Shown here piece after piece: positions 1 through 64,000 of a stretch of 64,000 nt of DNA. The position numbers and the translations under genes are program-made. The DNA comes from Alphaproteobacteria bacterium (GTDB lineage Bacteria > Pseudomonadota > Alphaproteobacteria > JAAXGF01), in the NCBI GenBank assembly GCA_963555825.3, contig CAUVXB020000002.1, forward strand, positions 800,001-864,000, written 5' to 3'. The stretch's first letter is position 1; every line of letters begins with the position of its first letter. The notes under the pieces are model-generated. The model did no database searches, was not told the DNA's origin, and was given only the letters and a program-made list of their open reading frames with translations.

Positions 1-202
1 ATGCGATCACTCGCACGAAACACGGAACTCATCGCAAGACCCGCCCTGGATACAAAGCCATAACCAATGGAAGAGACGATCATGTGGCGTAGATTAAATC
101 CACCTTGACAGCAAACGCCTCATATAAGGAGACATACCAATGTGACTGGCGAGTTGTGTGACAAATCATGCGTGGCGTAGAGAAGTTCGGCGCGTTTTTC
201 CG

Positions 203-2869
203 TCATCTTTCCCAGCTGATGATATTGTACGAGTCAGCGGTCTTCTCGATTTTCGACGTGGTGGACCCCAAACTGCTAACGTCGCCTGTCGTAAATGCAT
301 AATTGATGCGGGCGATGAACATCGTTCCCGAGACCGACTCTACCGACACGTTCTCGACATAGACGATTTCCAAGCGTTTCCCACTACGAGTCATAAAATG
401 CTGATTCTTGAAGTATCTTTTGATCACCGATTTCAGGCGATCATCTGTTTCGACCTCGGCCTTGTCGACGACGACATCCGGCGTCGACGGCGCGGTTAGC
501 AGCGTGGTCTGGACTCCACCGCTGGCAAGAGACCCATAGGTCATTCCCCCCGTTTTGAATGCCAGAACCCTGTACGCAAAACCGGTCCATTCGAGCGTCG
601 CGATACCGTGGTCATCGGATTTGAAACAAATATTCTCCCAAATATATTCAACATTTATAGTTATTATGTTACTAGATATTTCTAACGTTTTCATTTTTGT
701 AATAGAAATCATTTTGCTTCGGTGAAATTTTCTTGATGTTGTACATTTTCTTTGTATTTTTCTTTTATTGTAAAATTTGGTAATTGCCTGGCGGACTTCC
801 GGATCGGCGAGGATTTCTTCTTCCGAGGGAACGACGGCCGTCTGCGAGGGCGCCGTCAGTAGCGCCGTTTGGGTCTCCTGCTGGGCCTTGCGCTCCTCCT
901 CCTTTCGCTTGGCCTCCTCGGCCGCCTGGCGCTTGCGCTCGGCCTCGGCCGCCGCCACCTTGCGCTCGGCGGAGGCGAGGCGCACCTGCGCCAGGGTGGC
1001 GTACGTGCCGGCCGGGTATTGCTGTAGGTAGGCTTTGTAATCGACCGGGTTGGCGCTGGTCTTGACCGCGTCCCACAGCGCGCGTTCGGCGGCGCTGCGC
1101 TCGGCCTCGCGGCGCGCCGCGTCCTCGACGACCTTGCGCTCGGCTGCCTTGCGCGCGGCATCTTCCTCGGCCTGGCGCTTGCGCTCGGCCGACGCGGTAG
1201 CCGCCTGGCGTTCGACCTCGGCCTTGCGGTTACGCGCCAACGCGGCGAAGTCGCCGTCCGGGTAGCGTTGCAGATAGGCGTCGTAGTCGGCCGGATTGGC
1301 GCTGTCCTTGACCGAGTTCCAGTAGCCCAGCTCGGCCGCCAGGCGTTGCGCCGCCTCGGCGGCGGTCTGCTCCTTGGCGGCCTTCTCGGCGGCGATGCGC
1401 CGGCGCTCGGCCGCCTCGGCCTCGGCCCGCTCGGCGGCCGCCATCCGCGCCTTGGCGAGCGGCACGAAGTTGCCTTCCGGGAAGCGCTCCATATAGGCCT
1501 GGTAGTCGGCCGCGCTGCCGCCGTCCTTGATCGCGTTCCAGAACTCGAACTCGGCCATGTTGGCCTGGTCGGCCGAGCGCCGTTCCGCCTCGGCGTCGAG
1601 CGACCCGACGCGCGCCCTGGCGAGCGGCGCGAAGATGCCGTTGGGATAGGCCTCCAGGTAGGCCTCATAGTCCCTGGCGTTCTGGCTGTCCTTGACCGCC
1701 TGCCACAACGCGATCTCGGCCGGCGCGATGGCCGACGTCGGCGCCGCCGCGGGCTCGGCAGCAGTCGGTGCCGTCGGCGTCATGGCCACCGGCACGAACA
1801 GGAAGTCGCCGCCGTCGTGGCCGGCCTTGCGGATATCGGCGTACTCCGGCGTCTGATCGGCGTTGACGACGATCGGCCGCTTGATCGCGTCGAACAGCGC
1901 CTGGCCGTCGAGCACTTGCGTGTTCTTGCGCAGCGCCTCGAGAAAGGACTTGGCAAAGACCGAGTAGTCGCCACCGCCGGCGTCCAACACTGGCTCCAAC
2001 CCGCCCGAGGTCAGCGCCGTGCGCGAACGCCGTGCGTTCATGCGGCTGATCCAAGCCGTGCGCTCGGCGCCCGTCCTGAGCTCCGCTGCGAAGTCGCGGG
2101 TCAGCTTGCCCGAGTAGCAGCTATCGGCGATGACCATGACGTGCTTCGCGCGCATCGCTCGAAGCGTGCTGGTGATCGTTGTGTTGCGCACCCAGTTCGC
2201 CGAACTGTCCGGCTCGGCATCGACCGGCAGCCAAAACCCCTCGTCCGCGCCGATGTCCAGGCTGCCGTGACCAGCGTAGTAAACCAGCAGATTGTCGTTC
2301 TCGGTCAGATCGGCGCGAAGCCTATCTAACGCCGAAATTATGTCGTAGCGGGTCGCGTCGATCAGCGTCACGACGTCGAAGGCGTAGCGCTCGCCGAGCA
2401 TCTCGGCCACCGCCCGGGCGTCGCTCGCCGCCATTTTGAGGTCGGTCAGATGATCGTAGTCGTTGTTGCCGATCACCAGGGCGTAGTAGTCGCCGTAATC
2501 GATGCCCTCGGCGGTCGCCGCGGTGCGGCGCACGAACACCTTGTGCTCGGCCTTGTCGCCGTACGAGCCCTCGAGCACCAGCAACAGGCGGCTGCGGCCG
2601 ACCGGGACCTGCTGGCGGATGCGGAACGAGCCGTCCCCGGCGACCGCCACCGGCATGCCGTTGACCGTCAGCGTCACCTCGCCCGGCGCGATCGCCCGGC
2701 CGGTGAAATCGACGGTCTCCTGATCGATGTCGAGCCGCTTGGGCGCGTCGATTACCGCGAGGCTCGACTGTGCCAGCACCAACGGCGCGGTCACCTCGCC
2801 CGCGGCGTCGGCGCGTGCGTTGCCCGACAGGCCGAGAACCAGCAGGGCAGCGAACACCGCCCACTTCAT
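203..2869 (-). CDS. Exported caspase-family (peptidase C14) protein with Ig-like N-domain, four helical repeats and two tandem C-terminal domains
   Basis: Signal peptide MKWAVFAALLVLGLSGNARA; YALVIGNNDY, YYAGHG (His) and DSCYSG (Cys) caspase motifs; 4 repeats W..(V/I)K.....DY.AY...(Y/F)P.G....LA..R. Confidence 0.85.
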   Translation of the reverse strand: MKWAVFAALLVLGLSGNARADAAGEVTAPLVLAQSSLAVIDAPKRLDIDQETVDFTGRAIAPGEVTLTVNGMPVAVAGDGSFRIRQQVPVGRSRLLLVLEGSYGDKAEHKVFVRRTAATAEGIDYGDYYALVIGNNDYDHLTDLKMAASDARAVAEMLGERYAFDVVTLIDATRYDIISALDRLRADLTENDNLLVYYAGHGSLDIGADEGFWLPVDAEPDSSANWVRNTTITSTLRAMRAKHVMVIADSCYSGKLTRDFAAELRTGAERTAWISRMNARRSRTALTSGGLEPVLDAGGGDYSVFAKSFLEALRKNTQVLDGQALFDAIKRPIVVNADQTPEYADIRKAGHDGGDFLFVPVAMTPTAPTAAEPAAAPTSAIAPAEIALWQAVKDSQNARDYEAYLEAYPNGIFAPLARARVGSLDAEAERRSADQANMAEFEFWNAIKDGGSAADYQAYMERFPEGNFVPLAKARMAAAERAEAEAAERRRIAAEKAAKEQTAAEAAQRLAAELGYWNSVKDSANPADYDAYLQRYPDGDFAALARNRKAEVERQAATASAERKRQAEEDAARKAAERKVVEDAARREAERSAAERALWDAVKTSANPVDYKAYLQQYPAGTYATLAQVRLASAERKVAAAEAERKRQAAEEAKRKEEERKAQQETQTALLTAPSQTAVVPSEEEILADPEVRQAITKFYNKRKIQRKCTTSRKFHRSKMISITKMKTLEISSNIITINVEYIWENICFKSDDHGIATLEWTGFAYRVLAFKTGGMTYGSLASGGVQTTLLTAPSTPDVVVDKAEVETDDRLKSVIKRYFKNQHFMTRSGKRLEIVYVENVSVESVSGTMFIARINYAFTTGDVSSLGSTTSKIEKTADSYNIISWER

Positions 2870-3044
2870 CGCTCAACCCCCTTCATGGAGAGAGATTAGC
2901 GAACGCAACCGGTTCTGTGAATGGCATGCGTCGCACGCATAGGCCGTTGCGAATTCCGGACAATCCGCCGTTTGTGCTGGGGCGCGGGCTGTGAGACTAT
3001 CGCGCCGGCGGCGCCGAGGGCCGCCGGATTCGGGGAGTACGATC

Positions 3045-5348
3045 ATGCCGCTCGACGAAAACCACGGCTACGCGCCGCGCGACTTCAAGCAGGTCGGCTC
3101 GCGGCCACTCAGGCCCGACGGCGTCGACAAGGTGACCGGCCGCGCGCGCTTCGGCGCCGACGCGACGGCGTCCGGCATGCTGATCGCCAAGATACTGCGC
3201 AGCCCGCACGCCCACGCCCGCATCCTGGGCTTCGACACCTCGAAGGCCGTGGCGCTGGAGGGCGTCAAGGCGGTCGTCACGCGCGACGATTTTCCCGACG
3301 TCGACCCGGACGCCATCATGACCGGCGAGGAGGACGACGAGCTGCGCTGGGTCGCGACCAACGTCATGGCGCGCGACAAAGCGCTCTACCAGGGCCACAC
3401 GGTGGCCGCCGTCGCCGCGACCAACGCGCGTATCGCGACCCAAGCGCTCGGCCTGATCGATGTCGATTACGAAGTGCTGCCCCATGTCACCGACGTCGAC
3501 GAAGCGATGAAGCCCGGCGCGCCGGTGCTGCACGACGACATGTTCACCTCGGGCGTCGAGCCAAAGCCAGAGACGCCGTCGAACGTCGCGAGCCGCGTCG
3601 AGGTCGTCCACGGCGACGTCGAGGCGGGCTTCGCCGAGGCCGACGTCATCATCGAACGCGACTTCACCACCGAGGCGGTGCACCAGGGCTATATCGAGCC
3701 GCACGCTTGCCTGGCGAGTTATGGCGAGGACGGCCAGGCCGAGCTGTGGTGCTGCACCCAGGGCCACTTCGCGATCCGCAACGGCTGCGCCCAGATCCTC
3801 GGCATGGACATCTCGAAGCTGCGCGTCACGGCGTCCGAGATCGGTGGCGGCTTCGGCGGCAAGACGCGCGTCTTCATCGAGCCGGTCGCGCTGGCGCTGT
3901 CGCGCAAGGCGGGCCGGCCGGTCAAGCTGGTGCTGACGCGGGAAGAGGAGTTCATCGGCACCGGGCCGACCGCGAGCACTGCCATGACGGTCAAGATCGG
4001 CGCCACCAACGACGGCCGGCTGGTCGCTGGCGAGGCGTTGCTGAAGTACCAGGGCGGCGCCTTCCCGGGCTCGCCGGTCGGCTCGGGCGTGATGACCGCT
4101 TTCGCCTGCTACGACATGGACCACGTCAAGGCGGTCGGCTACGACGTCGTCACCAACCGGCCGAAGGCGGCGGCCTACCGCGCGCCGGGCGCGCCGATGG
4201 CGGCTTTCGCGGTCGAAAGCGTCGTCGACGAGATCGCCGAGACGATCGGCATGGACCCGGTCGAGCTGCGCCTGAAGAACGCCGCCAAGCAAGGCACCAA
4301 GGCGGCCTACGGGCCGACCTTCGGGCCGATCGGCTTCGTCGAGACGCTCGAGGCGGCCAAGGGCCACGCCAATTACGCCGCGCCGCTCGGCGCCAACCAG
4401 GGCCGCGGCGTCGCCAGCGGCTATTGGTTCAACTGGGACGGCGAGACCGCGGTCGGCCTCAACGTCAACCTCGACGGCACCGTGATGGTCGCCGTCGGCA
4501 CGCCCGACATCGGCGGCTCGCGCGCCTCGATGTGCCTGATGGCGGCCGAGGAGCTGGGCATCGACTACGACCGCGTGCGCACCTACGTCGCCGACACCGG
4601 CGCGCTCGGCTTCAACGACGTCTCGGCGGGCAGCCGGGTGACCTTCGCCTGCGGCATGGCGACGATCCAGGCGGCGCGCGACGTGATTGCCGAGATGTGC
4701 GGCCGGGTGGCCAAGATATGGGGCATCCCGGCCGACGCGGTCACCTGGGAGGACGGCTGCGCCAAGCCGTCCGGATCCAACGCCGGCGATTTCGAGCCGA
4801 TGTCGCTGGCCGCTATCGCCAAGATCCAGGCCGAGACCGGCGGGCCGATCGCCGGCCACGCCGAGTTCAGCGCCAAGGGCGTCGGCGTCAGCTTCGGCAC
4901 CCATGTCGTCGACGTCGAGGTCGACCCCGAGACCGGGCGCGTCACGGTGCTGCGCTATCTGGTGACCCAGGACGCCGGCAAGGCGATTCATCCGAGCTAT
5001 GTCGAGGGCCAGTTCCAGGGCGGCGCGGCGCAGGGCGTCGGCTGGGCGATCAACGAGGAATACGTCTACGGCGCCGACGGCCGGCTGCAGAACCCGGGCT
5101 TCCTGGACTACCGCATGCCGGTCGCCTCGGATTTGCCGATGATCGACACGGTGATCGTCGAGGTGCCCAACCCGGGCCATCCCTATGGCGTGCGCGGCGT
5201 CGGCGAGACCTCGATCATCCCGCCGATGGCGGCGGTCGCCAACGCCGTGGCCCGGGCGACCGGCGTGCGCATGACCTCGCTGCCGATATCGCCGCCCAAG
5301 CTGCTGGCGGCGCTCGGCGCGGCCAGCCCGAAGCTGGCCGCCGAGTAG
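3045..5348 (+). CDS. Xanthine dehydrogenase/CO dehydrogenase family molybdopterin-binding large subunit
   Basis: RPDGVDKVTG, LRSPHAHARI, QGYIEPH, IGGGFGGK, AYRAPG, GVRGVGE motifs; ATG at 3045 after GGGGAG. Confidence 0.9.
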   Translation: MPLDENHGYAPRDFKQVGSRPLRPDGVDKVTGRARFGADATASGMLIAKILRSPHAHARILGFDTSKAVALEGVKAVVTRDDFPDVDPDAIMTGEEDDELRWVATNVMARDKALYQGHTVAAVAATNARIATQALGLIDVDYEVLPHVTDVDEAMKPGAPVLHDDMFTSGVEPKPETPSNVASRVEVVHGDVEAGFAEADVIIERDFTTEAVHQGYIEPHACLASYGEDGQAELWCCTQGHFAIRNGCAQILGMDISKLRVTASEIGGGFGGKTRVFIEPVALALSRKAGRPVKLVLTREEEFIGTGPTASTAMTVKIGATNDGRLVAGEALLKYQGGAFPGSPVGSGVMTAFACYDMDHVKAVGYDVVTNRPKAAAYRAPGAPMAAFAVESVVDEIAETIGMDPVELRLKNAAKQGTKAAYGPTFGPIGFVETLEAAKGHANYAAPLGANQGRGVASGYWFNWDGETAVGLNVNLDGTVMVAVGTPDIGGSRASMCLMAAEELGIDYDRVRTYVADTGALGFNDVSAGSRVTFACGMATIQAARDVIAEMCGRVAKIWGIPADAVTWEDGCAKPSGSNAGDFEPMSLAAIAKIQAETGGPIAGHAEFSAKGVGVSFGTHVVDVEVDPETGRVTVLRYLVTQDAGKAIHPSYVEGQFQGGAAQGVGWAINEEYVYGADGRLQNPGFLDYRMPVASDLPMIDTVIVEVPNPGHPYGVRGVGETSIIPPMAAVANAVARATGVRMTSLPISPPKLLAALGAASPKLAAE

Positions 5349-5359
5349 GGCGGCGGCCG

Positions 5360-5605
5360 ATGGTCCGCGTGCAACTCGGCGGCACGCTCAAGAACGCCGC
5401 CGGGGGGACAAGCGAGTTCGAGATCGAGGCCGCGACGATCCGCGAGCTGCTCGACCGGCTCGGCGAGCAATGCCCCAAGCTCTGCCCGGTGCTCGAGCGC
5501 GGCGTCGCCGTCGCGATCGACGGCCAGATCTATCGCGCCCAATGGTTCCAGCCCGTACCGCCCGACAGCGAGGTCTTCATCCTGCCGCGCATGACCGGCG
5601 GCTAG
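5360..5605 (+). CDS. MoaD/ThiS family sulfur-carrier protein
   Basis: 81 aa, ubiquitin-like pattern ending LPRMTGG; directly downstream of the molybdoenzyme. Confidence 0.85.
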   Translation: MVRVQLGGTLKNAAGGTSEFEIEAATIRELLDRLGEQCPKLCPVLERGVAVAIDGQIYRAQWFQPVPPDSEVFILPRMTGG

Positions 5606-5876
5606 CCCGGAATTCTCACCATGGACAGGTGCGGCACGGCGGATATCGGACGACAGGCTAGGAAAAGCGCGCGGCGCGATGCTTGCGCATCGGGCAAGCG
5701 CTTTGACGCGGCCTGTCGTCCGAGATCCGCCGCCCTTAAGGGTCGCGCCGGGCGGGCCGTCCGCGGCGTCGAAGGCCTTGACCGTGGCCCACGCCACGCG
5801 CGGCGGCCTTCTCCTGGCGGATCGGCGACCGCCCGACGCGATGACGCGCCTGTCCATAGTGAGAACGCCAGGCTAG
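5602..5876. mobile_element. MITE family 1, copy A (275 bp, CTAG ends, about 32-bp imperfect TIRs)
   Basis: ctagcccggaattctcaccatggacaggtgcg ... cgcgcctgtccatagtgagaacgccaggctag; near-identical copy at 33710-33984. Confidence 0.85.
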
Positions 5877-5886
5877 GCCGTCAGCC

Positions 5887-6804
5887 ATGACCCGGGTCGA
5901 CGCGCCGACGGCGGCTTCACCCGCGCTCAGCTATTCGCGCGGCGTGCTTCTCGTGCTGCTCGCCGGGGTGTGCTGGTCGTCGATGGGGCTCGCCATCCGT
6001 TCCATGGAGGCCGCCAACGTCTGGCAGATCCTGTTCTACCGCTCTTGCGCGCTGGCGCCCTTCCTGTTCGCGATCATCGCCATCCGCTCGGGCGGCAGGC
6101 CGCTCGCGGTCATCCGCAAGGCCGGCGTCGCCAGCGTGATCGGCGGTCTGGCGCTGGTCGTCGCCTTTACCGGCGGCATCTATGCCATCCAGACCACGAC
6201 GGTCGCCAACGCCATGTTCCTGTTCGCGACCGCGCCCTTCATGGCCGCGCTGCTCGGCCGGCTGGTGCTGGGCGAGCGGGTGCGGTCCGCCACCTTGATC
6301 GCCGCGGCGGTCGCCCTGGTCGGCATCGTCATGATGGTCGCCGAGGGCATCGCGCTCGGCTTCATGCGCGGCAATATCGCCGCGTTCGTGTCGGCGTTCG
6401 GCTTCGCCGTCTTCACCATCGCGCTCAGATGGGGACGGCTCGAGGACATGCTGCCGACGGTGTTCCTGTCCGGCGTCTTCGCCATCGGCGCGACCGGCGC
6501 CGTGTGCCTTACGGCCGGCTACACCTTTGCGATCCCGGCTTGGGACATCTCGATCGCGCTTGCCCTCGGCGTCTTCCAGGTCGGCGCCGGGCTGGTGTGT
6601 TTCACGATCGGCTCAAGGGTCGTGCCGGCCGCCGAGCTCGCGCTCTTGTCGATGACCGAGGTCGTACTCGGTCCTCTGTGGGTCTGGCTGTTCCTCGGCG
6701 AGACCACCGGGCTCTACACGCTCTTGGGCGGCGCCATCCTGATGGCCGCGATCGCCGGCAACGCCATCTCCGGCCTCAGGCGCAAGCCGACGCCGGTGAT
6801 GTGA
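5887..6804 (+). CDS. DMT/EamA family transporter
   Basis: 305 aa, about 10 hydrophobic helices, EVVLGPLWVWLFLGE motif. Confidence 0.9.
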   Translation: MTRVDAPTAASPALSYSRGVLLVLLAGVCWSSMGLAIRSMEAANVWQILFYRSCALAPFLFAIIAIRSGGRPLAVIRKAGVASVIGGLALVVAFTGGIYAIQTTTVANAMFLFATAPFMAALLGRLVLGERVRSATLIAAAVALVGIVMMVAEGIALGFMRGNIAAFVSAFGFAVFTIALRWGRLEDMLPTVFLSGVFAIGATGAVCLTAGYTFAIPAWDISIALALGVFQVGAGLVCFTIGSRVVPAAELALLSMTEVVLGPLWVWLFLGETTGLYTLLGGAILMAAIAGNAISGLRRKPTPVM

Positions 6805-6969
6805 ACGGCGACGGCGAATTTACCCCGGAAGGCCGATCTCCAAATTCGCTGGCAAGCGCGTCAAAATCACGGCATGTTTGTTCGTCGAATGGATTGAACA
6901 CGGTCCGACAAAACTAGCGGTGCTTTCCCGAATGGCCGAAACGATCGCGCGCCGAGGCAGGAGCCTCTC

Positions 6970-8853
6970 ATGACAGAAGACACCGTCGAGCGGCGATTAT
7001 CGACAATCCTGGCCGCCGACGTCGTCGGCTACAGCCGTCTCGTCGGCATCGACGAGGCCGGCACGGTCGCCGCCATCAAGACGCTGATCAGCGGTTTGAT
7101 TGAACCGAAGGCGGTCCAGTATCACGGGCGCATCGTCAAACTGATGGGCGATGGCTTGCTGATGGAGTTCGTCAGCGTCGTCGATGCCGTGCTCTTCGCG
7201 GTCGAAATTCAGGGCGCCATCGCGATGCGAAACGAGGACATCGAAGAGGACCGCCGGATCGTCTACCGGGTCGGCATCAATATCGGCGACATCATCGTCG
7301 ACGGCGAGGACATCCACGGCGATGGCGTCAATATCGCCGCGCGGCTCGAAACCATCGCGGAACCCGGCGGCATCTATATTTCCGACGCGGCCTTTAGCCA
7401 AGTCCGGGGCAAGCTCGATCTGACCTTCGAAAGCCTCGGCGAACAGATGGTCAAGAACATCGCCCAGCCGGTGTCGGTCTGCCGCGTCGTCATGGACGAC
7501 AAGGCCAACGACCGTATCACCGACGTGCAGCGCGCCGAGCAGCAACGCCGGCCATTATCGCTGTTGATTGCTGCGGGTGTCGCGGTTTTCGCCATCGTTG
7601 GCGGTCTCGCTTGGTGGCAGTTCGGCAAGCCACCAGCCGCGCCCGAAGCGCCGGCTCAAGCCGTCCTGCCATTGCCTGACAAACCCTCGGTCGTCGTGCT
7701 GCCGCTCAAGAACCTGTCGGACGAGGCCGGCCAGGACAGCCTGTCGAGCGCCATCTCAGAGGACATCACCACGGAGCTCTCGCGCTTTTCCGATCTCTTC
7801 GTCATTTCGCCCGATTCGGCGAACTTCTATCGCGACCAGAAGAAGACGCCCAAACAAATCGGCCGCGAGCTGGGCGTCCGCTATGTCTTGGCGGGCAGCA
7901 TGCGGCGGGCGGGAGACCGCTTGCGCGTCACCGTTCAACTGATCGAGGCTGAGAGCGAATCGCAGGTGTGGACCGAAAAGTACGACCGCACGATCACCGA
8001 TGTCTTCGTCGTGCAGGACGAGATTGTCCGCTCGGTGGTGACCGCGCTGGGCGAGACGATCTGGCGCAGCGCCGCCGCCAAACTGGCCGCCAAGCCGTTG
8101 GAGAACTTCGCCGCCTCCGACTTTCTCCTGCAGGGGCTGGAGGTCTTCCACAAGCTGAACAAGGACGCGACCCAAGAAGCACGGCGACTGTTCCTGAACG
8201 CCAACGAACTGGAGCCCGAGTTCGGACTGCCCTATATCGGTCTCGCCTGGACCCATTACATTGAATACCGCGCCCAATGGGTCGAAACGGGCCCGGAGGC
8301 ACTGGACAAAGCGACCGAATTTGCCGAGCAAGCATCGGAGTACCTCGGCAGCGACGATAAGGTTTATCGAATCTTGTCGAAAATCAGCCAGGCGCGCGGC
8401 GAATTCGACAAGGCGCTGGCGCAAATCGAGCGGGCGTTGGAGCTCAACCCGAACGACGGCGACCTGCTCGCCACCTATGGCGACATGCTGGCCTATGCGG
8501 GGCAGAGCGGTGACGCCCGACCCTGGGTCGACGACGCCATGCGCCGCAACCCGCATTTCCCCGACTGGTATGCCTCGGTGCTGGCCAAGATCCTCTATCT
8601 CCAGAAGGACTACGATGGCGCCATAGCTGCCCTCAACCGCGTCGGAACGCTGGCGATCTGGGATCGTCGCATCCTGGCCGCCAGCTACGGGCAACTGGGC
8701 CGCCGAGACGACGCGCAGAAGCACGTCGAGGCCGTGCTCGAAAGCGATCCCGAATTTTCGCTGGCGACGTTCAAATCGACGGTCCAATACCGCCGCGACG
8801 CCGACAAGGATCACTTCCTCGACGGCCTGAAGAAAGCGGGATTGCCGGAATAG
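6970..8853 (+). CDS. Class III adenylate/guanylate cyclase with TM helix, TolB-like domain and TPR repeats
   Basis: ERRLSTILAADVVGYSRL, GDG, RVGINIGD, GDGVNIAARL; LPDKPSVVVLP TolB-like motif; ALELNPND TPR. Confidence 0.9.
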   Translation: MTEDTVERRLSTILAADVVGYSRLVGIDEAGTVAAIKTLISGLIEPKAVQYHGRIVKLMGDGLLMEFVSVVDAVLFAVEIQGAIAMRNEDIEEDRRIVYRVGINIGDIIVDGEDIHGDGVNIAARLETIAEPGGIYISDAAFSQVRGKLDLTFESLGEQMVKNIAQPVSVCRVVMDDKANDRITDVQRAEQQRRPLSLLIAAGVAVFAIVGGLAWWQFGKPPAAPEAPAQAVLPLPDKPSVVVLPLKNLSDEAGQDSLSSAISEDITTELSRFSDLFVISPDSANFYRDQKKTPKQIGRELGVRYVLAGSMRRAGDRLRVTVQLIEAESESQVWTEKYDRTITDVFVVQDEIVRSVVTALGETIWRSAAAKLAAKPLENFAASDFLLQGLEVFHKLNKDATQEARRLFLNANELEPEFGLPYIGLAWTHYIEYRAQWVETGPEALDKATEFAEQASEYLGSDDKVYRILSKISQARGEFDKALAQIERALELNPNDGDLLATYGDMLAYAGQSGDARPWVDDAMRRNPHFPDWYASVLAKILYLQKDYDGAIAALNRVGTLAIWDRRILAASYGQLGRRDDAQKHVEAVLESDPEFSLATFKSTVQYRRDADKDHFLDGLKKAGLPE

Positions 8854-8860
8854 GCACCCG

Positions 8861-8912
8861 CGCCGGCAATGCCATCTCGGGCCTGCGCCGCAAACCGCCG
8901 TCGGTGATCTAA
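8861..8912 (+). repeat. Diverged duplicate of the 3' end of the DMT gene (6753-6804)
   Basis: Ungapped 52-bp match (42/52 by manual count); encodes AGNAISGLRRKPPSVI* versus AGNAISGLRRKPTPVM*. Confidence 0.85.
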
Positions 8913-9030
8913 ACGCGGACGGACCCCTCTCGGCCTCCAGCGAAGCCCCCATTTTGCCCGCGATGACGGGAGGATATGGTACATCCTCGCAGCGCTGCGG
9001 GGGCCGAACCGCGTGCGCCGAAGGGATGTC

Positions 9031-9492
9031 ATGAGCGTCGACAATATGCAGCCGTCCAAGCGAGACGAACCGGACGATCGGGCCCTGTTCAATCGCCTTG
9101 TCGTGGCGTACCGGCGCGGCGAGGTTGCTATCGATATCGACGCGGCTGCGCTGGGACATCCCCATTGCCCCTTGTCGGCAAAGGTTTATTCGACGCGCGC
9201 GTTCTATGCGATCGTCGCCGTGGTCGGCCTGTCGTTCGCGGTGTTCGGTTATGAAGTGGCGATTGGCGCCACGGTGGGATCGCTCGTGTTTTACTGGATC
9301 GTCGGCCGCCGCCTGGTGCATCGCAAGATGCGGGCGTTCGCCTGCGCACAGATCACGGGCAACGTCGAGCTGTGGCGGAAGATGTGGCGTTTCGGCGCCA
9401 TCACCCTGTCGCGGGTAACGGCAGACGGTCCGCTGCACTGCCGCGCGCCGGAGGAGAGTTGGCGTGCATTTTCCAGAGACTGCAAAACTTGA
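9031..9492 (+). CDS. Hypothetical membrane protein
   Basis: 153-aa ORF with two hydrophobic helices, ATG after AAGGGA. Confidence 0.65.
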   Translation: MSVDNMQPSKRDEPDDRALFNRLVVAYRRGEVAIDIDAAALGHPHCPLSAKVYSTRAFYAIVAVVGLSFAVFGYEVAIGATVGSLVFYWIVGRRLVHRKMRAFACAQITGNVELWRKMWRFGAITLSRVTADGPLHCRAPEESWRAFSRDCKT

Positions 9493-9896
9493 ACGGTGCC
9501 TCGGGCTATTTCGGGCATGCCCTCGACGCCGGCCATGCGGATTTTGGTATTTCGCCGTTCGACGTCTGCCGATCGCGCCGGACCGCAGGTTCGTCTCCGA
9601 CCTCGAGAGCACGGCCGCGCTGGACTAGAAACGGCGGCGGAAAGCCCGCGGTTCCGATCGACGCCACCGATGTTCGCTGACCGCTCCAAACCGGACGCCG
9701 GAAACGAGATCGCTGGACGCCTCCTAATGCCTCTTTGCGGACCCCGGGGATGAAGGTCACGGCGATTGCTCGGTGGCCAAGCGAATGGCACTGACGGCTA
9801 CATTGTTGTAGCATGCAAAATACGAACAGATGAGTCGGACCCGATTTCCTTGGACACAGAATTGGCTTAATCGAAGTGTCCAAGGAGGACCGGAAC

Positions 9897-10307
9897 ATGA
9901 CCGACAATTTTGAGAACAAAGTTGCTGTTGATGGGCCTGTGGTAAACGAGGGCGAGCTTGGCTCGTCCACGTTTTCCCCGGGCCAGGTTTCGCCGGCAGG
10001 CCCGCTGGGACTTGGCCAGCGGTGGACGGTGACGCGCAAGCGTGAGGTTGCCCTGCGGCTTTTGCGTGGCGAGCCGGTGGAACTTTTGTCGCGGCAGTTG
10101 GGCGTGGAGATTTTCCGGCTCGAGCAGTGGCGTGAGAAGGCGATCGCCGGGATCGATGCCTCGCTCAAGGAACGCAAGGGCGATCCGGTGAAGGCGGAAC
10201 TGGACATCGCCATGAAGCGGATCGGGGAGTTGATCATGCAGGTGGAACTGCTGGAGGCCAAGACGGAGACGTCCGGCCCTTTGGGGCGGCGGAGGTCGCG
10301 GCGATGA
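9897..10307 (+). CDS. IS OrfA (HTH transposase subunit)
   Basis: RWTVTRKREVALRLLRGE..LSRQLGV HTH; ATG after AGGAGG (alternative GTG 9876); ATGA overlap with OrfB. Confidence 0.85.
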   Translation: MTDNFENKVAVDGPVVNEGELGSSTFSPGQVSPAGPLGLGQRWTVTRKREVALRLLRGEPVELLSRQLGVEIFRLEQWREKAIAGIDASLKERKGDPVKAELDIAMKRIGELIMQVELLEAKTETSGPLGRRRSRR

Positions 10308-11215
10308 GTGCCGCCACCTCTCCCGGCACGGGTTTGGCCTACGGCCTCCAGCGGGTCTGTGCGGCCTGGGGTTTTGCCCGTTCCTCGTTCTACGCCATGA
10401 AATCCCGGCAGCAGGCCACCGCTGAGCGCCCACCAGCAAAGCGCCGGGGACCGAAGCCCTCGATCTCGGACGAGGCTCTGCTGGTGGCCATCGAGGCCGA
10501 CCTGGAGGCATCCCCCTGGGAGGGCGAGGGACACCGCAAGGTCTGGGCTCGGCTTCGGGTCTGTCGTGGCATCCGTGTTTCCCGCAAGCGGGGGCTCCGG
10601 GTGATGCGCGAGAACAACCTGCTCTCGCCCCATCGCTGCCGCCGCCGTGGCGGAAATCCCCATGTCGGTGAGATCATCACCCATGCCCCCAACCTCATGT
10701 GGGGCACGGACGGCGTTCGGGTGTTCACGGTGGACGACGGCTGGGGCTGGATATTCACCGCCATCGAGCATTGGAACGCCGAGTGCGTCGGCTGGCATGT
10801 GTGCAAGCGAGGCGACCGCTTCGCCGCCCTTCAGCCGATCTCCATGGGGCTTGCGAGGCTGTATGCCTCGACCTCCGCCGGTGCGGCGCGGGGGCTGGCC
10901 TTGCGGATGGATCACGGCTCCCAGTATCTGTCGGACCACTTCACCAACCAGATCAAGTTCTGGGGCATCCAGCCGTCCTACGCCTTCGTCGAACAGCCCC
11001 AGACCAACGGCGTCGCCGAGAGGTTCAATCGCACGCTCAAGGAACAGATCATCCATGGCCGCATCTACCGCAACATCGCGGAGCTGCGGAACGCCGTCCG
11101 CGGGTTCGTCGAACAGTACAATGCCCAGTGGATCGTGGAGAAGAACGGCTACCTGAGCCCCGCTCAAGCTCGTCAGGCGTGGCACACCGCGATGTCACTC
11201 AGGCCCGCCGCATGA
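10304..11215 (+). CDS. IS OrfB, integrase-core (DDE) transposase
   Basis: WGTD, RMDHGSQY, NGVAERFNRTLKE motifs. Confidence 0.92.
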   Translation: MSAATSPGTGLAYGLQRVCAAWGFARSSFYAMKSRQQATAERPPAKRRGPKPSISDEALLVAIEADLEASPWEGEGHRKVWARLRVCRGIRVSRKRGLRVMRENNLLSPHRCRRRGGNPHVGEIITHAPNLMWGTDGVRVFTVDDGWGWIFTAIEHWNAECVGWHVCKRGDRFAALQPISMGLARLYASTSAGAARGLALRMDHGSQYLSDHFTNQIKFWGIQPSYAFVEQPQTNGVAERFNRTLKEQIIHGRIYRNIAELRNAVRGFVEQYNAQWIVEKNGYLSPAQARQAWHTAMSLRPAA

Positions 11216-11282
11216 GACAAACTTGTGTCCAAGGAACCGGGTGCGATACAAAAATACGAACAGATATAAGGGGCATCGGAAC

Positions 11283-11531
11283 GTGAAGAGAATCATAGCT
11301 ATCACGCTAACGTGCTTTATCGCGTTATCGTCAAGCGTGGTTTCATCGCAGGTCGTCGCTGCTGAAGACAAAGATCTTGCGGCCGTGGCCATCGACAACA
11401 AGGGCAAAGTAGTAGGGTTGGTCGTCGGCTGCGTGGTGGCCTTCCCAGTTGGGTGCATCATAGGTGCAGTTGCTGGGGTGGCCTATGATGAAGTCGTTGA
11501 GCCGATGATAGTTGGTGAGGACGGCAGATAG
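11283..11531 (+). CDS. Small exported/membrane protein with glycine-zipper-like segment
   Basis: GTG after AAGGGG; signal-peptide-like N-terminus; GLVVGCVVAFPVGCIIGAVAG; lower GC. Confidence 0.55.
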   Translation: MKRIIAITLTCFIALSSSVVSSQVVAAEDKDLAAVAIDNKGKVVGLVVGCVVAFPVGCIIGAVAGVAYDEVVEPMIVGEDGR

Positions 11532-11630
11532 GATTGCGTGGCGTCGTCGCGGTCGTTACCGCGTAGACGGCCGGCGACGCGCCCTGTCGTCACTGATTTC
11601 AGCGATTGCGACCATCGGCTTCAGTATTCG

Positions 11631-11789
11631 TCACTGCTGCCGGACACCCTGCGGGTGGCTTGCGACCAACCGATCTATAACCTGGCGGTACGTATTCAGC
11701 GTTGCCAGGGTCGCTTCCTTGTCGGCCTCCATGAGGCGCGAATAGCACACCACGTCGGCAGCGGGTATGGCCGCGAGGCGGCGCTCCAT
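11631..11789 (-). pseudogene. Truncated N-terminal remnant of a class III adenylate cyclase
   Basis: MERRLAAIPAADVVCYSRLMEADKEATLATL...Q* after RBS GGGAGG; same motif as the intact cyclase at 6970. Confidence 0.8.
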
Positions 11790-11995
11790 GTGACGGCCTC
11801 CCTTGTCGGTGAGACTAGCGAGTTTCAGTGGAAGAATCTATCTGCGGAGAGAATCCTCGATTTGCCGCCTTGTGGTAGTTTCCGGACATCCAGCGGTTGG
11901 TATCGCGGGGTCCGCTTCCCATTCGCAAGCGGAATTGAGAGGCCGAAAGTCCATCCCCGCTTATCGGTCGATGCGGTTCCCGCCGCCGCCGGAAA

Positions 11996-12472
11996 TTACT
12001 GAGCCATGGCATCGTTGCCGAGGAAGAGGATGGCGATGCCGACCACGATACAGGCGCCACCGACCAACTGGCGCCACGACAGCGTCTCCTTGAAGACCAG
12101 ATAACCGACGACCATGGTGATGACGATCGTGCCCGAAACGATGACCGGCACGGCGACGGTCGCCGGCATCGGCTTGACGTCGCCGATGCCGCCGAACAGG
12201 TAGAAGTAAGCGATCTCGGCGCCGCCGATGCAAATGCCGGCCGCCGCGGCCCAATGATACGCGGTCGTCGGCAGCGCCAGGCTGTGCCCGCCACGCAGAA
12301 CGACGAATGCGATGAACGCCATCGACGTCGAGAGCGCCGCGAGCTGCAGGCACACCGTCGCCAGGATGGTCGACGTCGCCTCGGCCGGGACATGCGATCC
12401 CGACACCTTGATCAAGAGATTGTAGCCCGCGTAGAGCAGCGTGACCGTGACAAGCAAAAACGTGCTGACCAT
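11996..12472 (-). CDS. Small EamA/DMT-like membrane transporter
   Basis: 158 aa, about 5 TM, LVFKETLSWRQLVG EamA-type motif; divergent from LysR. Confidence 0.75.
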   Translation of the reverse strand: MVSTFLLVTVTLLYAGYNLLIKVSGSHVPAEATSTILATVCLQLAALSTSMAFIAFVVLRGGHSLALPTTAYHWAAAAGICIGGAEIAYFYLFGGIGDVKPMPATVAVPVIVSGTIVITMVVGYLVFKETLSWRQLVGGACIVVGIAILFLGNDAMAQ

Positions 12473-12664
12473 TTCTCCCATCCCCTCAAACATTCATCCG
12501 CACAACCGACCGCGAGAGCAACAAGTACTGTCACGGACCGGTCCCTGGCGCCATCCGATAGCCTATTCGATCCTCGTCGGTGGTTGTCGATTTCCTCCGA
12601 CTTGATTTGTCATCGGGATTTCTCGACGATACCGGCGTCTATCAGCCGAAGGAGGAAACCGCGG

Positions 12665-13627
12665 ATGGCGGCGAGCAACCGCAATGCCCAAAGCGCGGAG
12701 ACGCAACCGATGACGGGCCGTCGGTTCGCACAGTCGCTCGACTGGAACCTGCTGAGGACCTTCTACCAGATCGTCCAGGCCGGCGGCATCAGCGAAGCCG
12801 CGCGGCGCAGCAGCCGCAAGCAGCCGGCGTTGAGCATGGCGCTCAAGCGGCTCGAGGACCACGTCGGCGCGCGGCTCTGCCGGCGCGGCCCGGGCGGCTT
12901 CAAGCTCACCCGCGAGGGCGAGCTGCTGGCCGAGACCTGCGGCGCGCTCTACGGCGGCGTCGCCAACATTCCGCACTCGGTCGCCAACGTGGCCACCGAC
13001 GTCCACGGCCGGGTCCGAATCCAGTTGATCAGCAACCTGGTCGACCCGCGCATCGACGACGCCATCCAGTCGTTTCACCGCGCCCACCAGCTGGTCGAAC
13101 TCTTCATCAGCGTCGCCACGTGGGACGTCATTCAACGCAGCGTGCTGCGCGACGAGGTCGAGATCGGCATCGCGCCGAGCCATCACCGGGATTCCGACCT
13201 GCGCTACGAGCTGTTGTTCCACGAGGTTTACCGGCCCTACTGCGGACGCTCGCACCCTTTGTTCGGCGTCACCGCCGACCGTCCCGCCGACCTCGCCGCT
13301 TACCCCTTTATCCTGACCGGCGCCGACGAACCCTACCAGCAGACCAAGTTCCGCCAGCGCTATGGCCTGGGCCGCCACGTCGCGGGCCTCTCCGAGCACC
13401 TCGAGGAAGCGCGCCGGATGACCGTGCTCGGCCTCGGCCTCTGCTTCCTGCCCGAGGCGTTCGTCGCGCGCGAAACGGAAAGCGGCCACCTGCATCCGGT
13501 ATTGGGGTCGGATAACAACCCGTCGTCGGAGATTTCCGTCATTTCCCATCCCCAGGCGCCGCCGCACCGGGCGCGCGACCTGCTGTTGGAGCACTTCCGC
13601 GACGTCATGCCCCTAACACGAAAATGA
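12665..13627 (+). CDS. LysR family transcriptional regulator
   Basis: LDWNLLRTF...GGISEAA...QPALSMALKRLE HTH plus substrate-binding domain. Confidence 0.93.
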   Translation: MAASNRNAQSAETQPMTGRRFAQSLDWNLLRTFYQIVQAGGISEAARRSSRKQPALSMALKRLEDHVGARLCRRGPGGFKLTREGELLAETCGALYGGVANIPHSVANVATDVHGRVRIQLISNLVDPRIDDAIQSFHRAHQLVELFISVATWDVIQRSVLRDEVEIGIAPSHHRDSDLRYELLFHEVYRPYCGRSHPLFGVTADRPADLAAYPFILTGADEPYQQTKFRQRYGLGRHVAGLSEHLEEARRMTVLGLGLCFLPEAFVARETESGHLHPVLGSDNNPSSEISVISHPQAPPHRARDLLLEHFRDVMPLTRK

Positions 13628-13661
13628 GAGACCGCAACGCGAACCTAGTCGATCGTTGTAG

Positions 13662-13678
13662 CATCAGTTACATTGATG
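13662..13678. promoter_or_regulatory. Putative LysR box (T-N11-A palindrome) upstream of the ABC operon
   Basis: catca-gttacat-tgatg in an AT-rich intergenic region. Confidence 0.6.
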
Positions 13679-13804
13679 ATAATCATCGGGTTAATGGACC
13701 TATTACCTAATTCCGCGAATGTTTAGAATGATTTGTTTGGGATTCCAAATACCGATCCAGAGACATCGTCCGAAAGCGGCGAAGCACTGGTTGGAGGGCG
13801 CTTG

Positions 13805-14677
13805 GTGGAACACGAAACGGCGGCCGAACGGTCGCTGAAGGATGGCATGGCGGCGTCCGAAGAAGCCGCACCGCGCCACAGGGAACGGTTCTTGGAGTTG
13901 CTGTCGCCGCCCTCGGCGCGCCGCTCGGCAGTGCTGGGGGTCGTTGGCGCCATTGTCTTTTTCGCCGTCTGGGAGGCCGGCCATTACGCGACACCCGAAG
14001 CGGGCCAGCGCTTCCTGCCGGCGGTCGAGCAGGTCGTGGGCAAGCTCATCTTCCTGTTCACCGAAAAGGGCTTCCTGACAGATGTGGCGGTCAGTTGCAT
14101 GCGCATCTTCGGCAGCTTCTTCATAGCCTCGCTCATCGCCGTGCCGCTGGGCATCGCCATGGGCTGCTTCGGCAGCCTGAAGGCGCTGGTCAACCCGACC
14201 GTGTCGGGCTGGCGATATCTGCCAGCGGCCTCCTTCATCCCGCTGCTGCTTGTCTGGTTCGGCCCGTCCGAGACGGCCAAGATCGCGCTGCTGATCCTCG
14301 GCGTCGTTTTCTTCCTCGTCGCCATGGTGCTCGACAATACCGAGGCGGTTCAACGCGAGTTCATCGAGGCGGCGCTCACCATGGGCGCGAGCCGCACGCG
14401 CATCGTCTTCGAGGTCGTGGTGCCGGCGGTATTCCCGGCCATCATCGATTCGATGCGTACCATGATCGCCGTAGGGTGGACCTATCTGGTCATCGCCAAG
14501 ATCGTCGGCGCCCAGGACGGCATCGGCGCGGTGATGATGCGCGCCGGGCGGTTCCTGCATGTCGACATCATCATGGCCGGCATCATGATGATCGGCATTC
14601 TCGGCGTTCTGACCGACATCCTGTTCCGCGTCGCCTCGCGTTTTCTCTTCCCGTGGAATGTCGCGCGAAAGGTTTGA
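13805..14677 (+). CDS. ABC transporter permease (NitT/TauT type)
   Basis: EAA motif FIEAALTMGASR; RYLPAASFIPLL; start uncertain (GTG 13805 after GGAGG). Confidence 0.88.
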   Translation: MEHETAAERSLKDGMAASEEAAPRHRERFLELLSPPSARRSAVLGVVGAIVFFAVWEAGHYATPEAGQRFLPAVEQVVGKLIFLFTEKGFLTDVAVSCMRIFGSFFIASLIAVPLGIAMGCFGSLKALVNPTVSGWRYLPAASFIPLLLVWFGPSETAKIALLILGVVFFLVAMVLDNTEAVQREFIEAALTMGASRTRIVFEVVVPAVFPAIIDSMRTMIAVGWTYLVIAKIVGAQDGIGAVMMRAGRFLHVDIIMAGIMMIGILGVLTDILFRVASRFLFPWNVARKV

Positions 14678-14680
14678 CGG

Positions 14681-15493
14681 ATGACCGAACGCAGCCAGCC
14701 GGACACCCTGCCCAGAGACGCCGTCGTGGCGCGCAACATCACCAAGCAGTACGTGAAGGGCACGTTCACGGCGCTCGACGATATCACCCTGACGCTCCAC
14801 GAGAACCAGTTCGTCTGTTTCATCGGTCCGTCGGGCTGCGGCAAGACGACCATGCTGCGCCTGATCTCCGGGCTCGAGATGCCGACCCGCGGACGGCTTT
14901 CGACTTTCGGCGAGGCGATCGGCGGGCCGGGACCGGACCGCGGCATGATCTTTCAGGCCTATACCTCGTTTCCCTGGCTCACGGCTCGCAAAAACATCGA
15001 ATACGGCATGAAGATCGTCGGCGTGCCCAGGGCCGAGCGCGAGCAAAAGGCGACCGAGATGCTCAAGTTTGTCCATCTCGAGGATTTCGAGAACAGCTAT
15101 CCGCACAGCCTGTCGGGCGGCATGAAGCAGCGCGTCGCTCTCGCCCGCACTCTGGCGCAGGACCCGCAGGTTTTGCTGATGGACGAGCCCTTCGGTGCGC
15201 TCGACGCCCAGGTCCGCTGGGAAATGCAGGAAATGATGATCGAAGTCATCGAGCGCGAGAGCAAGACGGTGATCGCCGTCACCCATGACATCGAGGAGGC
15301 CATCTATCTCTCCGACCGAATCATCTTCTTCACCCGCCAGCCTGGCCGCATCAAGGCCGACATCGCGCTTGAGTTCAAGCAGGGGCGGCGCTTTCCGCGC
15401 AAGGAGGAACTCTTCGAGCAGCCGGGCTACGTCGAAATGGAACGCCAGCTTTTCGCCATGATGCGCGAGGAGATCACCGGCAGCGCAGCCTGA
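14681..15493 (+). CDS. ABC transporter ATP-binding protein (NitT/TauT type)
   Basis: GPSGCGKT, LSGGMKQR, LLMDEPFGALD. Confidence 0.95.
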   Translation: MTERSQPDTLPRDAVVARNITKQYVKGTFTALDDITLTLHENQFVCFIGPSGCGKTTMLRLISGLEMPTRGRLSTFGEAIGGPGPDRGMIFQAYTSFPWLTARKNIEYGMKIVGVPRAEREQKATEMLKFVHLEDFENSYPHSLSGGMKQRVALARTLAQDPQVLLMDEPFGALDAQVRWEMQEMMIEVIERESKTVIAVTHDIEEAIYLSDRIIFFTRQPGRIKADIALEFKQGRRFPRKEELFEQPGYVEMERQLFAMMREEITGSAA

Positions 15494-15559
15494 ACGATGG
15501 CGCTGTCGGCAACGATCGAAAATCGAGATCCGATACCGTATCCAGCAAGGGAGGAAGCC

Positions 15560-16726
15560 ATGAGAAGTAATAAACGTCTAATTCGAACGACCGCCGCGTT
15601 GGCGCTGATCGCCGGCATCGCGGGCGGCTTGGCGCTGGCGGCGCCGTCGCCGGCGCGGGCAGCCGAAGAGATCGACATCGCCATCATCTCTTTCTCACCC
15701 TACGCGCCGTGGTACATCGTCAAGGAAAAGGGCTTGGCAAAGGGCCTCGACATCAACGTCCGCCTCATCGAGGACATCACGGCCAAGAACGCCGCCGTCA
15801 CCAGCGGTAGTGTGCCCTGTATGCTGAACACCCTCGACTCGGTTGTCGTAGCGCGCGCCGCCGGTGTGCCGCTCAAGGTCATCGCCGTACCGGCGATGTC
15901 CTACGGCCTCGACGAGATGGTGGTCGACGCCTCGATTACCTCGGTCGACCAGTTCCCGGGCAAGAGCTATGGCGCCGACTACGCCTTCCTAAACCACATG
16001 TGGATGCTGTTGACGCTTAAGAACGCGGGCCTCCCCCTCGATGCCCTGTCGCACAAGATCATGTTGCCCCAGGACAGCGCCGCTGCGTTCGTCAGCGGTG
16101 GCCTCGACATCGACGTCAATTACAAGCCGTTCTCCACGCAGTCACTGACGCGGTCGGGCGCCCATGCGCTCAAGACCAGCCTCACCGACCGGACATGGGA
16201 GCGCGGGTTGATTTCGGAAGCCATTGCCTGCAACGAGACCTGGCTCAAGGAAAACCCGGACACCGCCAAGGAGTTGCTGCGCGCCTGGTTCGAGGCCGTC
16301 GATTGGTGGAAAGAGAACCCGGTTGAAGGCAACGATTTAATTGCCAAAGGCCTCGACTGGCCGGTCGCCGATGTCAGGGAGACCCAATACGGCGCCATCA
16401 TGCTGAGCCTCGACCAAAACCTCGGTGCCTTCGGCATCGGCGGTGGCAAGCCGGTCTGCGCCAGCCTGCCCGACGGGGCGCCCGAGGGGCCCTCGGAGCC
16501 GAGCGGCTGGGGCGCCTCCCTGTTCGGCGGCCGACCGGATTGCGAGGCCGGCTATCTGCCCGCCACCTGGGACCTGTTCAATAGCGTCTACAGAGAGGCT
16601 GGGGTCGTCGACACCACCGCCATGGCCAGTGACGGTCTCGACACGAGCGTTCTGGAAGCACTCGTCGCCGACGGAATCGATAAGACGTACATGTCCAACG
16701 CCTGGATCGGGCGGGTCGGGCTGTAA
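15560..16726 (+). CDS. ABC substrate-binding protein (NMT1/SsuA-like)
   Basis: Signal peptide after GGGAGG RBS; operon position; SYGLDEMV motif. Confidence 0.85.
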   Translation: MRSNKRLIRTTAALALIAGIAGGLALAAPSPARAAEEIDIAIISFSPYAPWYIVKEKGLAKGLDINVRLIEDITAKNAAVTSGSVPCMLNTLDSVVVARAAGVPLKVIAVPAMSYGLDEMVVDASITSVDQFPGKSYGADYAFLNHMWMLLTLKNAGLPLDALSHKIMLPQDSAAAFVSGGLDIDVNYKPFSTQSLTRSGAHALKTSLTDRTWERGLISEAIACNETWLKENPDTAKELLRAWFEAVDWWKENPVEGNDLIAKGLDWPVADVRETQYGAIMLSLDQNLGAFGIGGGKPVCASLPDGAPEGPSEPSGWGASLFGGRPDCEAGYLPATWDLFNSVYREAGVVDTTAMASDGLDTSVLEALVADGIDKTYMSNAWIGRVGL

Positions 16727-16747
16727 TCGCGAGCTGTCGATCGTAGA

Positions 16748-16779
16748 CCGGGCGCTGGATCGCGGGATCCGGCGCCCGG
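16748..16779 (+). other. Intra-operon stem-loop (possible mRNA-stabilising hairpin)
   Basis: ccgggcgctggatc-gcgg-gatccggcgcccgg, no U-tract. Confidence 0.5.
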
Positions 16780-16800
16780 GCAACGCGAGGAGATCATTCA

Positions 16801-17991
16801 ATGCCTGATCCAAAGACCGGCGAGCTGCGCGGCAACCGCAACCTCAATCGCTTGCGGCGCATTTCGCAGACCAAGCAGGACGAGGAGATCAAGCGCAACC
16901 TGGAACTCGGCCTCGAGGCCGCCGCCTCGATCAACGACCGGTCCATCTCGCTGTTCAGCCGCGGTCATCAACCCGCCTTCGCCGGTATCAACACCTTCCT
17001 GAAGATGCCCTACTGCGAAGACATCCGCAATGTCGGCGACTACGAGGCGGCGTTCGTCGGCGTGCCGTTCGACACCGGCACGACCTACCGGCCCGGCACC
17101 CGTTTCGGGCCGCAGGCGGTGCGGCGGATTTCGGCCGTCTACGACGGCTATTCGGTCGACGGCGGCGTCGATCTCTTCGAGGAGCTCGACATCTGCGACG
17201 CCGGCGACGTGTTCGTCATCCCGGGCAACATCGAGAAAACCTTCGACCAGGTTTCGAAGGCGATCTCGCACATCTACACCTCGGGCGCCTTCCCGGTGAT
17301 CTGCGGCGGCGACCACAGCCTCGGCTATCCCAACGTGCGCGGCATCGCGCCGCATATCGAGGGCAACGTCGGCATCATCCATTTCGACCGGCATATCGAC
17401 ATGCAGGACATGGACATGGACGAGCGCATGCACACCACGCCGTGGTTCTGGACTTCCAATGCTCACGAGAGCGTCGACGTCCACGGCACGCACCGCGACC
17501 ACAGCCATATGCACGACATCGGCCTCGACAACTGCCCGCCAAAGAACCTGGTGCAGATCGGCATCGGCGGCTGGTACGGCTCGCGGCCCGGCTCCGAGGT
17601 CGCCAACGAGCGCGGCACCAGCGTCATGACCATGAAGGATGTCGAGGAGCTGGGCGTCCAGAAGGCCGCCGAGATGGCGCTCGAGCTTGCCTGGAAGGAC
17701 GCCGTGGCGGTCTATCTGTCGTTCGATATCGACTCGATCGATCCCGGTTTCGCGCCCGGCACCGGCACCCCCGAGCCCGGCGGCTTCTTGCCCCGCGAGG
17801 CGCTCGAGATGGTCCGCCTGATCGCCCGCGAGGGATTGTGCGGCATGGAAGTGGTCGAGGTCTCGCCGCCCTACGACGTCAACGACAACACCTCGCAGCT
17901 CGCCTGCCGGGTCATGCTCGACGTCCTCGGTACGATGGTCGTCGAAGGCAAGCTCGGCCACCGCGACCGGGTCATGGCGGCCGAGGACTGA
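16801..17991 (+). CDS. Ureohydrolase of the guanidine hydrolase (GdmH)-like clade
   Basis: FSRG...FAGINTF N-terminal extension, GTTYRPGTRFGPQ, GGDHS, HFDRHID, DERMH, SFDIDSID, PEPGG. Confidence 0.85.
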   Translation: MPDPKTGELRGNRNLNRLRRISQTKQDEEIKRNLELGLEAAASINDRSISLFSRGHQPAFAGINTFLKMPYCEDIRNVGDYEAAFVGVPFDTGTTYRPGTRFGPQAVRRISAVYDGYSVDGGVDLFEELDICDAGDVFVIPGNIEKTFDQVSKAISHIYTSGAFPVICGGDHSLGYPNVRGIAPHIEGNVGIIHFDRHIDMQDMDMDERMHTTPWFWTSNAHESVDVHGTHRDHSHMHDIGLDNCPPKNLVQIGIGGWYGSRPGSEVANERGTSVMTMKDVEELGVQKAAEMALELAWKDAVAVYLSFDIDSIDPGFAPGTGTPEPGGFLPREALEMVRLIAREGLCGMEVVEVSPPYDVNDNTSQLACRVMLDVLGTMVVEGKLGHRDRVMAAED

Positions 17992-18030
17992 CATGGCGGG
18001 TGTCGCGGCCGGACGTGATCGCTGTCCGAC

Positions 18031-18720
18031 ATGATTGGCGCGCTGCTTCTCGGCCTGCTGCTCGGCATGCAGCATGCGCTCGAAGCCGACCATTTGGCGG
18101 CGGTGGCGAGCCTGGCGACGAGCGCTCGCTCGCGGCGCGGCATCCTGCGCCACGGCGTCAGCTGGGGCGTCGGCCATATGCTGACGCTCGCGGTCTTCGC
18201 CGGCGCGGTCATCGTCTCGGAACGCACCATCGGCGGCGCCCTCGCCGGCTGGCTGGAAGGCGCCGTCGGCGTCATGTTGGTGCTGCTCGGCGCCAGCGTG
18301 CTGCGCCGCCTCTATCGCGGTCGCATCCACTTCCACGTCCACGACCACGCCGACGACCGGGTCCACCTCCACGCCCACTCCCACGCCGACGACGCGGCGC
18401 CGCACCAGCACTCGACGCACGACCACGAGCATCCACGCGGCGTTCCGTTGCGCAGCCTCGCGGTCGGCATGATGCACGGCCTGGCGGGCTCGGCCGCGCT
18501 GGTCGTGCTGGCGGCGACCGCGCTCAGCTCACCGCTCGAGGGCTTGATCTACGTCGCCCTGTTCGGGCTCGGCTCGGTCGGCGGCATGGCGCTGCTGTCG
18601 TTCGCGATCGCCATCCCGATGCGCCTCACGGCCAACGTCCTGACCTGGACGCACCGCGGCCTGCAGGGCGGCATCGGTTGCGCCACGATCGTCCTGGGCG
18701 GCGTCATCATCCTCGGCTAG
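18031..18720 (+). CDS. UreH/NiCoT-like nickel permease with His-rich loop
   Basis: HALEADHLAAV, WGVGH, HFHVHDH..HLHAHSH, GMMHGLAGS. Confidence 0.88.
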   Translation: MIGALLLGLLLGMQHALEADHLAAVASLATSARSRRGILRHGVSWGVGHMLTLAVFAGAVIVSERTIGGALAGWLEGAVGVMLVLLGASVLRRLYRGRIHFHVHDHADDRVHLHAHSHADDAAPHQHSTHDHEHPRGVPLRSLAVGMMHGLAGSAALVVLAATALSSPLEGLIYVALFGLGSVGGMALLSFAIAIPMRLTANVLTWTHRGLQGGIGCATIVLGGVIILG

Positions 18721-19748
18721 TCGGCGTCGGCGTCGAGCTCGGGATCGGACACCGTGCCGCGGTGCGCTCGGCGGTATTCGTAGGCGTCGGTGATCATGCT
18801 CTCGGTCCATAGGCCGCAGTTGGTCGGCGGGTAGCGCGCGGGATTGCCCGGGCCGGTACAGCCCGGCAGCGTGCGCACCACCGTCCTGTAGTTGGCGCCG
18901 AAGAAGAACGGCATCGAATAGCGCGCGCGGTCCGCCGTGTTGATCACCCGGTGCGGCGTCGAGACGAACCGTCCGTTGGTCCAGCGCATCATCATGTCGC
19001 CGATGTTGACCACGAATGTGCCGGGGATCGGCGGCGCCTCGACCCAGTCGCCCGCCCTGTGGCCGACCTGGAGACCGCCGGCGTCGTCCTGCCACAGGAT
19101 CGTGAAGCACTCGTAATCGGTGTGTGGACCGATGCCGATCCGTTTCGGCTCGATCGGGCCCTGGCGCGACGGATAGTAGATCAACCGCAACTGCGCCATC
19201 GGCTTGTCGATATTGTCCTCGAAGAAGTCCTCGGGCAGGTCGAGGGCCATTGCGAACGCGCGGAACAGAAAGTGGCCGAGGTCGAGGACCCGCTCGAAGT
19301 AGCCGTAGACTGCGGGCCGGAACGACGGCAGCGCCGCGGGCCAGACGTTCGGCCCGTACATGATGTTGCCGGCCAGGTAGTCCGGGTCTTCGTCGCCCAG
19401 CTCCAACGAGACCTCGTAGCCTTCCTGAAAATCCACCTCGGCCGTCGGACCGGCATAAAGCCCGCCCAAGGGGACGTAACCGCGGTGGCGCTGGAGTTTC
19501 GCGATGTCGAGATCCATCTTGGCCTCGAGCGGCAGCGCGAAGAAGTCCCGCATCGCCATCTGCGCGCCGTCGATCACCGTCTGCGGGATGCGATGGTTCT
19601 TGACGTAGAAGAAGCCGACGTTCCGGCAGGCGTCGTCGAGCGCCTCGGCGACCGTCAATTTGTCGCGACGGTCGCCGAGAATCAGACCGTCGATGTCGAT
19701 GACCGGAATCTCGTCGTCCCGGATCGATCGTGCGTCGAGGTCAGCCAT
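18717..19748 (-). CDS. Isopenicillin N synthase family 2OG-Fe(II) oxygenase
   Basis: IPVIDI, GFFYVKNH, HTDY, STPHRV, RYSMPFF. Confidence 0.92.
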   Translation of the reverse strand: MADLDARSIRDDEIPVIDIDGLILGDRRDKLTVAEALDDACRNVGFFYVKNHRIPQTVIDGAQMAMRDFFALPLEAKMDLDIAKLQRHRGYVPLGGLYAGPTAEVDFQEGYEVSLELGDEDPDYLAGNIMYGPNVWPAALPSFRPAVYGYFERVLDLGHFLFRAFAMALDLPEDFFEDNIDKPMAQLRLIYYPSRQGPIEPKRIGIGPHTDYECFTILWQDDAGGLQVGHRAGDWVEAPPIPGTFVVNIGDMMMRWTNGRFVSTPHRVINTADRARYSMPFFFGANYRTVVRTLPGCTGPGNPARYPPTNCGLWTESMITDAYEYRRAHRGTVSDPELDADAD

Positions 19749-21168
19749 GCCGAACCGAAGCGATCGCAGGCCGTCCCGTGAGCGGCCGCCGCGCCTCGAT
19801 CGCTCGGGCGACGCGGAACACGGTGACGTCGTCGTAGGGCCGCCCGGCGATCTGCACGCTGGTCGGCAGGCCGCCCGTCGTCATGCCCGACGGCACGGCG
19901 AGCACCGGGCAGCGGCCGAACATGTTGAACAACCCGGTCATCGCCCAGTCGCTCGCGCCGACCGGCTTGCCGTTGACGCGCAGGCTGTCGTCCCAGGGTT
20001 TCATGTCGGCGGCGACCTCGTGGGTCGCGACGGTCGGGCAGACGAAGGCATCGAAGCTGCGGAACAGCGGCCCAAGATGTTCCCACCAGACGCGCCCCGC
20101 GACGGTCATCGCGCGGTGGAAGTCGGCCGCCGTGACGGCTTCGTTGTAGCGCGCGAAATAGGGCGTGTAGTCGCATACCAGGTCAGCGTGGTCGCGCACC
20201 GCGGCGGTGAAGTCGTCGGCGTAGATATGCGCGCCCCAGGCATGCGACGCCTCGACCGCCTCGCCGGCCCAGTCGACCGCGACCTCGCTGACCACCGCAC
20301 CGGCCTCGGCGAGCGCCGCGACGGCGGCCGCGGTCTCACGGCGGACATCGGCATGCACCTCATAGCAGCCGAGGTCGATCGAATAGGCGATCCGCAAACC
20401 GGCGATGCCCTTCGGCTCGCCAGGGATGCGCAGCTTGGGCCGCACCGTGTTGTGATCGAGCGGATGCGGGCCGGCCATGGCGTTCTGCATCAGCGCGCAG
20501 TCGGCCACCGTGCGGGCCATCGGGCCAATGTGGAAATAGGCGTCGTTGTTGTAGGCCGCGACGTTGGGGTTGCGCCCGAACGGCGGTTTGAAGCCGACGA
20601 CACCGCACAGCGCTGCCGGGTGGCGGATCGAGCCGGCGCTGTCCGAGCCGGTCGCCAGCGACGTCGTGCCGGCGGCCAGCGCGGCGCCCGAACCGCCCGA
20701 CGACGAGCCGGAAGTGAACGCCGGGTTCCACGGATTGCGCGTCACGCCATAGCGCTTGGAATAGCACACCCAGGGCCAGACGAACTCGGGGCAGGTGGTG
20801 CGCGCATGCACGATCGCGCCGGCGCGGATCAGCCGCCCGACCGAGGGGTTGGTCGGCCCCGTCACCTGGTTGGCGGGCACCAGCGAGCCGGCGGTGCCCG
20901 GCTTGCCGGCGATCGCCGTGTCGTCCTTGACCGCGAGCGGCAGGCCCTCGAGCGAGCGCGGCCGGCCATCGGTCTTGGCGTATTTCGCCTCGGCCTTCTT
21001 CGCCCGCGCCATCGCCTCGTCGAAGTAGCGCGCGGCGAAGGCGTTGATCACCGGCTCGACCGCCTCGGCGCGGGCGATCACCGCGGCCATCAGCTCGACC
21101 GGCGACAGCGCGCGGCGCTTGAAGCGCGCCAGCGCCTCGGCGGCCGGCATGTAATGGAGATCGGCCAC
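19741..21168 (-). CDS. Amidase signature family protein
   Basis: GLPLAVKD, GSSSGGS, GSDSAGSIRHPA; GTG after AGGGG. Confidence 0.9.
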   Translation of the reverse strand: MADLHYMPAAEALARFKRRALSPVELMAAVIARAEAVEPVINAFAARYFDEAMARAKKAEAKYAKTDGRPRSLEGLPLAVKDDTAIAGKPGTAGSLVPANQVTGPTNPSVGRLIRAGAIVHARTTCPEFVWPWVCYSKRYGVTRNPWNPAFTSGSSSGGSGAALAAGTTSLATGSDSAGSIRHPAALCGVVGFKPPFGRNPNVAAYNNDAYFHIGPMARTVADCALMQNAMAGPHPLDHNTVRPKLRIPGEPKGIAGLRIAYSIDLGCYEVHADVRRETAAAVAALAEAGAVVSEVAVDWAGEAVEASHAWGAHIYADDFTAAVRDHADLVCDYTPYFARYNEAVTAADFHRAMTVAGRVWWEHLGPLFRSFDAFVCPTVATHEVAADMKPWDDSLRVNGKPVGASDWAMTGLFNMFGRCPVLAVPSGMTTGGLPTSVQIAGRPYDDVTVFRVARAIEARRPLTGRPAIASVRHG

Positions 21169-21179
21169 GGCGTCCCCCT

Positions 21180-22370
21180 TCAGTCCGCGCCGCACACGGC
21201 GAGCGCGCTGAGATAGTAGACCTTCGCGGCGGTCAGGAAATCGGCGACCGCGATGCTCTCGTCCGGCTGGTTGATGTCGTCGACCTTGCCGGGCCCGTAG
21301 ATCACCGTCGGGATGCCGGCGCGCAGCAGGTGCGAGGCGTCGGTGCCGAAGAACACCTGCGGTATCAGCGGGCCGATGTGGGGCGCCGCGCCGCACACCG
21401 CCTGATGGACCGCGGCGACGGTGCGGACGATCGGTTCGTCGTGTGCCACGCGGTAGGGGTACTGCTGGCAGAACGCCGGCGGCTGCAACAGCTCGACCGC
21501 CACAGTGCCCGTCTCGACTCCCTCGATCGCGCGCTCGATGTCGGCCTTTACCCCGCCGGGCGTCATGCCCGGCACGGTGCGGACGTCGATCAGCGCCTCG
21601 GCCTGCGCGGCGAGCATCGACGGTACGCCGCCGCCCGCAATCGAACCGACGTTGAGCGTCGGCAGGCCGGGAAACTCGTCGTGCGGCTCGAAGCGCAGCA
21701 CGCCTTCGTCGAGCGCGCCGAGCGTCGCGACCAGGCCGTCGATCGCGTTGCGGCCGGCGGAACGCTGGCAAATGTGGGCGCTCACGCCCGACACGCGGAG
21801 CCTGAGCTGGGTGACACCCGCATGCGCCGTCAACAGGTTGAGGTCGGTCGGCTCGCCGTTGATCGCCGCGTCCGCCGTGACGCCTTGGCCGAGCATATGG
21901 GTGGTGCCAAGGCCGAGCGCATCGCATTCGCCGATCACGGCCGAGAGGACGACGCGGCCGCCGAGGCCGTCGGTGTCGCGCGCGAGCGCCGCCATGCAGC
22001 CGATCATGGCGCCGACCGCGGCCTTCATGTTGTTGATCTCGGCGCCGAACAGCCGGTCGCCGATGCGCCGCGGCGTATAGGGATCGGCGGTCCCGCCGAC
22101 GGGCACCGGCAGGGTGTCGAGGTGGCCGTTGAACAACAAGACGGGCCCCGGCCGGCCACTATCCAGCGTCGCGATCACGTTGCGCCGGCCGGCCAGCACT
22201 TCCTGCTCGACGACGTCGAGGCCGAGGCCGCGCAACGCGTCGGCGGCCCAGCGCGAGATCGCGTCTTCCGCGCCCGAGACGCTCGGCTGCGACACCAGCG
22301 CCTCGACCGCGCCGATGACCTCGCTCTCGTCGATCGCGGCGGTGCGCGCGGTGTCGGGAAACCCTGTCAT
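21180..22370 (-). CDS. M20/ArgE-DapE family hydrolase with atypical metal motifs
   Basis: LFNGHLDT, NGEPT, GTDA, YGPG; NNMKA and GECD in place of the usual DMKG and DEE. Confidence 0.8.
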   Translation of the reverse strand: MTGFPDTARTAAIDESEVIGAVEALVSQPSVSGAEDAISRWAADALRGLGLDVVEQEVLAGRRNVIATLDSGRPGPVLLFNGHLDTLPVPVGGTADPYTPRRIGDRLFGAEINNMKAAVGAMIGCMAALARDTDGLGGRVVLSAVIGECDALGLGTTHMLGQGVTADAAINGEPTDLNLLTAHAGVTQLRLRVSGVSAHICQRSAGRNAIDGLVATLGALDEGVLRFEPHDEFPGLPTLNVGSIAGGGVPSMLAAQAEALIDVRTVPGMTPGGVKADIERAIEGVETGTVAVELLQPPAFCQQYPYRVAHDEPIVRTVAAVHQAVCGAAPHIGPLIPQVFFGTDASHLLRAGIPTVIYGPGKVDDINQPDESIAVADFLTAAKVYYLSALAVCGAD

Positions 22371-22907
22371 GCCGTGCATTATCGCCAAATTCGACGCGAA
22401 GTGACAGCCGGCTTGCAAGCGATTATTCTTCATCGCCCCGCACCATCGCCCACCGAGCAGCGCCCGTATGTCCGCCAGCTTTCCGCATCTCTTCTCGCCG
22501 CTCACCCTCGGGCCGCTGACGATCAAGAACCGGATATTCTCGACCGGCCACATGACCATGATGGTCGAGCATGGCAAGCCGACCGACGACCTGGTCGCCT
22601 ATCATGCGGCGCGCGCGGCGGGCGGCGCCGGGCTGATCATCACCGAGGCGGCGCGCGTCCACGCCTCGGGGGTGTCTGGCGGTAGCGCGCTCGATGCGTC
22701 GCGTGACGACTGCATCGAAGGATACGGCCGCATCGCCCGGGCGGTGCACGCGCATGGCTGCGCCGTGTTCGGCCAGCTGACCCATTCTGGCCGGGTGATG
22801 TACACCTCGGGCGACGGCACCCGGCCGGTCCCTTACGCGCCATCGACGCTGCCCGACGAGCGCTTCCACAACATGCCGCGCGCGATGCCGGTTTCGATGA
22901 TCCACGA

Positions 22908-24561
22908 GGGTGTGGGTCTGGTATGGAAAATCTAAGTCATTGATTTAGTGCGTTTTTTGTGTCGAGACGAACGGCCGAAATCGGCTATTCGTGACAATGG
23001 GCCGCTCCAAGGCAGGATTTTGTCACGACGGCAGGGTCGAGCAGGGGAAGGTGGGAACGCTCCGCACCGCCAGAAGCGGTACGATGCCGTGTCTCGAAAC
23101 CCAACATCGGGAGCATTCCCATGGCAGTATCCCCGCCTCCGGCGCCTTCGTCCATCGATCTTTCCGGCCTGCCTCCTCGGGTCGTCGAGGCGGCCGCCCG
23201 GGTGCTCGCACTGTGTCGCGAGGAGCTTCGTTCCGAGCCGCGCCCCGAGGCGCCCGAGGAGGTCGAGTTGCGGGTGCGTGAGGCCACGAACGAGTTCGCT
23301 CGCGATGTCATGGGCGCCGTCATCGAGAACCGGGACGATGGCGCTTCCCGGATCGAGCGGGACGGGCAGAGCTGGTTCCGGGTCGCGGTGACGCCGAAGA
23401 CGATCATGACCTCGCTCGGTCCGGTGACCTACCGGCGAGCGCGTTACCGCAGCGGCGCGAGCGGGGCATCGCCGGTGCCGGTCGACGAGAGCCTGGGCCT
23501 CGTCGACGATTACCTGACGCGGCCGGCGGCCGAGCTCGGTCTGCTGATGATGGGTCACTGCACGGCCCGGGAAGCGGCGGCGTTCTTTGCGAAGACCGGC
23601 GCCATGACGCCGTCGGTGAGCACCCTGCAGCGCCTGACCCTGAGCATGCACGAATGCTGGGAGAGCCTCGGCCCGGAGACGCTGGGCAGCATCCGTGAGG
23701 CCGAGGGCATACCGCAGGACGCGACCACCGCCTCGGTCTCCCTCGACGGCGTCATGGTGCCGCTGAGACCCGGCGAGGACGGTCGCGCCAAGGCCTCCTG
23801 GCGCGAGGCTGCCTGCGGCACGGTCTCCTTCCACGACGCCGAGGGCAAGCGCCTGAAGACCCTCTATCTCGGCCGCATGCCGGAGAGCGGCAAGCTCACG
23901 CTGAAGGCGCAGCTTGCAAGCGAAGTCGCACACATCAGGCGAGCACGCCCCGAGATCGGGATCGTCGCTATCGCCGATGGCGCCGCCGACAACTGGACCT
24001 TCCTGGAGACCCTGTCGCCCGAAACCGAGGTGATCGACTTCTGGCATGCTTGCGAACATCTGCAAACCGCGTCCGACCATGCCGTGGCGCCCGGCTGGTT
24101 CGAGAAGTACCGCGAGATCCTCCGTCACGATCCCCGTGGCGTCGCCAAGGTGATCCGGGCGCTGCGCCACCTTCGCGATGCCGCCGCTGCGCCGGACCGG
24201 GCCGAGACCGAGCGGGAACTCGCCTTCTTCCGCAAGCATCGCCATCGCATGCGCTACCACGCCCTGAAGGAAGAGGGCATCGCCATCGGCTCAGGCGTGG
24301 TCGAAGCTGCCAACAAGACCCTGGTGACACAGCGCATGAAGCGCTCCGGCATGCGCTGGCGGATCGTCGGCGGACAGGCTGTTCTGACCTTCCGCGCCCT
24401 GATCAAATCCGGCCGCTTCGAGCGGGCATGGAAGGCCCTGATCAGCGCAACCGACACACCGGCCAACGACAACATCAGTCCACGTGCAGCAGCCATGGCA
24501 ATCGCTGCCTGAACTCAACGAACCAAGCCGCAGACATCACTGCCATGCGAGACTCGCACCC
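22908..24561 (+). mobile_element. ISKra4/IS256-superfamily insertion sequence (1654 bp), 8-bp DR
   Basis: Ends gggtgtgggtctggtatgg / ccatgcgagactcgcaccc; DR atccacga at 22900-22907 and 24562-24569. Confidence 0.88.
23121..24512 (+). CDS. ISKra4-like transposase
   Basis: SLDG, ADGAADNW, DFWHACEHL, IGSGVVEAANK..RMKRSGMRW. Confidence 0.9.
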   Translation: MAVSPPPAPSSIDLSGLPPRVVEAAARVLALCREELRSEPRPEAPEEVELRVREATNEFARDVMGAVIENRDDGASRIERDGQSWFRVAVTPKTIMTSLGPVTYRRARYRSGASGASPVPVDESLGLVDDYLTRPAAELGLLMMGHCTAREAAAFFAKTGAMTPSVSTLQRLTLSMHECWESLGPETLGSIREAEGIPQDATTASVSLDGVMVPLRPGEDGRAKASWREAACGTVSFHDAEGKRLKTLYLGRMPESGKLTLKAQLASEVAHIRRARPEIGIVAIADGAADNWTFLETLSPETEVIDFWHACEHLQTASDHAVAPGWFEKYREILRHDPRGVAKVIRALRHLRDAAAAPDRAETERELAFFRKHRHRMRYHALKEEGIAIGSGVVEAANKTLVTQRMKRSGMRWRIVGGQAVLTFRALIKSGRFERAWKALISATDTPANDNISPRAAAMAIAA

Positions 24562-26200
24562 ATCCACGAGGTCGTCGGCGCCCACGGCGCGGCGGCGCGG
24601 CGCATGACGCGCGCCGGGCTCGACGGCGTCGAGGTGTTGGCGAGCCATGGCCTGCTGCCGGCGCAGTTCCTCAACCCCCTGGTCAATCGGCGCGACGACG
24701 ACTACGGCGGCAGCCCGGGGAACCGCCTGCGCTTCCTGCGCGAGGTCGCCGACGCGGTGCGCGCCGCGGTCGGGCCCGACACGGTGCTCGGCCTGCGCAT
24801 CTCGGGCGACGAGATGCAGCACGACGGGCTGACGCCCGACATCGTCATCGACGTGCTGGAGGCGCTCGATGCCGACGGGGTGTTCGACTATTTCAACGTC
24901 ATCGCCGGTTCGATGTCAGGCCTCGCCGGCTCGGTCCATGTCGTGCCGCCGATGTTCATCGACACCGCCTACGTCGCGCCCTTCGCGGCGACGGTCAAGG
25001 CCGTGACCGGCCGTCCGGTGTTCGTCGCCGGGCGCATCAACCAGCCGCAGATCGCCGAGCAGGTCATCGCCTCGGGCCAGGCCGATATGTGCGGCATGAC
25101 GCGGGCGATGATCTGCGACCCGGCGATGGCCGGCAAGGCGGCGGCCGGGCGCAGCGACGACATCCGCGCCTGCATCGGCTGCAACCAGGCGTGCATCGGC
25201 CATATGCAGACCGGCTATCCGATCTCCTGCATACAGTTCCCCGAGAGCGGGCGAGAGCGGACCTACGGCACGCGTGTGCCGGCCGAAACCCGGCGCAAGG
25301 TGCTGGTCGCCGGCGGCGGCCCGGCGGGCATGAAGGCAGCCGCCGTCGCCGCCGAACGCGGCCACGCTGTGACGCTTTACGAGCGCGCGGCGCGGCTCGG
25401 TGGCCAGGCGCTGCTGGCCCAGCTCCTGCCGCGCCGCGCCGAGTTCGGCGGCATCGTCACCAACTTGGCGCGCGAGATGGAACTGGCCGGCGTCACCGTG
25501 GTCAAGAACAGCGAGGTAACGGCGGCGCTGATCGACGCCGAGGCGCCCGACGCCGTGATCGTCGCGACCGGCGCCGCGCCCTACCGCCCGGCCATCGAGG
25601 GCGCCGACGACGGCCATGTCGTCGACGCCTGGCAGGTGCTGAACGGCGAGGTCAACGTCGGCCAATCGGTCGTCGTCGCCGATTGGCGCTGCGACTGGGT
25701 CGGCTTGGGATTGGCCGAGAAGCTGGTGCGCGACGGCTGCCACGTGCGCCTCGCGGTCAACGGCACCATGGCGGGCCAGAGCCTGCAGCAATACGTCCGC
25801 GACCACTGGGTCGGCGAACTGCACACCCTCGGCGTCGAGATAATCCCCTACGCGCGCGTCTTCGGCATCGATGCCGACACGGTCTATCTGCAGCACACGG
25901 CGAGCGGCGAGCCGATCCTGTGCGAGGCCGTCGACACGCTGGTCACCGCGCTCGGACACACGCCCGAAACGACGCTCGAGGCCGCGCTGGCCGATTACCC
26001 GGGCGACGTCCAGCTGGCCGGCGACTGCCTCAGCCCGCGCACCGCCGAGGAAGCCGTCCTCGAAGGCCTCAAGGCCGGCTGCGCGGTCTGACGGCCATGG
26101 CCGCCTCGCGTGCGGCACCTCGAAGCGGCCCGCCGCGATTGATCACCGCCCGATTGCCGGGCATTGTCCTGGGACCGGGCCGAATTAGGGAGGCGACAGC

Positions 26201-27382
26201 GTGACCAGCCAGACATCCGAGGCTCCGCGCGGCTTCGCGCGCGCCGAGTTCGAGCAGCGTTTGGCGCGCGCGCAACGGGCAATGGCCGACGACGACCTCG
26301 ACGCGCTGGTCGTCACCTCGGCGCCCAACGTGCGCTATTTCACTGGGCTGGCGACCGAGTTCTGGGAGAGCCCGACGCGTCCCTGGTTCGTCGTCGTGCC
26401 GCGCGAGGGCGAGCCGATCGCCGTGATCCCCGAGGTCGGCGGCCCGGGCATGGCGATGACCTGGGTCGGCGATATCCGCACCTGGCCGGCGCCGCGTCCG
26501 GCCGACGACGGCATCTCCTTGATGCGCGACACGCTCACCGAACTGCCGCGCCGAAGCGGGCGGATCGGCTGGGAGATGGGCCGCGAGTCGATCATACGCA
26601 TGCCGATCGTCGATTTCGACGCACTTCGCGCCGGCGCCGGCAACCTCGAGTTCGCCGACGGCTCGCCGACCATCTGGCGCCTGCGCGGCATCAAGTCGCC
26701 GGCCGAGATCGCGCGCCTGCGCCGCGTCTGCCAGATTGCCAGCGACGCCTTCGCGGCGCTGCCCGAAAAGCTGTGCATCGGCGAGACCGAGATCGATGCC
26801 TGCCGCAAGATGCGCGTTGAGCTGATCGAGCGTGGCGCCGACGGCGCGCCCTTCGTCGCGACGGTCTCGGGCGTCGGCGGCTACAGCCAGTGCATCGTCG
26901 GGCCGACCGAACGGGTTTTGAGCGACGGCGACGTGCTGTTCATCGACACCGGCGCGACCTACGACGGCTATTTCTGCGATTTCGACCGCAACTTCGCGTT
27001 CGGTGCGCTGTCGGACGCGGCCCGGCGCTGCCACGAGGCGGTCTGGGACGCGACCGAGGCCGGCATCGCCGCCGCGCGGCCGGGCGCGACGTCGAGCGAT
27101 CTGTTCCGCGCCATGTCGGGCGTGCTCGAGGCGGCCGGTTCGCGGGGCCTCAACGTCGGCCGCATGGGCCACGGCCTCGGCATGCAGCTGACCGAGCCGC
27201 CGTCGAACATGCCGGGCGACGAGACGCCGCTGGTGCCCGGCATGGTGATGACCATCGAGCCGGGCATGGAATACGCGCCCGGCCGCATGATCCTGCACGA
27301 AGAAAACGTCGTCATCACCGAGGACGGCTGCGAGCTGCTGACCCGCCGCGCGCCGCGCGACATGCCGATCATCGCCGGCTAG
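26201..27382 (+). CDS. M24 family (Xaa-Pro peptidase/creatinase-like) hydrolase
   Basis: KSPAEI, DTGA..GYFCDFDR, GHGLG, IEPG, HEENV. Confidence 0.9.
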   Translation: MTSQTSEAPRGFARAEFEQRLARAQRAMADDDLDALVVTSAPNVRYFTGLATEFWESPTRPWFVVVPREGEPIAVIPEVGGPGMAMTWVGDIRTWPAPRPADDGISLMRDTLTELPRRSGRIGWEMGRESIIRMPIVDFDALRAGAGNLEFADGSPTIWRLRGIKSPAEIARLRRVCQIASDAFAALPEKLCIGETEIDACRKMRVELIERGADGAPFVATVSGVGGYSQCIVGPTERVLSDGDVLFIDTGATYDGYFCDFDRNFAFGALSDAARRCHEAVWDATEAGIAAARPGATSSDLFRAMSGVLEAAGSRGLNVGRMGHGLGMQLTEPPSNMPGDETPLVPGMVMTIEPGMEYAPGRMILHEENVVITEDGCELLTRRAPRDMPIIAG

Positions 27383-27450
27383 GTCAATCGGATTTCAGGA
27401 GTCGCCAATCGAATTTCGCGCGCCACCACCCTATAGAACGAAGTTTTTTT

Positions 27451-27520
27451 AATTGGAGTCGGGAACCATTTATCTTACTGTATTTATTCAATAACAATGG
27501 TGTCTGACCCCAGATTATTT
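27451..27520. repeat. REP-like inverted doublet with AT-rich spacer (copy A)
   Basis: aattggagtcgggaaccattt ... aatggtgtctgaccccagatt between convergent genes. Confidence 0.6.
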
Positions 27521-27586
27521 AGACTCACGGTTGTGAGCGTCGGCCGCGTCGACGTTCGATCGACGCCGCCCGAGGCGAGGTGGCGC

Positions 27587-28525
27587 TCAGCGCCCGATGG
27601 CGGCCAGGTGGCGGGCGAAGTCGGGCTCGCCCATCAGCGTCTTGCAGCGCTCGAAGCGGTTGACCGCATAGGCCCAGAAGTCCTCGGCCGGGTTCTCGTT
27701 GGCGTGCTGGATGAGGCCCCACAGCGTCCACAACAGATCGCACATCGCCTTGTAGATGACCATGCGGCCGTAGACGTGCGCGGGCGCCGCGCCGCCGCAG
27801 TAGGCGTCCATCATCTCGCGGTCGTGGCGGGCCTCGAAGCCGGCCTCGACCGAGAGGTCGCCCAAGTCCCAGATCGGGTCGTTCATGCCCGAATATTCCC
27901 AGTCGACGATCCACATGCGCGCACCGTCGTCGAGCAAGTTTTCGCACAATGGGTCGCAGTGGCAGGGCGCCAGCGGGGTCGGGTTGGCGTCGAGCACCCG
28001 GCGCACCGCCTCGGCCTCGGCGACGACGTCGTGGTAGCCGTCGGGCAGCGCCGCGCCCTTGCCGTCGAGCAGCGCCAAGTAGTCGTCGATCATGGCGAAC
28101 AGCTCGAAGCGGAAGCGGAACTCCCGGCCGCAGTCGTGCAGTTGCTTAAACGCCCGCGCGGCGCGCGCCGGCGCGCCGGCGCTCGAGCGAAAGCTCTCGG
28201 GCGACATCGTCTCGGTGCCGTCGAGATAGCGCGTCACCATCAGCCCCGACGGCGCGTCGGCGTAGAGCAGCTCGGCCGAGACGCCGGCCTCGGCGGCGAG
28301 CCGCGCGTTGTGCATCTCGACTGCGCGGTCGATGTATTCCTCGGTGCCCTTGCCGGCCACGCGCAGCACGTAGCGCTCGGCGCCCGCCTCGATTCGATAC
28401 ACCAGGTTGGTCAGGCCGCCGAGCCGCTCGATCACGACGTCGTCGGCGCCGAGCCCGGCCAGCATCGGCACTGCCTTCATCGCCTCATGAGCCGCTTCCA
28501 TCGCCGTCTCCCCCTCGCTGGTCAT
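27587..28525 (-). CDS. Choline/ethanolamine kinase-like phosphotransferase
   Basis: GGLTN, PCHCDPLCEN, IVDWEYSG; alternative start 28501. Confidence 0.9.
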   Translation of the reverse strand: MTSEGETAMEAAHEAMKAVPMLAGLGADDVVIERLGGLTNLVYRIEAGAERYVLRVAGKGTEEYIDRAVEMHNARLAAEAGVSAELLYADAPSGLMVTRYLDGTETMSPESFRSSAGAPARAARAFKQLHDCGREFRFRFELFAMIDDYLALLDGKGAALPDGYHDVVAEAEAVRRVLDANPTPLAPCHCDPLCENLLDDGARMWIVDWEYSGMNDPIWDLGDLSVEAGFEARHDREMMDAYCGGAAPAHVYGRMVIYKAMCDLLWTLWGLIQHANENPAEDFWAYAVNRFERCKTLMGEPDFARHLAAIGR

Positions 28526-30990
28526 GATTTCAACCTCGCCCCGGCCGGATCGTAGAGCGGGCTGTCGACGCGCCGCGCCGGATGGCGCACGCAGAACGCC
28601 TCGATCTCGAACACGCTCTCCGTCGCGAGCTCGGCCGGAAGATAGCCCATCAGGATCGTCTTGCCGATGGTATGGCCATAGCCCGCGCTGGTCACCAGGC
28701 TGACGACCGCCTCGTCGTGCAGGATCGTTTCGCCGCCGAACACGGCAATCCGGTCGTCGACCGTGAAGGTCGAGAGGCGGCGCGCGGGCGGTTCCGCGTT
28801 GGCGCGCTCGAGCGCGGCGCGGCCGATGAAACCGCCCTTCGATTTCAGGTGCACGCGCCCGCCGAGCCCGGCCTCAACCGGGTTGTAGTCGGGCGTCACG
28901 TCGGCGCTCCAATAGAGGTAGCCCTTCTCCATGCGGAGCGTCTGGATCGCCCGGTAGCCGACGTCGGCGATGTCGTGCGGTTCGCCGGCCCGCCACAGGG
29001 TCTGGTAGAGCTGGCGGGCGAATTCTGTCGGCACATGCAGCTCCCAGCCGAGCTCGCCGCCATAGCCGATGCGAATGGCGAGGACCGGCGCGGAGCCGAT
29101 GTTCAGCCGCCGCGCCGTGGCAAACGGGAAGCGCGCGTTATCGACCGGCGCGTCGGCGACGGCCTCGAGGACGCGCCGCGCGGCGGGGCCGCACAGGTTG
29201 ATCACCGCGGTGGCCGACGTGACCTCGGTCAGGACGGCCGATCCGTCGGCCGGCAGGTGACTTTCGATCCAATGCGCATCGTGCACGCCGAAGCCCGAGC
29301 CGGTGACGATGTAGAAGACGTCATCGGCGATCCGCGTCACGGTCAGGTCGGCCTCGATGCCGCCGTGTTCGTTGCACAACTGCGTATAGACGACACGGCC
29401 GACGGGCTTGTCCATGTTCGAGACTGCGAGGTGCTGCATGGCGTCGAGCGCGCCCAGGCCGCGCAGTTCGAACTTCGAGAAGCTGGTCTGGTCGATCAGC
29501 CCGACGCGCGTCCGCACGGCGCGGTGTTCCTCGGCCACGTACGGTTCCCAATTGGGGTTCTCGAAGGCGGCGCGGTCGACCGGCTCGACGCCGGCCGGCG
29601 CGAACCAGTTGGGCCGCTCCCAGCCGTTCGCCGAGCCGAACACCGCGCCCTTGGCGGCGAGCGTCTCATGCAGCGGGCTGAGGCGGACGTTGCGCGCGGC
29701 GACGCTGCCCTCGCCCGGGAAACGCATCTTGTAATGATGCGCGTAGTGTTCGACGGCGCGCGGGTACATGAATGCCCGAGTGCCGTGGTGGACGCCGAAG
29801 CGGCGTACGTCGAGCGGCCAGAGATCGAGGCTCGGCCGGCCCTCGACGATCCATTCGGCCATCATCTCGCCGGCCCCGCCGCCCGCCGCGATGCCGTAAA
29901 GAAAGCCGGTCGCGACGAACAGGTTGTCGCGCTCGGGCGCGCGGCCCATGACGAAATCGCCGTCCGCCGAATAAGGAATCGGGCCGTTGATCACCTGGCG
30001 CACGCCGACCTCGTTGACCACCGGTGTGACCTCGCCGGCGAGCGTCGCCAGCGGCTCGAAACGCTCGAAGTTCTCGGGCAGGAGCTGCTGGGCGAAGCCG
30101 TCGGGAATGCCGTTCTCGCCGAACGGCACGGTGTTGTCCTCGTAACCGCCGATCACCAGGCGGCCGCCGGCGTCGGGCTTGTAATAAACCAGTCGGTCGG
30201 GGTCGCGCATGTTGGGCAGGTCGTCGGGCATGCCGGGGATCGGCTCGGTCACGATGTACTGGTGCTCGAGCGCGCAGGCCGGCGCGTTGACGCCGAGCCC
30301 GGCGGCCAGCTCGCGGCTCCACATGCCGGCGGCGAGCACGACGGTTTCGGCCGCGATCGGACCGTCGGACGTTTCGACGCGGCTTATGCGGCGTCCCTCG
30401 GTCGCGAAGCCGGTGACTTCGACCCCCTCGCAGATTCGCACGCCGCGCGTCCGCGCGCCCTTGGCGATCGCCTGGCACAGGCTGGCCGGATCGACGTGGC
30501 CGTCGGACGGGATGTAGGCCGCGCCGAGCACACCGTCGCGCGACATCAGCGGGAACAGCGCTTCCGCCTCCGCCGCCGAGATCATGTGCGCCTCGAGGCC
30601 GAAGCTGCGCGCCATGGTGGTCAGGCGCTTTATCTCCATCATGCGCGCCTCGGAACAGGCGAGGCGCAGGCTGCCGGCCTTCCTCCACTCGATCGCCTGG
30701 CCCGTCTCGGCCTCGATCGCGTCGTAGAGCGCGACCGATTTCTGCAGCATGCGCGTCGTGTTGCGCGACGAGCGGAGCTGGCCGACCAGCCCGGCGGCGT
30801 GCCAGGTCGCGCCCTGGGTCAACCCGGCCTTCTCGACCAGCACGATGTCGCGCTCGCCCATCCTGGCCAGGTGATAGGCGATCGAGCAGCCGATGATGCC
30901 GCCGCCGATAATCAGGTACTGGCAGTGGCCGGGCGTGGTCGCTTGGTGGTCACGCCGCACGGGGTCGTGTTCATCACGATCGCCCATCAT
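28522..30990 (-). CDS. GcvT-family FAD-dependent oxidoreductase (sarcosine/dimethylglycine dehydrogenase-like)
   Basis: IIGGGIIG, GATWHAAG, GWERPNWF, GELGWELH, LRMEKGY. Confidence 0.92.
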   Translation of the reverse strand: MMGDRDEHDPVRRDHQATTPGHCQYLIIGGGIIGCSIAYHLARMGERDIVLVEKAGLTQGATWHAAGLVGQLRSSRNTTRMLQKSVALYDAIEAETGQAIEWRKAGSLRLACSEARMMEIKRLTTMARSFGLEAHMISAAEAEALFPLMSRDGVLGAAYIPSDGHVDPASLCQAIAKGARTRGVRICEGVEVTGFATEGRRISRVETSDGPIAAETVVLAAGMWSRELAAGLGVNAPACALEHQYIVTEPIPGMPDDLPNMRDPDRLVYYKPDAGGRLVIGGYEDNTVPFGENGIPDGFAQQLLPENFERFEPLATLAGEVTPVVNEVGVRQVINGPIPYSADGDFVMGRAPERDNLFVATGFLYGIAAGGGAGEMMAEWIVEGRPSLDLWPLDVRRFGVHHGTRAFMYPRAVEHYAHHYKMRFPGEGSVAARNVRLSPLHETLAAKGAVFGSANGWERPNWFAPAGVEPVDRAAFENPNWEPYVAEEHRAVRTRVGLIDQTSFSKFELRGLGALDAMQHLAVSNMDKPVGRVVYTQLCNEHGGIEADLTVTRIADDVFYIVTGSGFGVHDAHWIESHLPADGSAVLTEVTSATAVINLCGPAARRVLEAVADAPVDNARFPFATARRLNIGSAPVLAIRIGYGGELGWELHVPTEFARQLYQTLWRAGEPHDIADVGYRAIQTLRMEKGYLYWSADVTPDYNPVEAGLGGRVHLKSKGGFIGRAALERANAEPPARRLSTFTVDDRIAVFGGETILHDEAVVSLVTSAGYGHTIGKTILMGYLPAELATESVFEIEAFCVRHPARRVDSPLYDPAGARLKS

Positions 30991-32441
30991 CCGGTGACGC
31001 CGGTCGGATAGCGGGCCGCGTTCCAGAAGCCCTCGGGCGTCTCGAGCAGCGCGGCCAGGCCGGTGCGCTCGATCATCAGCGCGGTCTCGCTGCGCGCGTC
31101 GTCGAGCACCTCGGCCTCGTCGACGGTCGCGACCGCGCGGCCCGCCATCAACACCCGGCCGTCGACGATGACGGTGTCGACGTCGGCGCCGTTGGCGTAG
31201 TTCGGGATGCGGAAGAGCGGCATGTTTGGCGGGTAGAGATGCGGCTTGGCCATGTCGATCAGGATCACGTCGGCCTGCTTGCCGGCCTCCAGCGAGCCGA
31301 TCCGGTCTTCGAGGCCGAGCACGCGGGCGGCGTCGCACGTGACCATCTCGATGACCTTGCCGGGCGGCATGACCGCGGCGTCGTGGAAGTGGGTGCGCTG
31401 GTAGTGCATGCACTGGAACATATGGCGGAACATGTCGGCGCCGCGGTCGGGCGCGGTGCCGTCCGAGCCGATCGCCACGGTAACGCCGGCCTCGATCAGC
31501 TCGGGCGCCGGGCAGCGCGCGACAATCGAGGCGATGGCGCTCGGGTTGTGGACGATCTTTGTGTCGGTCTCGCGGCACAGCGCGATCTCGCGCGCCGACA
31601 TGTTGTTGCAATGCGACAGGAAGACGTTCGCGCCGAGCAGGCCGAACACCTCGTGGGCGATCTCGATCGAGCCGTTGCGGTGGCCGTCCTGGGTGAGCAG
31701 CAGGCCGCGGCCGCGCGCCATGTCGCGCACCGCGTGGGATTGCTCGATCAGTTCGCCGAGCGGCGCTTCGCCGCCGTCGACGTCGGCGCGGCCATAGACC
31801 GGCAGATTGAGCGCGATGTTGACGCGGCCTTGCGCCGCGCCGTGCCACTCCTCGATCAGCGTCTCGCTGCAGGCGAGCTGGTCGGCTTCGGTGATCGCGA
31901 GCGGCACCGCGGTGTCGCCCTCCCAGCGCGCGAAGCGCCGCGGAAACGGCGGCCGGCACGGCCCGACGGCGAGGAACGAGCGGATGCCGATCTCTTCGAT
32001 CGCGCCGCAGTGTGCCGCGCCATAGGCCGGCTCGTCGGTGCGCATGATGTCGTTGCCGCCACCCAACAGCGAAACGCCGCAGGTGACGCCGCATTTGAGC
32101 CGCTCGAGCGCCGCGAGCCGCGCCTCGGCGCGCCAGAACCCGACGCCCGAGCCGATCGTGTAGATCGTCTCGCAGGCCGCGCTCCAGGCATCGCCGCTGC
32201 CCGCGCCCATGGTCTTGACCAGGCCGTGGCCGGCGTGGGCGTGGCAGTCGATCAGCCCGGGCATGGCGACCATGTCGCGGCCGTCGATGATCCGCGCCGC
32301 GTCGTGCCGCGCCGCGAGGTCGTCCGTCGCGCCGATCTCGGCGATGCGGTCGCCGGCGATGACGATCGCGCCGTTCTCGATGACGCGACGCTCGCCGTCC
32401 ATGGTGACGATCGTCGCATTGGTGATCAGGATGTCGGTCAT
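30987..32441 (-). CDS. Amidohydrolase family protein (AtzA/MtaD-like deaminase)
   Basis: PGLIDCHAH, HNPS, IGSDG, GSLEAGKQAD. Confidence 0.88.
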   Translation of the reverse strand: MTDILITNATIVTMDGERRVIENGAIVIAGDRIAEIGATDDLAARHDAARIIDGRDMVAMPGLIDCHAHAGHGLVKTMGAGSGDAWSAACETIYTIGSGVGFWRAEARLAALERLKCGVTCGVSLLGGGNDIMRTDEPAYGAAHCGAIEEIGIRSFLAVGPCRPPFPRRFARWEGDTAVPLAITEADQLACSETLIEEWHGAAQGRVNIALNLPVYGRADVDGGEAPLGELIEQSHAVRDMARGRGLLLTQDGHRNGSIEIAHEVFGLLGANVFLSHCNNMSAREIALCRETDTKIVHNPSAIASIVARCPAPELIEAGVTVAIGSDGTAPDRGADMFRHMFQCMHYQRTHFHDAAVMPPGKVIEMVTCDAARVLGLEDRIGSLEAGKQADVILIDMAKPHLYPPNMPLFRIPNYANGADVDTVIVDGRVLMAGRAVATVDEAEVLDDARSETALMIERTGLAALLETPEGFWNAARYPTGVTG

Positions 32442-32473
32442 GGGGCGCTGCCTGAATGAACGGGGATAGCCGG

Positions 32474-33700
32474 CTACGGCCGGTGGAGGACCGCGGGCGC
32501 GCGGGTGAAGGTCCGGCGGCCCTGCTTGAAACCGCATAATGGCGCGGCCAGCGTCTGGACCGCCGCCTCGGGCGTGGCGCAGTCGAGCACGACGATATCG
32601 GCCGGATTGCCGACCCGAATGCCGTAATCGGCGGCGCGCATCAGCGTGGCCGGCCGGTCGGTGACCATGCGCAGGCATTCGGCCATGCCGTGGCGCGTGC
32701 CGACGCGGCCGATGTTGGCGTAGAGGTTGGCCATGCGCAGCATCGAGCCGTCGCCGAACGGCGTGAACGGGTTGAGCATGTTGTTGGTCGAAAGCGCGCA
32801 GTTGACGCCGGCCTCGACCAGGCGGTGGGCCGGCGCGACGCCGCGCACGATGTCGTGGTCGCGCCCGGCGCCCATCAAGTAGAGATCGGTCGACGGCAGC
32901 ACGGTCACCGCGACCCCGGCGTCGGCGAGCCGGGCGGCGACGGCGCCGAGGCGCTCGGCGGGCAGCGCCGAAAGCTTGCTGACATGGCCGATCGCGACGC
33001 GGCCGCCATAGCCGTACCGATCGGTAAGCCGGCAGACCTCGTCGACCGTCATGCCCTCGGGGTTGGTGTCGAAATCGAGATGGCAATCGATGTCGGCGTC
33101 GAAGTCGCGGGCGATCTCGAAGACCCGCGCGATCTGGCCCTTGGGGTCGCTGTCGGTGTAGGGGCAGCCGCCGACCACCCGGGCGCCGCGCCGCATCGCC
33201 TCGACCATCAATTCGTCGGTGCCCGGATTGTCGGTGAGGCCTTCCTGGGGGAAGACGCAGATCTCCAGGTCGATCGCCCAGCGGTAGTCCTCGATCAGCG
33301 GCAGCACCGCCTCGATGCCCTTGACGCCGATCACCGGGTCGACTTCGAGATGGCTGCGCATGCGTGTCGTGCCCTGCGCGATGCAGCGCTCAAGGACCTC
33401 GACGGCGCGCGCCCGGATGTCGGCGACGGTGAACGCCCGCTTGGCGCGCGAGACCTCGCGGATCGCCTCGGCCAGCGTACCCTCCTCGGCCGCGCAGCGC
33501 TCCAATATGCACGCCTTGTCGAGATGGATGTGTGATTCGACGAAGCCCGGCACCACCAGGCGGCCGCCGAGATCGAGGGTTTCGGCGTCGGCGGCGATGG
33601 CCGGCTCGATGGCGGCGATCCGACCCGCCTCGATCGCGATATCGAGCGGGCCGCGCTGCGCTTCGGTCACGATCAAGGCATTCTTGAGCACCAAGTCCAT
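32474..33700 (-). CDS. Cytosine/creatinine deaminase-like amidohydrolase
   Basis: ESHIHLDK, FPQEG, DCHLD, NPFTPFG. Confidence 0.88.
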   Translation of the reverse strand: MDLVLKNALIVTEAQRGPLDIAIEAGRIAAIEPAIAADAETLDLGGRLVVPGFVESHIHLDKACILERCAAEEGTLAEAIREVSRAKRAFTVADIRARAVEVLERCIAQGTTRMRSHLEVDPVIGVKGIEAVLPLIEDYRWAIDLEICVFPQEGLTDNPGTDELMVEAMRRGARVVGGCPYTDSDPKGQIARVFEIARDFDADIDCHLDFDTNPEGMTVDEVCRLTDRYGYGGRVAIGHVSKLSALPAERLGAVAARLADAGVAVTVLPSTDLYLMGAGRDHDIVRGVAPAHRLVEAGVNCALSTNNMLNPFTPFGDGSMLRMANLYANIGRVGTRHGMAECLRMVTDRPATLMRAADYGIRVGNPADIVVLDCATPEAAVQTLAAPLCGFKQGRRTFTRAPAVLHRP

Positions 33701-33709
33701 GCCGCCAGC

Positions 33710-33984
33710 CTAGCCCGGAATTCTCACCATGGACAGGTGCGGCACGGTAGATATCGGACGACAGGCTAGGAAAAGCGTGCGGCGCGATGCTTGCGCATCG
33801 GGCAAGCGCTTTGACGCGGCCTGTCGTCCGAGATCCGCCGCCCTTCGGGTCGCGCCGGGCGGGCCGCCCGCGGCGTCGAAGGCCTTGACCGTGGCCCAGG
33901 CCACGCTCCGCGGCCTTCTTCTGGCGGATCGGCGACCGCCCGACGCGATGACGCGCCTGTCCATGGTGAGAACGCCGGGCCTAG
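33710..33984. mobile_element. MITE family 1, copy B
   Basis: Same TIRs, CTAG ends and body as 5602-5876; lies between divergent genes. Confidence 0.85.
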
Positions 33985-34053
33985 CCCAGAAACCGCCATG
34001 AATCGACGCGTCGCGTGATACCGTATGAAGGCTCAATTTCGGAGGGTCGTCTC

Positions 34054-34824
34054 GTGAAGCTCGAAGGCAAAAACGTCGTCGTCACCGGCGGCGCCGGCGG
34101 CATCGGCGCGGCGCTGGCGCACCGTTTCCACGCCGAGGGCGCCGCCGGCATCACGCTCGCCGACATCCAGGCGGCGCCGCTCGACGCGGTCGCCGAGGCG
34201 GTCGGCGGCCTCGCCGTCGTCTGCGACGTCACCGACGAGACCGCGGTCCAAGCGCTCGTCCGGCGCGCCGAGGCGGCCTGCGGTCCGATCGACGTGTTCT
34301 GCAGCAACGCCGGCGTCGCGCTCACCGGCGACGAGAGCGCGCCCGACGCCGACTGGCGGCTCACCTGGGAGCTCCACGTCATGGCCCATGTCTATGCCGC
34401 CCGTTCCGTGGCGCCCGGCATGGCGGCGCGCGGCTCGGGCTATCTGGTCAACACGGCGTCGGCCGCCGGGCTGCTGACCCACACCGGCTCGGCGACCTAC
34501 GCGGTGACCAAGCATGCCGCCGTCGCCTTCGCCGAGTGGCTCGCGATCGCCTATGGCGACAAGGGCGTGCGGGTCTCGGTGCTGTGCCCGCAGGCGGTGC
34601 GCACCGCGATGATCGCCGGCCGCGAATCGGGGGTCGCCAGCGTCGACGGCGTGCTCACGCCCGAGGAGGTCGCCGAATGCGTCGTCGAGACCATGGCGCG
34701 CGAGGAATTCTTGATCCTGCCGCACGCCAAGGTGCGCGACTACATGCAATTCAAGACGGGCGACGTCGACCGCTGGCTCGGCGGCATGCGCAAGCTGCGC
34801 GCCAAGTACCCGGACGGCATCTGA
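34054..34824 (+). CDS. Short-chain dehydrogenase/reductase
   Basis: TGGAGGIG, SNAG, YAVTK; GTG after GGAGG. Confidence 0.92.
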   Translation: MKLEGKNVVVTGGAGGIGAALAHRFHAEGAAGITLADIQAAPLDAVAEAVGGLAVVCDVTDETAVQALVRRAEAACGPIDVFCSNAGVALTGDESAPDADWRLTWELHVMAHVYAARSVAPGMAARGSGYLVNTASAAGLLTHTGSATYAVTKHAAVAFAEWLAIAYGDKGVRVSVLCPQAVRTAMIAGRESGVASVDGVLTPEEVAECVVETMAREEFLILPHAKVRDYMQFKTGDVDRWLGGMRKLRAKYPDGI

Positions 34825-34972
34825 GCGGCGGGGCCCGAGCCATGGCGGACGATGTCGAGATCGCCGCTGCTAAGCGCGGGCCAGAGCGGACCAAGCGCAT
34901 CGGGATCGGCATGATCACGCGGGCGCGCGAGACCCGATCAACGATCCCTCGCCGGCAAAAATTGATGGTGAA

Positions 34973-35045
34973 AATAAAATGGTGTCAGACTCTATTTATT
35001 TCATTGTTATTATTTGTTTATAATGGTGTCTGACACCATTTATTG
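34973..35045. repeat. REP-like inverted doublet with AT-rich spacer (copy B)
   Basis: aaaatggtgtcagactctattt ... aatggtgtctgacaccattt between convergent genes. Confidence 0.65.
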
Positions 35046-35091
35046 TAAGTGTCCGACTGAGGTTGGCTGGGTTCGCGGTCGCCGTTGGCGG

Positions 35092-36375
35092 CTAGGCCGG
35101 CGGGGACCTGAGGAAGTCGACCGTCTCGGTCGTGCCGTCGAGGTCGAGCCGGGCCTCGGTCGGCGCCATGCGCGAGATCACCTTGCCGCGGCGCACGACG
35201 TAGAGCCGCGTCGCGCGCAGCCGGATCGCCTCGATCGGGTCGCCGGCCTGCAGGACGACCAGATCGGCGTTGCAGCCGGGCTCGAGGCCATAGCCCTCGA
35301 GGTGGAGCAACTCGGCGCCGGTCTCGGTGACCGCGCGGAACATGGCGCGCAGCTCGTCGGTGCCGATCATATGGCCGACATGGGCCGCCATATGGGCGAC
35401 CTCGAGCATGTCGTGGCTGCCCAGGCTGTACCACGGGTCCATCACGCAATCGTGGCCCAAGGCGACCGGGATGCCGTGCGCCAGCAGCTCGCGCACGCGG
35501 GTCATGCCGCGCCGCTTCGGGTAGGCGTCGTGGCGGCCCTGTATGACGATGTTGATCAGCGGGTTGACGATCGCCGCGACGCCCGCCTCCTTGATCAGCG
35601 GCAGCAGCTTGCTGACGTAGTCGTTGTCCATCGAGTGCATCGAGGTCAGATGCGAACCGACGACGCGGCCATGCAGCCCGAGCCGGTCGGTCTCGGCGGA
35701 CAGGGTCTCGATGTGGCGCGAGGCCGGGTCGTCGGTCTCGTCGCAGTGCATATCGACCAGCAGGCCGCGCTGGGCGGCGATCTCGGTGAGCGCCGTCACC
35801 GAGGCGGCGCCGTCGGCCATGGTGCGCTCGAAATGCGGGATGCCGCCGACGACATCGACGCCCTTGTCGAGCGCCCTCGCGAGATTGTCCAGGCCGTCGG
35901 GCGCGCGGTAGATGCCGTTCTGCGGGAAGGCGACGAGCTGCAGGTCGATCCAGGGCGCGATCTCGGCCTTGACCTCGAGGAGCGCGTCGACCGCCGTCAG
36001 CGCCGCGTCGGAGACGTCGACGTGGCTGCGGATCGCCAGGGTGCCGCGCGCGATCGACCAGCGGCACAGCGCGTGCGCGCGCTGCTTGATCGCCTCGGGC
36101 GTCAGCGTCGGCGCCAGCTCGCCCCACAGCCGGATGCCCTCGAGCAGCGTGCCGCTCTGGTTCATCCTGGGCAGGCCGAGGCTGAGCGTCGCGTCCATGT
36201 GGAAGTGGCTGTCGACGAAGGGCGGCGTCACCAGATGGCCGGCTGCGTCGATCGCCTCGACGGCGTCGGCTTCGATCGCTGGCGCCAGCTCGGCAATCCG
36301 GCCGTCCTTGACGGCGATGTCGACGCCGCGGCGGCCGTCGGCGAGCGTCGCATTGCGAATTATCAGATCGAGCAT
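35092..36375 (-). CDS. codA: Cytosine deaminase
   Basis: 427 aa; PPFVDSHFHMD, NQSGTLLEGI, GGIPHFE, HCDETDD, YPKRRG, GHDCVMDPWY. Confidence 0.85.
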   Translation of the reverse strand: MLDLIIRNATLADGRRGVDIAVKDGRIAELAPAIEADAVEAIDAAGHLVTPPFVDSHFHMDATLSLGLPRMNQSGTLLEGIRLWGELAPTLTPEAIKQRAHALCRWSIARGTLAIRSHVDVSDAALTAVDALLEVKAEIAPWIDLQLVAFPQNGIYRAPDGLDNLARALDKGVDVVGGIPHFERTMADGAASVTALTEIAAQRGLLVDMHCDETDDPASRHIETLSAETDRLGLHGRVVGSHLTSMHSMDNDYVSKLLPLIKEAGVAAIVNPLINIVIQGRHDAYPKRRGMTRVRELLAHGIPVALGHDCVMDPWYSLGSHDMLEVAHMAAHVGHMIGTDELRAMFRAVTETGAELLHLEGYGLEPGCNADLVVLQAGDPIEAIRLRATRLYVVRRGKVISRMAPTEARLDLDGTTETVDFLRSPPA

Positions 36376-36474
36376 GGCGGCTCCTCGGTAACGCGCGACC
36401 ACAATACTTGCACCCTTGCCGCGTTCAAGGGCCGCGCGCGTCGGGACTTTGATCCGACGGGCCGACGTGTTTGA

Positions 36475-36772
36475 TACCAAGGATCAGTGATAAAGACCCC
36501 TAGAGACGGCTTGCCGTGGTTCTCGGCTAGGCGCGCCCGTCGCGGCGATGCCCATGTATGGCAATAGGAGGGGCATCGCAAGACGGGCGGAACGACGTCC
36601 GCCAGTCTGATAGCGGGCGAGAGCCTCGGCAAGCCGCCCTCCGGGTCGCGTCCGCTTATCGCCGGCGGGCGCCAGGTTGCCTAGCCGATGCGCTGCATCG
36701 CCCGCGGCTCCCTTGCCTCACCGGCGAAAAGCGGACGCGATCTCTATGGGTCTTTATCACTGATCCTTGGTA
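36475..36772. mobile_element. MITE family 2 (about 298 bp, TA ends, 32-bp TIR)
   Basis: taccaaggatcagtgataaagacccctagaga ... tctctatgggtctttatcactgatccttggta (1 mismatch). Confidence 0.85.
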
Positions 36773-36783
36773 TGAGTAGCGGC

Positions 36784-37755
36784 ATGGCAGTCCGGCGCCA
36801 CCCCGTCACGACGATGATCCTCGCGCGGGTCGCGGTCGGCGTCGTCGCGCTGTTCGTCATCTCGTCGATGTTGTTCGTGGCGCTCGAACTGCTGCCCGGC
36901 GACTTCGCCGACGCCATCCTCGGGCGCGGCCGCACGCCGGAACGCCTGGCGGCGGTCCGCGAGGCCCTGGGCCTCGATCGCGCCGCACACCTGCGTTATG
37001 CCGATTGGGTGGTCGGCGCCCTGTCGCTGGATTTCGGAACCTCGTGGAAATGGGGTACCCCGGTTTGGCCGATCATCGCGCCACGCCTCTATAACTCTCT
37101 GCTGTTGGCGGCGCTGACGGCAATTTTTGCTGTGCCGCTCGGCCTTGTCCTCGGCGTCTATGCGGCGACCAAGAAGGGCACCCTTTTCGACCGCACGACC
37201 TCGCTCGGGACCCTGGTGCTGTTCGCCACGCCCGACTTCGTGCTGGCCTATTTCCTCGCCTTTATCTTGGTCGTCACGTTCCGGGTGTTTCCCGCCTTCA
37301 CCGCATGGATGCCGGACATATCGTTGGGAGATAGGCTGTACGGCATGGCGCTGCCCACCTTGACGCTGACCCTGGTGTCGCTCGCCCCGATCATGCGCCT
37401 GACCCGGGCCAGCATTCTCAACCTCCTCGCCGAACCCTACATCGAGATGGCCCGACTCAAGGGCCTGACGCCGTGGCGGGTGATTACGCGCCATGCGCTG
37501 CCCAACGCGCTTGGCCCGATCATCAACGTCACGATCATGATCATCGCCCACCTGATCGTCGGCGTCGTCATCGTCGAGGTGTTGTTCACTTACCGGGGCC
37601 TGGGCAGCTTCATGGTCGAGTCCGTGGCGTCGCGCGACCTTCCCGTGGTCCAGGCCAGCGGCATGATCTTCGCGACGATTTACATTTTCCTGTTTCTGGT
37701 CGCCGATATCATCGCGCTGGCCAGCAACCCGCGGCTCCGCAATCCGGACCGGTGA
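36784..37755 (+). CDS. Orphan peptide/nickel ABC permease (DppB-like)
   Basis: LPGD.A..ILG, YIEMARLKGL, HALPNAL, RDLPVVQ; no partner subunits adjacent. Confidence 0.88.
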   Translation: MAVRRHPVTTMILARVAVGVVALFVISSMLFVALELLPGDFADAILGRGRTPERLAAVREALGLDRAAHLRYADWVVGALSLDFGTSWKWGTPVWPIIAPRLYNSLLLAALTAIFAVPLGLVLGVYAATKKGTLFDRTTSLGTLVLFATPDFVLAYFLAFILVVTFRVFPAFTAWMPDISLGDRLYGMALPTLTLTLVSLAPIMRLTRASILNLLAEPYIEMARLKGLTPWRVITRHALPNALGPIINVTIMIIAHLIVGVVIVEVLFTYRGLGSFMVESVASRDLPVVQASGMIFATIYIFLFLVADIIALASNPRLRNPDR

Positions 37756-37924
37756 CGGAGGAACCGATGCCGCCGCCGAACCTCGTCTCGCCGACGCCGG
37801 CGACCGTGACGGCGGCGTCGTTGGAGGCCCTGTCGAGGCGCTGTAGAGGCGCGACCATTGGCGTGCCTGAAGGACAGCCCTTCAACCGACCGACGGCTCG
37901 ATCTTGCGTCGTTTAAGGGGCTTT

Positions 37925-38347
37925 CTATTCCACCTTGATCATCATGGGTTTGCCGATATCGCCGACCTGGAAGACCAGTATCTCGAGATCGTCGGTCCCA
38001 CTCAAATTCTTGCCGGTCATCGCGGCGTCGATATCCTCCGCGTACAGCTCGCCCGCGCCGAAGGTCTTGGTTTCACCGTCGAGCACGACGGTAAGCTCGC
38101 CCTCGAGCACATAGACAAAAACTGGGCCAGGATGAAGGTGCCGACCACCGACAAATTTGGCAGGGAGTGCGAGATGCTTGACGATCATTTCTTTGCCGTC
38201 AATCCCGGGAAGAGGCGCTTGATGGAGTGTCTTCACCATGGCTTTCGGTTTATATTCCTCTTGCGCATCAGCGGCTTGCAAACTCGCGAAACTCAACAAA
38301 AACGCCGATGCGAGTGCCATGCTGAATAGACATTTCGTGTACGTCAT
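37925..38347 (-). CDS. Exported cupin-domain protein
   Basis: Signal peptide; HLHPGP..YVLEGE; RBS GAGGGG. Confidence 0.85.
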   Translation of the reverse strand: MTYTKCLFSMALASAFLLSFASLQAADAQEEYKPKAMVKTLHQAPLPGIDGKEMIVKHLALPAKFVGGRHLHPGPVFVYVLEGELTVVLDGETKTFGAGELYAEDIDAAMTGKNLSGTDDLEILVFQVGDIGKPMMIKVE

Positions 38348-39032
38348 TTTCCCCCTCATCGACACTAGACCGGTAAATGCGATGCGCGCCCACCGTTCCG
38401 ATTAGCCCACGAGGCGATGGGCGAAAGTCGATGCGTAAAATTTTGGCCCAGCCACCGTTGTGGTGTCTGGTATCGCCTCACGAACTCGTGAACGATAACA
38501 ACCCGCACAACTTCGGGCAAGACGGAAGAGGTTTACCGACCATTTCGGATCCGGTCCGATCGATCAACGGACATTCGCATGGCTCGATAGGCGCACCTGT
38601 GCGGCGCGCGCTTGACCGCCATTCTCGATGCGCCGGTTCGATTTCGGCCATTCCAGATCAACCTATCTTCGGGAAGGTTCGGATGACGGGATGATCGCGA
38701 ATGGCCATGTGAAATCGTCAACGTCGCAATTCGATCACCAGCCTGATGACGATCACCGCCGCGACGGCGCCCAGCAGCCAAAACACGATCTCCACCGGCA
38801 TGCCGAGAACCATGGCGCCGGTCTCGGTCGACGGTTGCGCCGCCGTTTCCGCCGGTTGCTCTCCGAAGTCGCCAGCGAACACAGCGAGCGAGCTCGCCAC
38901 CAGCGCCAACAATATCAGTTGGATGACGGCGCAGTCGATGCGCGACATGCCGCTATCGTCCCGGAGGAACGTGCCGATGCTGCGCGGCAAGTGTTCGTGT
39001 ATCGCACCCGGTTCCTTGGACACAAGTTTGTC

Positions 39033-39944
39033 TCATGCGGCGGGCCTGAGTGACATCGCGGTGTGCCACGCCTGACGAGCTTGAGCGGGGCTCAGGTAGC
39101 CGTTCTTCTCCACGATCCACTGGGCATTGTACTGTTCGACGAACCCGCGGACGGCGTTCCGCAGCTCCGCGATGTTGCGGTAGATGCGGCCATGGATGAT
39201 CTGTTCCTTGAGCGTGCGATTGAACCTCTCGGCGACGCCGTTGGTCTGGGGCTGTTCGACGAAGGCGTAGGACGGCTGGATGCCCCAGAACTTGATCTGG
39301 TTGGTGAAGTGGTCCGACAGATACTGGGAGCCGTGATCCATCCGCAAGGCCAGCCCCCGCGCCGCACCGGCGGAGGTCGAGGCATACAGCCTCGCAAGCC
39401 CCATGGAGATCGGCTGAAGGGCGGCGAAGCGGTCGCCTCGCTTGCACACATGCCAGCCGACGCACTCGGCGTTCCAATGCTCGATGGCGGTGAATATCCA
39501 GCCCCAGCCGTCGTCCACCGTGAACACCCGAACGCCGTCCGTGCCCCACATGAGGTTGGGGGCATGGGTGATGATCTCACCGACATGGGGATTTCCGCCA
39601 CGGCGGCGGCAGCGATGGGGCGAGAGCAGGTTGTTCTCGCGCATCACCCGGAGCCCCCGCTTGCGGGAAACACGGATGCCACGACAGACCCGAAGCCGAG
39701 CCCAGACCTTGCGGTGTCCCTCGCCCTCCCAGGGGGATGCCTCCAGGTCGGCCTCGATGGCCACCAGCAGAGCCTCGTCCGAGATCGAGGGCTTCGGTCC
39801 CCGGCGCTTTGCTGGTGGGCGCTCAGCGGTGGCCTGCTGCCGGGATTTCATGGCGTAGAACGAGGAACGGGCAAAACCCCAGGCCGCACAGACCCGCTGG
39901 AGGCCGTAGGCCAAACCCGTGCCGGGAGAGGTGGCGGCACTCAT
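39033..39944 (-). CDS. IS OrfB DDE transposase
   Basis: Translation identical to 10304-11215. Confidence 0.92.
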   Translation of the reverse strand: MSAATSPGTGLAYGLQRVCAAWGFARSSFYAMKSRQQATAERPPAKRRGPKPSISDEALLVAIEADLEASPWEGEGHRKVWARLRVCRGIRVSRKRGLRVMRENNLLSPHRCRRRGGNPHVGEIITHAPNLMWGTDGVRVFTVDDGWGWIFTAIEHWNAECVGWHVCKRGDRFAALQPISMGLARLYASTSAGAARGLALRMDHGSQYLSDHFTNQIKFWGIQPSYAFVEQPQTNGVAERFNRTLKEQIIHGRIYRNIAELRNAVRGFVEQYNAQWIVEKNGYLSPAQARQAWHTAMSLRPAA

Positions 39945-40351
39945 CGCCGCGACCTCCGCCGCCCCAAAGGGCCGGACGTCTCCGTCTTGGCCTCCAGCAG
40001 TTCCACCTGCATGATCAACTCCCCGATCCGCTTCATGGCGATGTCCAGTTCCGCCTTCACCGGATCGCCCTTGCGTTCCTTGAGCGAGGCATCGATCCCG
40101 GCGATCGCCTTCTCACGCCACTGCTCGAGCCGGAAAATCTCCACGCCCAACTGCCGCGACAAAAGTTCCACCGGCTCGCCACGCAAAAGCCGCAGGGCAA
40201 CCTCACGCTTGCGCGTCACCGTCCACCGCTGGCCAAGTCCCAGCGGGCCTGCCGGCGAAACCTGGCCCGGGGAAAACGTGGACGAGCCAAGCTCGCCCTC
40301 GTTTACCACAGGCCCATCAACAGCAACTTTGTTCTCAAAATTGTCGGTCAT
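39941..40351 (-). CDS. IS OrfA
   Basis: Identical to copy 1 OrfA. Confidence 0.85.
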   Translation of the reverse strand: MTDNFENKVAVDGPVVNEGELGSSTFSPGQVSPAGPLGLGQRWTVTRKREVALRLLRGEPVELLSRQLGVEIFRLEQWREKAIAGIDASLKERKGDPVKAELDIAMKRIGELIMQVELLEAKTETSGPLGRRRSRR

Positions 40352-40476
40352 GTTCCGGTCCTCCTTGGACACTTCGATTAAGCCAATTCTGTGTCCAAGG
40401 AAATCGGGTCCGACTCAGCGGCAAGTGTTCGAAAATCGACGTCTTCATTATCCAGATGCGCTCGCCCTTTCAGGCG

Positions 40477-40566
40477 GCGTCGAGTTGCGGATGGTCATTT
40501 CGAGCGTGGCGGCTCCTCGGTTGCGCATGGCCACAATACTTGCGCCCTTGCCGCGTTCAAGGGCCG
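40477..40566 (-). repeat. Diverged duplicate of the codA 5' end and upstream region (36345-36434)
   Basis: Ungapped 90-bp match (76/90 by manual count); ATG mutated to ACG; TLEMTIRNST versus MLDLIIRNAT. Confidence 0.85.
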
Positions 40567-40964
40567 AGCCCCGACCGCGGAGAGAACAGCGGGGCCGGCA
40601 GGTACAGCATGGAGAGCTTGACAACCAACCCCCGAGTTAGAGAACGGCCTCGGCTACAAAGGGACATCCAGCATGCCGAGCCGCAATGTCGGCCCCGATG
40701 ACGCTCTTCAGACAATCGCGCGGGATACGAAAACGGCGGCCCGCCTGCACCGCCGTCTCGCGGTAAGGCCGTCAGGTTGGTTCATTGTACGGTCACCTTG
40801 ACTTCTTGAAGATGACCCGCGCTCAAGCGCCGCGCATGCCAATCTTATGGGATCAAGGGTGGCCGAACAGTCGGCGGCCCGCCCACTTGTCCCATTAGGA
40901 CTGGTGCGGGCTGGCATAATCCGACCGAATCCAATCGATCGAATTATGCGCTAGCGTATTTCGA

Positions 40965-42248
40965 TCAAGCAGCCCGCCTGCGCCGCCGCGCCCGGTGCGG
41001 CGGGTTGTTGGAATTTTCGGCCGTCGCGCGGGGAACGCCGCGCTTGTGCCAGGGCTTGCCGCCGGACTTGCCACCGGGCTTCTTGGATTTGTTGAAGGCG
41101 TCGGGCGCCGCCGCGGCGGGCGCGTCGCCGATCACCGTCAGGCGGCGTCGGATCAGGCGTTCGATGTCGCGCAGGTAACCGCGCTCGGTCGGGTCGCAGA
41201 ACGACAGCGCGATCCCGCCGGCGCCGGCCCGTGCCGTCCGCCCGATGCGGTGGACATAGCTTTCCGGCTCGTTGGGAAGCTCGAAGTTGATGACATGGCT
41301 GACGCTGTCGACATCGATGCCGCGGGCTGCGATATCGGTCGCCACCAGGACCCGCGCGTCACCGGAGCGGAAGCGCTTGAGGGCGCGCTGGCGGGCCGCC
41401 TGGGACTTGTTGCCATGGATCGCCTCGGCGGCGACGCCGCTTTTGCCGAGCTTCTCGGCGACGCGGTTGGCGCGGTGCTTGGTGCGCGCGAACACGAGCA
41501 CCCGTGACATCGCGGGATCGTCAAGGATGCTGGCCAGCAAGGCCACCTTGCCGCCGGCGTCGACGTGGTAGATGCTCTGCTCGAGGCGCTCGATCGGCGT
41601 CGCCTGGGGCGTCACCTCGACGCGCACCGGGTCGGCCAGAATCTCGCCCGAGAGGCGCGCGATTTCGGCCGGCATGGTGGCCGAAAACAGCAGCGTTTGG
41701 CGCTTCGCCGGCAAGGCCGCGGCGATCCTGCGGACGTCGCGCACGAAGCCCATGTCGAGCATCCGGTCGGCCTCGTCGAGGACGAAAAACTCGACCGCAT
41801 CGAGCACCAGCTGCCGCTGGTTCATGAGATCGAGCAGGCGGCCGGGCGTGGCGATCAAGATGTCGACGCCGCGCGACAGGGAATTGACCTGCGGCCTCTG
41901 GCCGACGCCGCCCATGATCACGGTCTGGCGCAGATGCAGATCCTTGCCGTAGGCGCGGAACTCGTCGTTGATCTGGATCGCGAGTTCGCGGGTCGGCGCA
42001 AGCACAAGGGCGCGCGGACTGCGCCGCCCGCCTGCGCCGCGCTTTTGGGAAAGCTGGTGGAGGATGGGCAGCGCGAAGGCCGCCGTCTTGCCGGTGCCGG
42101 TCTGGGCGATGCCCAGCATGTCGCGGCCGGCGAGAAGTTCGGGGATTGCCCGCGCCTGGATCGGCGTCGGGGTGACGTGGTTTCTGTTGATCAACGCACG
42201 CTGGATCGGCTCGGCCAAGCCGAGTTCCGAGAATTTACTAATAGTCAC
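40965..42248 (-). CDS. DEAD-box RNA helicase (RhlE-like)
   Basis: [29 protein letters not shown]; basic C-terminal tail. Confidence 0.95.
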
Positions 42249-42539
42249 TTAGGTATCCTTATGCGCCGGACAGCGCGGTGGGCGTTCTCGACGCGACCGC
42301 ATCCCGGCGTTTTACCCTGCCCCGAGCGCGGCCGGAGCGGGAAGTTTCTTGGTTATTGTTCCCGGGAAATGGCGCCGCTGGCGGCGCTTCGCGCAATCGC
42401 GAGACAATCTATGCCGGAGAGATGGCCCTCCTCGTCCGAATTGTCAAGCGATTCGGTTTTTCATGCCCGGCGGCGAGGCCGGCCACCTGCCCCGAACCAT
42501 GCTTGCGACGGGCGGATTGGGCGTCGGTCCGGATCGCGT

Positions 42540-44207
42540 TCAATCCGACGCCGGCGGGTCCGGCCGAAAGTCGCCGCTCTCGTTGAGAATGAAGTATGCG
42601 ACGGAAGCCAGCTGCGAGTTGATTTGTCGGAGATCCTTGATCGCGTCGAGATGGATCGAACTCGTGCGGATGCTCGCGACCTGACCGGCCGCCAGACGAG
42701 CGAGGTGACGGTCGGAGCTTTCGCGTTCCAGTTCGCGAATGGCCGATTTTTCCGATAACAGTTCCCGCGCGCTTTCGACGTCGCTCGAAACCAGCACGTT
42801 CAGGGCCAGCTGCATGTTGGCCACGACACGGGCGTGAAGGTCGACGATCTCGCCCCAGCCTTCCTTGGAAAACTCCAGATCGCCTTCGGCCCGTTTGGTG
42901 GCGAGCCGCGTCAGGTTGCGCTCGATGATGTCGCCGATGTGCTCGAGCTTGATGTTGAAGTCGGACAACCGCATGCTCAGCGACGCCTCGTCCGAGGTAA
43001 GTTCCTTGCGACTGATTTTGGCGATATAGAGCTTGATCTCGTCGTACATTTTATCGACTTCGTCATCCATCTTGACGAGCCGGCCGATAGCCTCCCGGTC
43101 GGTCGTCTGAAACATGTCGATCGTGCGGCGCAGCATGGCCTCAACCTTGTCGGCCATGCGCAGCACTTCGCGGCTTGCACAGGCCAGCGCCAGTCGCGGT
43201 GTATCGATAACCGTGACGTCGAGATAACTCGGATTTTCCCATTCCTTGCCGTCGGCGGTCTCGTCGGCGGTGCTGGGTTTCAGAAGGCGGCCCGTCACGG
43301 CCGAAACGACATCCGTCAGCGGTAGGAAAAAGAGCGCAAGGACCAGGTTGAACGCGCTGTGGAAATTGGCCACCTGTCGTGACGGCTCGCTGCCAAGATA
43401 GGCCGCGAGGTGCGGGGTAATCGTCGGCAACAGCCACAGCAACGCCAACGCCCCGACGACACGCATCAGCAAATTGCCCAAGGGTATTCGCCGAACTTCG
43501 GGCTCGTTTTTCAGCGTCATGAAAAACGGGATCAGGCCAGAGCCCACGTTGGCGCCCAACACCAGGACGAAGGCGAGGCCGACTGGAACGACCGCGCTCG
43601 CCGCCAGGGACATGATCAACAGGACCATGGCGACACTGGAGTGCGCCAACCAGGTCACCACGGCCGCAAGCACGAAAGCCGTCACCGGATCGTCAGCAAA
43701 AAAGCCGATGACCGCGGGCAGCGCTTCGCTTTCGCGCAGCGGTCCCGATGCACCGACGATCATCTTCAGCGACACCAGCATCAGGCCGATGCCGATCAGG
43801 ATCCGGCCCATATGCCGCAGCTTGCGCTGCTTGGCGATCTGAAACAGCATGACGCCGACGACCAGCAACACCGGCGCCAGCCATGAGAGGTCGAAGGACA
43901 GAACCTGGACGACGGCGGTCGAGCCGAGATCGGCGCCCAACATGATGGCCAGCGCCGGGGTCGTCGCCAACATGCCGCTCTGCGCGAAGGAGACCGTGAG
44001 CAGCGCCGTCGCCGTCGAGCTCTGCAGCACGGTCGTGACACCGAGCCCGGCCAGCAACGCGGAAACCCGGTTGCGGACCGAAATGGTCAGCGCCTGCTGC
44101 AGGCGTTGACCGTAAGCGCGTTCGATGCCCGTGCGCACCAAGCGGGTCGCCCATAACAGGAGCGCGACGCCACCGCCTATTTGAATGAACAGATCAAAAC
44201 CCGTCAC
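42540..44207 (-). CDS. Na/Pi cotransporter family protein with PhoU domains (YjbB-like)
   Basis: LQSSTAT, LGADLGS, HSSVA, LGANVGS, LEHIGD. Confidence 0.92.
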   Translation of the reverse strand: MTGFDLFIQIGGGVALLLWATRLVRTGIERAYGQRLQQALTISVRNRVSALLAGLGVTTVLQSSTATALLTVSFAQSGMLATTPALAIMLGADLGSTAVVQVLSFDLSWLAPVLLVVGVMLFQIAKQRKLRHMGRILIGIGLMLVSLKMIVGASGPLRESEALPAVIGFFADDPVTAFVLAAVVTWLAHSSVAMVLLIMSLAASAVVPVGLAFVLVLGANVGSGLIPFFMTLKNEPEVRRIPLGNLLMRVVGALALLWLLPTITPHLAAYLGSEPSRQVANFHSAFNLVLALFFLPLTDVVSAVTGRLLKPSTADETADGKEWENPSYLDVTVIDTPRLALACASREVLRMADKVEAMLRRTIDMFQTTDREAIGRLVKMDDEVDKMYDEIKLYIAKISRKELTSDEASLSMRLSDFNIKLEHIGDIIERNLTRLATKRAEGDLEFSKEGWGEIVDLHARVVANMQLALNVLVSSDVESARELLSEKSAIRELERESSDRHLARLAAGQVASIRTSSIHLDAIKDLRQINSQLASVAYFILNESGDFRPDPPASD

Positions 44208-44303
44208 GGCCGAATTCTAGTCTTTGCCAAGGATTGGCCTGTCAGTAGACAATTCAACCGTCATTGTCACTGATCCTCGGTATAAATCGGCGACGCTGCG
44301 GCG

Positions 44304-45089
44304 TCAGGCCGGGTTGCGGCCCAGGAACTCGCTCAGCAGATCGCTCACCGTCTGGGGCGCTTCGGTCAGGATCGAGTGGCGCAGGCCGTCGAGGATGTGC
44401 AGCTCGGAGCCGGCGATGCATTCGTGCATGAGGCGCGACATGCGCGGCGTCGAGCCGAGGCCGGTGGCGACCAGCGTCGGCGCCTGGATGTTCGCCAGTT
44501 CGTCGATCATCTCGGCGGTCGCCAGGACGCGATAGGCCGCGGCGTAGGCTTGCGGGTCGTTGCGCTGGTTCTGCGCCTTGGCCTCGGCGATGACGTCGGG
44601 GTTGTCGCGCAGATAATCATCGGTGAACCAGCGCGTCAGCGACTTCTCGAAGTGATCACCCGGCGCGCCAGATTCGACGACCTCGAGCCGGGTGGCGACG
44701 CGGGCGCGCTCCTCCTCGGTGCGTCCGGCGATCGCGCTGAGCAGCACCAGCCGGTCGAGGCATTCCGGAAAGTCGAGCGCGAAGCGCTGGCCGATCAGGC
44801 CGCCGAGCGAGAAGCCGGCCAGGTGGCAGCGCGCGACGCCCAGCGTATCCATGAGGCCGGCGAGGTCAGCGGCGAAGTCCTCGACGCTGTAGGGGCCGGG
44901 CGGCTTGTCGGTCGCGCCGTGGCCGCGCAGGTCGTAGGCGATACAGCGGAACCGCCCGCGCAGCCGCGCGACGACGCCGTCCCAGGAGTCGAGCTGCGCC
45001 CCGACGCCGTGCACCAGCACGAGATCGGGCCCGGCGCCGTCGATCCGATAACGCATGCGAATGCCGTTGGCTTCGATGAACGGGTCCAT
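44304..45089 (-). CDS. Alpha/beta hydrolase (PcaD-like), possibly lacking the catalytic acid
   Basis: LVHGVG, DLRGHG, GFSLGG, LRHS; ATGLGST lacks the usual GE.D. Confidence 0.8.
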   Translation of the reverse strand: MDPFIEANGIRMRYRIDGAGPDLVLVHGVGAQLDSWDGVVARLRGRFRCIAYDLRGHGATDKPPGPYSVEDFAADLAGLMDTLGVARCHLAGFSLGGLIGQRFALDFPECLDRLVLLSAIAGRTEEERARVATRLEVVESGAPGDHFEKSLTRWFTDDYLRDNPDVIAEAKAQNQRNDPQAYAAAYRVLATAEMIDELANIQAPTLVATGLGSTPRMSRLMHECIAGSELHILDGLRHSILTEAPQTVSDLLSEFLGRNPA

Positions 45090-45105
45090 GGCGAGAAGTC
45101 CGGTC

Positions 45106-46110
45106 CTATTTTTCGAGGTCGGAGACGTAGCTGGACCACGCCTGGGGCTGCTGCGCGACGGGTGCTACATGGCCGCCCTCCTCCATATCGACATAGACCC
45201 CGAACTGGTCGAACGCACGCTCCTTGAAGTAGCGCTCGAGAGCGTCACGGATCTGCCGATGGACGAGGCGGTCCCACGGCATTTCGTTCTCGGCGAACAA
45301 CCGAGCCTCGTCCGAGGCGGGCGGACCCGAGAGCGTGCCCCGGTAGACGATGTGGACCGCGTCATCGTGCGGCGTCTCGTAGACCGAATAGATGAAGTTG
45401 ACGTCGATGGCGGTCCCCAAGCCCTTGACAAAGCGGGCCAGCGCGGCAAGGCCGCCGCGCTCGCCGCGCGCCAATGCGACGCCCGGAAGCGTCCAGCGGC
45501 GCTCGCCGTCGACGTCGACCGCACGCAGCAGAATCGCGTCCCCGAAGTCGGCGATGCAATCGACGGTGACACTCTTGCCTTGGGGCCTGAAGACGGCGTC
45601 GTGCTGCGCGCCGAACGACACGTAGGTGCCCTGGCAGAAGGCGAGCGGGCGGCCGGCGCCGGTGCCGAAATCGGCGACCCGGCCGATCAGGATGATGTGG
45701 TCGCCGGCCTCGACGATGCGCTCGGTCGCGCAATCGAGCCAGGCGAGGCTCGCGTCGATGACCGGCGCGCCGCCGATGCCGAGGCGGTAGTCGACGCCGG
45801 CGAACTTGTCGGGTGATTTTGACGCGAAGCGATCCGAAAGGTCACGCTGGGCGTCGCTCAGCACGTTGATCGCGAATCCACCGGGCCCCTGGAAGGTGTC
45901 GTAGCTCGCCGAGCCGCGCGCGATGCAGGCCAGCACCAGCGGCGGGTCGAGCGAAACCGAAGTGAACGAGTTCGCCGTCAGGCCGCGCGGCTGACCGTGG
46001 GTGTCGATCTTGGTGATGATCGTGACGCCGGTGACGAACATGCCGAGCGCGCCGCGCAACGCGCGGGTCCGCGCCGCGTCCCAAGGCGCCGACGCCTCGC
46101 TATTCCCCAT
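45106..46110 (-). CDS. Flavin reductase (NtaB/HpaC-like) with C-terminal extension
   Basis: GLTANSFTSVSLDPPL, AGDH. Confidence 0.88.
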   Translation of the reverse strand: MGNSEASAPWDAARTRALRGALGMFVTGVTIITKIDTHGQPRGLTANSFTSVSLDPPLVLACIARGSASYDTFQGPGGFAINVLSDAQRDLSDRFASKSPDKFAGVDYRLGIGGAPVIDASLAWLDCATERIVEAGDHIILIGRVADFGTGAGRPLAFCQGTYVSFGAQHDAVFRPQGKSVTVDCIADFGDAILLRAVDVDGERRWTLPGVALARGERGGLAALARFVKGLGTAIDVNFIYSVYETPHDDAVHIVYRGTLSGPPASDEARLFAENEMPWDRLVHRQIRDALERYFKERAFDQFGVYVDMEEGGHVAPVAQQPQAWSSYVSDLEK

Positions 46111-46216
46111 GATGTACCTCTGCGGGCTCGCTCCCTGACTCGTGGTTTATGCGGCATCGTAATATCAAGGATCAGTCTCGGTGTATCGCACCCGGTTCCT
46201 TGGACACAAGTTTGTC

Positions 46217-47128
46217 TCATGCGGCGGGCCTGAGTGACATCGCGGTGTGCCACGCCTGACGAGCTTGAGCGGGGCTCAGGTAGCCGTTCTTCTCCACGAT
46301 CCACTGGGCATTGTACTGTTCGACGAACCCGCGGACGGCGTTCCGCAGCTCCGCGATGTTGCGGTAGATGCGGCCATGGATGATCTGTTCCTTGAGCGTG
46401 CGATTGAACCTCTCGGCGACGCCGTTGGTCTGGGGCTGTTCGACGAAGGCGTAGGACGGCTGGATGCCCCAGAACTTGATCTGGTTGGTGAAGTGGTCCG
46501 ACAGATACTGGGAGCCGTGATCCATCCGCAAGGCCAGCCCCCGCGCCGCACCGGCGGAGGTCGAGGCATACAGCCTCGCAAGCCCCATGGAGATCGGCTG
46601 AAGGGCGGCGAAGCGGTCGCCTCGCTTGCACACATGCCAGCCGACGCACTCGGCGTTCCAATGCTCGATGGCGGTGAATATCCAGCCCCAGCCGTCGTCC
46701 ACCGTGAACACCCGAACGCCGTCCGTGCCCCACATGAGGTTGGGGGCATGGGTGATGATCTCACCGACATGGGGATTTCCGCCACGGCGGCGGCAGCGAT
46801 GGGGCGAGAGCAGGTTGTTCTCGCGCATCACCCGGAGCCCCCGCTTGCGGGAAACACGGATGCCACGACAGACCCGAAGCCGAGCCCAGACCTTGCGGTG
46901 TCCCTCGCCCTCCCAGGGGGATGCCTCCAGGTCGGCCTCGATGGCCACCAGCAGAGCCTCGTCCGAGATCGAGGGCTTCGGTCCCCGGCGCTTTGCTGGT
47001 GGGCGCTCAGCGGTGGCCTGCTGCCGGGATTTCATGGCGTAGAACGAGGAACGGGCAAAACCCCAGGCCGCACAGACCCGCTGGAGGCCGTAGGCCAAAC
47101 CCGTGCCGGGAGAGGTGGCGGCACTCAT
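46217..47128 (-). CDS. IS OrfB DDE transposase
   Basis: Identical to copy 1. Confidence 0.92.
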   Translation of the reverse strand: MSAATSPGTGLAYGLQRVCAAWGFARSSFYAMKSRQQATAERPPAKRRGPKPSISDEALLVAIEADLEASPWEGEGHRKVWARLRVCRGIRVSRKRGLRVMRENNLLSPHRCRRRGGNPHVGEIITHAPNLMWGTDGVRVFTVDDGWGWIFTAIEHWNAECVGWHVCKRGDRFAALQPISMGLARLYASTSAGAARGLALRMDHGSQYLSDHFTNQIKFWGIQPSYAFVEQPQTNGVAERFNRTLKEQIIHGRIYRNIAELRNAVRGFVEQYNAQWIVEKNGYLSPAQARQAWHTAMSLRPAA

Positions 47129-47535
47129 CGCCGCGACCTCCGCCGCCCCAAAGGGCCGGACGTCTCCGTCTTGGCCTCCAGCAGTTCCACCTGCATGATC
47201 AACTCCCCGATCCGCTTCATGGCGATGTCCAGTTCCGCCTTCACCGGATCGCCCTTGCGTTCCTTGAGCGAGGCATCGATCCCGGCGATCGCCTTCTCAC
47301 GCCACTGCTCGAGCCGGAAAATCTCCACGCCCAACTGCCGCGACAAAAGTTCCACCGGCTCGCCACGCAAAAGCCGCAGGGCAACCTCACGCTTGCGCGT
47401 CACCGTCCACCGCTGGCCAAGTCCCAGCGGGCCTGCCGGCGAAACCTGGCCCGGGGAAAACGTGGACGAGCCAAGCTCGCCCTCGTTTACCACAGGCCCA
47501 TCAACAGCAACTTTGTTCTCAAAATTGTCGGTCAT
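47125..47535 (-). CDS. IS OrfA
   Basis: Identical to copy 1. Confidence 0.85.
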   Translation of the reverse strand: MTDNFENKVAVDGPVVNEGELGSSTFSPGQVSPAGPLGLGQRWTVTRKREVALRLLRGEPVELLSRQLGVEIFRLEQWREKAIAGIDASLKERKGDPVKAELDIAMKRIGELIMQVELLEAKTETSGPLGRRRSRR

Positions 47536-47605
47536 GTTCCGGTCCTCCTTGGACACTTCGATTAAGCCAATTCTGTGTCCAAGGAAATCGGGTCCGACTC
47601 AAGGA

Positions 47606-48370
47606 TCAGTCTCGGTAGTCCGGCGTCTCGCGGTCCAGTTGGCGCTTGAGCGCGTCGAACAGGAGCTTCGCGGCCTCGGCCCGGTAGCCGCCGACATCGC
47701 GGTTGTGCGTCCGGTCGAGCACCGCCTGGGGGATCATCGCCGGTGTCTTGCCCGAGACCGCGACGCGGTACTGCTTGGCGCAGATGCGCTCCATGTAGTG
47801 CATGTCGTTGAAGGCGTCGGCGACGGTCTCGCCGACCGTCGTGAGGCCGTGGTTGCGGCTCAGCAGGATCGGCTTGCCGTCGAACGCCCGCGCCATGCGC
47901 TCGCCCTCGTCGGTGTCAAGCGCGATGCCCTGGTAATCGTCGTCATACGCGACGCGGTCGAGAAAGCCCATGCTGTCCTGGTCGATCATCTCGACCCGGC
48001 CGTCCTCGATGTCGGCGAGCCAATTGCAGTGCGGCGGGTGCGCGTGGATCACGCAGTTGGCCGCCGGGACCAACTCGTGGATTTTCGAGTGGATGCAAAG
48101 CGCGGTGCGCTCGACGTAACCCTCGCCCTCGATCAGCGTGCCCTCGGCGTCGACGACGATCAGATTGCTCGCGGTCACCTCGGACATCAACAGGCCGTGC
48201 GTCTTGACCAGGAAGCGGCCGGGCGCGCCCGGCACGGTCAGCGTGAAATGGTTCCAGATGCCGTCGTCGTAGCCGTAGCGGGCCGCCAGGCGGTAGGCGG
48301 CGGCCAGGTCGACGCGGGCCTCGCGCACCGGGTCGGGGCCGGTCTCGAGCTTGATGGGCGTGGCGGTCAT
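47606..48370 (-). CDS. Class II aldolase/adducin family protein
   Basis: DLAAAYRL, NHFT, EVTASNL, IHAH, RNHG. Confidence 0.9.
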   Translation of the reverse strand: MTATPIKLETGPDPVREARVDLAAAYRLAARYGYDDGIWNHFTLTVPGAPGRFLVKTHGLLMSEVTASNLIVVDAEGTLIEGEGYVERTALCIHSKIHELVPAANCVIHAHPPHCNWLADIEDGRVEMIDQDSMGFLDRVAYDDDYQGIALDTDEGERMARAFDGKPILLSRNHGLTTVGETVADAFNDMHYMERICAKQYRVAVSGKTPAMIPQAVLDRTHNRDVGGYRAEAAKLLFDALKRQLDRETPDYRD

Positions 48371-48392
48371 CGCGGTCTCCTGTCGATTGGTA

Positions 48393-49238
48393 TTAGCATC
48401 GAATCGTCGCGCGGCGCATCACGCGCCTGAAGCCGTGGCCGTCGCGCGCCGCGCCGAGATCGTCGCTGAGCACCCTGTGCACGATGCAGCGGTTGTCCCA
48501 GATGGCGATCGAATTCGGCTGCCATTGAAAGCGGCAAGTGAATTCTTCGCGCGTCGCATGGTGCTCGAGGTGGTCGAGGATCATGCGGCTCTCCTCGGCT
48601 GTCATACCCTCGATCTGCCAGCAATATGAGGGGCTGATGAACAGCGAGGTGCGGCCGGTCACCGGATGGACACGGATCAGCGGGTGGGGACGAATTTCGC
48701 GCTTCGCACCTTTGCGCTCGGCAAGGCTCATGCCCTTGTAGTTCTGCGAATGGTCGCTGGGTTCGTGCGAATCGTGAATGCCGCGCGCGCGCTCGACGAT
48801 CGCCTTCATACCGTCCGAGAGTGTCTCGTAGGCGAGGTACATGTTGGCGAACACGGTGTCGCCGCCGACCGGCGGCACCTCGAGACCGTGCAGCACGGCG
48901 CCGAGCGGCGGCTCCTCGCGGAACGACATGTCGGCATGCCATCCATGGCCGAAGTTGCGAACTTCGTCGGGCATCTTGACGATCTCGATCAACTCGGGGA
49001 AACCGTCGATGCCGTTGACGAAGGGATAGGGCTCGAGTTCGCCGAAATGGCGCGAGAAGGCGACATGTTGCTCGGGCGTAATGTTTTGGTCGCGGAAGAA
49101 GATCACCAGGTGTTCGTGGAAGGCGTCGTGGATCGCTGCCCAGGTCCGGTTGTCGAGCGGTCGCGCGAGATCGACGCCGTGGATCTCGGCGCCGATCGCC
49201 GAGGCGCTGGGACGAACCTCGATAAGGCCATCGGTCAT
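48393..49238 (-). CDS. TauD/TfdA family 2OG-Fe(II) dioxygenase
   Basis: IGAEI.GVDL, WHAD, GGDT, HPL..HP.TG, WDNR..H. Confidence 0.92.
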   Translation of the reverse strand: MTDGLIEVRPSASAIGAEIHGVDLARPLDNRTWAAIHDAFHEHLVIFFRDQNITPEQHVAFSRHFGELEPYPFVNGIDGFPELIEIVKMPDEVRNFGHGWHADMSFREEPPLGAVLHGLEVPPVGGDTVFANMYLAYETLSDGMKAIVERARGIHDSHEPSDHSQNYKGMSLAERKGAKREIRPHPLIRVHPVTGRTSLFISPSYCWQIEGMTAEESRMILDHLEHHATREEFTCRFQWQPNSIAIWDNRCIVHRVLSDDLGAARDGHGFRRVMRRATIRC

Positions 49239-49324
49239 ACCACAAGGCTCCCTGAACGCGTCATGGGTTTCACGTCGTTTGTCACGCCTATCTTTTGCCT
49301 CCGGCGAAACCGCGAGTCAACGCA

Positions 49325-49360
49325 CGATACGTAAGAAACTATAGCCCGACGTACGTATCG
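49325..49360. promoter_or_regulatory. Inverted repeat in the divergent tauD-like/agmatinase promoter region (possible operator)
   Basis: cgatacgta-N18-tacgtatcg. Confidence 0.4.
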
Positions 49361-49478
49361 AACGCAGGAAAATCGGTCGACTGTGCCGGCCGCCGAGCCG
49401 CGCCAAGCGGCCGTCCAAATATCTAACGGTTCACCCTGCCGACCATTCCCTGTAGGAAGAAGGCGGGGAGGAAACGCA

Positions 49479-50435
49479 ATGGCGAGTGATCAGAGATTCC
49501 AGCAGGTCGATGCGGCAGTGGTGCCGCGTTTCGCCGATGTCGCGACATTCATGCGCACCCGGCGCCACGAGATCTCGGCCGATGTCGACATCGGCCTGAT
49601 CGGCGTGCCGTTCGACATCGGCGTCAACTTCCGCGCCGGCGCGCGCCAGGGGCCGGCCGGCGTGCGCGAGGCCTCGCGCCTGATCCGAAAATCGCACCCG
49701 ACCAGCGGCATCGCGCCGTTCGAGCTGTGCAACGTCGCCGATCTGGGCGACGCGCCGGTCAACCCGCTCAGCCTCGACCGCTCGATCGAGATGATCGAGG
49801 CGTTCTTCGCCGAGGTGCACGCCGCCGACATCGCGCCCATCGCGATCGGCGGCGACCACACCATCCCGGTGCCGATCCTGCGCGCGATCGCCAAGCAGGC
49901 GCCGGTCGGCATGGTGCATTTCGACGCCCATCCCGACACGCTCGACGAGCTGTGCGGCACCAAGATCAACCACGCGACCTTCCTCAGGCGGGTCCACGAG
50001 GAAGGCCTGGTCGATGCGAAACGGGTCATCCAGATCGGCCTGCGCGGCAGCCGCTTCGGCGCCGACGACCTCCAGTTCGGCTACGACGTCGGCTATACCA
50101 TCGTCACCATGGACGAATACGAGGAGATGGGCCGCGCCGCGGTGATCGAGATGATCCACGAGACGCTCGGCGAGGGTCCGGTCTACATCTCGCTCGATAT
50201 CGACGGCCTCGACCCGACCTTCGCGCCGGGCACCGGGGTGCCCGAGATCGGCGGGCTGATCCCGCGCGACGTCCAGGTCATCCTGCGCTCGCTGTCGGGC
50301 AAGGACGTCGTCGGCGCCGATATCAGCGAGGTCGCGCCGTGCTACGACCCGACTGGCATCACTTGCGTCACCGCGGCCAACCTGATGTTCGAGATCCTCT
50401 GCGTCATGGTGGCGGGCCGCCTGCGCACGAGCTGA
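49479..50435 (+). CDS. Agmatinase/guanidinopropionase-like ureohydrolase
   Basis: PRFA..TF, GGDH, HFDAHPD, SLDIDGLDP.FAPGTG. Confidence 0.9.
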   Translation: MASDQRFQQVDAAVVPRFADVATFMRTRRHEISADVDIGLIGVPFDIGVNFRAGARQGPAGVREASRLIRKSHPTSGIAPFELCNVADLGDAPVNPLSLDRSIEMIEAFFAEVHAADIAPIAIGGDHTIPVPILRAIAKQAPVGMVHFDAHPDTLDELCGTKINHATFLRRVHEEGLVDAKRVIQIGLRGSRFGADDLQFGYDVGYTIVTMDEYEEMGRAAVIEMIHETLGEGPVYISLDIDGLDPTFAPGTGVPEIGGLIPRDVQVILRSLSGKDVVGADISEVAPCYDPTGITCVTAANLMFEILCVMVAGRLRTS

Positions 50436-50442
50436 CCACCAG

Positions 50443-51333
50443 ATGCGCGACCATGTCGGCTACGGGCCGAACCCGCCGGATCCCCAGTGGCCGGGTGGCG
50501 CGCGGCTCGCCCTCAACCTGGTGGTCAACTACGAGGAGGGCGCCGAGTACGGCCCGCTCGAGGGCGACGGCTTCGCCGAGTCGATCCTTTCTGACATCGC
50601 GCCATCGCCGCCGCTGCCTGGCTTACGCAACCGCAACATCGAATCGCTTTATGAATACGGCAGCCGGGTCGGCATTTGGCGGGTGTTGCGGCTGTTCAAG
50701 CAGCGCGGCATCGCGCCGACCATGTATCTGGTCGGCCGCGCGCTCGAGCTCAACCCGGCGGTCGGCGAGGCGGTCGCCGAGGCCGGCTGCGACACGGTCT
50801 GCCACGGCTGGCGCTGGGTCGATTACCTCGAGATGGACGAAGCCCAAGAGCGCGAGCACATCGCGCGCACCGTCGAGACGATCGAGCGGCTGACCGGCAC
50901 CCGCCCGCTCGGCTGGTACACCGGCCGGCCGAGCCCGAACACCCGGCGCCTGGTCGTCGAGCACGGCGGCTTCCTGTTCGACAGCGACGACTACAACGAC
51001 GACCTGCCTTATTGGGTCGACGTCGGCGGCCGGGATCATCTGGTCATCCCGCACAGCTTCGACAACAACGACAGCCGCTTCGCGCGCGGCTCGGGGCTGG
51101 AGACCGCCGACCAGCTGTTCGCCTATCTGCGCGACGGCTTCGACTGGCTCTACGCCGAGGGCGCCGAGCGGCCGGCGATGATGACCGTGTCGATGCACTG
51201 CCGGCTGATCGGCCGCGCCGGCCGCATCGCCGGCCTGGCGCGCTTTCTCGATCACGTGCTGGCGCATGACCGCGTCTGGATCTGCCAGCGCACAGAGATC
51301 GCCCAGCACTGGCACGCGACCCACGGTCGCTAG
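50443..51333 (+). CDS. puuE: PuuE-type allantoinase (polysaccharide deacetylase family)
   Basis: RD.VGYG..PP..WP, VNYEEG, ESLYEYGSR, HGWRW, GWYTGR, HCRL. Confidence 0.8.
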   Translation: MRDHVGYGPNPPDPQWPGGARLALNLVVNYEEGAEYGPLEGDGFAESILSDIAPSPPLPGLRNRNIESLYEYGSRVGIWRVLRLFKQRGIAPTMYLVGRALELNPAVGEAVAEAGCDTVCHGWRWVDYLEMDEAQEREHIARTVETIERLTGTRPLGWYTGRPSPNTRRLVVEHGGFLFDSDDYNDDLPYWVDVGGRDHLVIPHSFDNNDSRFARGSGLETADQLFAYLRDGFDWLYAEGAERPAMMTVSMHCRLIGRAGRIAGLARFLDHVLAHDRVWICQRTEIAQHWHATHGR

Positions 51334-51350
51334 CCCCGATTGGGGCTTTG
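51332..51350 (+). terminator. Possible intrinsic terminator after puuE
   Basis: agcccc-gatt-ggggct followed by ttgtctt. Confidence 0.35.
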
Positions 51351-51423
51351 TCTTCTGTCCGGATATCGGGTTAGAGTTGTCGCTGCGGCGGGCATCGCCG
51401 CCTTTGTGTGGGGGGAGGCAACG

Positions 51424-53361
51424 ATGCGGCATATCATGCTGTGGGTAATGGTGTTGGTCTTCGGCGTCTGGAGCGCCGTCGCGAGCGCCCAGGTCGAGCC
51501 GGCCGATTCGAACATCAAGGCGGTGATGGGCGACCTCGACCGCTTCGAGAAGCAGGCCGAGGGTATCCAGCCGGGCAAGAAGTCCGCGGTCAAGCGGATC
51601 GAGAAGCTTCTCAAGCTGACCGAGCAACGGCTCGATAATTCGACCAACAAGGACCACGCGTCCTGGGCGGCGGCCAACGACCGGCTGCAGGCGCTCAAGC
51701 AGGCACTGGTCGATCTCGCCGCCGGTAAGACGCCGAGCGCTGCGCCTGCCGCCGCCGAAGCGCCGGCCGAGGCGACCACGACCGAGGCGCCCGCGACGAC
51801 GACCGAGGCGCCGGCGACGACCGAAGCGCCGGCCGAGGCGACGACGACCGAAACCCCGGCCGAGCCCGCCGCGACCGAAACGACGACGACCGAGACGCCC
51901 GCGGCCGCGCCGGCCGATCTCACATCACTTGAGCAGACGCAACTCAGGCGCGTCCAAAAGGAAACCAAACGGGTGGCCGGTGCCATCCAACGCGCCGATC
52001 TCGTCGCGCTTCAGGGCCAAGCCGAGCAAGACCGTCTGCGCGCGATGATCGAGGCGCAGCGTGGCAAGCTCGGCGAACACAGCCGCCAAGACCACCCCGA
52101 CGTCCAGGCCCACGCCGCCGAGATCGACAAGCTCGACGGGCTCTTGGACCAGCGGATCGCGGCCGCCGGCAACGAGCTGACGCCCGAGGAAAGCGAAGCG
52201 GTCGAGGCCGCCGCGGTACGCATCGACAGGGCGTGGAAGGCTGTCAAGAGCGCCAATCCCGGCCTCCTGCAGCCCGAAGGCGAGCCGGCCAAATGGAACG
52301 CCGGCTATGACAGGATCCACAAGCTACACACCGAGCTGCCGAAACAGGATCATCCGAGGGTCAAGGAGATCGGCGGCTGGCTCGCCGAGGTCCGCACCAT
52401 GCTCGACGAGAAGCTCGCCTACGCCGAGAAGCTGACCGCCGAGTACGGCCAGATCCTGGCGCGCTTCGATTCGATCAATGGAAAATACATCGGCAAGAAT
52501 CTGCCCGACCCGCTCGACAAGCCGTTGACCGAGGTAACGACGCGCGTCTGGGTCGAGACCATCGTCGCGGTGATGGGCGATCTCGATACGGACGCCGCCT
52601 GGCTCGATTCGATCAAGCGCCTCAACATCGTCGACAAGCAGAAGCTGTCGAGCGCCATCTTTTGGGTCGGCACCAAGGCCCGGCGCGATCTGCAGAAGAT
52701 GCTCGACGATGCCGCTGGGTTCGTCGAAGGCTGGGCGAAGACGGCCGAGCGTATGGCGGAATTCATCGAGGGGATCGACGTCAACGACCGCAACGACGTC
52801 GCCAACAAGCTGCTCGGCGAGGGCAAGTTCGAGGAGACCGTCGAGGGCCTGCGGAACGGTCTGCACGACATCGCCATGGCCAAGGTCTTCGAGGACGCGC
52901 TCGACCAGGACACGTCGCAGCGCGACGCCCAGCGCGCGCGACACGAGGCGGCGCAGGAGCGCTTCGAGGAGCTCGTCGAGGTCGCGCTCAACGACATCCG
53001 CATGCCGAAGTCGCGCTCCGACGACGACGAGCTCCTGGAGATCGCCGCCGAGGTGCTCAAGGACCCGAAACACGGCGTCAATCCGTACCTACGCATGGTC
53101 GTCAGCTACGACGTCCATCGCAAGGAGAAGCGCGAGGGCTATATCGATCCGGGCACGGTCTACACCACGGTGTCGATCTACCATTACGTTTGGGACGAAT
53201 ACAACGTGACCACCGCCGAGAAGGTCGGCGACAAGTTCTACATGCACGTCAACAAGCTGAAGTACTTCCACAGTGGCGACGCGACGACGCCGACCGGCCG
53301 CTGGATCCTGGCGACGCGCTTCAAGTCGAGCCAGATCCTCGAGGAGAACATCGACGAGTAG
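51424..53361 (+). CDS. Exported hypothetical protein with Thr/Glu/Ala/Pro repeat linker
   Basis: RBS GGAGG; signal peptide ...AVASA/Q; TTTEAPA repeats; helical core; host-like codon usage. Confidence 0.8.
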   Translation: MRHIMLWVMVLVFGVWSAVASAQVEPADSNIKAVMGDLDRFEKQAEGIQPGKKSAVKRIEKLLKLTEQRLDNSTNKDHASWAAANDRLQALKQALVDLAAGKTPSAAPAAAEAPAEATTTEAPATTTEAPATTEAPAEATTTETPAEPAATETTTTETPAAAPADLTSLEQTQLRRVQKETKRVAGAIQRADLVALQGQAEQDRLRAMIEAQRGKLGEHSRQDHPDVQAHAAEIDKLDGLLDQRIAAAGNELTPEESEAVEAAAVRIDRAWKAVKSANPGLLQPEGEPAKWNAGYDRIHKLHTELPKQDHPRVKEIGGWLAEVRTMLDEKLAYAEKLTAEYGQILARFDSINGKYIGKNLPDPLDKPLTEVTTRVWVETIVAVMGDLDTDAAWLDSIKRLNIVDKQKLSSAIFWVGTKARRDLQKMLDDAAGFVEGWAKTAERMAEFIEGIDVNDRNDVANKLLGEGKFEETVEGLRNGLHDIAMAKVFEDALDQDTSQRDAQRARHEAAQERFEELVEVALNDIRMPKSRSDDDELLEIAAEVLKDPKHGVNPYLRMVVSYDVHRKEKREGYIDPGTVYTTVSIYHYVWDEYNVTTAEKVGDKFYMHVNKLKYFHSGDATTPTGRWILATRFKSSQILEENIDE

Positions 53362-53380
53362 CGACGGCTCGTACCGAGGA

Positions 53381-54283
53381 TCAGATCGTCAGCTCGCCGG
53401 TCAGTACGGTGACGGCGTCGCCGCCGACCTTGACCGTCTCGATGTCGTCGCGCGGGCCGACGACCTCGACGTAGGCGTCGCCCGGCCGCGCGATCCAATG
53501 GCCCTGCTGGGCGGTGAAGCGCGGCGTGTCGATCAGCCCGTAATGCCACAGATAGGCCGCCATGCCGCCGGTCGCCGAGCCGGTGAACGGATCCTCGACG
53601 ATCTCGGGCGGCGCGTCGAAATCGCGCGCGAAGGTGTTGCCGGCCGCCGTCGCGCCTTCGCGGCAGAACAGGTGCAGGCTGGAAAATCCGTGCGCCCGCT
53701 TGAGCGCCGCGAGCGCCGCGATGTCCGGCCACGCGCGGCGCAGCGCGTCGAGGCCGGTGACTGGCACCATGAGCTGCGGCGTCCCGGTGCTGACGATCTG
53801 CAGTGGCACGCCGGCGACCAGGTCAGCCTCCTCGAGGCCGATCGTCGCGAGCACCGTGGGCGTGTCGAGCACCGCCAGGAACTGGGGTTTCATCTGCGAC
53901 ATGGTGACGCGGGTCGCCACCCCGCCGTCCGCCACCACCTCGACCGGAATGACGCCGGCGCCGATCTCGAGCGAGACCGTCGTCGCGCCGCCCGGGAGCG
54001 CGAGCCGTCCGGTCTCGACCAGCGCGTGCAGGGTCGCGACGGTCGGGTGGCCGGCCAGCGGAATCTCGTCGGCGAGCGTGAAATAGCGCGCCCGGACGTC
54101 GGACCGCCGGGGCGTCAGCACGAAGCTGGTCTCGGCCAGGTTCATCTCGCGCGCGATGGCGAGCAGGGTGGCGTCGTCGAGGTCGTCGGCGTCGAACACG
54201 ACGGCGCAGGGGTTGCCCGCGAGCCGGGTCCGCGTGAAGGCGTCGACCTGCATGAACGGGTAGCGCCGCGCCGGCCCACTCAT
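53381..54283 (-). CDS. PhzF family isomerase
   Basis: QVDAF, GNP, EMNLAET, AGHPT, EDPFTGSA. Confidence 0.92.
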   Translation of the reverse strand: MSGPARRYPFMQVDAFTRTRLAGNPCAVVFDADDLDDATLLAIAREMNLAETSFVLTPRRSDVRARYFTLADEIPLAGHPTVATLHALVETGRLALPGGATTVSLEIGAGVIPVEVVADGGVATRVTMSQMKPQFLAVLDTPTVLATIGLEEADLVAGVPLQIVSTGTPQLMVPVTGLDALRRAWPDIAALAALKRAHGFSSLHLFCREGATAAGNTFARDFDAPPEIVEDPFTGSATGGMAAYLWHYGLIDTPRFTAQQGHWIARPGDAYVEVVGPRDDIETVKVGGDAVTVLTGELTI

Positions 54284-54705
54284 TGGGGCTTGGTCGAATT
54301 GGTCGCGCGGCCGACTGCGATGAGGCGGCCCTCATGGGTCTCGACGTCGACGTCGGCCACGGCGATGGTGCGCCCGGCGCGCCGCACGCGCGCCTTGGCG
54401 ATCAAGTCGACGTCGCCCGCCATGCGCAGATAGTCGACCGCGAGATTGATCGTCGGCACGCCGCCGGTGTCGCATTTGATCGCCACGGCGAAGTCGCCGG
54501 CGACGTCGATGAAGGTCGCGATGACGCCGCCGTGGTGGCCGGGCGCCTTGTCCGAGCGCCGGTATTCGGGCGCGAAGGGCAGGCGGAACCGGGCCGTACC
54601 GGCCGCCTTGTCCCAGCTCTCGAGTTCCATGCGCACGACGCTCTCGAAGGGCGTGCGCTTCTGCCAGCCACGCCACAGGCGCTCGGGGTCGATGATCTCG
54701 GTCAT
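54280..54705 (-). CDS. PaaI family thioesterase
   Basis: HGGVIATFID, TINLAVDYLR. Confidence 0.88.
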   Translation of the reverse strand: MTEIIDPERLWRGWQKRTPFESVVRMELESWDKAAGTARFRLPFAPEYRRSDKAPGHHGGVIATFIDVAGDFAVAIKCDTGGVPTINLAVDYLRMAGDVDLIAKARVRRAGRTIAVADVDVETHEGRLIAVGRATNSTKPQ

Positions 54706-54835
54706 GGCTGCGCGATTACCTCTCCATAATTCGCTCGGGGTTCGGGTTGCGTCTGCCGAAACACCGTCCGTCATGCCGGCCGGAGCATAACGTCCCTGGC
54801 CGGGCGAACATAGCCGGCTGGCGCAATATTTGTTC

Positions 54836-54870
54836 TTGACCATACGATCAATTTTTAATCAAATGATCAA
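54836..54870. promoter_or_regulatory. Tandem RutR/PydR-type boxes upstream of preT
   Basis: TTGACCATACGATCAA and TTAATCAAATGATCAA resemble the RutR consensus TTGACCAnnTGGTCAA. Confidence 0.7.
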
Positions 54871-54947
54871 AATTTGGCGATGCCAACGGTTCGATCTGCC
54901 GGGTTCGCCAAGGCAACGGGGGCGTGGCTGCGAAAGGGGAGGCTTCG

Positions 54948-56309
54948 ATGGCCAAGGACGCGAACCAACGGGACGTCGCCGCCGGCCGTCTCACGGCCGA
55001 GGACTACACCGCCAACTTCGCCGACCTCCATTCGCCATTGAACCGGCATCAGGCTGTGGTCGAGGCCGAGCGCTGCTACTTCTGCGACGGCGCGCCGTGC
55101 ACGACCGCCTGCCCGACCGGCATCGACATCCCGATGTTCATCCGCCAGATCGCGACGGGCAACCCGCATGGCTCGGCCGAGACGATCTTCAGAGAGAACA
55201 TCATGGGCGGCATGTGCGCGCGGGTCTGCCCGACCGAGACGCTGTGCGAGGCGGTCTGCGTGCGCAACACCGCCGAGGACAAGCCTATCGAGATCGGCCT
55301 GTTGCAGCGCTATGCCACCGACGCGCTGATGGCGACCGGGCGCCAGCCGTTCGAGCGCGGCCCAGCTACCGGCAAACGCATTGCCGTCGTCGGCGCCGGC
55401 CCGGCCGGCCTCGCCTGCGCCCACCGCCTCGCCGTGCGCGGCCACGAGGTCACCATTTACGAGGCCAAGGCGAAGCCCGGCGGGCTCAACGAGTTCGGCA
55501 TCGCCGCCTACAAGACGATCGACGGTTTCGCCCAACGCGAGGTCGAATACATCCTCGGCATCGGCGGCATCGCCGTCGAGTACGGCAAGGCGCTGGGCGA
55601 TGGGGTGACGCTGGCCGGGCTACGCCGCGACTTCGACGCGGTGTTCCTCGGCCTTGGCATGGGCGCGGTCAACGCGCTCGGCCTCGAAGCCGAGGACGCC
55701 GAGGGCGTCGAGGACGCGGTCGCCTACATCGCCGATCTGCGCCAAGCCGACGACTACGCCACGCTGCCGGTCGGCCGCCGCATCGTCGTCGTCGGCGGCG
55801 GCATGACGGCGATCGACATTGCCGCGCAGACCAAGCGGCTCGGCGCCGAGGACGTCACCATCGTCTACCGGCGCGGCCGCGAGAAGATGAACGCGAGCGA
55901 TTACGAGCAGGCGATCGCGCAGACCTCGGGCGTCAAGATCAAGCACGACGCCCAGCCGGTCCGCCTGATCGGCGAGAGCGGCCGCATCGAGGCGATCGAG
56001 TTCGAGTACACGCGCGCGGACGGCGATGGCCGCCTCGAGGGCACCGGCGAACGCTTCACGATTGCCGCCGACGTGGTATTCAAGGCGATCGGGCAGAAAC
56101 TGGTGCCCGAGCCGCTCGAAGGCGACGACGCCGCGCTCGACATGATCGCCGGCCGCATCGCCGTCGACGACCAGCGGCGCAGCTCGCTGGCCGGCGTCTG
56201 GGCCGGTGGCGACTGCGTCGCGGGCGGGGCGGACCTGACGGTCGCCGCGGTCGAGGACGGCAAGATCGCGGCGCATTCGATCGACGACGCCCTGAGCGGC
56301 GCCGGCTGA
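54948..56309 (+). CDS. preT: Dihydropyrimidine dehydrogenase subunit PreT
   Basis: EAERCYFC..APC..ACP, CARVCP...CE, GAGPAG; upstream of preA. Confidence 0.88.
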   Translation: MAKDANQRDVAAGRLTAEDYTANFADLHSPLNRHQAVVEAERCYFCDGAPCTTACPTGIDIPMFIRQIATGNPHGSAETIFRENIMGGMCARVCPTETLCEAVCVRNTAEDKPIEIGLLQRYATDALMATGRQPFERGPATGKRIAVVGAGPAGLACAHRLAVRGHEVTIYEAKAKPGGLNEFGIAAYKTIDGFAQREVEYILGIGGIAVEYGKALGDGVTLAGLRRDFDAVFLGLGMGAVNALGLEAEDAEGVEDAVAYIADLRQADDYATLPVGRRIVVVGGGMTAIDIAAQTKRLGAEDVTIVYRRGREKMNASDYEQAIAQTSGVKIKHDAQPVRLIGESGRIEAIEFEYTRADGDGRLEGTGERFTIAADVVFKAIGQKLVPEPLEGDDAALDMIAGRIAVDDQRRSSLAGVWAGGDCVAGGADLTVAAVEDGKIAAHSIDDALSGAG

Positions 56310-56350
56310 GCCGCCGGCGCCGCGGGGCGCAGACAACGGGAGACCAAGCC

Positions 56351-57655
56351 ATGGCCGATATCCGCAACGACTTCGTCGGTATCAAGTCGCCCAACCCCTT
56401 CTGGTTGGCGTCGGCGCCGCCGACCGACAAGGAATACAACGTGGTGCGCGCCTTCAAGGCGGGTTGGGGCGGCGGCGTCTGGAAGACGCTCGGCGAGGAC
56501 CCGCCGATCGTCAACGTCAACGGGCCGCGCTATGGCGCCATCCATTCGGGCGACCGCCGCGTCATCGGCTTCAACAACGTCGAGCTGATCACCGACCGAC
56601 CGCTCGACGTCAATCTGCGCGAAATCAAGCAGGTCAAGCGTGACTGGCCCGACCGCGCGGTCGTCGTTTCGCTCATGGTGCCCTGCGAGGAGGCGGCCTG
56701 GTAGCGCATGCTGCCGATGGTCGAGGACACCGGCGCCGACGGCATCGAGCTCAATTTCGGCTGCCCCCACGGCATGTCCGAGCGCGGCATGGGCGCCGCG
56801 GTCGGCCAGGTGCCCGAATATGTCGAGATGGTCGCGCGCTGGTGCAAGCAACACTCGCGCATGCCGGTCATCGTCAAACTGACGCCGAACATCACCGACG
56901 TCCGGTTTCCCGCGCGCGGCGCGATGAACGGCGGCGCCGACGCGGTCTCTCTGATCAACACGATCAACTCGATCGTCGGCGTCGACCTCGACCGCATGGC
57001 GCCCGAGCCGAACACCGACGGCAAGGGGACCCACGGCGGCTATTGCGGCGAGGCGGTCAAGCCGATCGCGCTCAGCATGGTCGCCGAGATCGCCCGCGAC
57101 CCGGAGACCAACGGCTTGCCGATCTCGGGTATCGGCGGCATCACCGACTGGCGCGACGCGGTCGAGTTCATGGCGCTCGGCGCCGGCAACGTGCAGGTCT
57201 GCACCGCCGCCATGGTCTATGGCTTCCGCATCGTCGAGGACATGATCGCGGGCCTCGAGGCGTGGATGGACGACAAGGGCTATGCCCGGCTCGACGATTT
57301 CGTCGGGCGCGCCGTGCCGAACGTCACCGACTGGCAGTACCTGAACCTGAACTACGTCGTGAAGGCGCGCATCGACCAGGATATGTGCATCAAATGCGGG
57401 CGCTGCTACATCGCCTGCGAGGACGCCTCGCACCAGTCGATCACGGCGTCGAAGAACGGCGAGCGCTACTTCGACGTCATCGACGAGGAATGCGTCGGCT
57501 GCAACCTGTGCGCCAGCGTCTGCCCGGTCGAGGGCTGCATCTCGATGGTCGAGATGACCGAGGGAGTCGACCCCAGGACCGGCCGGCCGATCGACCGGAG
57601 CTACGCCAACTGGACGACGCATCCCAACAACCCGAACCGCGTCGCCGCCGAGTAG
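56351..57655 (+). pseudogene. preA: Dihydropyrimidine dehydrogenase subunit PreA with in-frame TAG at codon 118 (56702-56704)
   Basis: NPFWLASAPPT, NFGCPHGM, KLTPN, GGYCG, two ferredoxin motifs; both halves in one frame. Confidence 0.88.
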
Positions 57656-57659
57656 CGTA

Positions 57660-57820
57660 GGCCGCACGCTGTTGCAGCGACTCGCCGGCGCGGTCATCCC
57701 ATACCGGTTTTTCCTCATGCTGCCCTACGTGCTGAGCATCGTCGCCATGGTCGTCATGCGCGCCGTGCGACCGACCCCAAGGCGCTGCTGGTGCCGTTCC
57801 GCCGCGGCGAGCGGATTTAG
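57660..57820 (+). pseudogene. C-terminal remnant of a nucleoside/purine-type ABC permease
   Basis: IPYRFFLMLPYVLSIVAM then frameshift to PKALLVPFRRGERI*. Confidence 0.65.
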
Positions 57821-58042
57821 GCGTCGCGCTCATCCGTATTGGCGTCGGCTGGGTGGCGCCCATGTCGGCAATCGGCCGCATAGCGGCCGTCGTTGTGGAA
57901 ACCGCGCGACGTCCAAACATGACCCTGCGCAGGCATCGGGCATCTTGCGTCGGTGCACACAAAGGCGACTGGCGAACCCGTCAACCTAGATTTCCTCGCG
58001 AGTGGCCTTGCTGGCCGCGTCAAGGATATGAAAATTCCTCGG

Positions 58043-58240
58043 GTCCGCTGCCACGATCTCGGGCATTAGCACGCGGCACAGTCGCTTGAGGAAAGTGTCG
58101 ATCCGAAGGTTGCCCAGGAGCGGCTGGGGCATACCACGATCGCGCTGCCGTTGGACCTCTACTGACCCGTCATGCCGGGAATGCAAGAGGATGCTGCGGC
58201 GAGGGTAGACAGGGCTCTCAAATCTGCGCTAGGTAGGCGC
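58043..58240 (+). pseudogene. Tyrosine integrase C-terminal remnant
   Basis: VRCHDLGH*HA...PKVAQERLGHTTIALPLDLY*PVMPGMQEDAA: degenerate HxxRH, LGH and Tyr boxes with two stops. Confidence 0.8.
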
Positions 58241-58335
58241 GCCAAGCATGAAACTCAGACCTCATGCGACCAATTGGTGACCATTTGTTGGCTTTGCGAA
58301 CCTCTCGTTCTGAAAAATCCAACAAATTCAACAGC

Positions 58336-58424
58336 GGAGGGGTGCCGGAGTGGTCGAACGGGGCGGTCTCGAAAACCGTTGTGCGCTTTGCGTACCGTGG
58401 GTTCGAATCCCACCCCCTCCGCCA
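58336..58424 (+). tRNA. tRNA-Ser (anticodon CGA)
   Basis: GGAGGGG/CCCCTCC acceptor stem, anticodon arm gcggt-ctCGAaa-accgt, long variable arm, GGTTCGAATCC, encoded CCA. Confidence 0.95.
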
Positions 58425-58702
58425 CAACTAAGTAACTGATATTACATTGTTTTTTGAATTCTCGATATCTTGGGAATCTTCGCGTAGTTTCCGAAGGTTA
58501 GGCCGATAACGCAATCCGGTTGTGGCTTTGTGAGACCGGGGAGGTGCCGCAAACGGGCGGCTGACTGCGCCGAAGTCTCTTACGCCAGTTTTGGTGGTGC
58601 CCCAAGTGGCCCGCTGCGGGCACCGTGGAGCCTCCTCCAGTCCGGAATCGTATCGCCTTGCCAGGCTGGCGAGAGGCGTTGGTTCGTTTTCGGAAAGATG
58701 CG

Positions 58703-60454
58703 TCAAGTGATCCCGAGGGCCGAGATCTGGTCCTGCCATGCGCTCGGCAGCTTGGTACGCAGTGAGAGCTGTTTTGCCGTGAGTTCAGGAGGGTGGCGAT
58801 CGTGCAACACCGCCTTCACGACATCCGGGGCGAGAAAGCCGAGCCTGACGATGCGGCTGAAGTAGGAGCGCCCGACACCGGCTTGCCGCGCGAGATCGCT
58901 CATCGTGCGACCTTGGGCTTCGAGCATCATCTCGCGATAGCGATGCGCCTGGGCGAGGAGCCTCAGCATGCTGCGGTCCGGCGTTCCCCGCGACCGGCCG
59001 CCCGCACCGTCAATCAGCAACTTGATCTCCATGCCCGCCCGCTTCAGCTTTGCGGAGACGTTGAGGTCGAGCGTTGGCTCGACATCTGCTGGCGCCTGGT
59101 CGATCCGCATCATCTCGCTGTCGGCAATCACGACCTCCGGGATCCGGCCGGGTCGCACCCGGATCTTCACGCTCTCGCGCCGGACCTCGATCCGCGCGAC
59201 GAGGCTCTGGAAGATCCGACGCTTCTCCGGCGGCTCCAGGTCCGGCCAGCGCCCGACCAGATCCGCAGCCTGCGTGACGATCGATCGCCGCTCATTGATA
59301 TCCTCGACGAAGGACTCGATCGCGTCGAAGACCGCTGCTTCGTCACTTAGGAGACCGGTGATGCGATCCACCACCAATTGCTCGACATCGCCCGCCGGAA
59401 CCCGTCGCCCCGCATCCGACCTTTTTGGCCGCCCGCGTTTGATGAGCGACTGGCTGACATAGTAGCGATAGCGGCGTCCCTTCTTGTTGGCGTGGGTCGG
59501 CGTCATCCGTTCGCCAACATCGTCGTAGATCAGGCCGGCGAGCAGGCTCGGCTCGGCGGCATTGGCGCCGGATTGACGGTCGACTCGATTGGCAGCGAGC
59601 CGCTGCTGGACTTGGTTCCAGAGCGCCTCATCGATGATCGCCGCATGCTTGCCCGGGTAGCTCGTCTCCTTATGGACGATCTCGCCGAGATAGATGCGGT
59701 TCTGCAGCAACAGATAGAGAGCGCCGCGTGCGAGCGGCTTGCCGCCCGTGGTCCGACCGAACCGGTCGACCCGGACCTTGCTGACGACACCGTCGCGGTC
59801 GAGTTCGTCCTTGAGGGCCCGGACCGAACCGAGCGCGGCATAGCGGCGGTAGATGTGCCGGACCGTCTCGGCCTCGTGGCGGTTGACTACCAGCTTCCGG
59901 TCCGCCGCGTCGTAGCCGAGCGGCGGCAGGCCGCCCATCCACATGCCTTTCTTCTTCGAGGCGGCGATCTTGTCGCGAATGCGCTCGCCGGTGACCTCGC
60001 GCTCGAACTGCGCAAAGGACAGCAGCATGTTGAGGGTTAAGCGCCCCATCGACGTGGTCGTGTTGAACTGCTGGGTTACCGAGACGAACGATACACCGCG
60101 TGCGTCGAACACCTCGACGATCTTGGCGAAGTCGCCCAAGGTCCGTGTCAAGCGATCCACCTTGTAGACGACCACGGTGTCGATACGACCAGTCTCGATG
60201 TCGGCCAGAAGCCGCTTGAGCGCCGGGCGCTCCAGGGTCGCACCCGAGATGCCGCCATCGTCGTACATCTCCGGCAGCGCCGTCCAGCCCTCGTGCTTCT
60301 GGCTGAGGATGAAGGCCTCGCAAGCCTCGCGTTGGGCGTCGAGCGAGTTGAAGTCCTGTTCGAGTCCTTCTTCGGAGGATTTGCGGGTATAGACCGCACA
60401 GCGGGTCGACGCCTTGGCACGATTTGTCGTCGCTTTTTTATGCATCGCTGACAT
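58703..60454 (-). CDS. Large serine recombinase
   Basis: CAVYTRKSS, YDDGG.SG, YKVDRLTR, FAQFERE, GMWMGG. Confidence 0.92.
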   Translation of the reverse strand: MSAMHKKATTNRAKASTRCAVYTRKSSEEGLEQDFNSLDAQREACEAFILSQKHEGWTALPEMYDDGGISGATLERPALKRLLADIETGRIDTVVVYKVDRLTRTLGDFAKIVEVFDARGVSFVSVTQQFNTTTSMGRLTLNMLLSFAQFEREVTGERIRDKIAASKKKGMWMGGLPPLGYDAADRKLVVNRHEAETVRHIYRRYAALGSVRALKDELDRDGVVSKVRVDRFGRTTGGKPLARGALYLLLQNRIYLGEIVHKETSYPGKHAAIIDEALWNQVQQRLAANRVDRQSGANAAEPSLLAGLIYDDVGERMTPTHANKKGRRYRYYVSQSLIKRGRPKRSDAGRRVPAGDVEQLVVDRITGLLSDEAAVFDAIESFVEDINERRSIVTQAADLVGRWPDLEPPEKRRIFQSLVARIEVRRESVKIRVRPGRIPEVVIADSEMMRIDQAPADVEPTLDLNVSAKLKRAGMEIKLLIDGAGGRSRGTPDRSMLRLLAQAHRYREMMLEAQGRTMSDLARQAGVGRSYFSRIVRLGFLAPDVVKAVLHDRHPPELTAKQLSLRTKLPSAWQDQISALGIT

Positions 60455-60959
60455 GCAGTGCGGCAGCCTCGGAGCTGCTCATGACGGCCACATCTGCCTT
60501 CGTCTGCAGTCCAAAGAAACGGGGGCCGGACCAGTGCGCCCCACTGATCTCGCGCGCGATCGCCGACAGCGAGCGCCAGCGCTGCCCGCGCCATTGGAAA
60601 CCGTCTTCGAGCACAAGGACGTCATGTGTCGCGCCACGCCATTCGCGGACCAGCTTCGAGCCGGGTTTGAGCGTGACGGCCCGGAATTTTGCGAGGTCGC
60701 CTTTCTCGTCCATCGTCTTCGCCATGTCCGCTAGCCGGCGTTTCATGGCGCTGCTGAGGCCACCGTAGGCCCGCTCCTGCAGCTTCCAGGCGACACCGAG
60801 CTCGAGTAGATGCCGACCGATCCTCTTAGGCGGATGCGCGCGATAGAGCCGCCGCCACTCGGTGCGTAGTTCGACGGCCGCCATCTCCGAGATTGCTGCG
60901 AGCTTGGCGGCCAGATCCGCGGCGGCACCCGTGCGCTTTGTCGATACGTCGCTCGACAT
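60438..60959 (-). CDS. DUF2924 domain protein
   Basis: LRTEWRRLY, PGSKLVREW, SLSAIAREISGAHWSGPRFFGL. Confidence 0.88.
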   Translation of the reverse strand: MSSDVSTKRTGAAADLAAKLAAISEMAAVELRTEWRRLYRAHPPKRIGRHLLELGVAWKLQERAYGGLSSAMKRRLADMAKTMDEKGDLAKFRAVTLKPGSKLVREWRGATHDVLVLEDGFQWRGQRWRSLSAIAREISGAHWSGPRFFGLQTKADVAVMSSSEAAALHVSDA

Positions 60960-60964
60960 CGCGG

Positions 60965-61163
60965 CTATTTCCCGGCCGCATTCACGCGGTATCGGCTTGC
61001 ACCAGCCTCGACACGGCGCTCGATCTCGTGGCCAGGCTTGCGCAAGCCCGTGAGCGCTGCACGGACGCTGTGCGGCTGCCAGCCGGTAGCGACTGTCATC
61101 TCGGTCATCGCGGCGCCGTCAGGGCGCCTGAGGAGCGTCAGGAGCTGCGCTTGCTTGGTTCCG
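60965..61163 (-). pseudogene. DUF3489 domain protein, 5' end removed at the IS21 boundary
   Basis: GTKQAQLLTLLRRPDGA...ATGWQPHSVRAALTG...YR. Confidence 0.8.
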
Positions 61164-61354
61164 TGTCAATGGCGGAGCAAAAAGGGACCACCTCGGCGGT
61201 GTAAGAAGGGACCGCTTGGCGGCTGCGGGCTTGTCCCCGTAGTCCACGGGAGGGCCCCGCGCGCGACGCGGCGTGCCCTCAACAGGCTGACGCGGCGGCG
61301 CGCGCGGGAGGGACCTGTGGGCCCACGGGGTCAAGCGTGGGCTGGGTGGTCGGT

Positions 61355-62119
61355 TCAGTTAGCAGTCGGGGTTTGACGCCTGCGGCTCTGGTTGAGCCTG
61401 TAGCTGTCACCGTTCATCTCGAGGATGTTGACGTGGTGGGTGAGGCGATCGAGGAGCGCGCCGGTGAGGCGCTCGGAGCCGAACACCTCGGTCCATTCGT
61501 CGAAGGGCAGATTGGTGGTGACCAGGGTCGAGCCCCGCTCGTAGCGTTGGCTGAACACCTCGAACAACAGCTCGGCGCCGGTCTTCGACAGCGGCACGAA
61601 GCCGAGTTCGTCGACGATCAGAAGCTTGTAGGTGGCGAGCTTCTTCTGGAACCTCAGCAGCTGCTTGTCATCGCGGGCCTCGATGAGTTCGTGGACCAGC
61701 GCGGCGGCGGTGATGAAGCCGACCGAGAGGCCCTTCTGGCAGGCCGCCAGGCCGAGACCGAGGGCGATGTGGGTCTTGCCGGTCCCACTGTTGCCGAGCG
61801 CGATGAGGTTCTCGCGGCGCTCGATGTACTCGCAGCGGGCCAGCTCCAGGACCAGCGCCTTGTTGAGCGAGGGGATGACCTTGAAGTCGAAGCTGTCGAG
61901 GCTCTTGACCACGGGGAAGCGCGCCGCCTTGATGCGCCGCTCGACCATGCGGCGCTCGCGGTCGATCAGCTCGAGCTCGGCGAGTCTCAACAGGTAGCGG
62001 ACGTGATCGACGCCTTCCGAGGCGCACTGCCGGGCGATCTTGTCGTACTCGCGCAGGAAGGTCGGCAGCTTCAGCGTCTTGAGGTGGTGGGCGAGCAGCA
62101 CTTGCGGTGTGTCGGTCAT
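61355..62119 (-). CDS. istB: IS21 helper ATPase IstB
   Basis: GNSGTGKTH, LIVDELG, RYERGS, LDRL.H. Confidence 0.93.
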   Translation of the reverse strand: MTDTPQVLLAHHLKTLKLPTFLREYDKIARQCASEGVDHVRYLLRLAELELIDRERRMVERRIKAARFPVVKSLDSFDFKVIPSLNKALVLELARCEYIERRENLIALGNSGTGKTHIALGLGLAACQKGLSVGFITAAALVHELIEARDDKQLLRFQKKLATYKLLIVDELGFVPLSKTGAELLFEVFSQRYERGSTLVTTNLPFDEWTEVFGSERLTGALLDRLTHHVNILEMNGDSYRLNQSRRRQTPTAN

Positions 62120-63615
62120 GCGCCGAGCCCCGACAGCAGGCTCATGTACGACTTGGCGGACGTCATCGCGACCCGGGCGCGCGGCAGATACGGATAGACG
62201 TCGAGGTTGAGCCTGGGCGGCCGCCGCTCGATGCGGCACAGTACCAGGTGCTTCACCGCATCAAAGCCGATTGCGCCGAGCCGCAGGGCGTCGCCGACCG
62301 CACCCTCGACCTCCTCGAGCCGGAAGGTCTCCAGTAGACGGAGCACCTGGACGTACTCGCGCTTGCCTGCCTTGCCCATACGAGCTTCGAGGAGCCGCCG
62401 CAGAGTGATGAAGGCCTCGGGCAGGTCCCAGCCCGCCAATGGCGCGGCCTGGTCGAGGGCGCCGATCTTCTGCTCGATCAAGGGCAGGTAATGCAGCGGG
62501 TCGAAGATCAGGTCCTCGCTGTCGTAGGACCGGCGGTGCCGGGCGATCACCTCGGCCCCGCAGCTGATCACCACCTCATCGACGTAGCCCCGGATGAGCA
62601 CCTCACGGTGGCCGTAGGCCACGGGCACGGAATAGTCGTTGCTGCGGTAACGCACCAGCGACAGCGAACTCGCCCGTCCAGGGCGCTTATCGCAGGCATC
62701 ATAGGGAGCAGGCGGCAATGGCAAGAGAACTTGACGATCCCGCTCGAGACGCTCGCCGATGGTCTCCTTGTGGCCCCGCAGCCGCGCCGCCTGGCGCCGG
62801 CGGCACTGTTCGGCGAGAGCATCGTTGAGGGCCGCGAAGCTCTCGGCACGCGGGACGGGGACCAGGAAGTTCCGCCGGATGAAGCCGACCAGTCCCTCGA
62901 CCTTGCCCTTGTCGTTGCCCTTGCCCGGCCGGCCGAACCTGTCCTCGAACAGATAGTGGGACTGAAGCTCCGTGAAGACGCGCGTTCGCTGCCGCTTCCC
63001 ATCGCCCAGGATCCGGGCAACCGCCAGCTTGGTGTTGTCGTACAGGATGGATCGGGGGACGCCGCCGAAGAAGGCAAACGCCGCGTTGTGGCCATCGCAG
63101 AATGCTTCGGTCGTCTCCGCCGGATAGGCCGCAACAAAGCAACCATCACTGTGGGGAAGGTCGAAGGCAAGGAAGTGGATCTTCCGTAACGCGCCGCCGA
63201 TCACCGCCATCGCTTCGCCGAAGTCCGCCTGGGCGTGACCGGGGGAATGGGAGAGTGGCACGAACACCTCACGCGACCGAAGCCCCTGCTCACGAACGTA
63301 GTCCTTCACGATGGTGTAGCCGCCCGTGAAACCGTACTCGTCCCGGAGGCGGTCGAAGATGCGCTTCGCAGTGTGCCGTTGCTTGCGGTGGCTGGTCCGA
63401 TCGTCTTCCAAGATCCGATCGATGATTCCCGTGAACGGACCCAGCTTTGGCCGCCTCGGCGGCGCGCTTCGGCGATACCCTGGCGGCACCGAGAACGACA
63501 GCATCTTACGGACCGTCTTGCGGTCTACACCAAACACCCGCGAGGCCTCGCGGGTGCTCATCCCCTCGACACGACACGCCCGCCGAACCCGTGCGTACAA
63601 CTCCACCCGATACAT
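62116..63615 (-). CDS. istA: IS21 transposase IstA
   Basis: QADFG, LYDN, DKGKVE; ATGA overlap with istB. Confidence 0.93.
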   Translation of the reverse strand: MYRVELYARVRRACRVEGMSTREASRVFGVDRKTVRKMLSFSVPPGYRRSAPPRRPKLGPFTGIIDRILEDDRTSHRKQRHTAKRIFDRLRDEYGFTGGYTIVKDYVREQGLRSREVFVPLSHSPGHAQADFGEAMAVIGGALRKIHFLAFDLPHSDGCFVAAYPAETTEAFCDGHNAAFAFFGGVPRSILYDNTKLAVARILGDGKRQRTRVFTELQSHYLFEDRFGRPGKGNDKGKVEGLVGFIRRNFLVPVPRAESFAALNDALAEQCRRRQAARLRGHKETIGERLERDRQVLLPLPPAPYDACDKRPGRASSLSLVRYRSNDYSVPVAYGHREVLIRGYVDEVVISCGAEVIARHRRSYDSEDLIFDPLHYLPLIEQKIGALDQAAPLAGWDLPEAFITLRRLLEARMGKAGKREYVQVLRLLETFRLEEVEGAVGDALRLGAIGFDAVKHLVLCRIERRPPRLNLDVYPYLPRARVAMTSAKSYMSLLSGLGA

Positions 63616-64000
63616 CCCCCCCGCCTTCCAGTCAGAGCAACCCTGACAGAAGGCTATACGCGGTCCCATTTTGGTCCGCCGCAGCCGGATCGACCGGCCG
63701 CTTCAGTGGGGGATTATTGCTCTGCCGTTCTCATTTGCACTAGCCCAACCCTAAACCGGAACCGCGATGGCCTCCGCTATGGATAGCCGGCTTGCCTACG
63801 CCAGACTCTCGGCGGTCGCTACGGCAAGCCGCCTACCCACAGCTACCAGAGGCTCCAACAACTCCTACACCACGTCCTGGGACACAATCCAAAGTTGTTT
63901 TCTGCATGAGCTAATCTGCCTGCACAATAAGGGCAACCATTGCCTCGCGCTCGATTGCGGATGTTAGCTTCCCAATTATGCCCACGCTCACAGACCCACC

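Follow-up and report, generated by a model that had tools for sequence, protein, structure and literature searches.

A LysR-linked ureohydrolase operon of the guanidine hydrolase lineage, possibly acting on a substituted guanidine

The operon described here is proposed to be controlled by LysR and to let the cell take up and hydrolyse a small guanidine with an N-substituent, methylguanidine being the most likely one; we place about even confidence in this reading. The reaction would most likely yield methylamine and urea. The genes occupy positions 11996-18720 of the 64-kb stretch of DNA analysed (the window), where an EamA transporter gene, a divergent LysR gene, a dyad, a NitT/TauT-type ABC importer, a ureohydrolase and a His-rich permease follow one another:

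11996-12493, minus strand: small single-domain EamA (DMT) transporter, 165 aa (PF00892, E 2e-07), divergent from lysR
12666-13627, plus strand: LysR regulator (HTH_1, E 1e-16; LysR_substrate, E 2e-28)
13662-13678, no strand: putative dyad operator, CATCAGTTACATTGATG, between lysR and the permease gene
13733-14677 (ORF), plus strand: ABC permease, NitT/TauT type (BPD_transp_1, E 7e-20)
14681-15493, plus strand: ABC ATPase (ABC_tran, E 3e-31), SaoA-like and TauB-like below the model cut-offs
15497-16726, plus strand: periplasmic substrate-binding protein, NMT1/SsuA family (NMT1, E 3e-12; SsuA_fam, E 3.5e-23, below cut-off)
16801-17991, plus strand: ureohydrolase, arginase family, 396 aa (PF00491, E 4e-78)
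17449-17514, plus strand: clade-specific insertion after the catalytic-His loop (residues about 217-237), ending H231-R-D-H234-S-H236-M-H238
17575-17583, plus strand: Tyr259-Gly260-Ser261 in place of the Gln-Val-Pro of guanidine hydrolases
17767-17769, plus strand: ACC codon of Thr323, which stands where guanidine hydrolases have their specificity Trp (W305 in Synechocystis, W313 in N. inopinata)
18031-18720, plus strand: six-helix His-rich membrane protein, probable NicO/UreH-like nickel permease

The operon and its enzyme

The initial annotation had outlined a LysR gene, a T-N11-A box, a permease-ATPase-SBP-ureohydrolase-nickel permease operon and a divergent DMT gene, and all of these are present where it placed them. 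Intergenic gaps within the five-gene operon measure 3, 3, 74 and 39 bp. The likely start of LysR is ATG 12666, judging by AGGAGG at 12652, and that of the ABC permease is ATG 13847. The closest NCBIfam models of the permease, TauC and SaoP, are both under cut-off; the substrate-binding protein has a signal-peptide-like stretch from Met22, and a search for an informative solved relative of it found none. The neighbourhood recurs in part of the clade, with LysR in 33 of 62 loci, permease homologs (59-71% identity) in 12 other loci and binding protein homologs (57-79%) in 14. EamA homologs of 56-63% identity adjoin the ureohydrolase in L009, L017 and L034, and full-length EamA genes lie near the enzyme in 18 of 61 related loci. 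Further along the same 64-kb stretch lie a creatinase-like M24 gene (26201-27382) and a DAO-FAO_M-GCV_T gene (28522-32094).

Two solved Ni-dependent guanidine hydrolases, at ~60% identity, are the closest solved relatives of the ureohydrolase (9fek, E 1.6e-134, 452 bits; 7esr/7oi1, E 8.7e-133, 446 bits), followed by guanidinobutyrase at 165 bits and guanidinopropionase at 145. The metal ligands H172, D196, H198, D200, D309 and D311 are intact, as are all six in 62/62 members of its clade, and residues equivalent to T97, H222 and E344 are retained. The motifs first read from the sequence are real, namely FSRG...AGINTF, GTTYRPG, DERMH, GGWYGSR (residues 256-262) and TGTPEPGG (321-328). At the aligned positions both solved enzymes carry GGWQ(A/V)PR and TGWPEPGG. 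The reported replacement of Trp extends across the clade, where 19 of the 62 members have Thr and the other 43 have Ser; the QVP position reads YGS in 28, YGN in 30 and otherwise in 4, and QVP is kept in 8/8 Trp-type relatives. Excerpts of PMC11410670 describe the Trp at the W305/W313 position as setting guanidine specificity, and a figure legend there labels relatives lacking the T105/W313 pair "inferred not guanidinase". The altered pocket that had been proposed is borne out at the level of sequence, and it supports a clade substrate other than free guanidine, and only that much.

A tree of 56 rows built with IQ-TREE places the ureohydrolase in a 31-row clade (SH-aLRT 99), apart from 8 Trp-type rows and an actinobacterial group. 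The predicted sister clade is a separate one, in a tree that does not settle the order in which the three groups branch. The wider sample comprised 62 clade sequences, with neighbours counted over 61 or 62 loci and compared with 11 actinobacterial and 8 Trp-type loci. All 62 members carry the motif HxxHxHxH within an insertion of 17-31 residues, as against 0/19 members of the other two groups, and 61 of them have Cys245; the initial annotation had overlooked this insertion. In the alignments neither solved guanidine hydrolase contains the insertion. An AlphaFold model of the ureohydrolase falls under pLDDT 50 at residues 92-96 and again at 204-239, a segment that includes the insertion, and any role of the HxxHxHxH segment is presumptive. 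We came across no published characterisation of the clade in our literature searches.

Regulation and nickel supply

The clade has lost the guanidine-I riboswitch, present in 8/8 Trp-type loci and in 0/16 clade loci. A search of 9000-24000 for guanidine riboswitches gave no hit, nor did one for Guanidine-I across the whole genome, in keeping with the absence noted earlier. According to excerpts of PMC12508155, methylguanidine is not bound by this riboswitch. LysR homologs are found next to the enzyme instead (the 33 loci above), and LysR control, as originally suggested, is further favoured by a conserved operator. The dyad has a T-N11-A core running from T13664 to A13676. Of 31 LysR-adjacent regions of 320 bp taken from related loci, 20 contain its pattern CATYR-N7-YRATG, compared with a mean of 0.155 loci and a maximum of 1 over 200 shuffles. 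LysR probably binds the dyad at 13662-13678; with the substrate or a product as presumed effector, it would activate the operon and so stand in for the riboswitch.

Nickel permeases of the NicO-like or HupE/UreJ type were detected by tblastn near the enzyme gene in 19/61 loci. These are unrelated families that occupy the same position directly downstream of the enzyme, the NicO-like type in the window and 7 other loci, HupE/UreJ in 9. Across 9 homologs of the His-rich permease, H15-x4-D20-H21 and eleven loop histidines do not vary, and 7 of these homologs match Pfam NicO at E <= 0.01 (best 4.7e-09). The suggestion of a nickel supply holds up on these counts, but the label "UreH-type" is approximate, as the window permease reaches 17.1 bits against a NicO cut-off of 27.7 (E 0.0038). 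HypA was not found in the 99.3%-complete genome, as first stated; both hypB and hypA are present in L023. From this context the ureohydrolase is probably nickel-dependent.

Neighbourhood evidence and candidate substrates

In the proposed pathway, the binding protein and the ABC permease and ATPase would import the compound, with the direction of transport presumed. As a binuclear-metal enzyme from the lineage of GdmH, the ureohydrolase would then split it into urea and methylamine, using nickel that the His-rich permease would supply. Urea would pass to the urease present in the genome, and methylamine to its N-methylglutamate pathway; a gmaS gene, 66% identical to that of L027, adjoins SoxA/B-like genes at C2:2.528-2.535 Mb.

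The case for methylamine comes from the neighbours of related enzymes. Glutamine synthetase (GS)-like genes resembling glutamate-methylamine ligase occur in the fetched flanks of 17/61 clade loci, 0/11 actinobacterial and 0/8 Trp-type loci, in at least seven gene orders; about ten of the 17 loci come from soil Hyphomicrobiales that are close relatives and share a single gene order, so these loci are not independent. The L026 representative finds its best solved match in "Glutamate--methylamine ligase" 9qur at 384 bits, compared with <=256 bits for ordinary glutamine synthetases. In L027, a Glu_synthase-domain gene, a GmaS-like gene, SoxB/D/A+G-family genes and the ureohydrolase run head to tail on one strand, an array that looks like a complete N-methylglutamate pathway. 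Formate-THF ligase neighbours the enzyme in 3 loci and FolD does so in L035. In 5 loci LysR and the enzyme are separated by a permease above the NCBIfam cut-off for "trimethylamine N-oxide permease". Hosts of the clade include Hyphomicrobium and Methyloceanibacter. The enzyme of L023 comes immediately after genes matching metformin hydrolase alpha (653 bits) and beta (617 bits). The methylamine-pathway neighbours and this shared operon support the substituted guanidine, such as methylguanidine, put forward in the initial annotation.

Several observations count against methylguanidine. No methylamine gene lies directly beside the window operon, and the fetched flanks of 44/61 clade loci, many of them on short contigs, yielded no GmaS-like gene. 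This reading does not account for the commonest accompanying module, which consists of TetR, AllG-like, MetX-like alpha/beta hydrolase and FMN reductase genes (14-17 loci each). The SoxBDAG-type neighbours in L022 and L027 would equally fit sarcosine as product, with creatine as substrate, and the binding protein family is better known for sulfonates, nitrate and bicarbonate.

Another substituted guanidine, be it ethyl-, hydroxy-, amino- or N,N'-dimethylguanidine or guanylurea, with its amine product taken by the GS-like ligase, is possible but doubtful. The pocket changes exclude only free guanidine, and GS-like ligases of such a type could accept small amines other than methylamine, hydroxylamine being a classic substrate of GS. 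The L026-type ligase is only 37% identical to the canonical L027-type GmaS, and the AllG-like/MetX-like hydrolase/FMN reductase module hints at chemistry beyond methylamine. Methylguanidine is nevertheless favoured by the ligase's best solved match, by the L027 array, and by methylotroph hosts and C1-folate neighbours. An unlikely reading is a guanidino-acid hydrolase that would convert creatine, guanidinoacetate or taurocyamine into sarcosine, glycine or taurine plus urea. It draws on the sarcosine-oxidase-family genes of L022 and L027, the SsuA/TauA-like binding protein, and the creatinase-like M24 and DAO-FAO_M-GCV_T genes of the window, with a further creatinase-like gene in L034. However, Sox-family genes adjoin the enzyme in only 2/61 loci, and those of L027 sit with GmaS-like and Glu_synthase-domain genes in the pattern of an N-methylglutamate pathway. 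An amino-acid product would also leave the 17 loci with GmaS-like genes unaccounted for, and the enzyme keeps a closed GdmH-type architecture with its N-terminal extension and scores far lower against guanidinobutyrase and guanidinopropionase, as given above, than against guanidine hydrolase.

It is quite unlikely that the enzyme is an ordinary guanidine hydrolase, a GdmH orthologue with LysR regulation replacing the riboswitch. The identity, the retained T97, H222 and E344 equivalents and metal ligands, an ABC importer of the same general kind and the accompanying nickel permease would suit it; the loss of the specificity Trp throughout the clade, the published label for such relatives, the riboswitch distribution and the separate clade all argue against it, as does the match to 9fek, which reaches 571 bits for a true Trp-type enzyme versus 452 for the window protein. 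A Mn-dependent agmatinase, as database names ("agmatinase" or "agmatinase family protein") would have it, is highly improbable. NCBIfam agmatinase models do match, but under their cut-offs (206 versus 302 bits, 164 versus 174), solved agmatinases reach <=116 bits, and the operon comes with nickel permeases and no polyamine genes.

Comparison with known systems

The nearest known enzymes, GdmH (Synechocystis Sll1077, 7ESR/7OI1) and the N. inopinata guanidinase (9FEK), align with the window enzyme over nearly their full length and share its N-terminal extension, six metal ligands and T97/H222/E344 equivalents. Both kinds of system use a NitT/TauT-type ABC importer and would pass urea to urease. 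Unlike GdmH, the window enzyme has Thr (Thr/Ser in the clade) for Trp, YG(S/N) for QVP, and the HxxHxHxH insertion with its Cys; its system has LysR and the dyad without the guanidine-I riboswitch, in a genome without HypA, and its clade is separate in the tree.

DmgH/MefH (8RYI, 8SNF, 8X3G) belong to the same ureohydrolase family, at only 27-30% identity. Excerpts of PMC11399263 report that they act on methylated guanidines, require nickel and are accompanied by HupE-type nickel permeases, that methylguanidine is not hydrolysed, and that they are alpha2-beta4 heteromers of tandem genes, in contrast to the single-gene window enzyme. DmgH/MefH-type genes and a clade enzyme share one operon in L023, where the alpha homolog reads PGSTSPE against PGTGWPE in GdmH (aligned by eye), suggesting Ser at the Trp position.

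The proposed reaction is that of the methylguanidine amidinohydrolase of Alcaligenes sp. N-42, which we take to be EC 3.5.3.16. This activity has been known since Nakajima et al. 1980 (cited in PMC12623156, as seen in excerpts), and the literature searched, the 1980 original aside, names no gene or metal for it. MgdH/MgdL of Vreelandella boliviensis, described in excerpts of PMC12508155, have the same presumed substrate and are likewise linked to an ABC importer. Their route is oxidative: a 2-OG dioxygenase and a lyase give guanidine and formaldehyde, feeding a riboswitch-controlled guanidine carboxylase, whereas the window enzyme would yield methylamine and urea in one hydrolytic step.

The operon and its genome

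The ureohydrolase of the window is encoded within a five-gene operon beside a LysR regulator. Every gene named in the initial annotation was found by ORF listing and profile searches, and the motifs it quoted are all present, including Thr323 (codon ACC, 17767-17769).

11996-12493, minus strand: single-domain EamA transporter, 165 aa
12666-13627: LysR regulator with HTH_1 and LysR_substrate domains, start placed by AGGAGG-N8-ATG
13733-14677: ORF of a BPD_transp_1 permease, likely start ATG at 13847
14681-15493: ABC ATPase
15497-16726: NMT1/SsuA-type binding protein
16801-17991: arginase-family protein (PF00491), 396 aa
18031-18720: His-rich membrane protein, 229 aa

The gaps between the five operon genes are 3, 3, 74 and 39 bp, and a promoter and terminator scan gave nothing above chance. 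The BPD_transp_1 permease, ABC ATPase and NMT1/SsuA-type binding protein are encoded together, which is the make-up of a NitT/TauT-family importer. Its substrate is left unassigned because the substrate-specific NCBIfam models (TauC, SaoP, SaoA and SsuA_fam) all matched below their cut-offs; a search of solved structures returned no informative relative of the binding protein.

A convergent trio on the minus strand (18717-22577) encodes a DIOX_N/2OG-Fe(II) oxygenase, whose stop overlaps that of the His-rich permease by 4 bp, an amidase and an M20 deacylase-like protein. These genes were rejected as parts of the system since they are not conserved neighbours: the oxygenase has no match in 80 related loci, and amidase-like matches (28-34% identity) occur in four. 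A composite transposon was likewise set aside. Two 100% identical 1427-bp copies of an insertion sequence (IS) bracket 27.7 kb including the operon, but with about 85 near-identical copies in the genome the pair carries no particular weight as a sign of mobility. The 1.42-kb element (143-aa orfA, 303-aa rve-domain orfB) is present on both contigs at 99.8-100% identity, with window copies at 9831-11257, 38991-40417 and approximately 46182-47601; its copy number looks like a recent expansion.

Urease and UreG are encoded on the other contig of the genome (6.04 Mb, 2 contigs, 99.3% complete). The genome also carries gmaS, a glutamate-methylamine-ligase gene 66% identical to that of the related locus L027, beside SoxA/B-like genes at 2.528-2.535 Mb of contig C2. 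With urease and gmaS present, the genome can use both proposed products of the enzyme, urea and methylamine.

Several other features of the window were recorded. A second ureohydrolase (49383-50435; PF00491 E 6e-84), one of 15 PF00491 matches in the genome, lies in a stretch (48393-53361) with a divergent TauD-family dioxygenase (48393-49238, minus strand), a polysaccharide-deacetylase/PuuE-like gene (50443-51333) and a 673-aa ORF lacking any Pfam match (51340-53361). The region 23121-32094 holds a UPF0236 transposase-like gene, an Oxidored_FMN protein that matches profile positions 147-341 only and may be truncated, a creatinase-like M24 gene (26201-27382), a choline-kinase-like gene and a 1190-aa DAO-FAO_M-GCV_T ORF (28522-32094). 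An 888-aa caspase-domain (Peptidase_C14) protein occupies the left end of the window (203-2869, minus strand), and a serine recombinase, a DUF2924 gene and IS21-type IstB and transposase genes occupy the right end (58703-63669, minus strand).

A ureohydrolase clade and its regulation

The window protein scores 263 bits against the PF00491 profile (cut-off 22) and keeps the binuclear-centre ligands H172, D196, H198, D200, D309 and D311. Its best matches among all solved structures are the nickel-dependent guanidine hydrolases (GdmH) of Nitrospira inopinata (9FEK, E 1.6e-134, 452 bits) and Synechocystis (7ESR/7OI1, E 8.7e-133, 446 bits), followed by a guanidinobutyrase at 165 bits. The alignment to 9FEK/7ESR runs from about residue 20, so that an N-terminal extension is common to the window protein and GdmH-type enzymes. 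According to PMC11410670, the guanidine specificity of GdmH rests on Thr97 and Trp305. The equivalent of Thr97 is kept (T94/T95 invariant), and that of Trp305/Trp313 is absent, being Thr323 in the window protein. An insertion of about 21 residues is absent from both solved guanidine hydrolases in the printed alignments. The AlphaFold model has a mean pLDDT of 80 but drops under 50 at residues 92-96 and 204-239, precisely where the insertion and the Thr loop lie, and gives no guidance on either the pocket or the insertion.

Searching one genome per species yielded 80 loci with relatives of 56-91% identity, and the alignment splits into three groups. All six metal ligands are intact in 81/81 aligned sequences, the HDHDDD pattern being present in 62/62 members of the window's clade.

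Table. Ureohydrolase groups: residue at the Trp position; residues 259-261; insertion
Group A, Proteobacteria including the window (n=62): Thr 19, Ser 43; YGS 28, YGN 30, other 4; 17-31 extra residues, with HxxHxHxH in 62/62 and Cys245 in 61/62
Group B, Actinobacteria (n=11): Ser 9, Thr 2; YGS 9, IGN 2; none
Group C, Trp-type (n=8): Trp 8; QVP 8; none

In a maximum-likelihood tree of 56 rows (47 of the 81 sequences and 9 outgroup ureohydrolases), group A is supported at SH-aLRT 99 (31 rows), group B at 92 and group C at 87. The window protein thus belongs to a clade separate from GdmH, as had been proposed from the sequence. The three groups together split from the outgroups at 93, and the tree leaves the order among them unfixed. 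A group-C protein reaches 571 bits against 9FEK, compared with 452 for the window protein, which identifies group C as the true GdmH type; a group-B protein scores 470 bits against 7ESR. In an Extended Data legend of PMC11410670, relatives without the T105/W313 pair carry the label 'inferred not guanidinase', so Trp-less relatives are already acknowledged in print; no functional work on them was found in the literature searched. Distribution among relatives is patchy: an orthologue (E <= 1e-100) occurs in 3 of 12 same-family genomes and none of 28 other-family genomes of the class (40 relatives searched). A plasmid collection held no clade member, its best matches being 54-62% identical.

Regulation separates the groups further. 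At Rfam gathering thresholds, the Guanidine-I riboswitch is found in 8/8 group-C loci, directly upstream of the hydrolase in seven and upstream of the binding-protein gene in L083, in contrast to 0/16 group-A loci with any guanidine riboswitch. The window agrees with the initial annotation, which had seen no ykkC-like riboswitch: positions 9000-24000 contain no RNA family above chance, guanidine riboswitches included, and Guanidine-I has no match in the whole genome. Instead, a LysR gene adjoins the enzyme in 33/62 group-A loci, and a 17-bp dyad, CATYR-N7-YRATG, is kept in 20 of 31 regions examined, 27-57 bp past the lysR stop in most. Shuffled sequences give a mean of 0.155 loci and a maximum of 1 (200 shuffles). 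The window copy (13662-13678) contains the T-N11-A box noticed initially and is the predicted LysR operator. A Guanidine-I riboswitch is reported to bind guanidine, not methylguanidine (PMC12508155, section 6), a specificity that fits a change of sensor.

Group B carries a Guanidine-III element in 3 of 9 loci, all Actinomycetospora (L067:9429-9499, L069:9500-9566 and L070:9429-9501, minus strand), just downstream of a Ser-type, insertion-less hydrolase and on the opposite strand. Rfam '5_ureB_sRNA' matches in five of eight Trp-type loci (L073, L078, L083, L087 and L088) indicate that urease genes lie a few kb away from the guanidine hydrolase under riboswitch control.

Proposed nickel supply

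Nickel/cobalt transporters of the NiCoT type bear an H-x4-D-H motif in their first helices and a His-rich loop. In the window membrane protein this motif (H15, D20, H21) and eleven loop histidines are invariant among nine homologs. The protein itself scores 17.1 bits against Pfam NicO (cut-off 27.7), and its homolog in L028 reaches 36.4; NicO matches at E <= 0.01 in 7/9 homologs (best 4.7e-09), and DsbD_2 also matches in 6/9. This type of putative permease directly follows the enzyme in seven loci besides the window on the gene-order map, and a HupE/UreJ protein (Pfam E 3e-44, 2e-50) does so in nine others. By tblastn, one or the other occurs in 19/61 loci, which supports the nickel-supply neighbour first suggested for the window. 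Two unrelated nickel-permease families in the same slot are the best available evidence, drawn from gene context, that the enzyme uses nickel.

The absence of hypA/hypB noted initially also holds, HypA being missing from the window's genome. Among clade loci, L023 alone has hypA and hypB, upstream of the enzyme. This absence discriminates weakly, since HypA/HypB are not adjacent in 8/8 Trp-type loci sampled and HypA/HypB-like accessory genes (GhaA/GhaB) are missing from comammox bacteria too (PMC11410670). The idea that the His-rich insertion replaces HypA/HypB was not retained and is speculative.

Substrate and comparison with known systems

Clustering and annotation of 683 flanking ORFs from 62 group-A loci revealed several recurring neighbours whose predicted functions point to methylamine. 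A glutamine synthetase (GS)-like ligase, with representatives above the NCBIfam type-III cut-off, occurs in 17/61 group-A loci, 0/11 of group B and 0/8 of group C, in at least seven gene orders. Against solved structures, the L026 ligase scores 384 bits to the 'Glutamate--methylamine ligase' 9QUR and 303 to 7CQL, versus at most 256 to ordinary glutamine synthetases. Locus L027 holds a head-to-tail array made up of a Glu_synthase-domain gene, the ligase, members of the SoxB, SoxD and SoxA+G families and the ureohydrolase. Mgs and Mgd subunits are homologous to glutamate synthase and sarcosine oxidase. The N-methylglutamate pathway genes are gmaS, mgsABC and mgdABCD (10.1101/356014), and the L027 array, by predicted family, is the make-up of this pathway. 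Other neighbours include formate-THF ligase in three loci, FolD in L035, GFA-domain genes in L033 and L034 and, between LysR and enzyme in five loci, a permease above the NCBIfam 'trimethylamine N-oxide permease' cut-off. Group-A hosts include Hyphomicrobium and Methyloceanibacter; isolates carrying the gene are, for example, Hyphomicrobium facile DSM 1565 (L035), Hongsoonwoonella zoysiae (L022), Primorskyibacter flagellatus (L029) and Mesorhizobium sp. KR9-304 (L038).

In L023, the enzyme directly follows genes matching metformin hydrolase alpha (653 bits) and beta (617 bits). The dimethylguanidine/metformin hydrolases (DmgH/MefH) hydrolyse dimethylguanidine or metformin, not methylguanidine (PMC11399263), and an additional enzyme acting on the monomethyl form would complement them naturally. 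The full array in this Rhodospirillales MAG (L023:4593-11115, one strand) comprises hypB, hypA, the MefH/DmgH-alpha-like and -beta-like genes, the clade-A ureohydrolase, a MetX-like hydrolase and an FMN reductase. Such an array could be one operon serving mono- and dimethylguanidine together.

Other observations weigh against methylguanidine as substrate. No methylamine gene adjoins the operon in the window, and the ligase is absent from the fetched flanks in 44/61 loci. About ten of the ligase-positive loci are not independent because they share one gene order in related soil Hyphomicrobiales. The most frequent accompanying module (TetR, AllG-like, MetX-like alpha/beta hydrolase, FMN reductase) is unexplained. 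Creatine would also suit as substrate, yielding sarcosine, and the Sox-type neighbours fit that conversion as well as they fit the N-methylglutamate pathway.

In 14-17 loci (L032, L041, L044, L052, L054, L056 and others), this module is placed upstream of both LysR and the enzyme gene, and the GS-like ligase often accompanies it. Its TetR has a BetI-type C-terminal domain, its AllG-like protein is PF06545 and its MetX-like protein NCBIfam PRK07581; a ligase and hydrolase pair of this kind is also found in the window's genome (C2:1586337-1588721).

Taken together, the substrate of the enzyme is probably a substituted guanidine and not free guanidine, and gene context makes methylguanidine an evenly balanced candidate for it. 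The fullest reading is tentative and rather unlikely: the clade would supply the missing methylguanidine amidinohydrolase gene, its product being a nickel enzyme that is widespread among bacteria of ocean and soil and feeds the methylamine (N-methylglutamate) pathway and urease, and the invariant HxxHxHxH-plus-Cys insertion would act as an additional metal site for capturing or inserting nickel in place of HypA/HypB-type chaperones. The observation of the initial annotation is confirmed, and all in-silico tests that could be applied support its interpretation as a substituted-guanidine utilisation operon. That interpretation gains strength from the insertion shared across the clade, the contrast between riboswitch and LysR control, the presence of two permease families and the neighbours from the methylamine pathway.

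If the clade is a methylguanidine hydrolase, an orphan activity from 1980 gains a sequence, and the nickel-dependent ureohydrolase branch would extend from guanidine through methylguanidine and dimethylguanidine to metformin. Many metagenomic 'agmatinase' genes (over 120 clusters with >=87% identity in one search) could then be re-annotated, and guanidino-compound turnover would be tied to marine and soil methylamine cycling. The natural swaps Trp to Thr/Ser and QVP to YGS offer a means of testing pocket size against specificity in this family.

The window system resembles GdmH operons in its importer, its predicted nickel ureohydrolase and the use of urease downstream. It differs in lacking both the specificity Trp and riboswitch control, and for these reasons the enzyme is not filed as GdmH. 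Nor is it DmgH/MefH: those enzymes are heteromers of tandem alpha and beta genes, whereas the window enzyme is a single gene, 27-30% identical to the tandem genes of L023. No gene for methylguanidine hydrolysis and no study characterising the group-A clade were found in the full-text literature searched; in the MgdH paper of October 2025 (PMC12508155), the Introduction, the Discussion and the section 'Genomic context of mgdH' name no methylguanidine hydrolase. The only genetically defined methylguanidine route in that literature is the oxidative pair MgdH/MgdL, published in 2025. The reaction proposed for the window enzyme, methylguanidine + H2O -> methylamine + urea, would correspond to the methylguanidine amidinohydrolase that Nakajima et al. 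described in 1980, as cited in PMC12623156.
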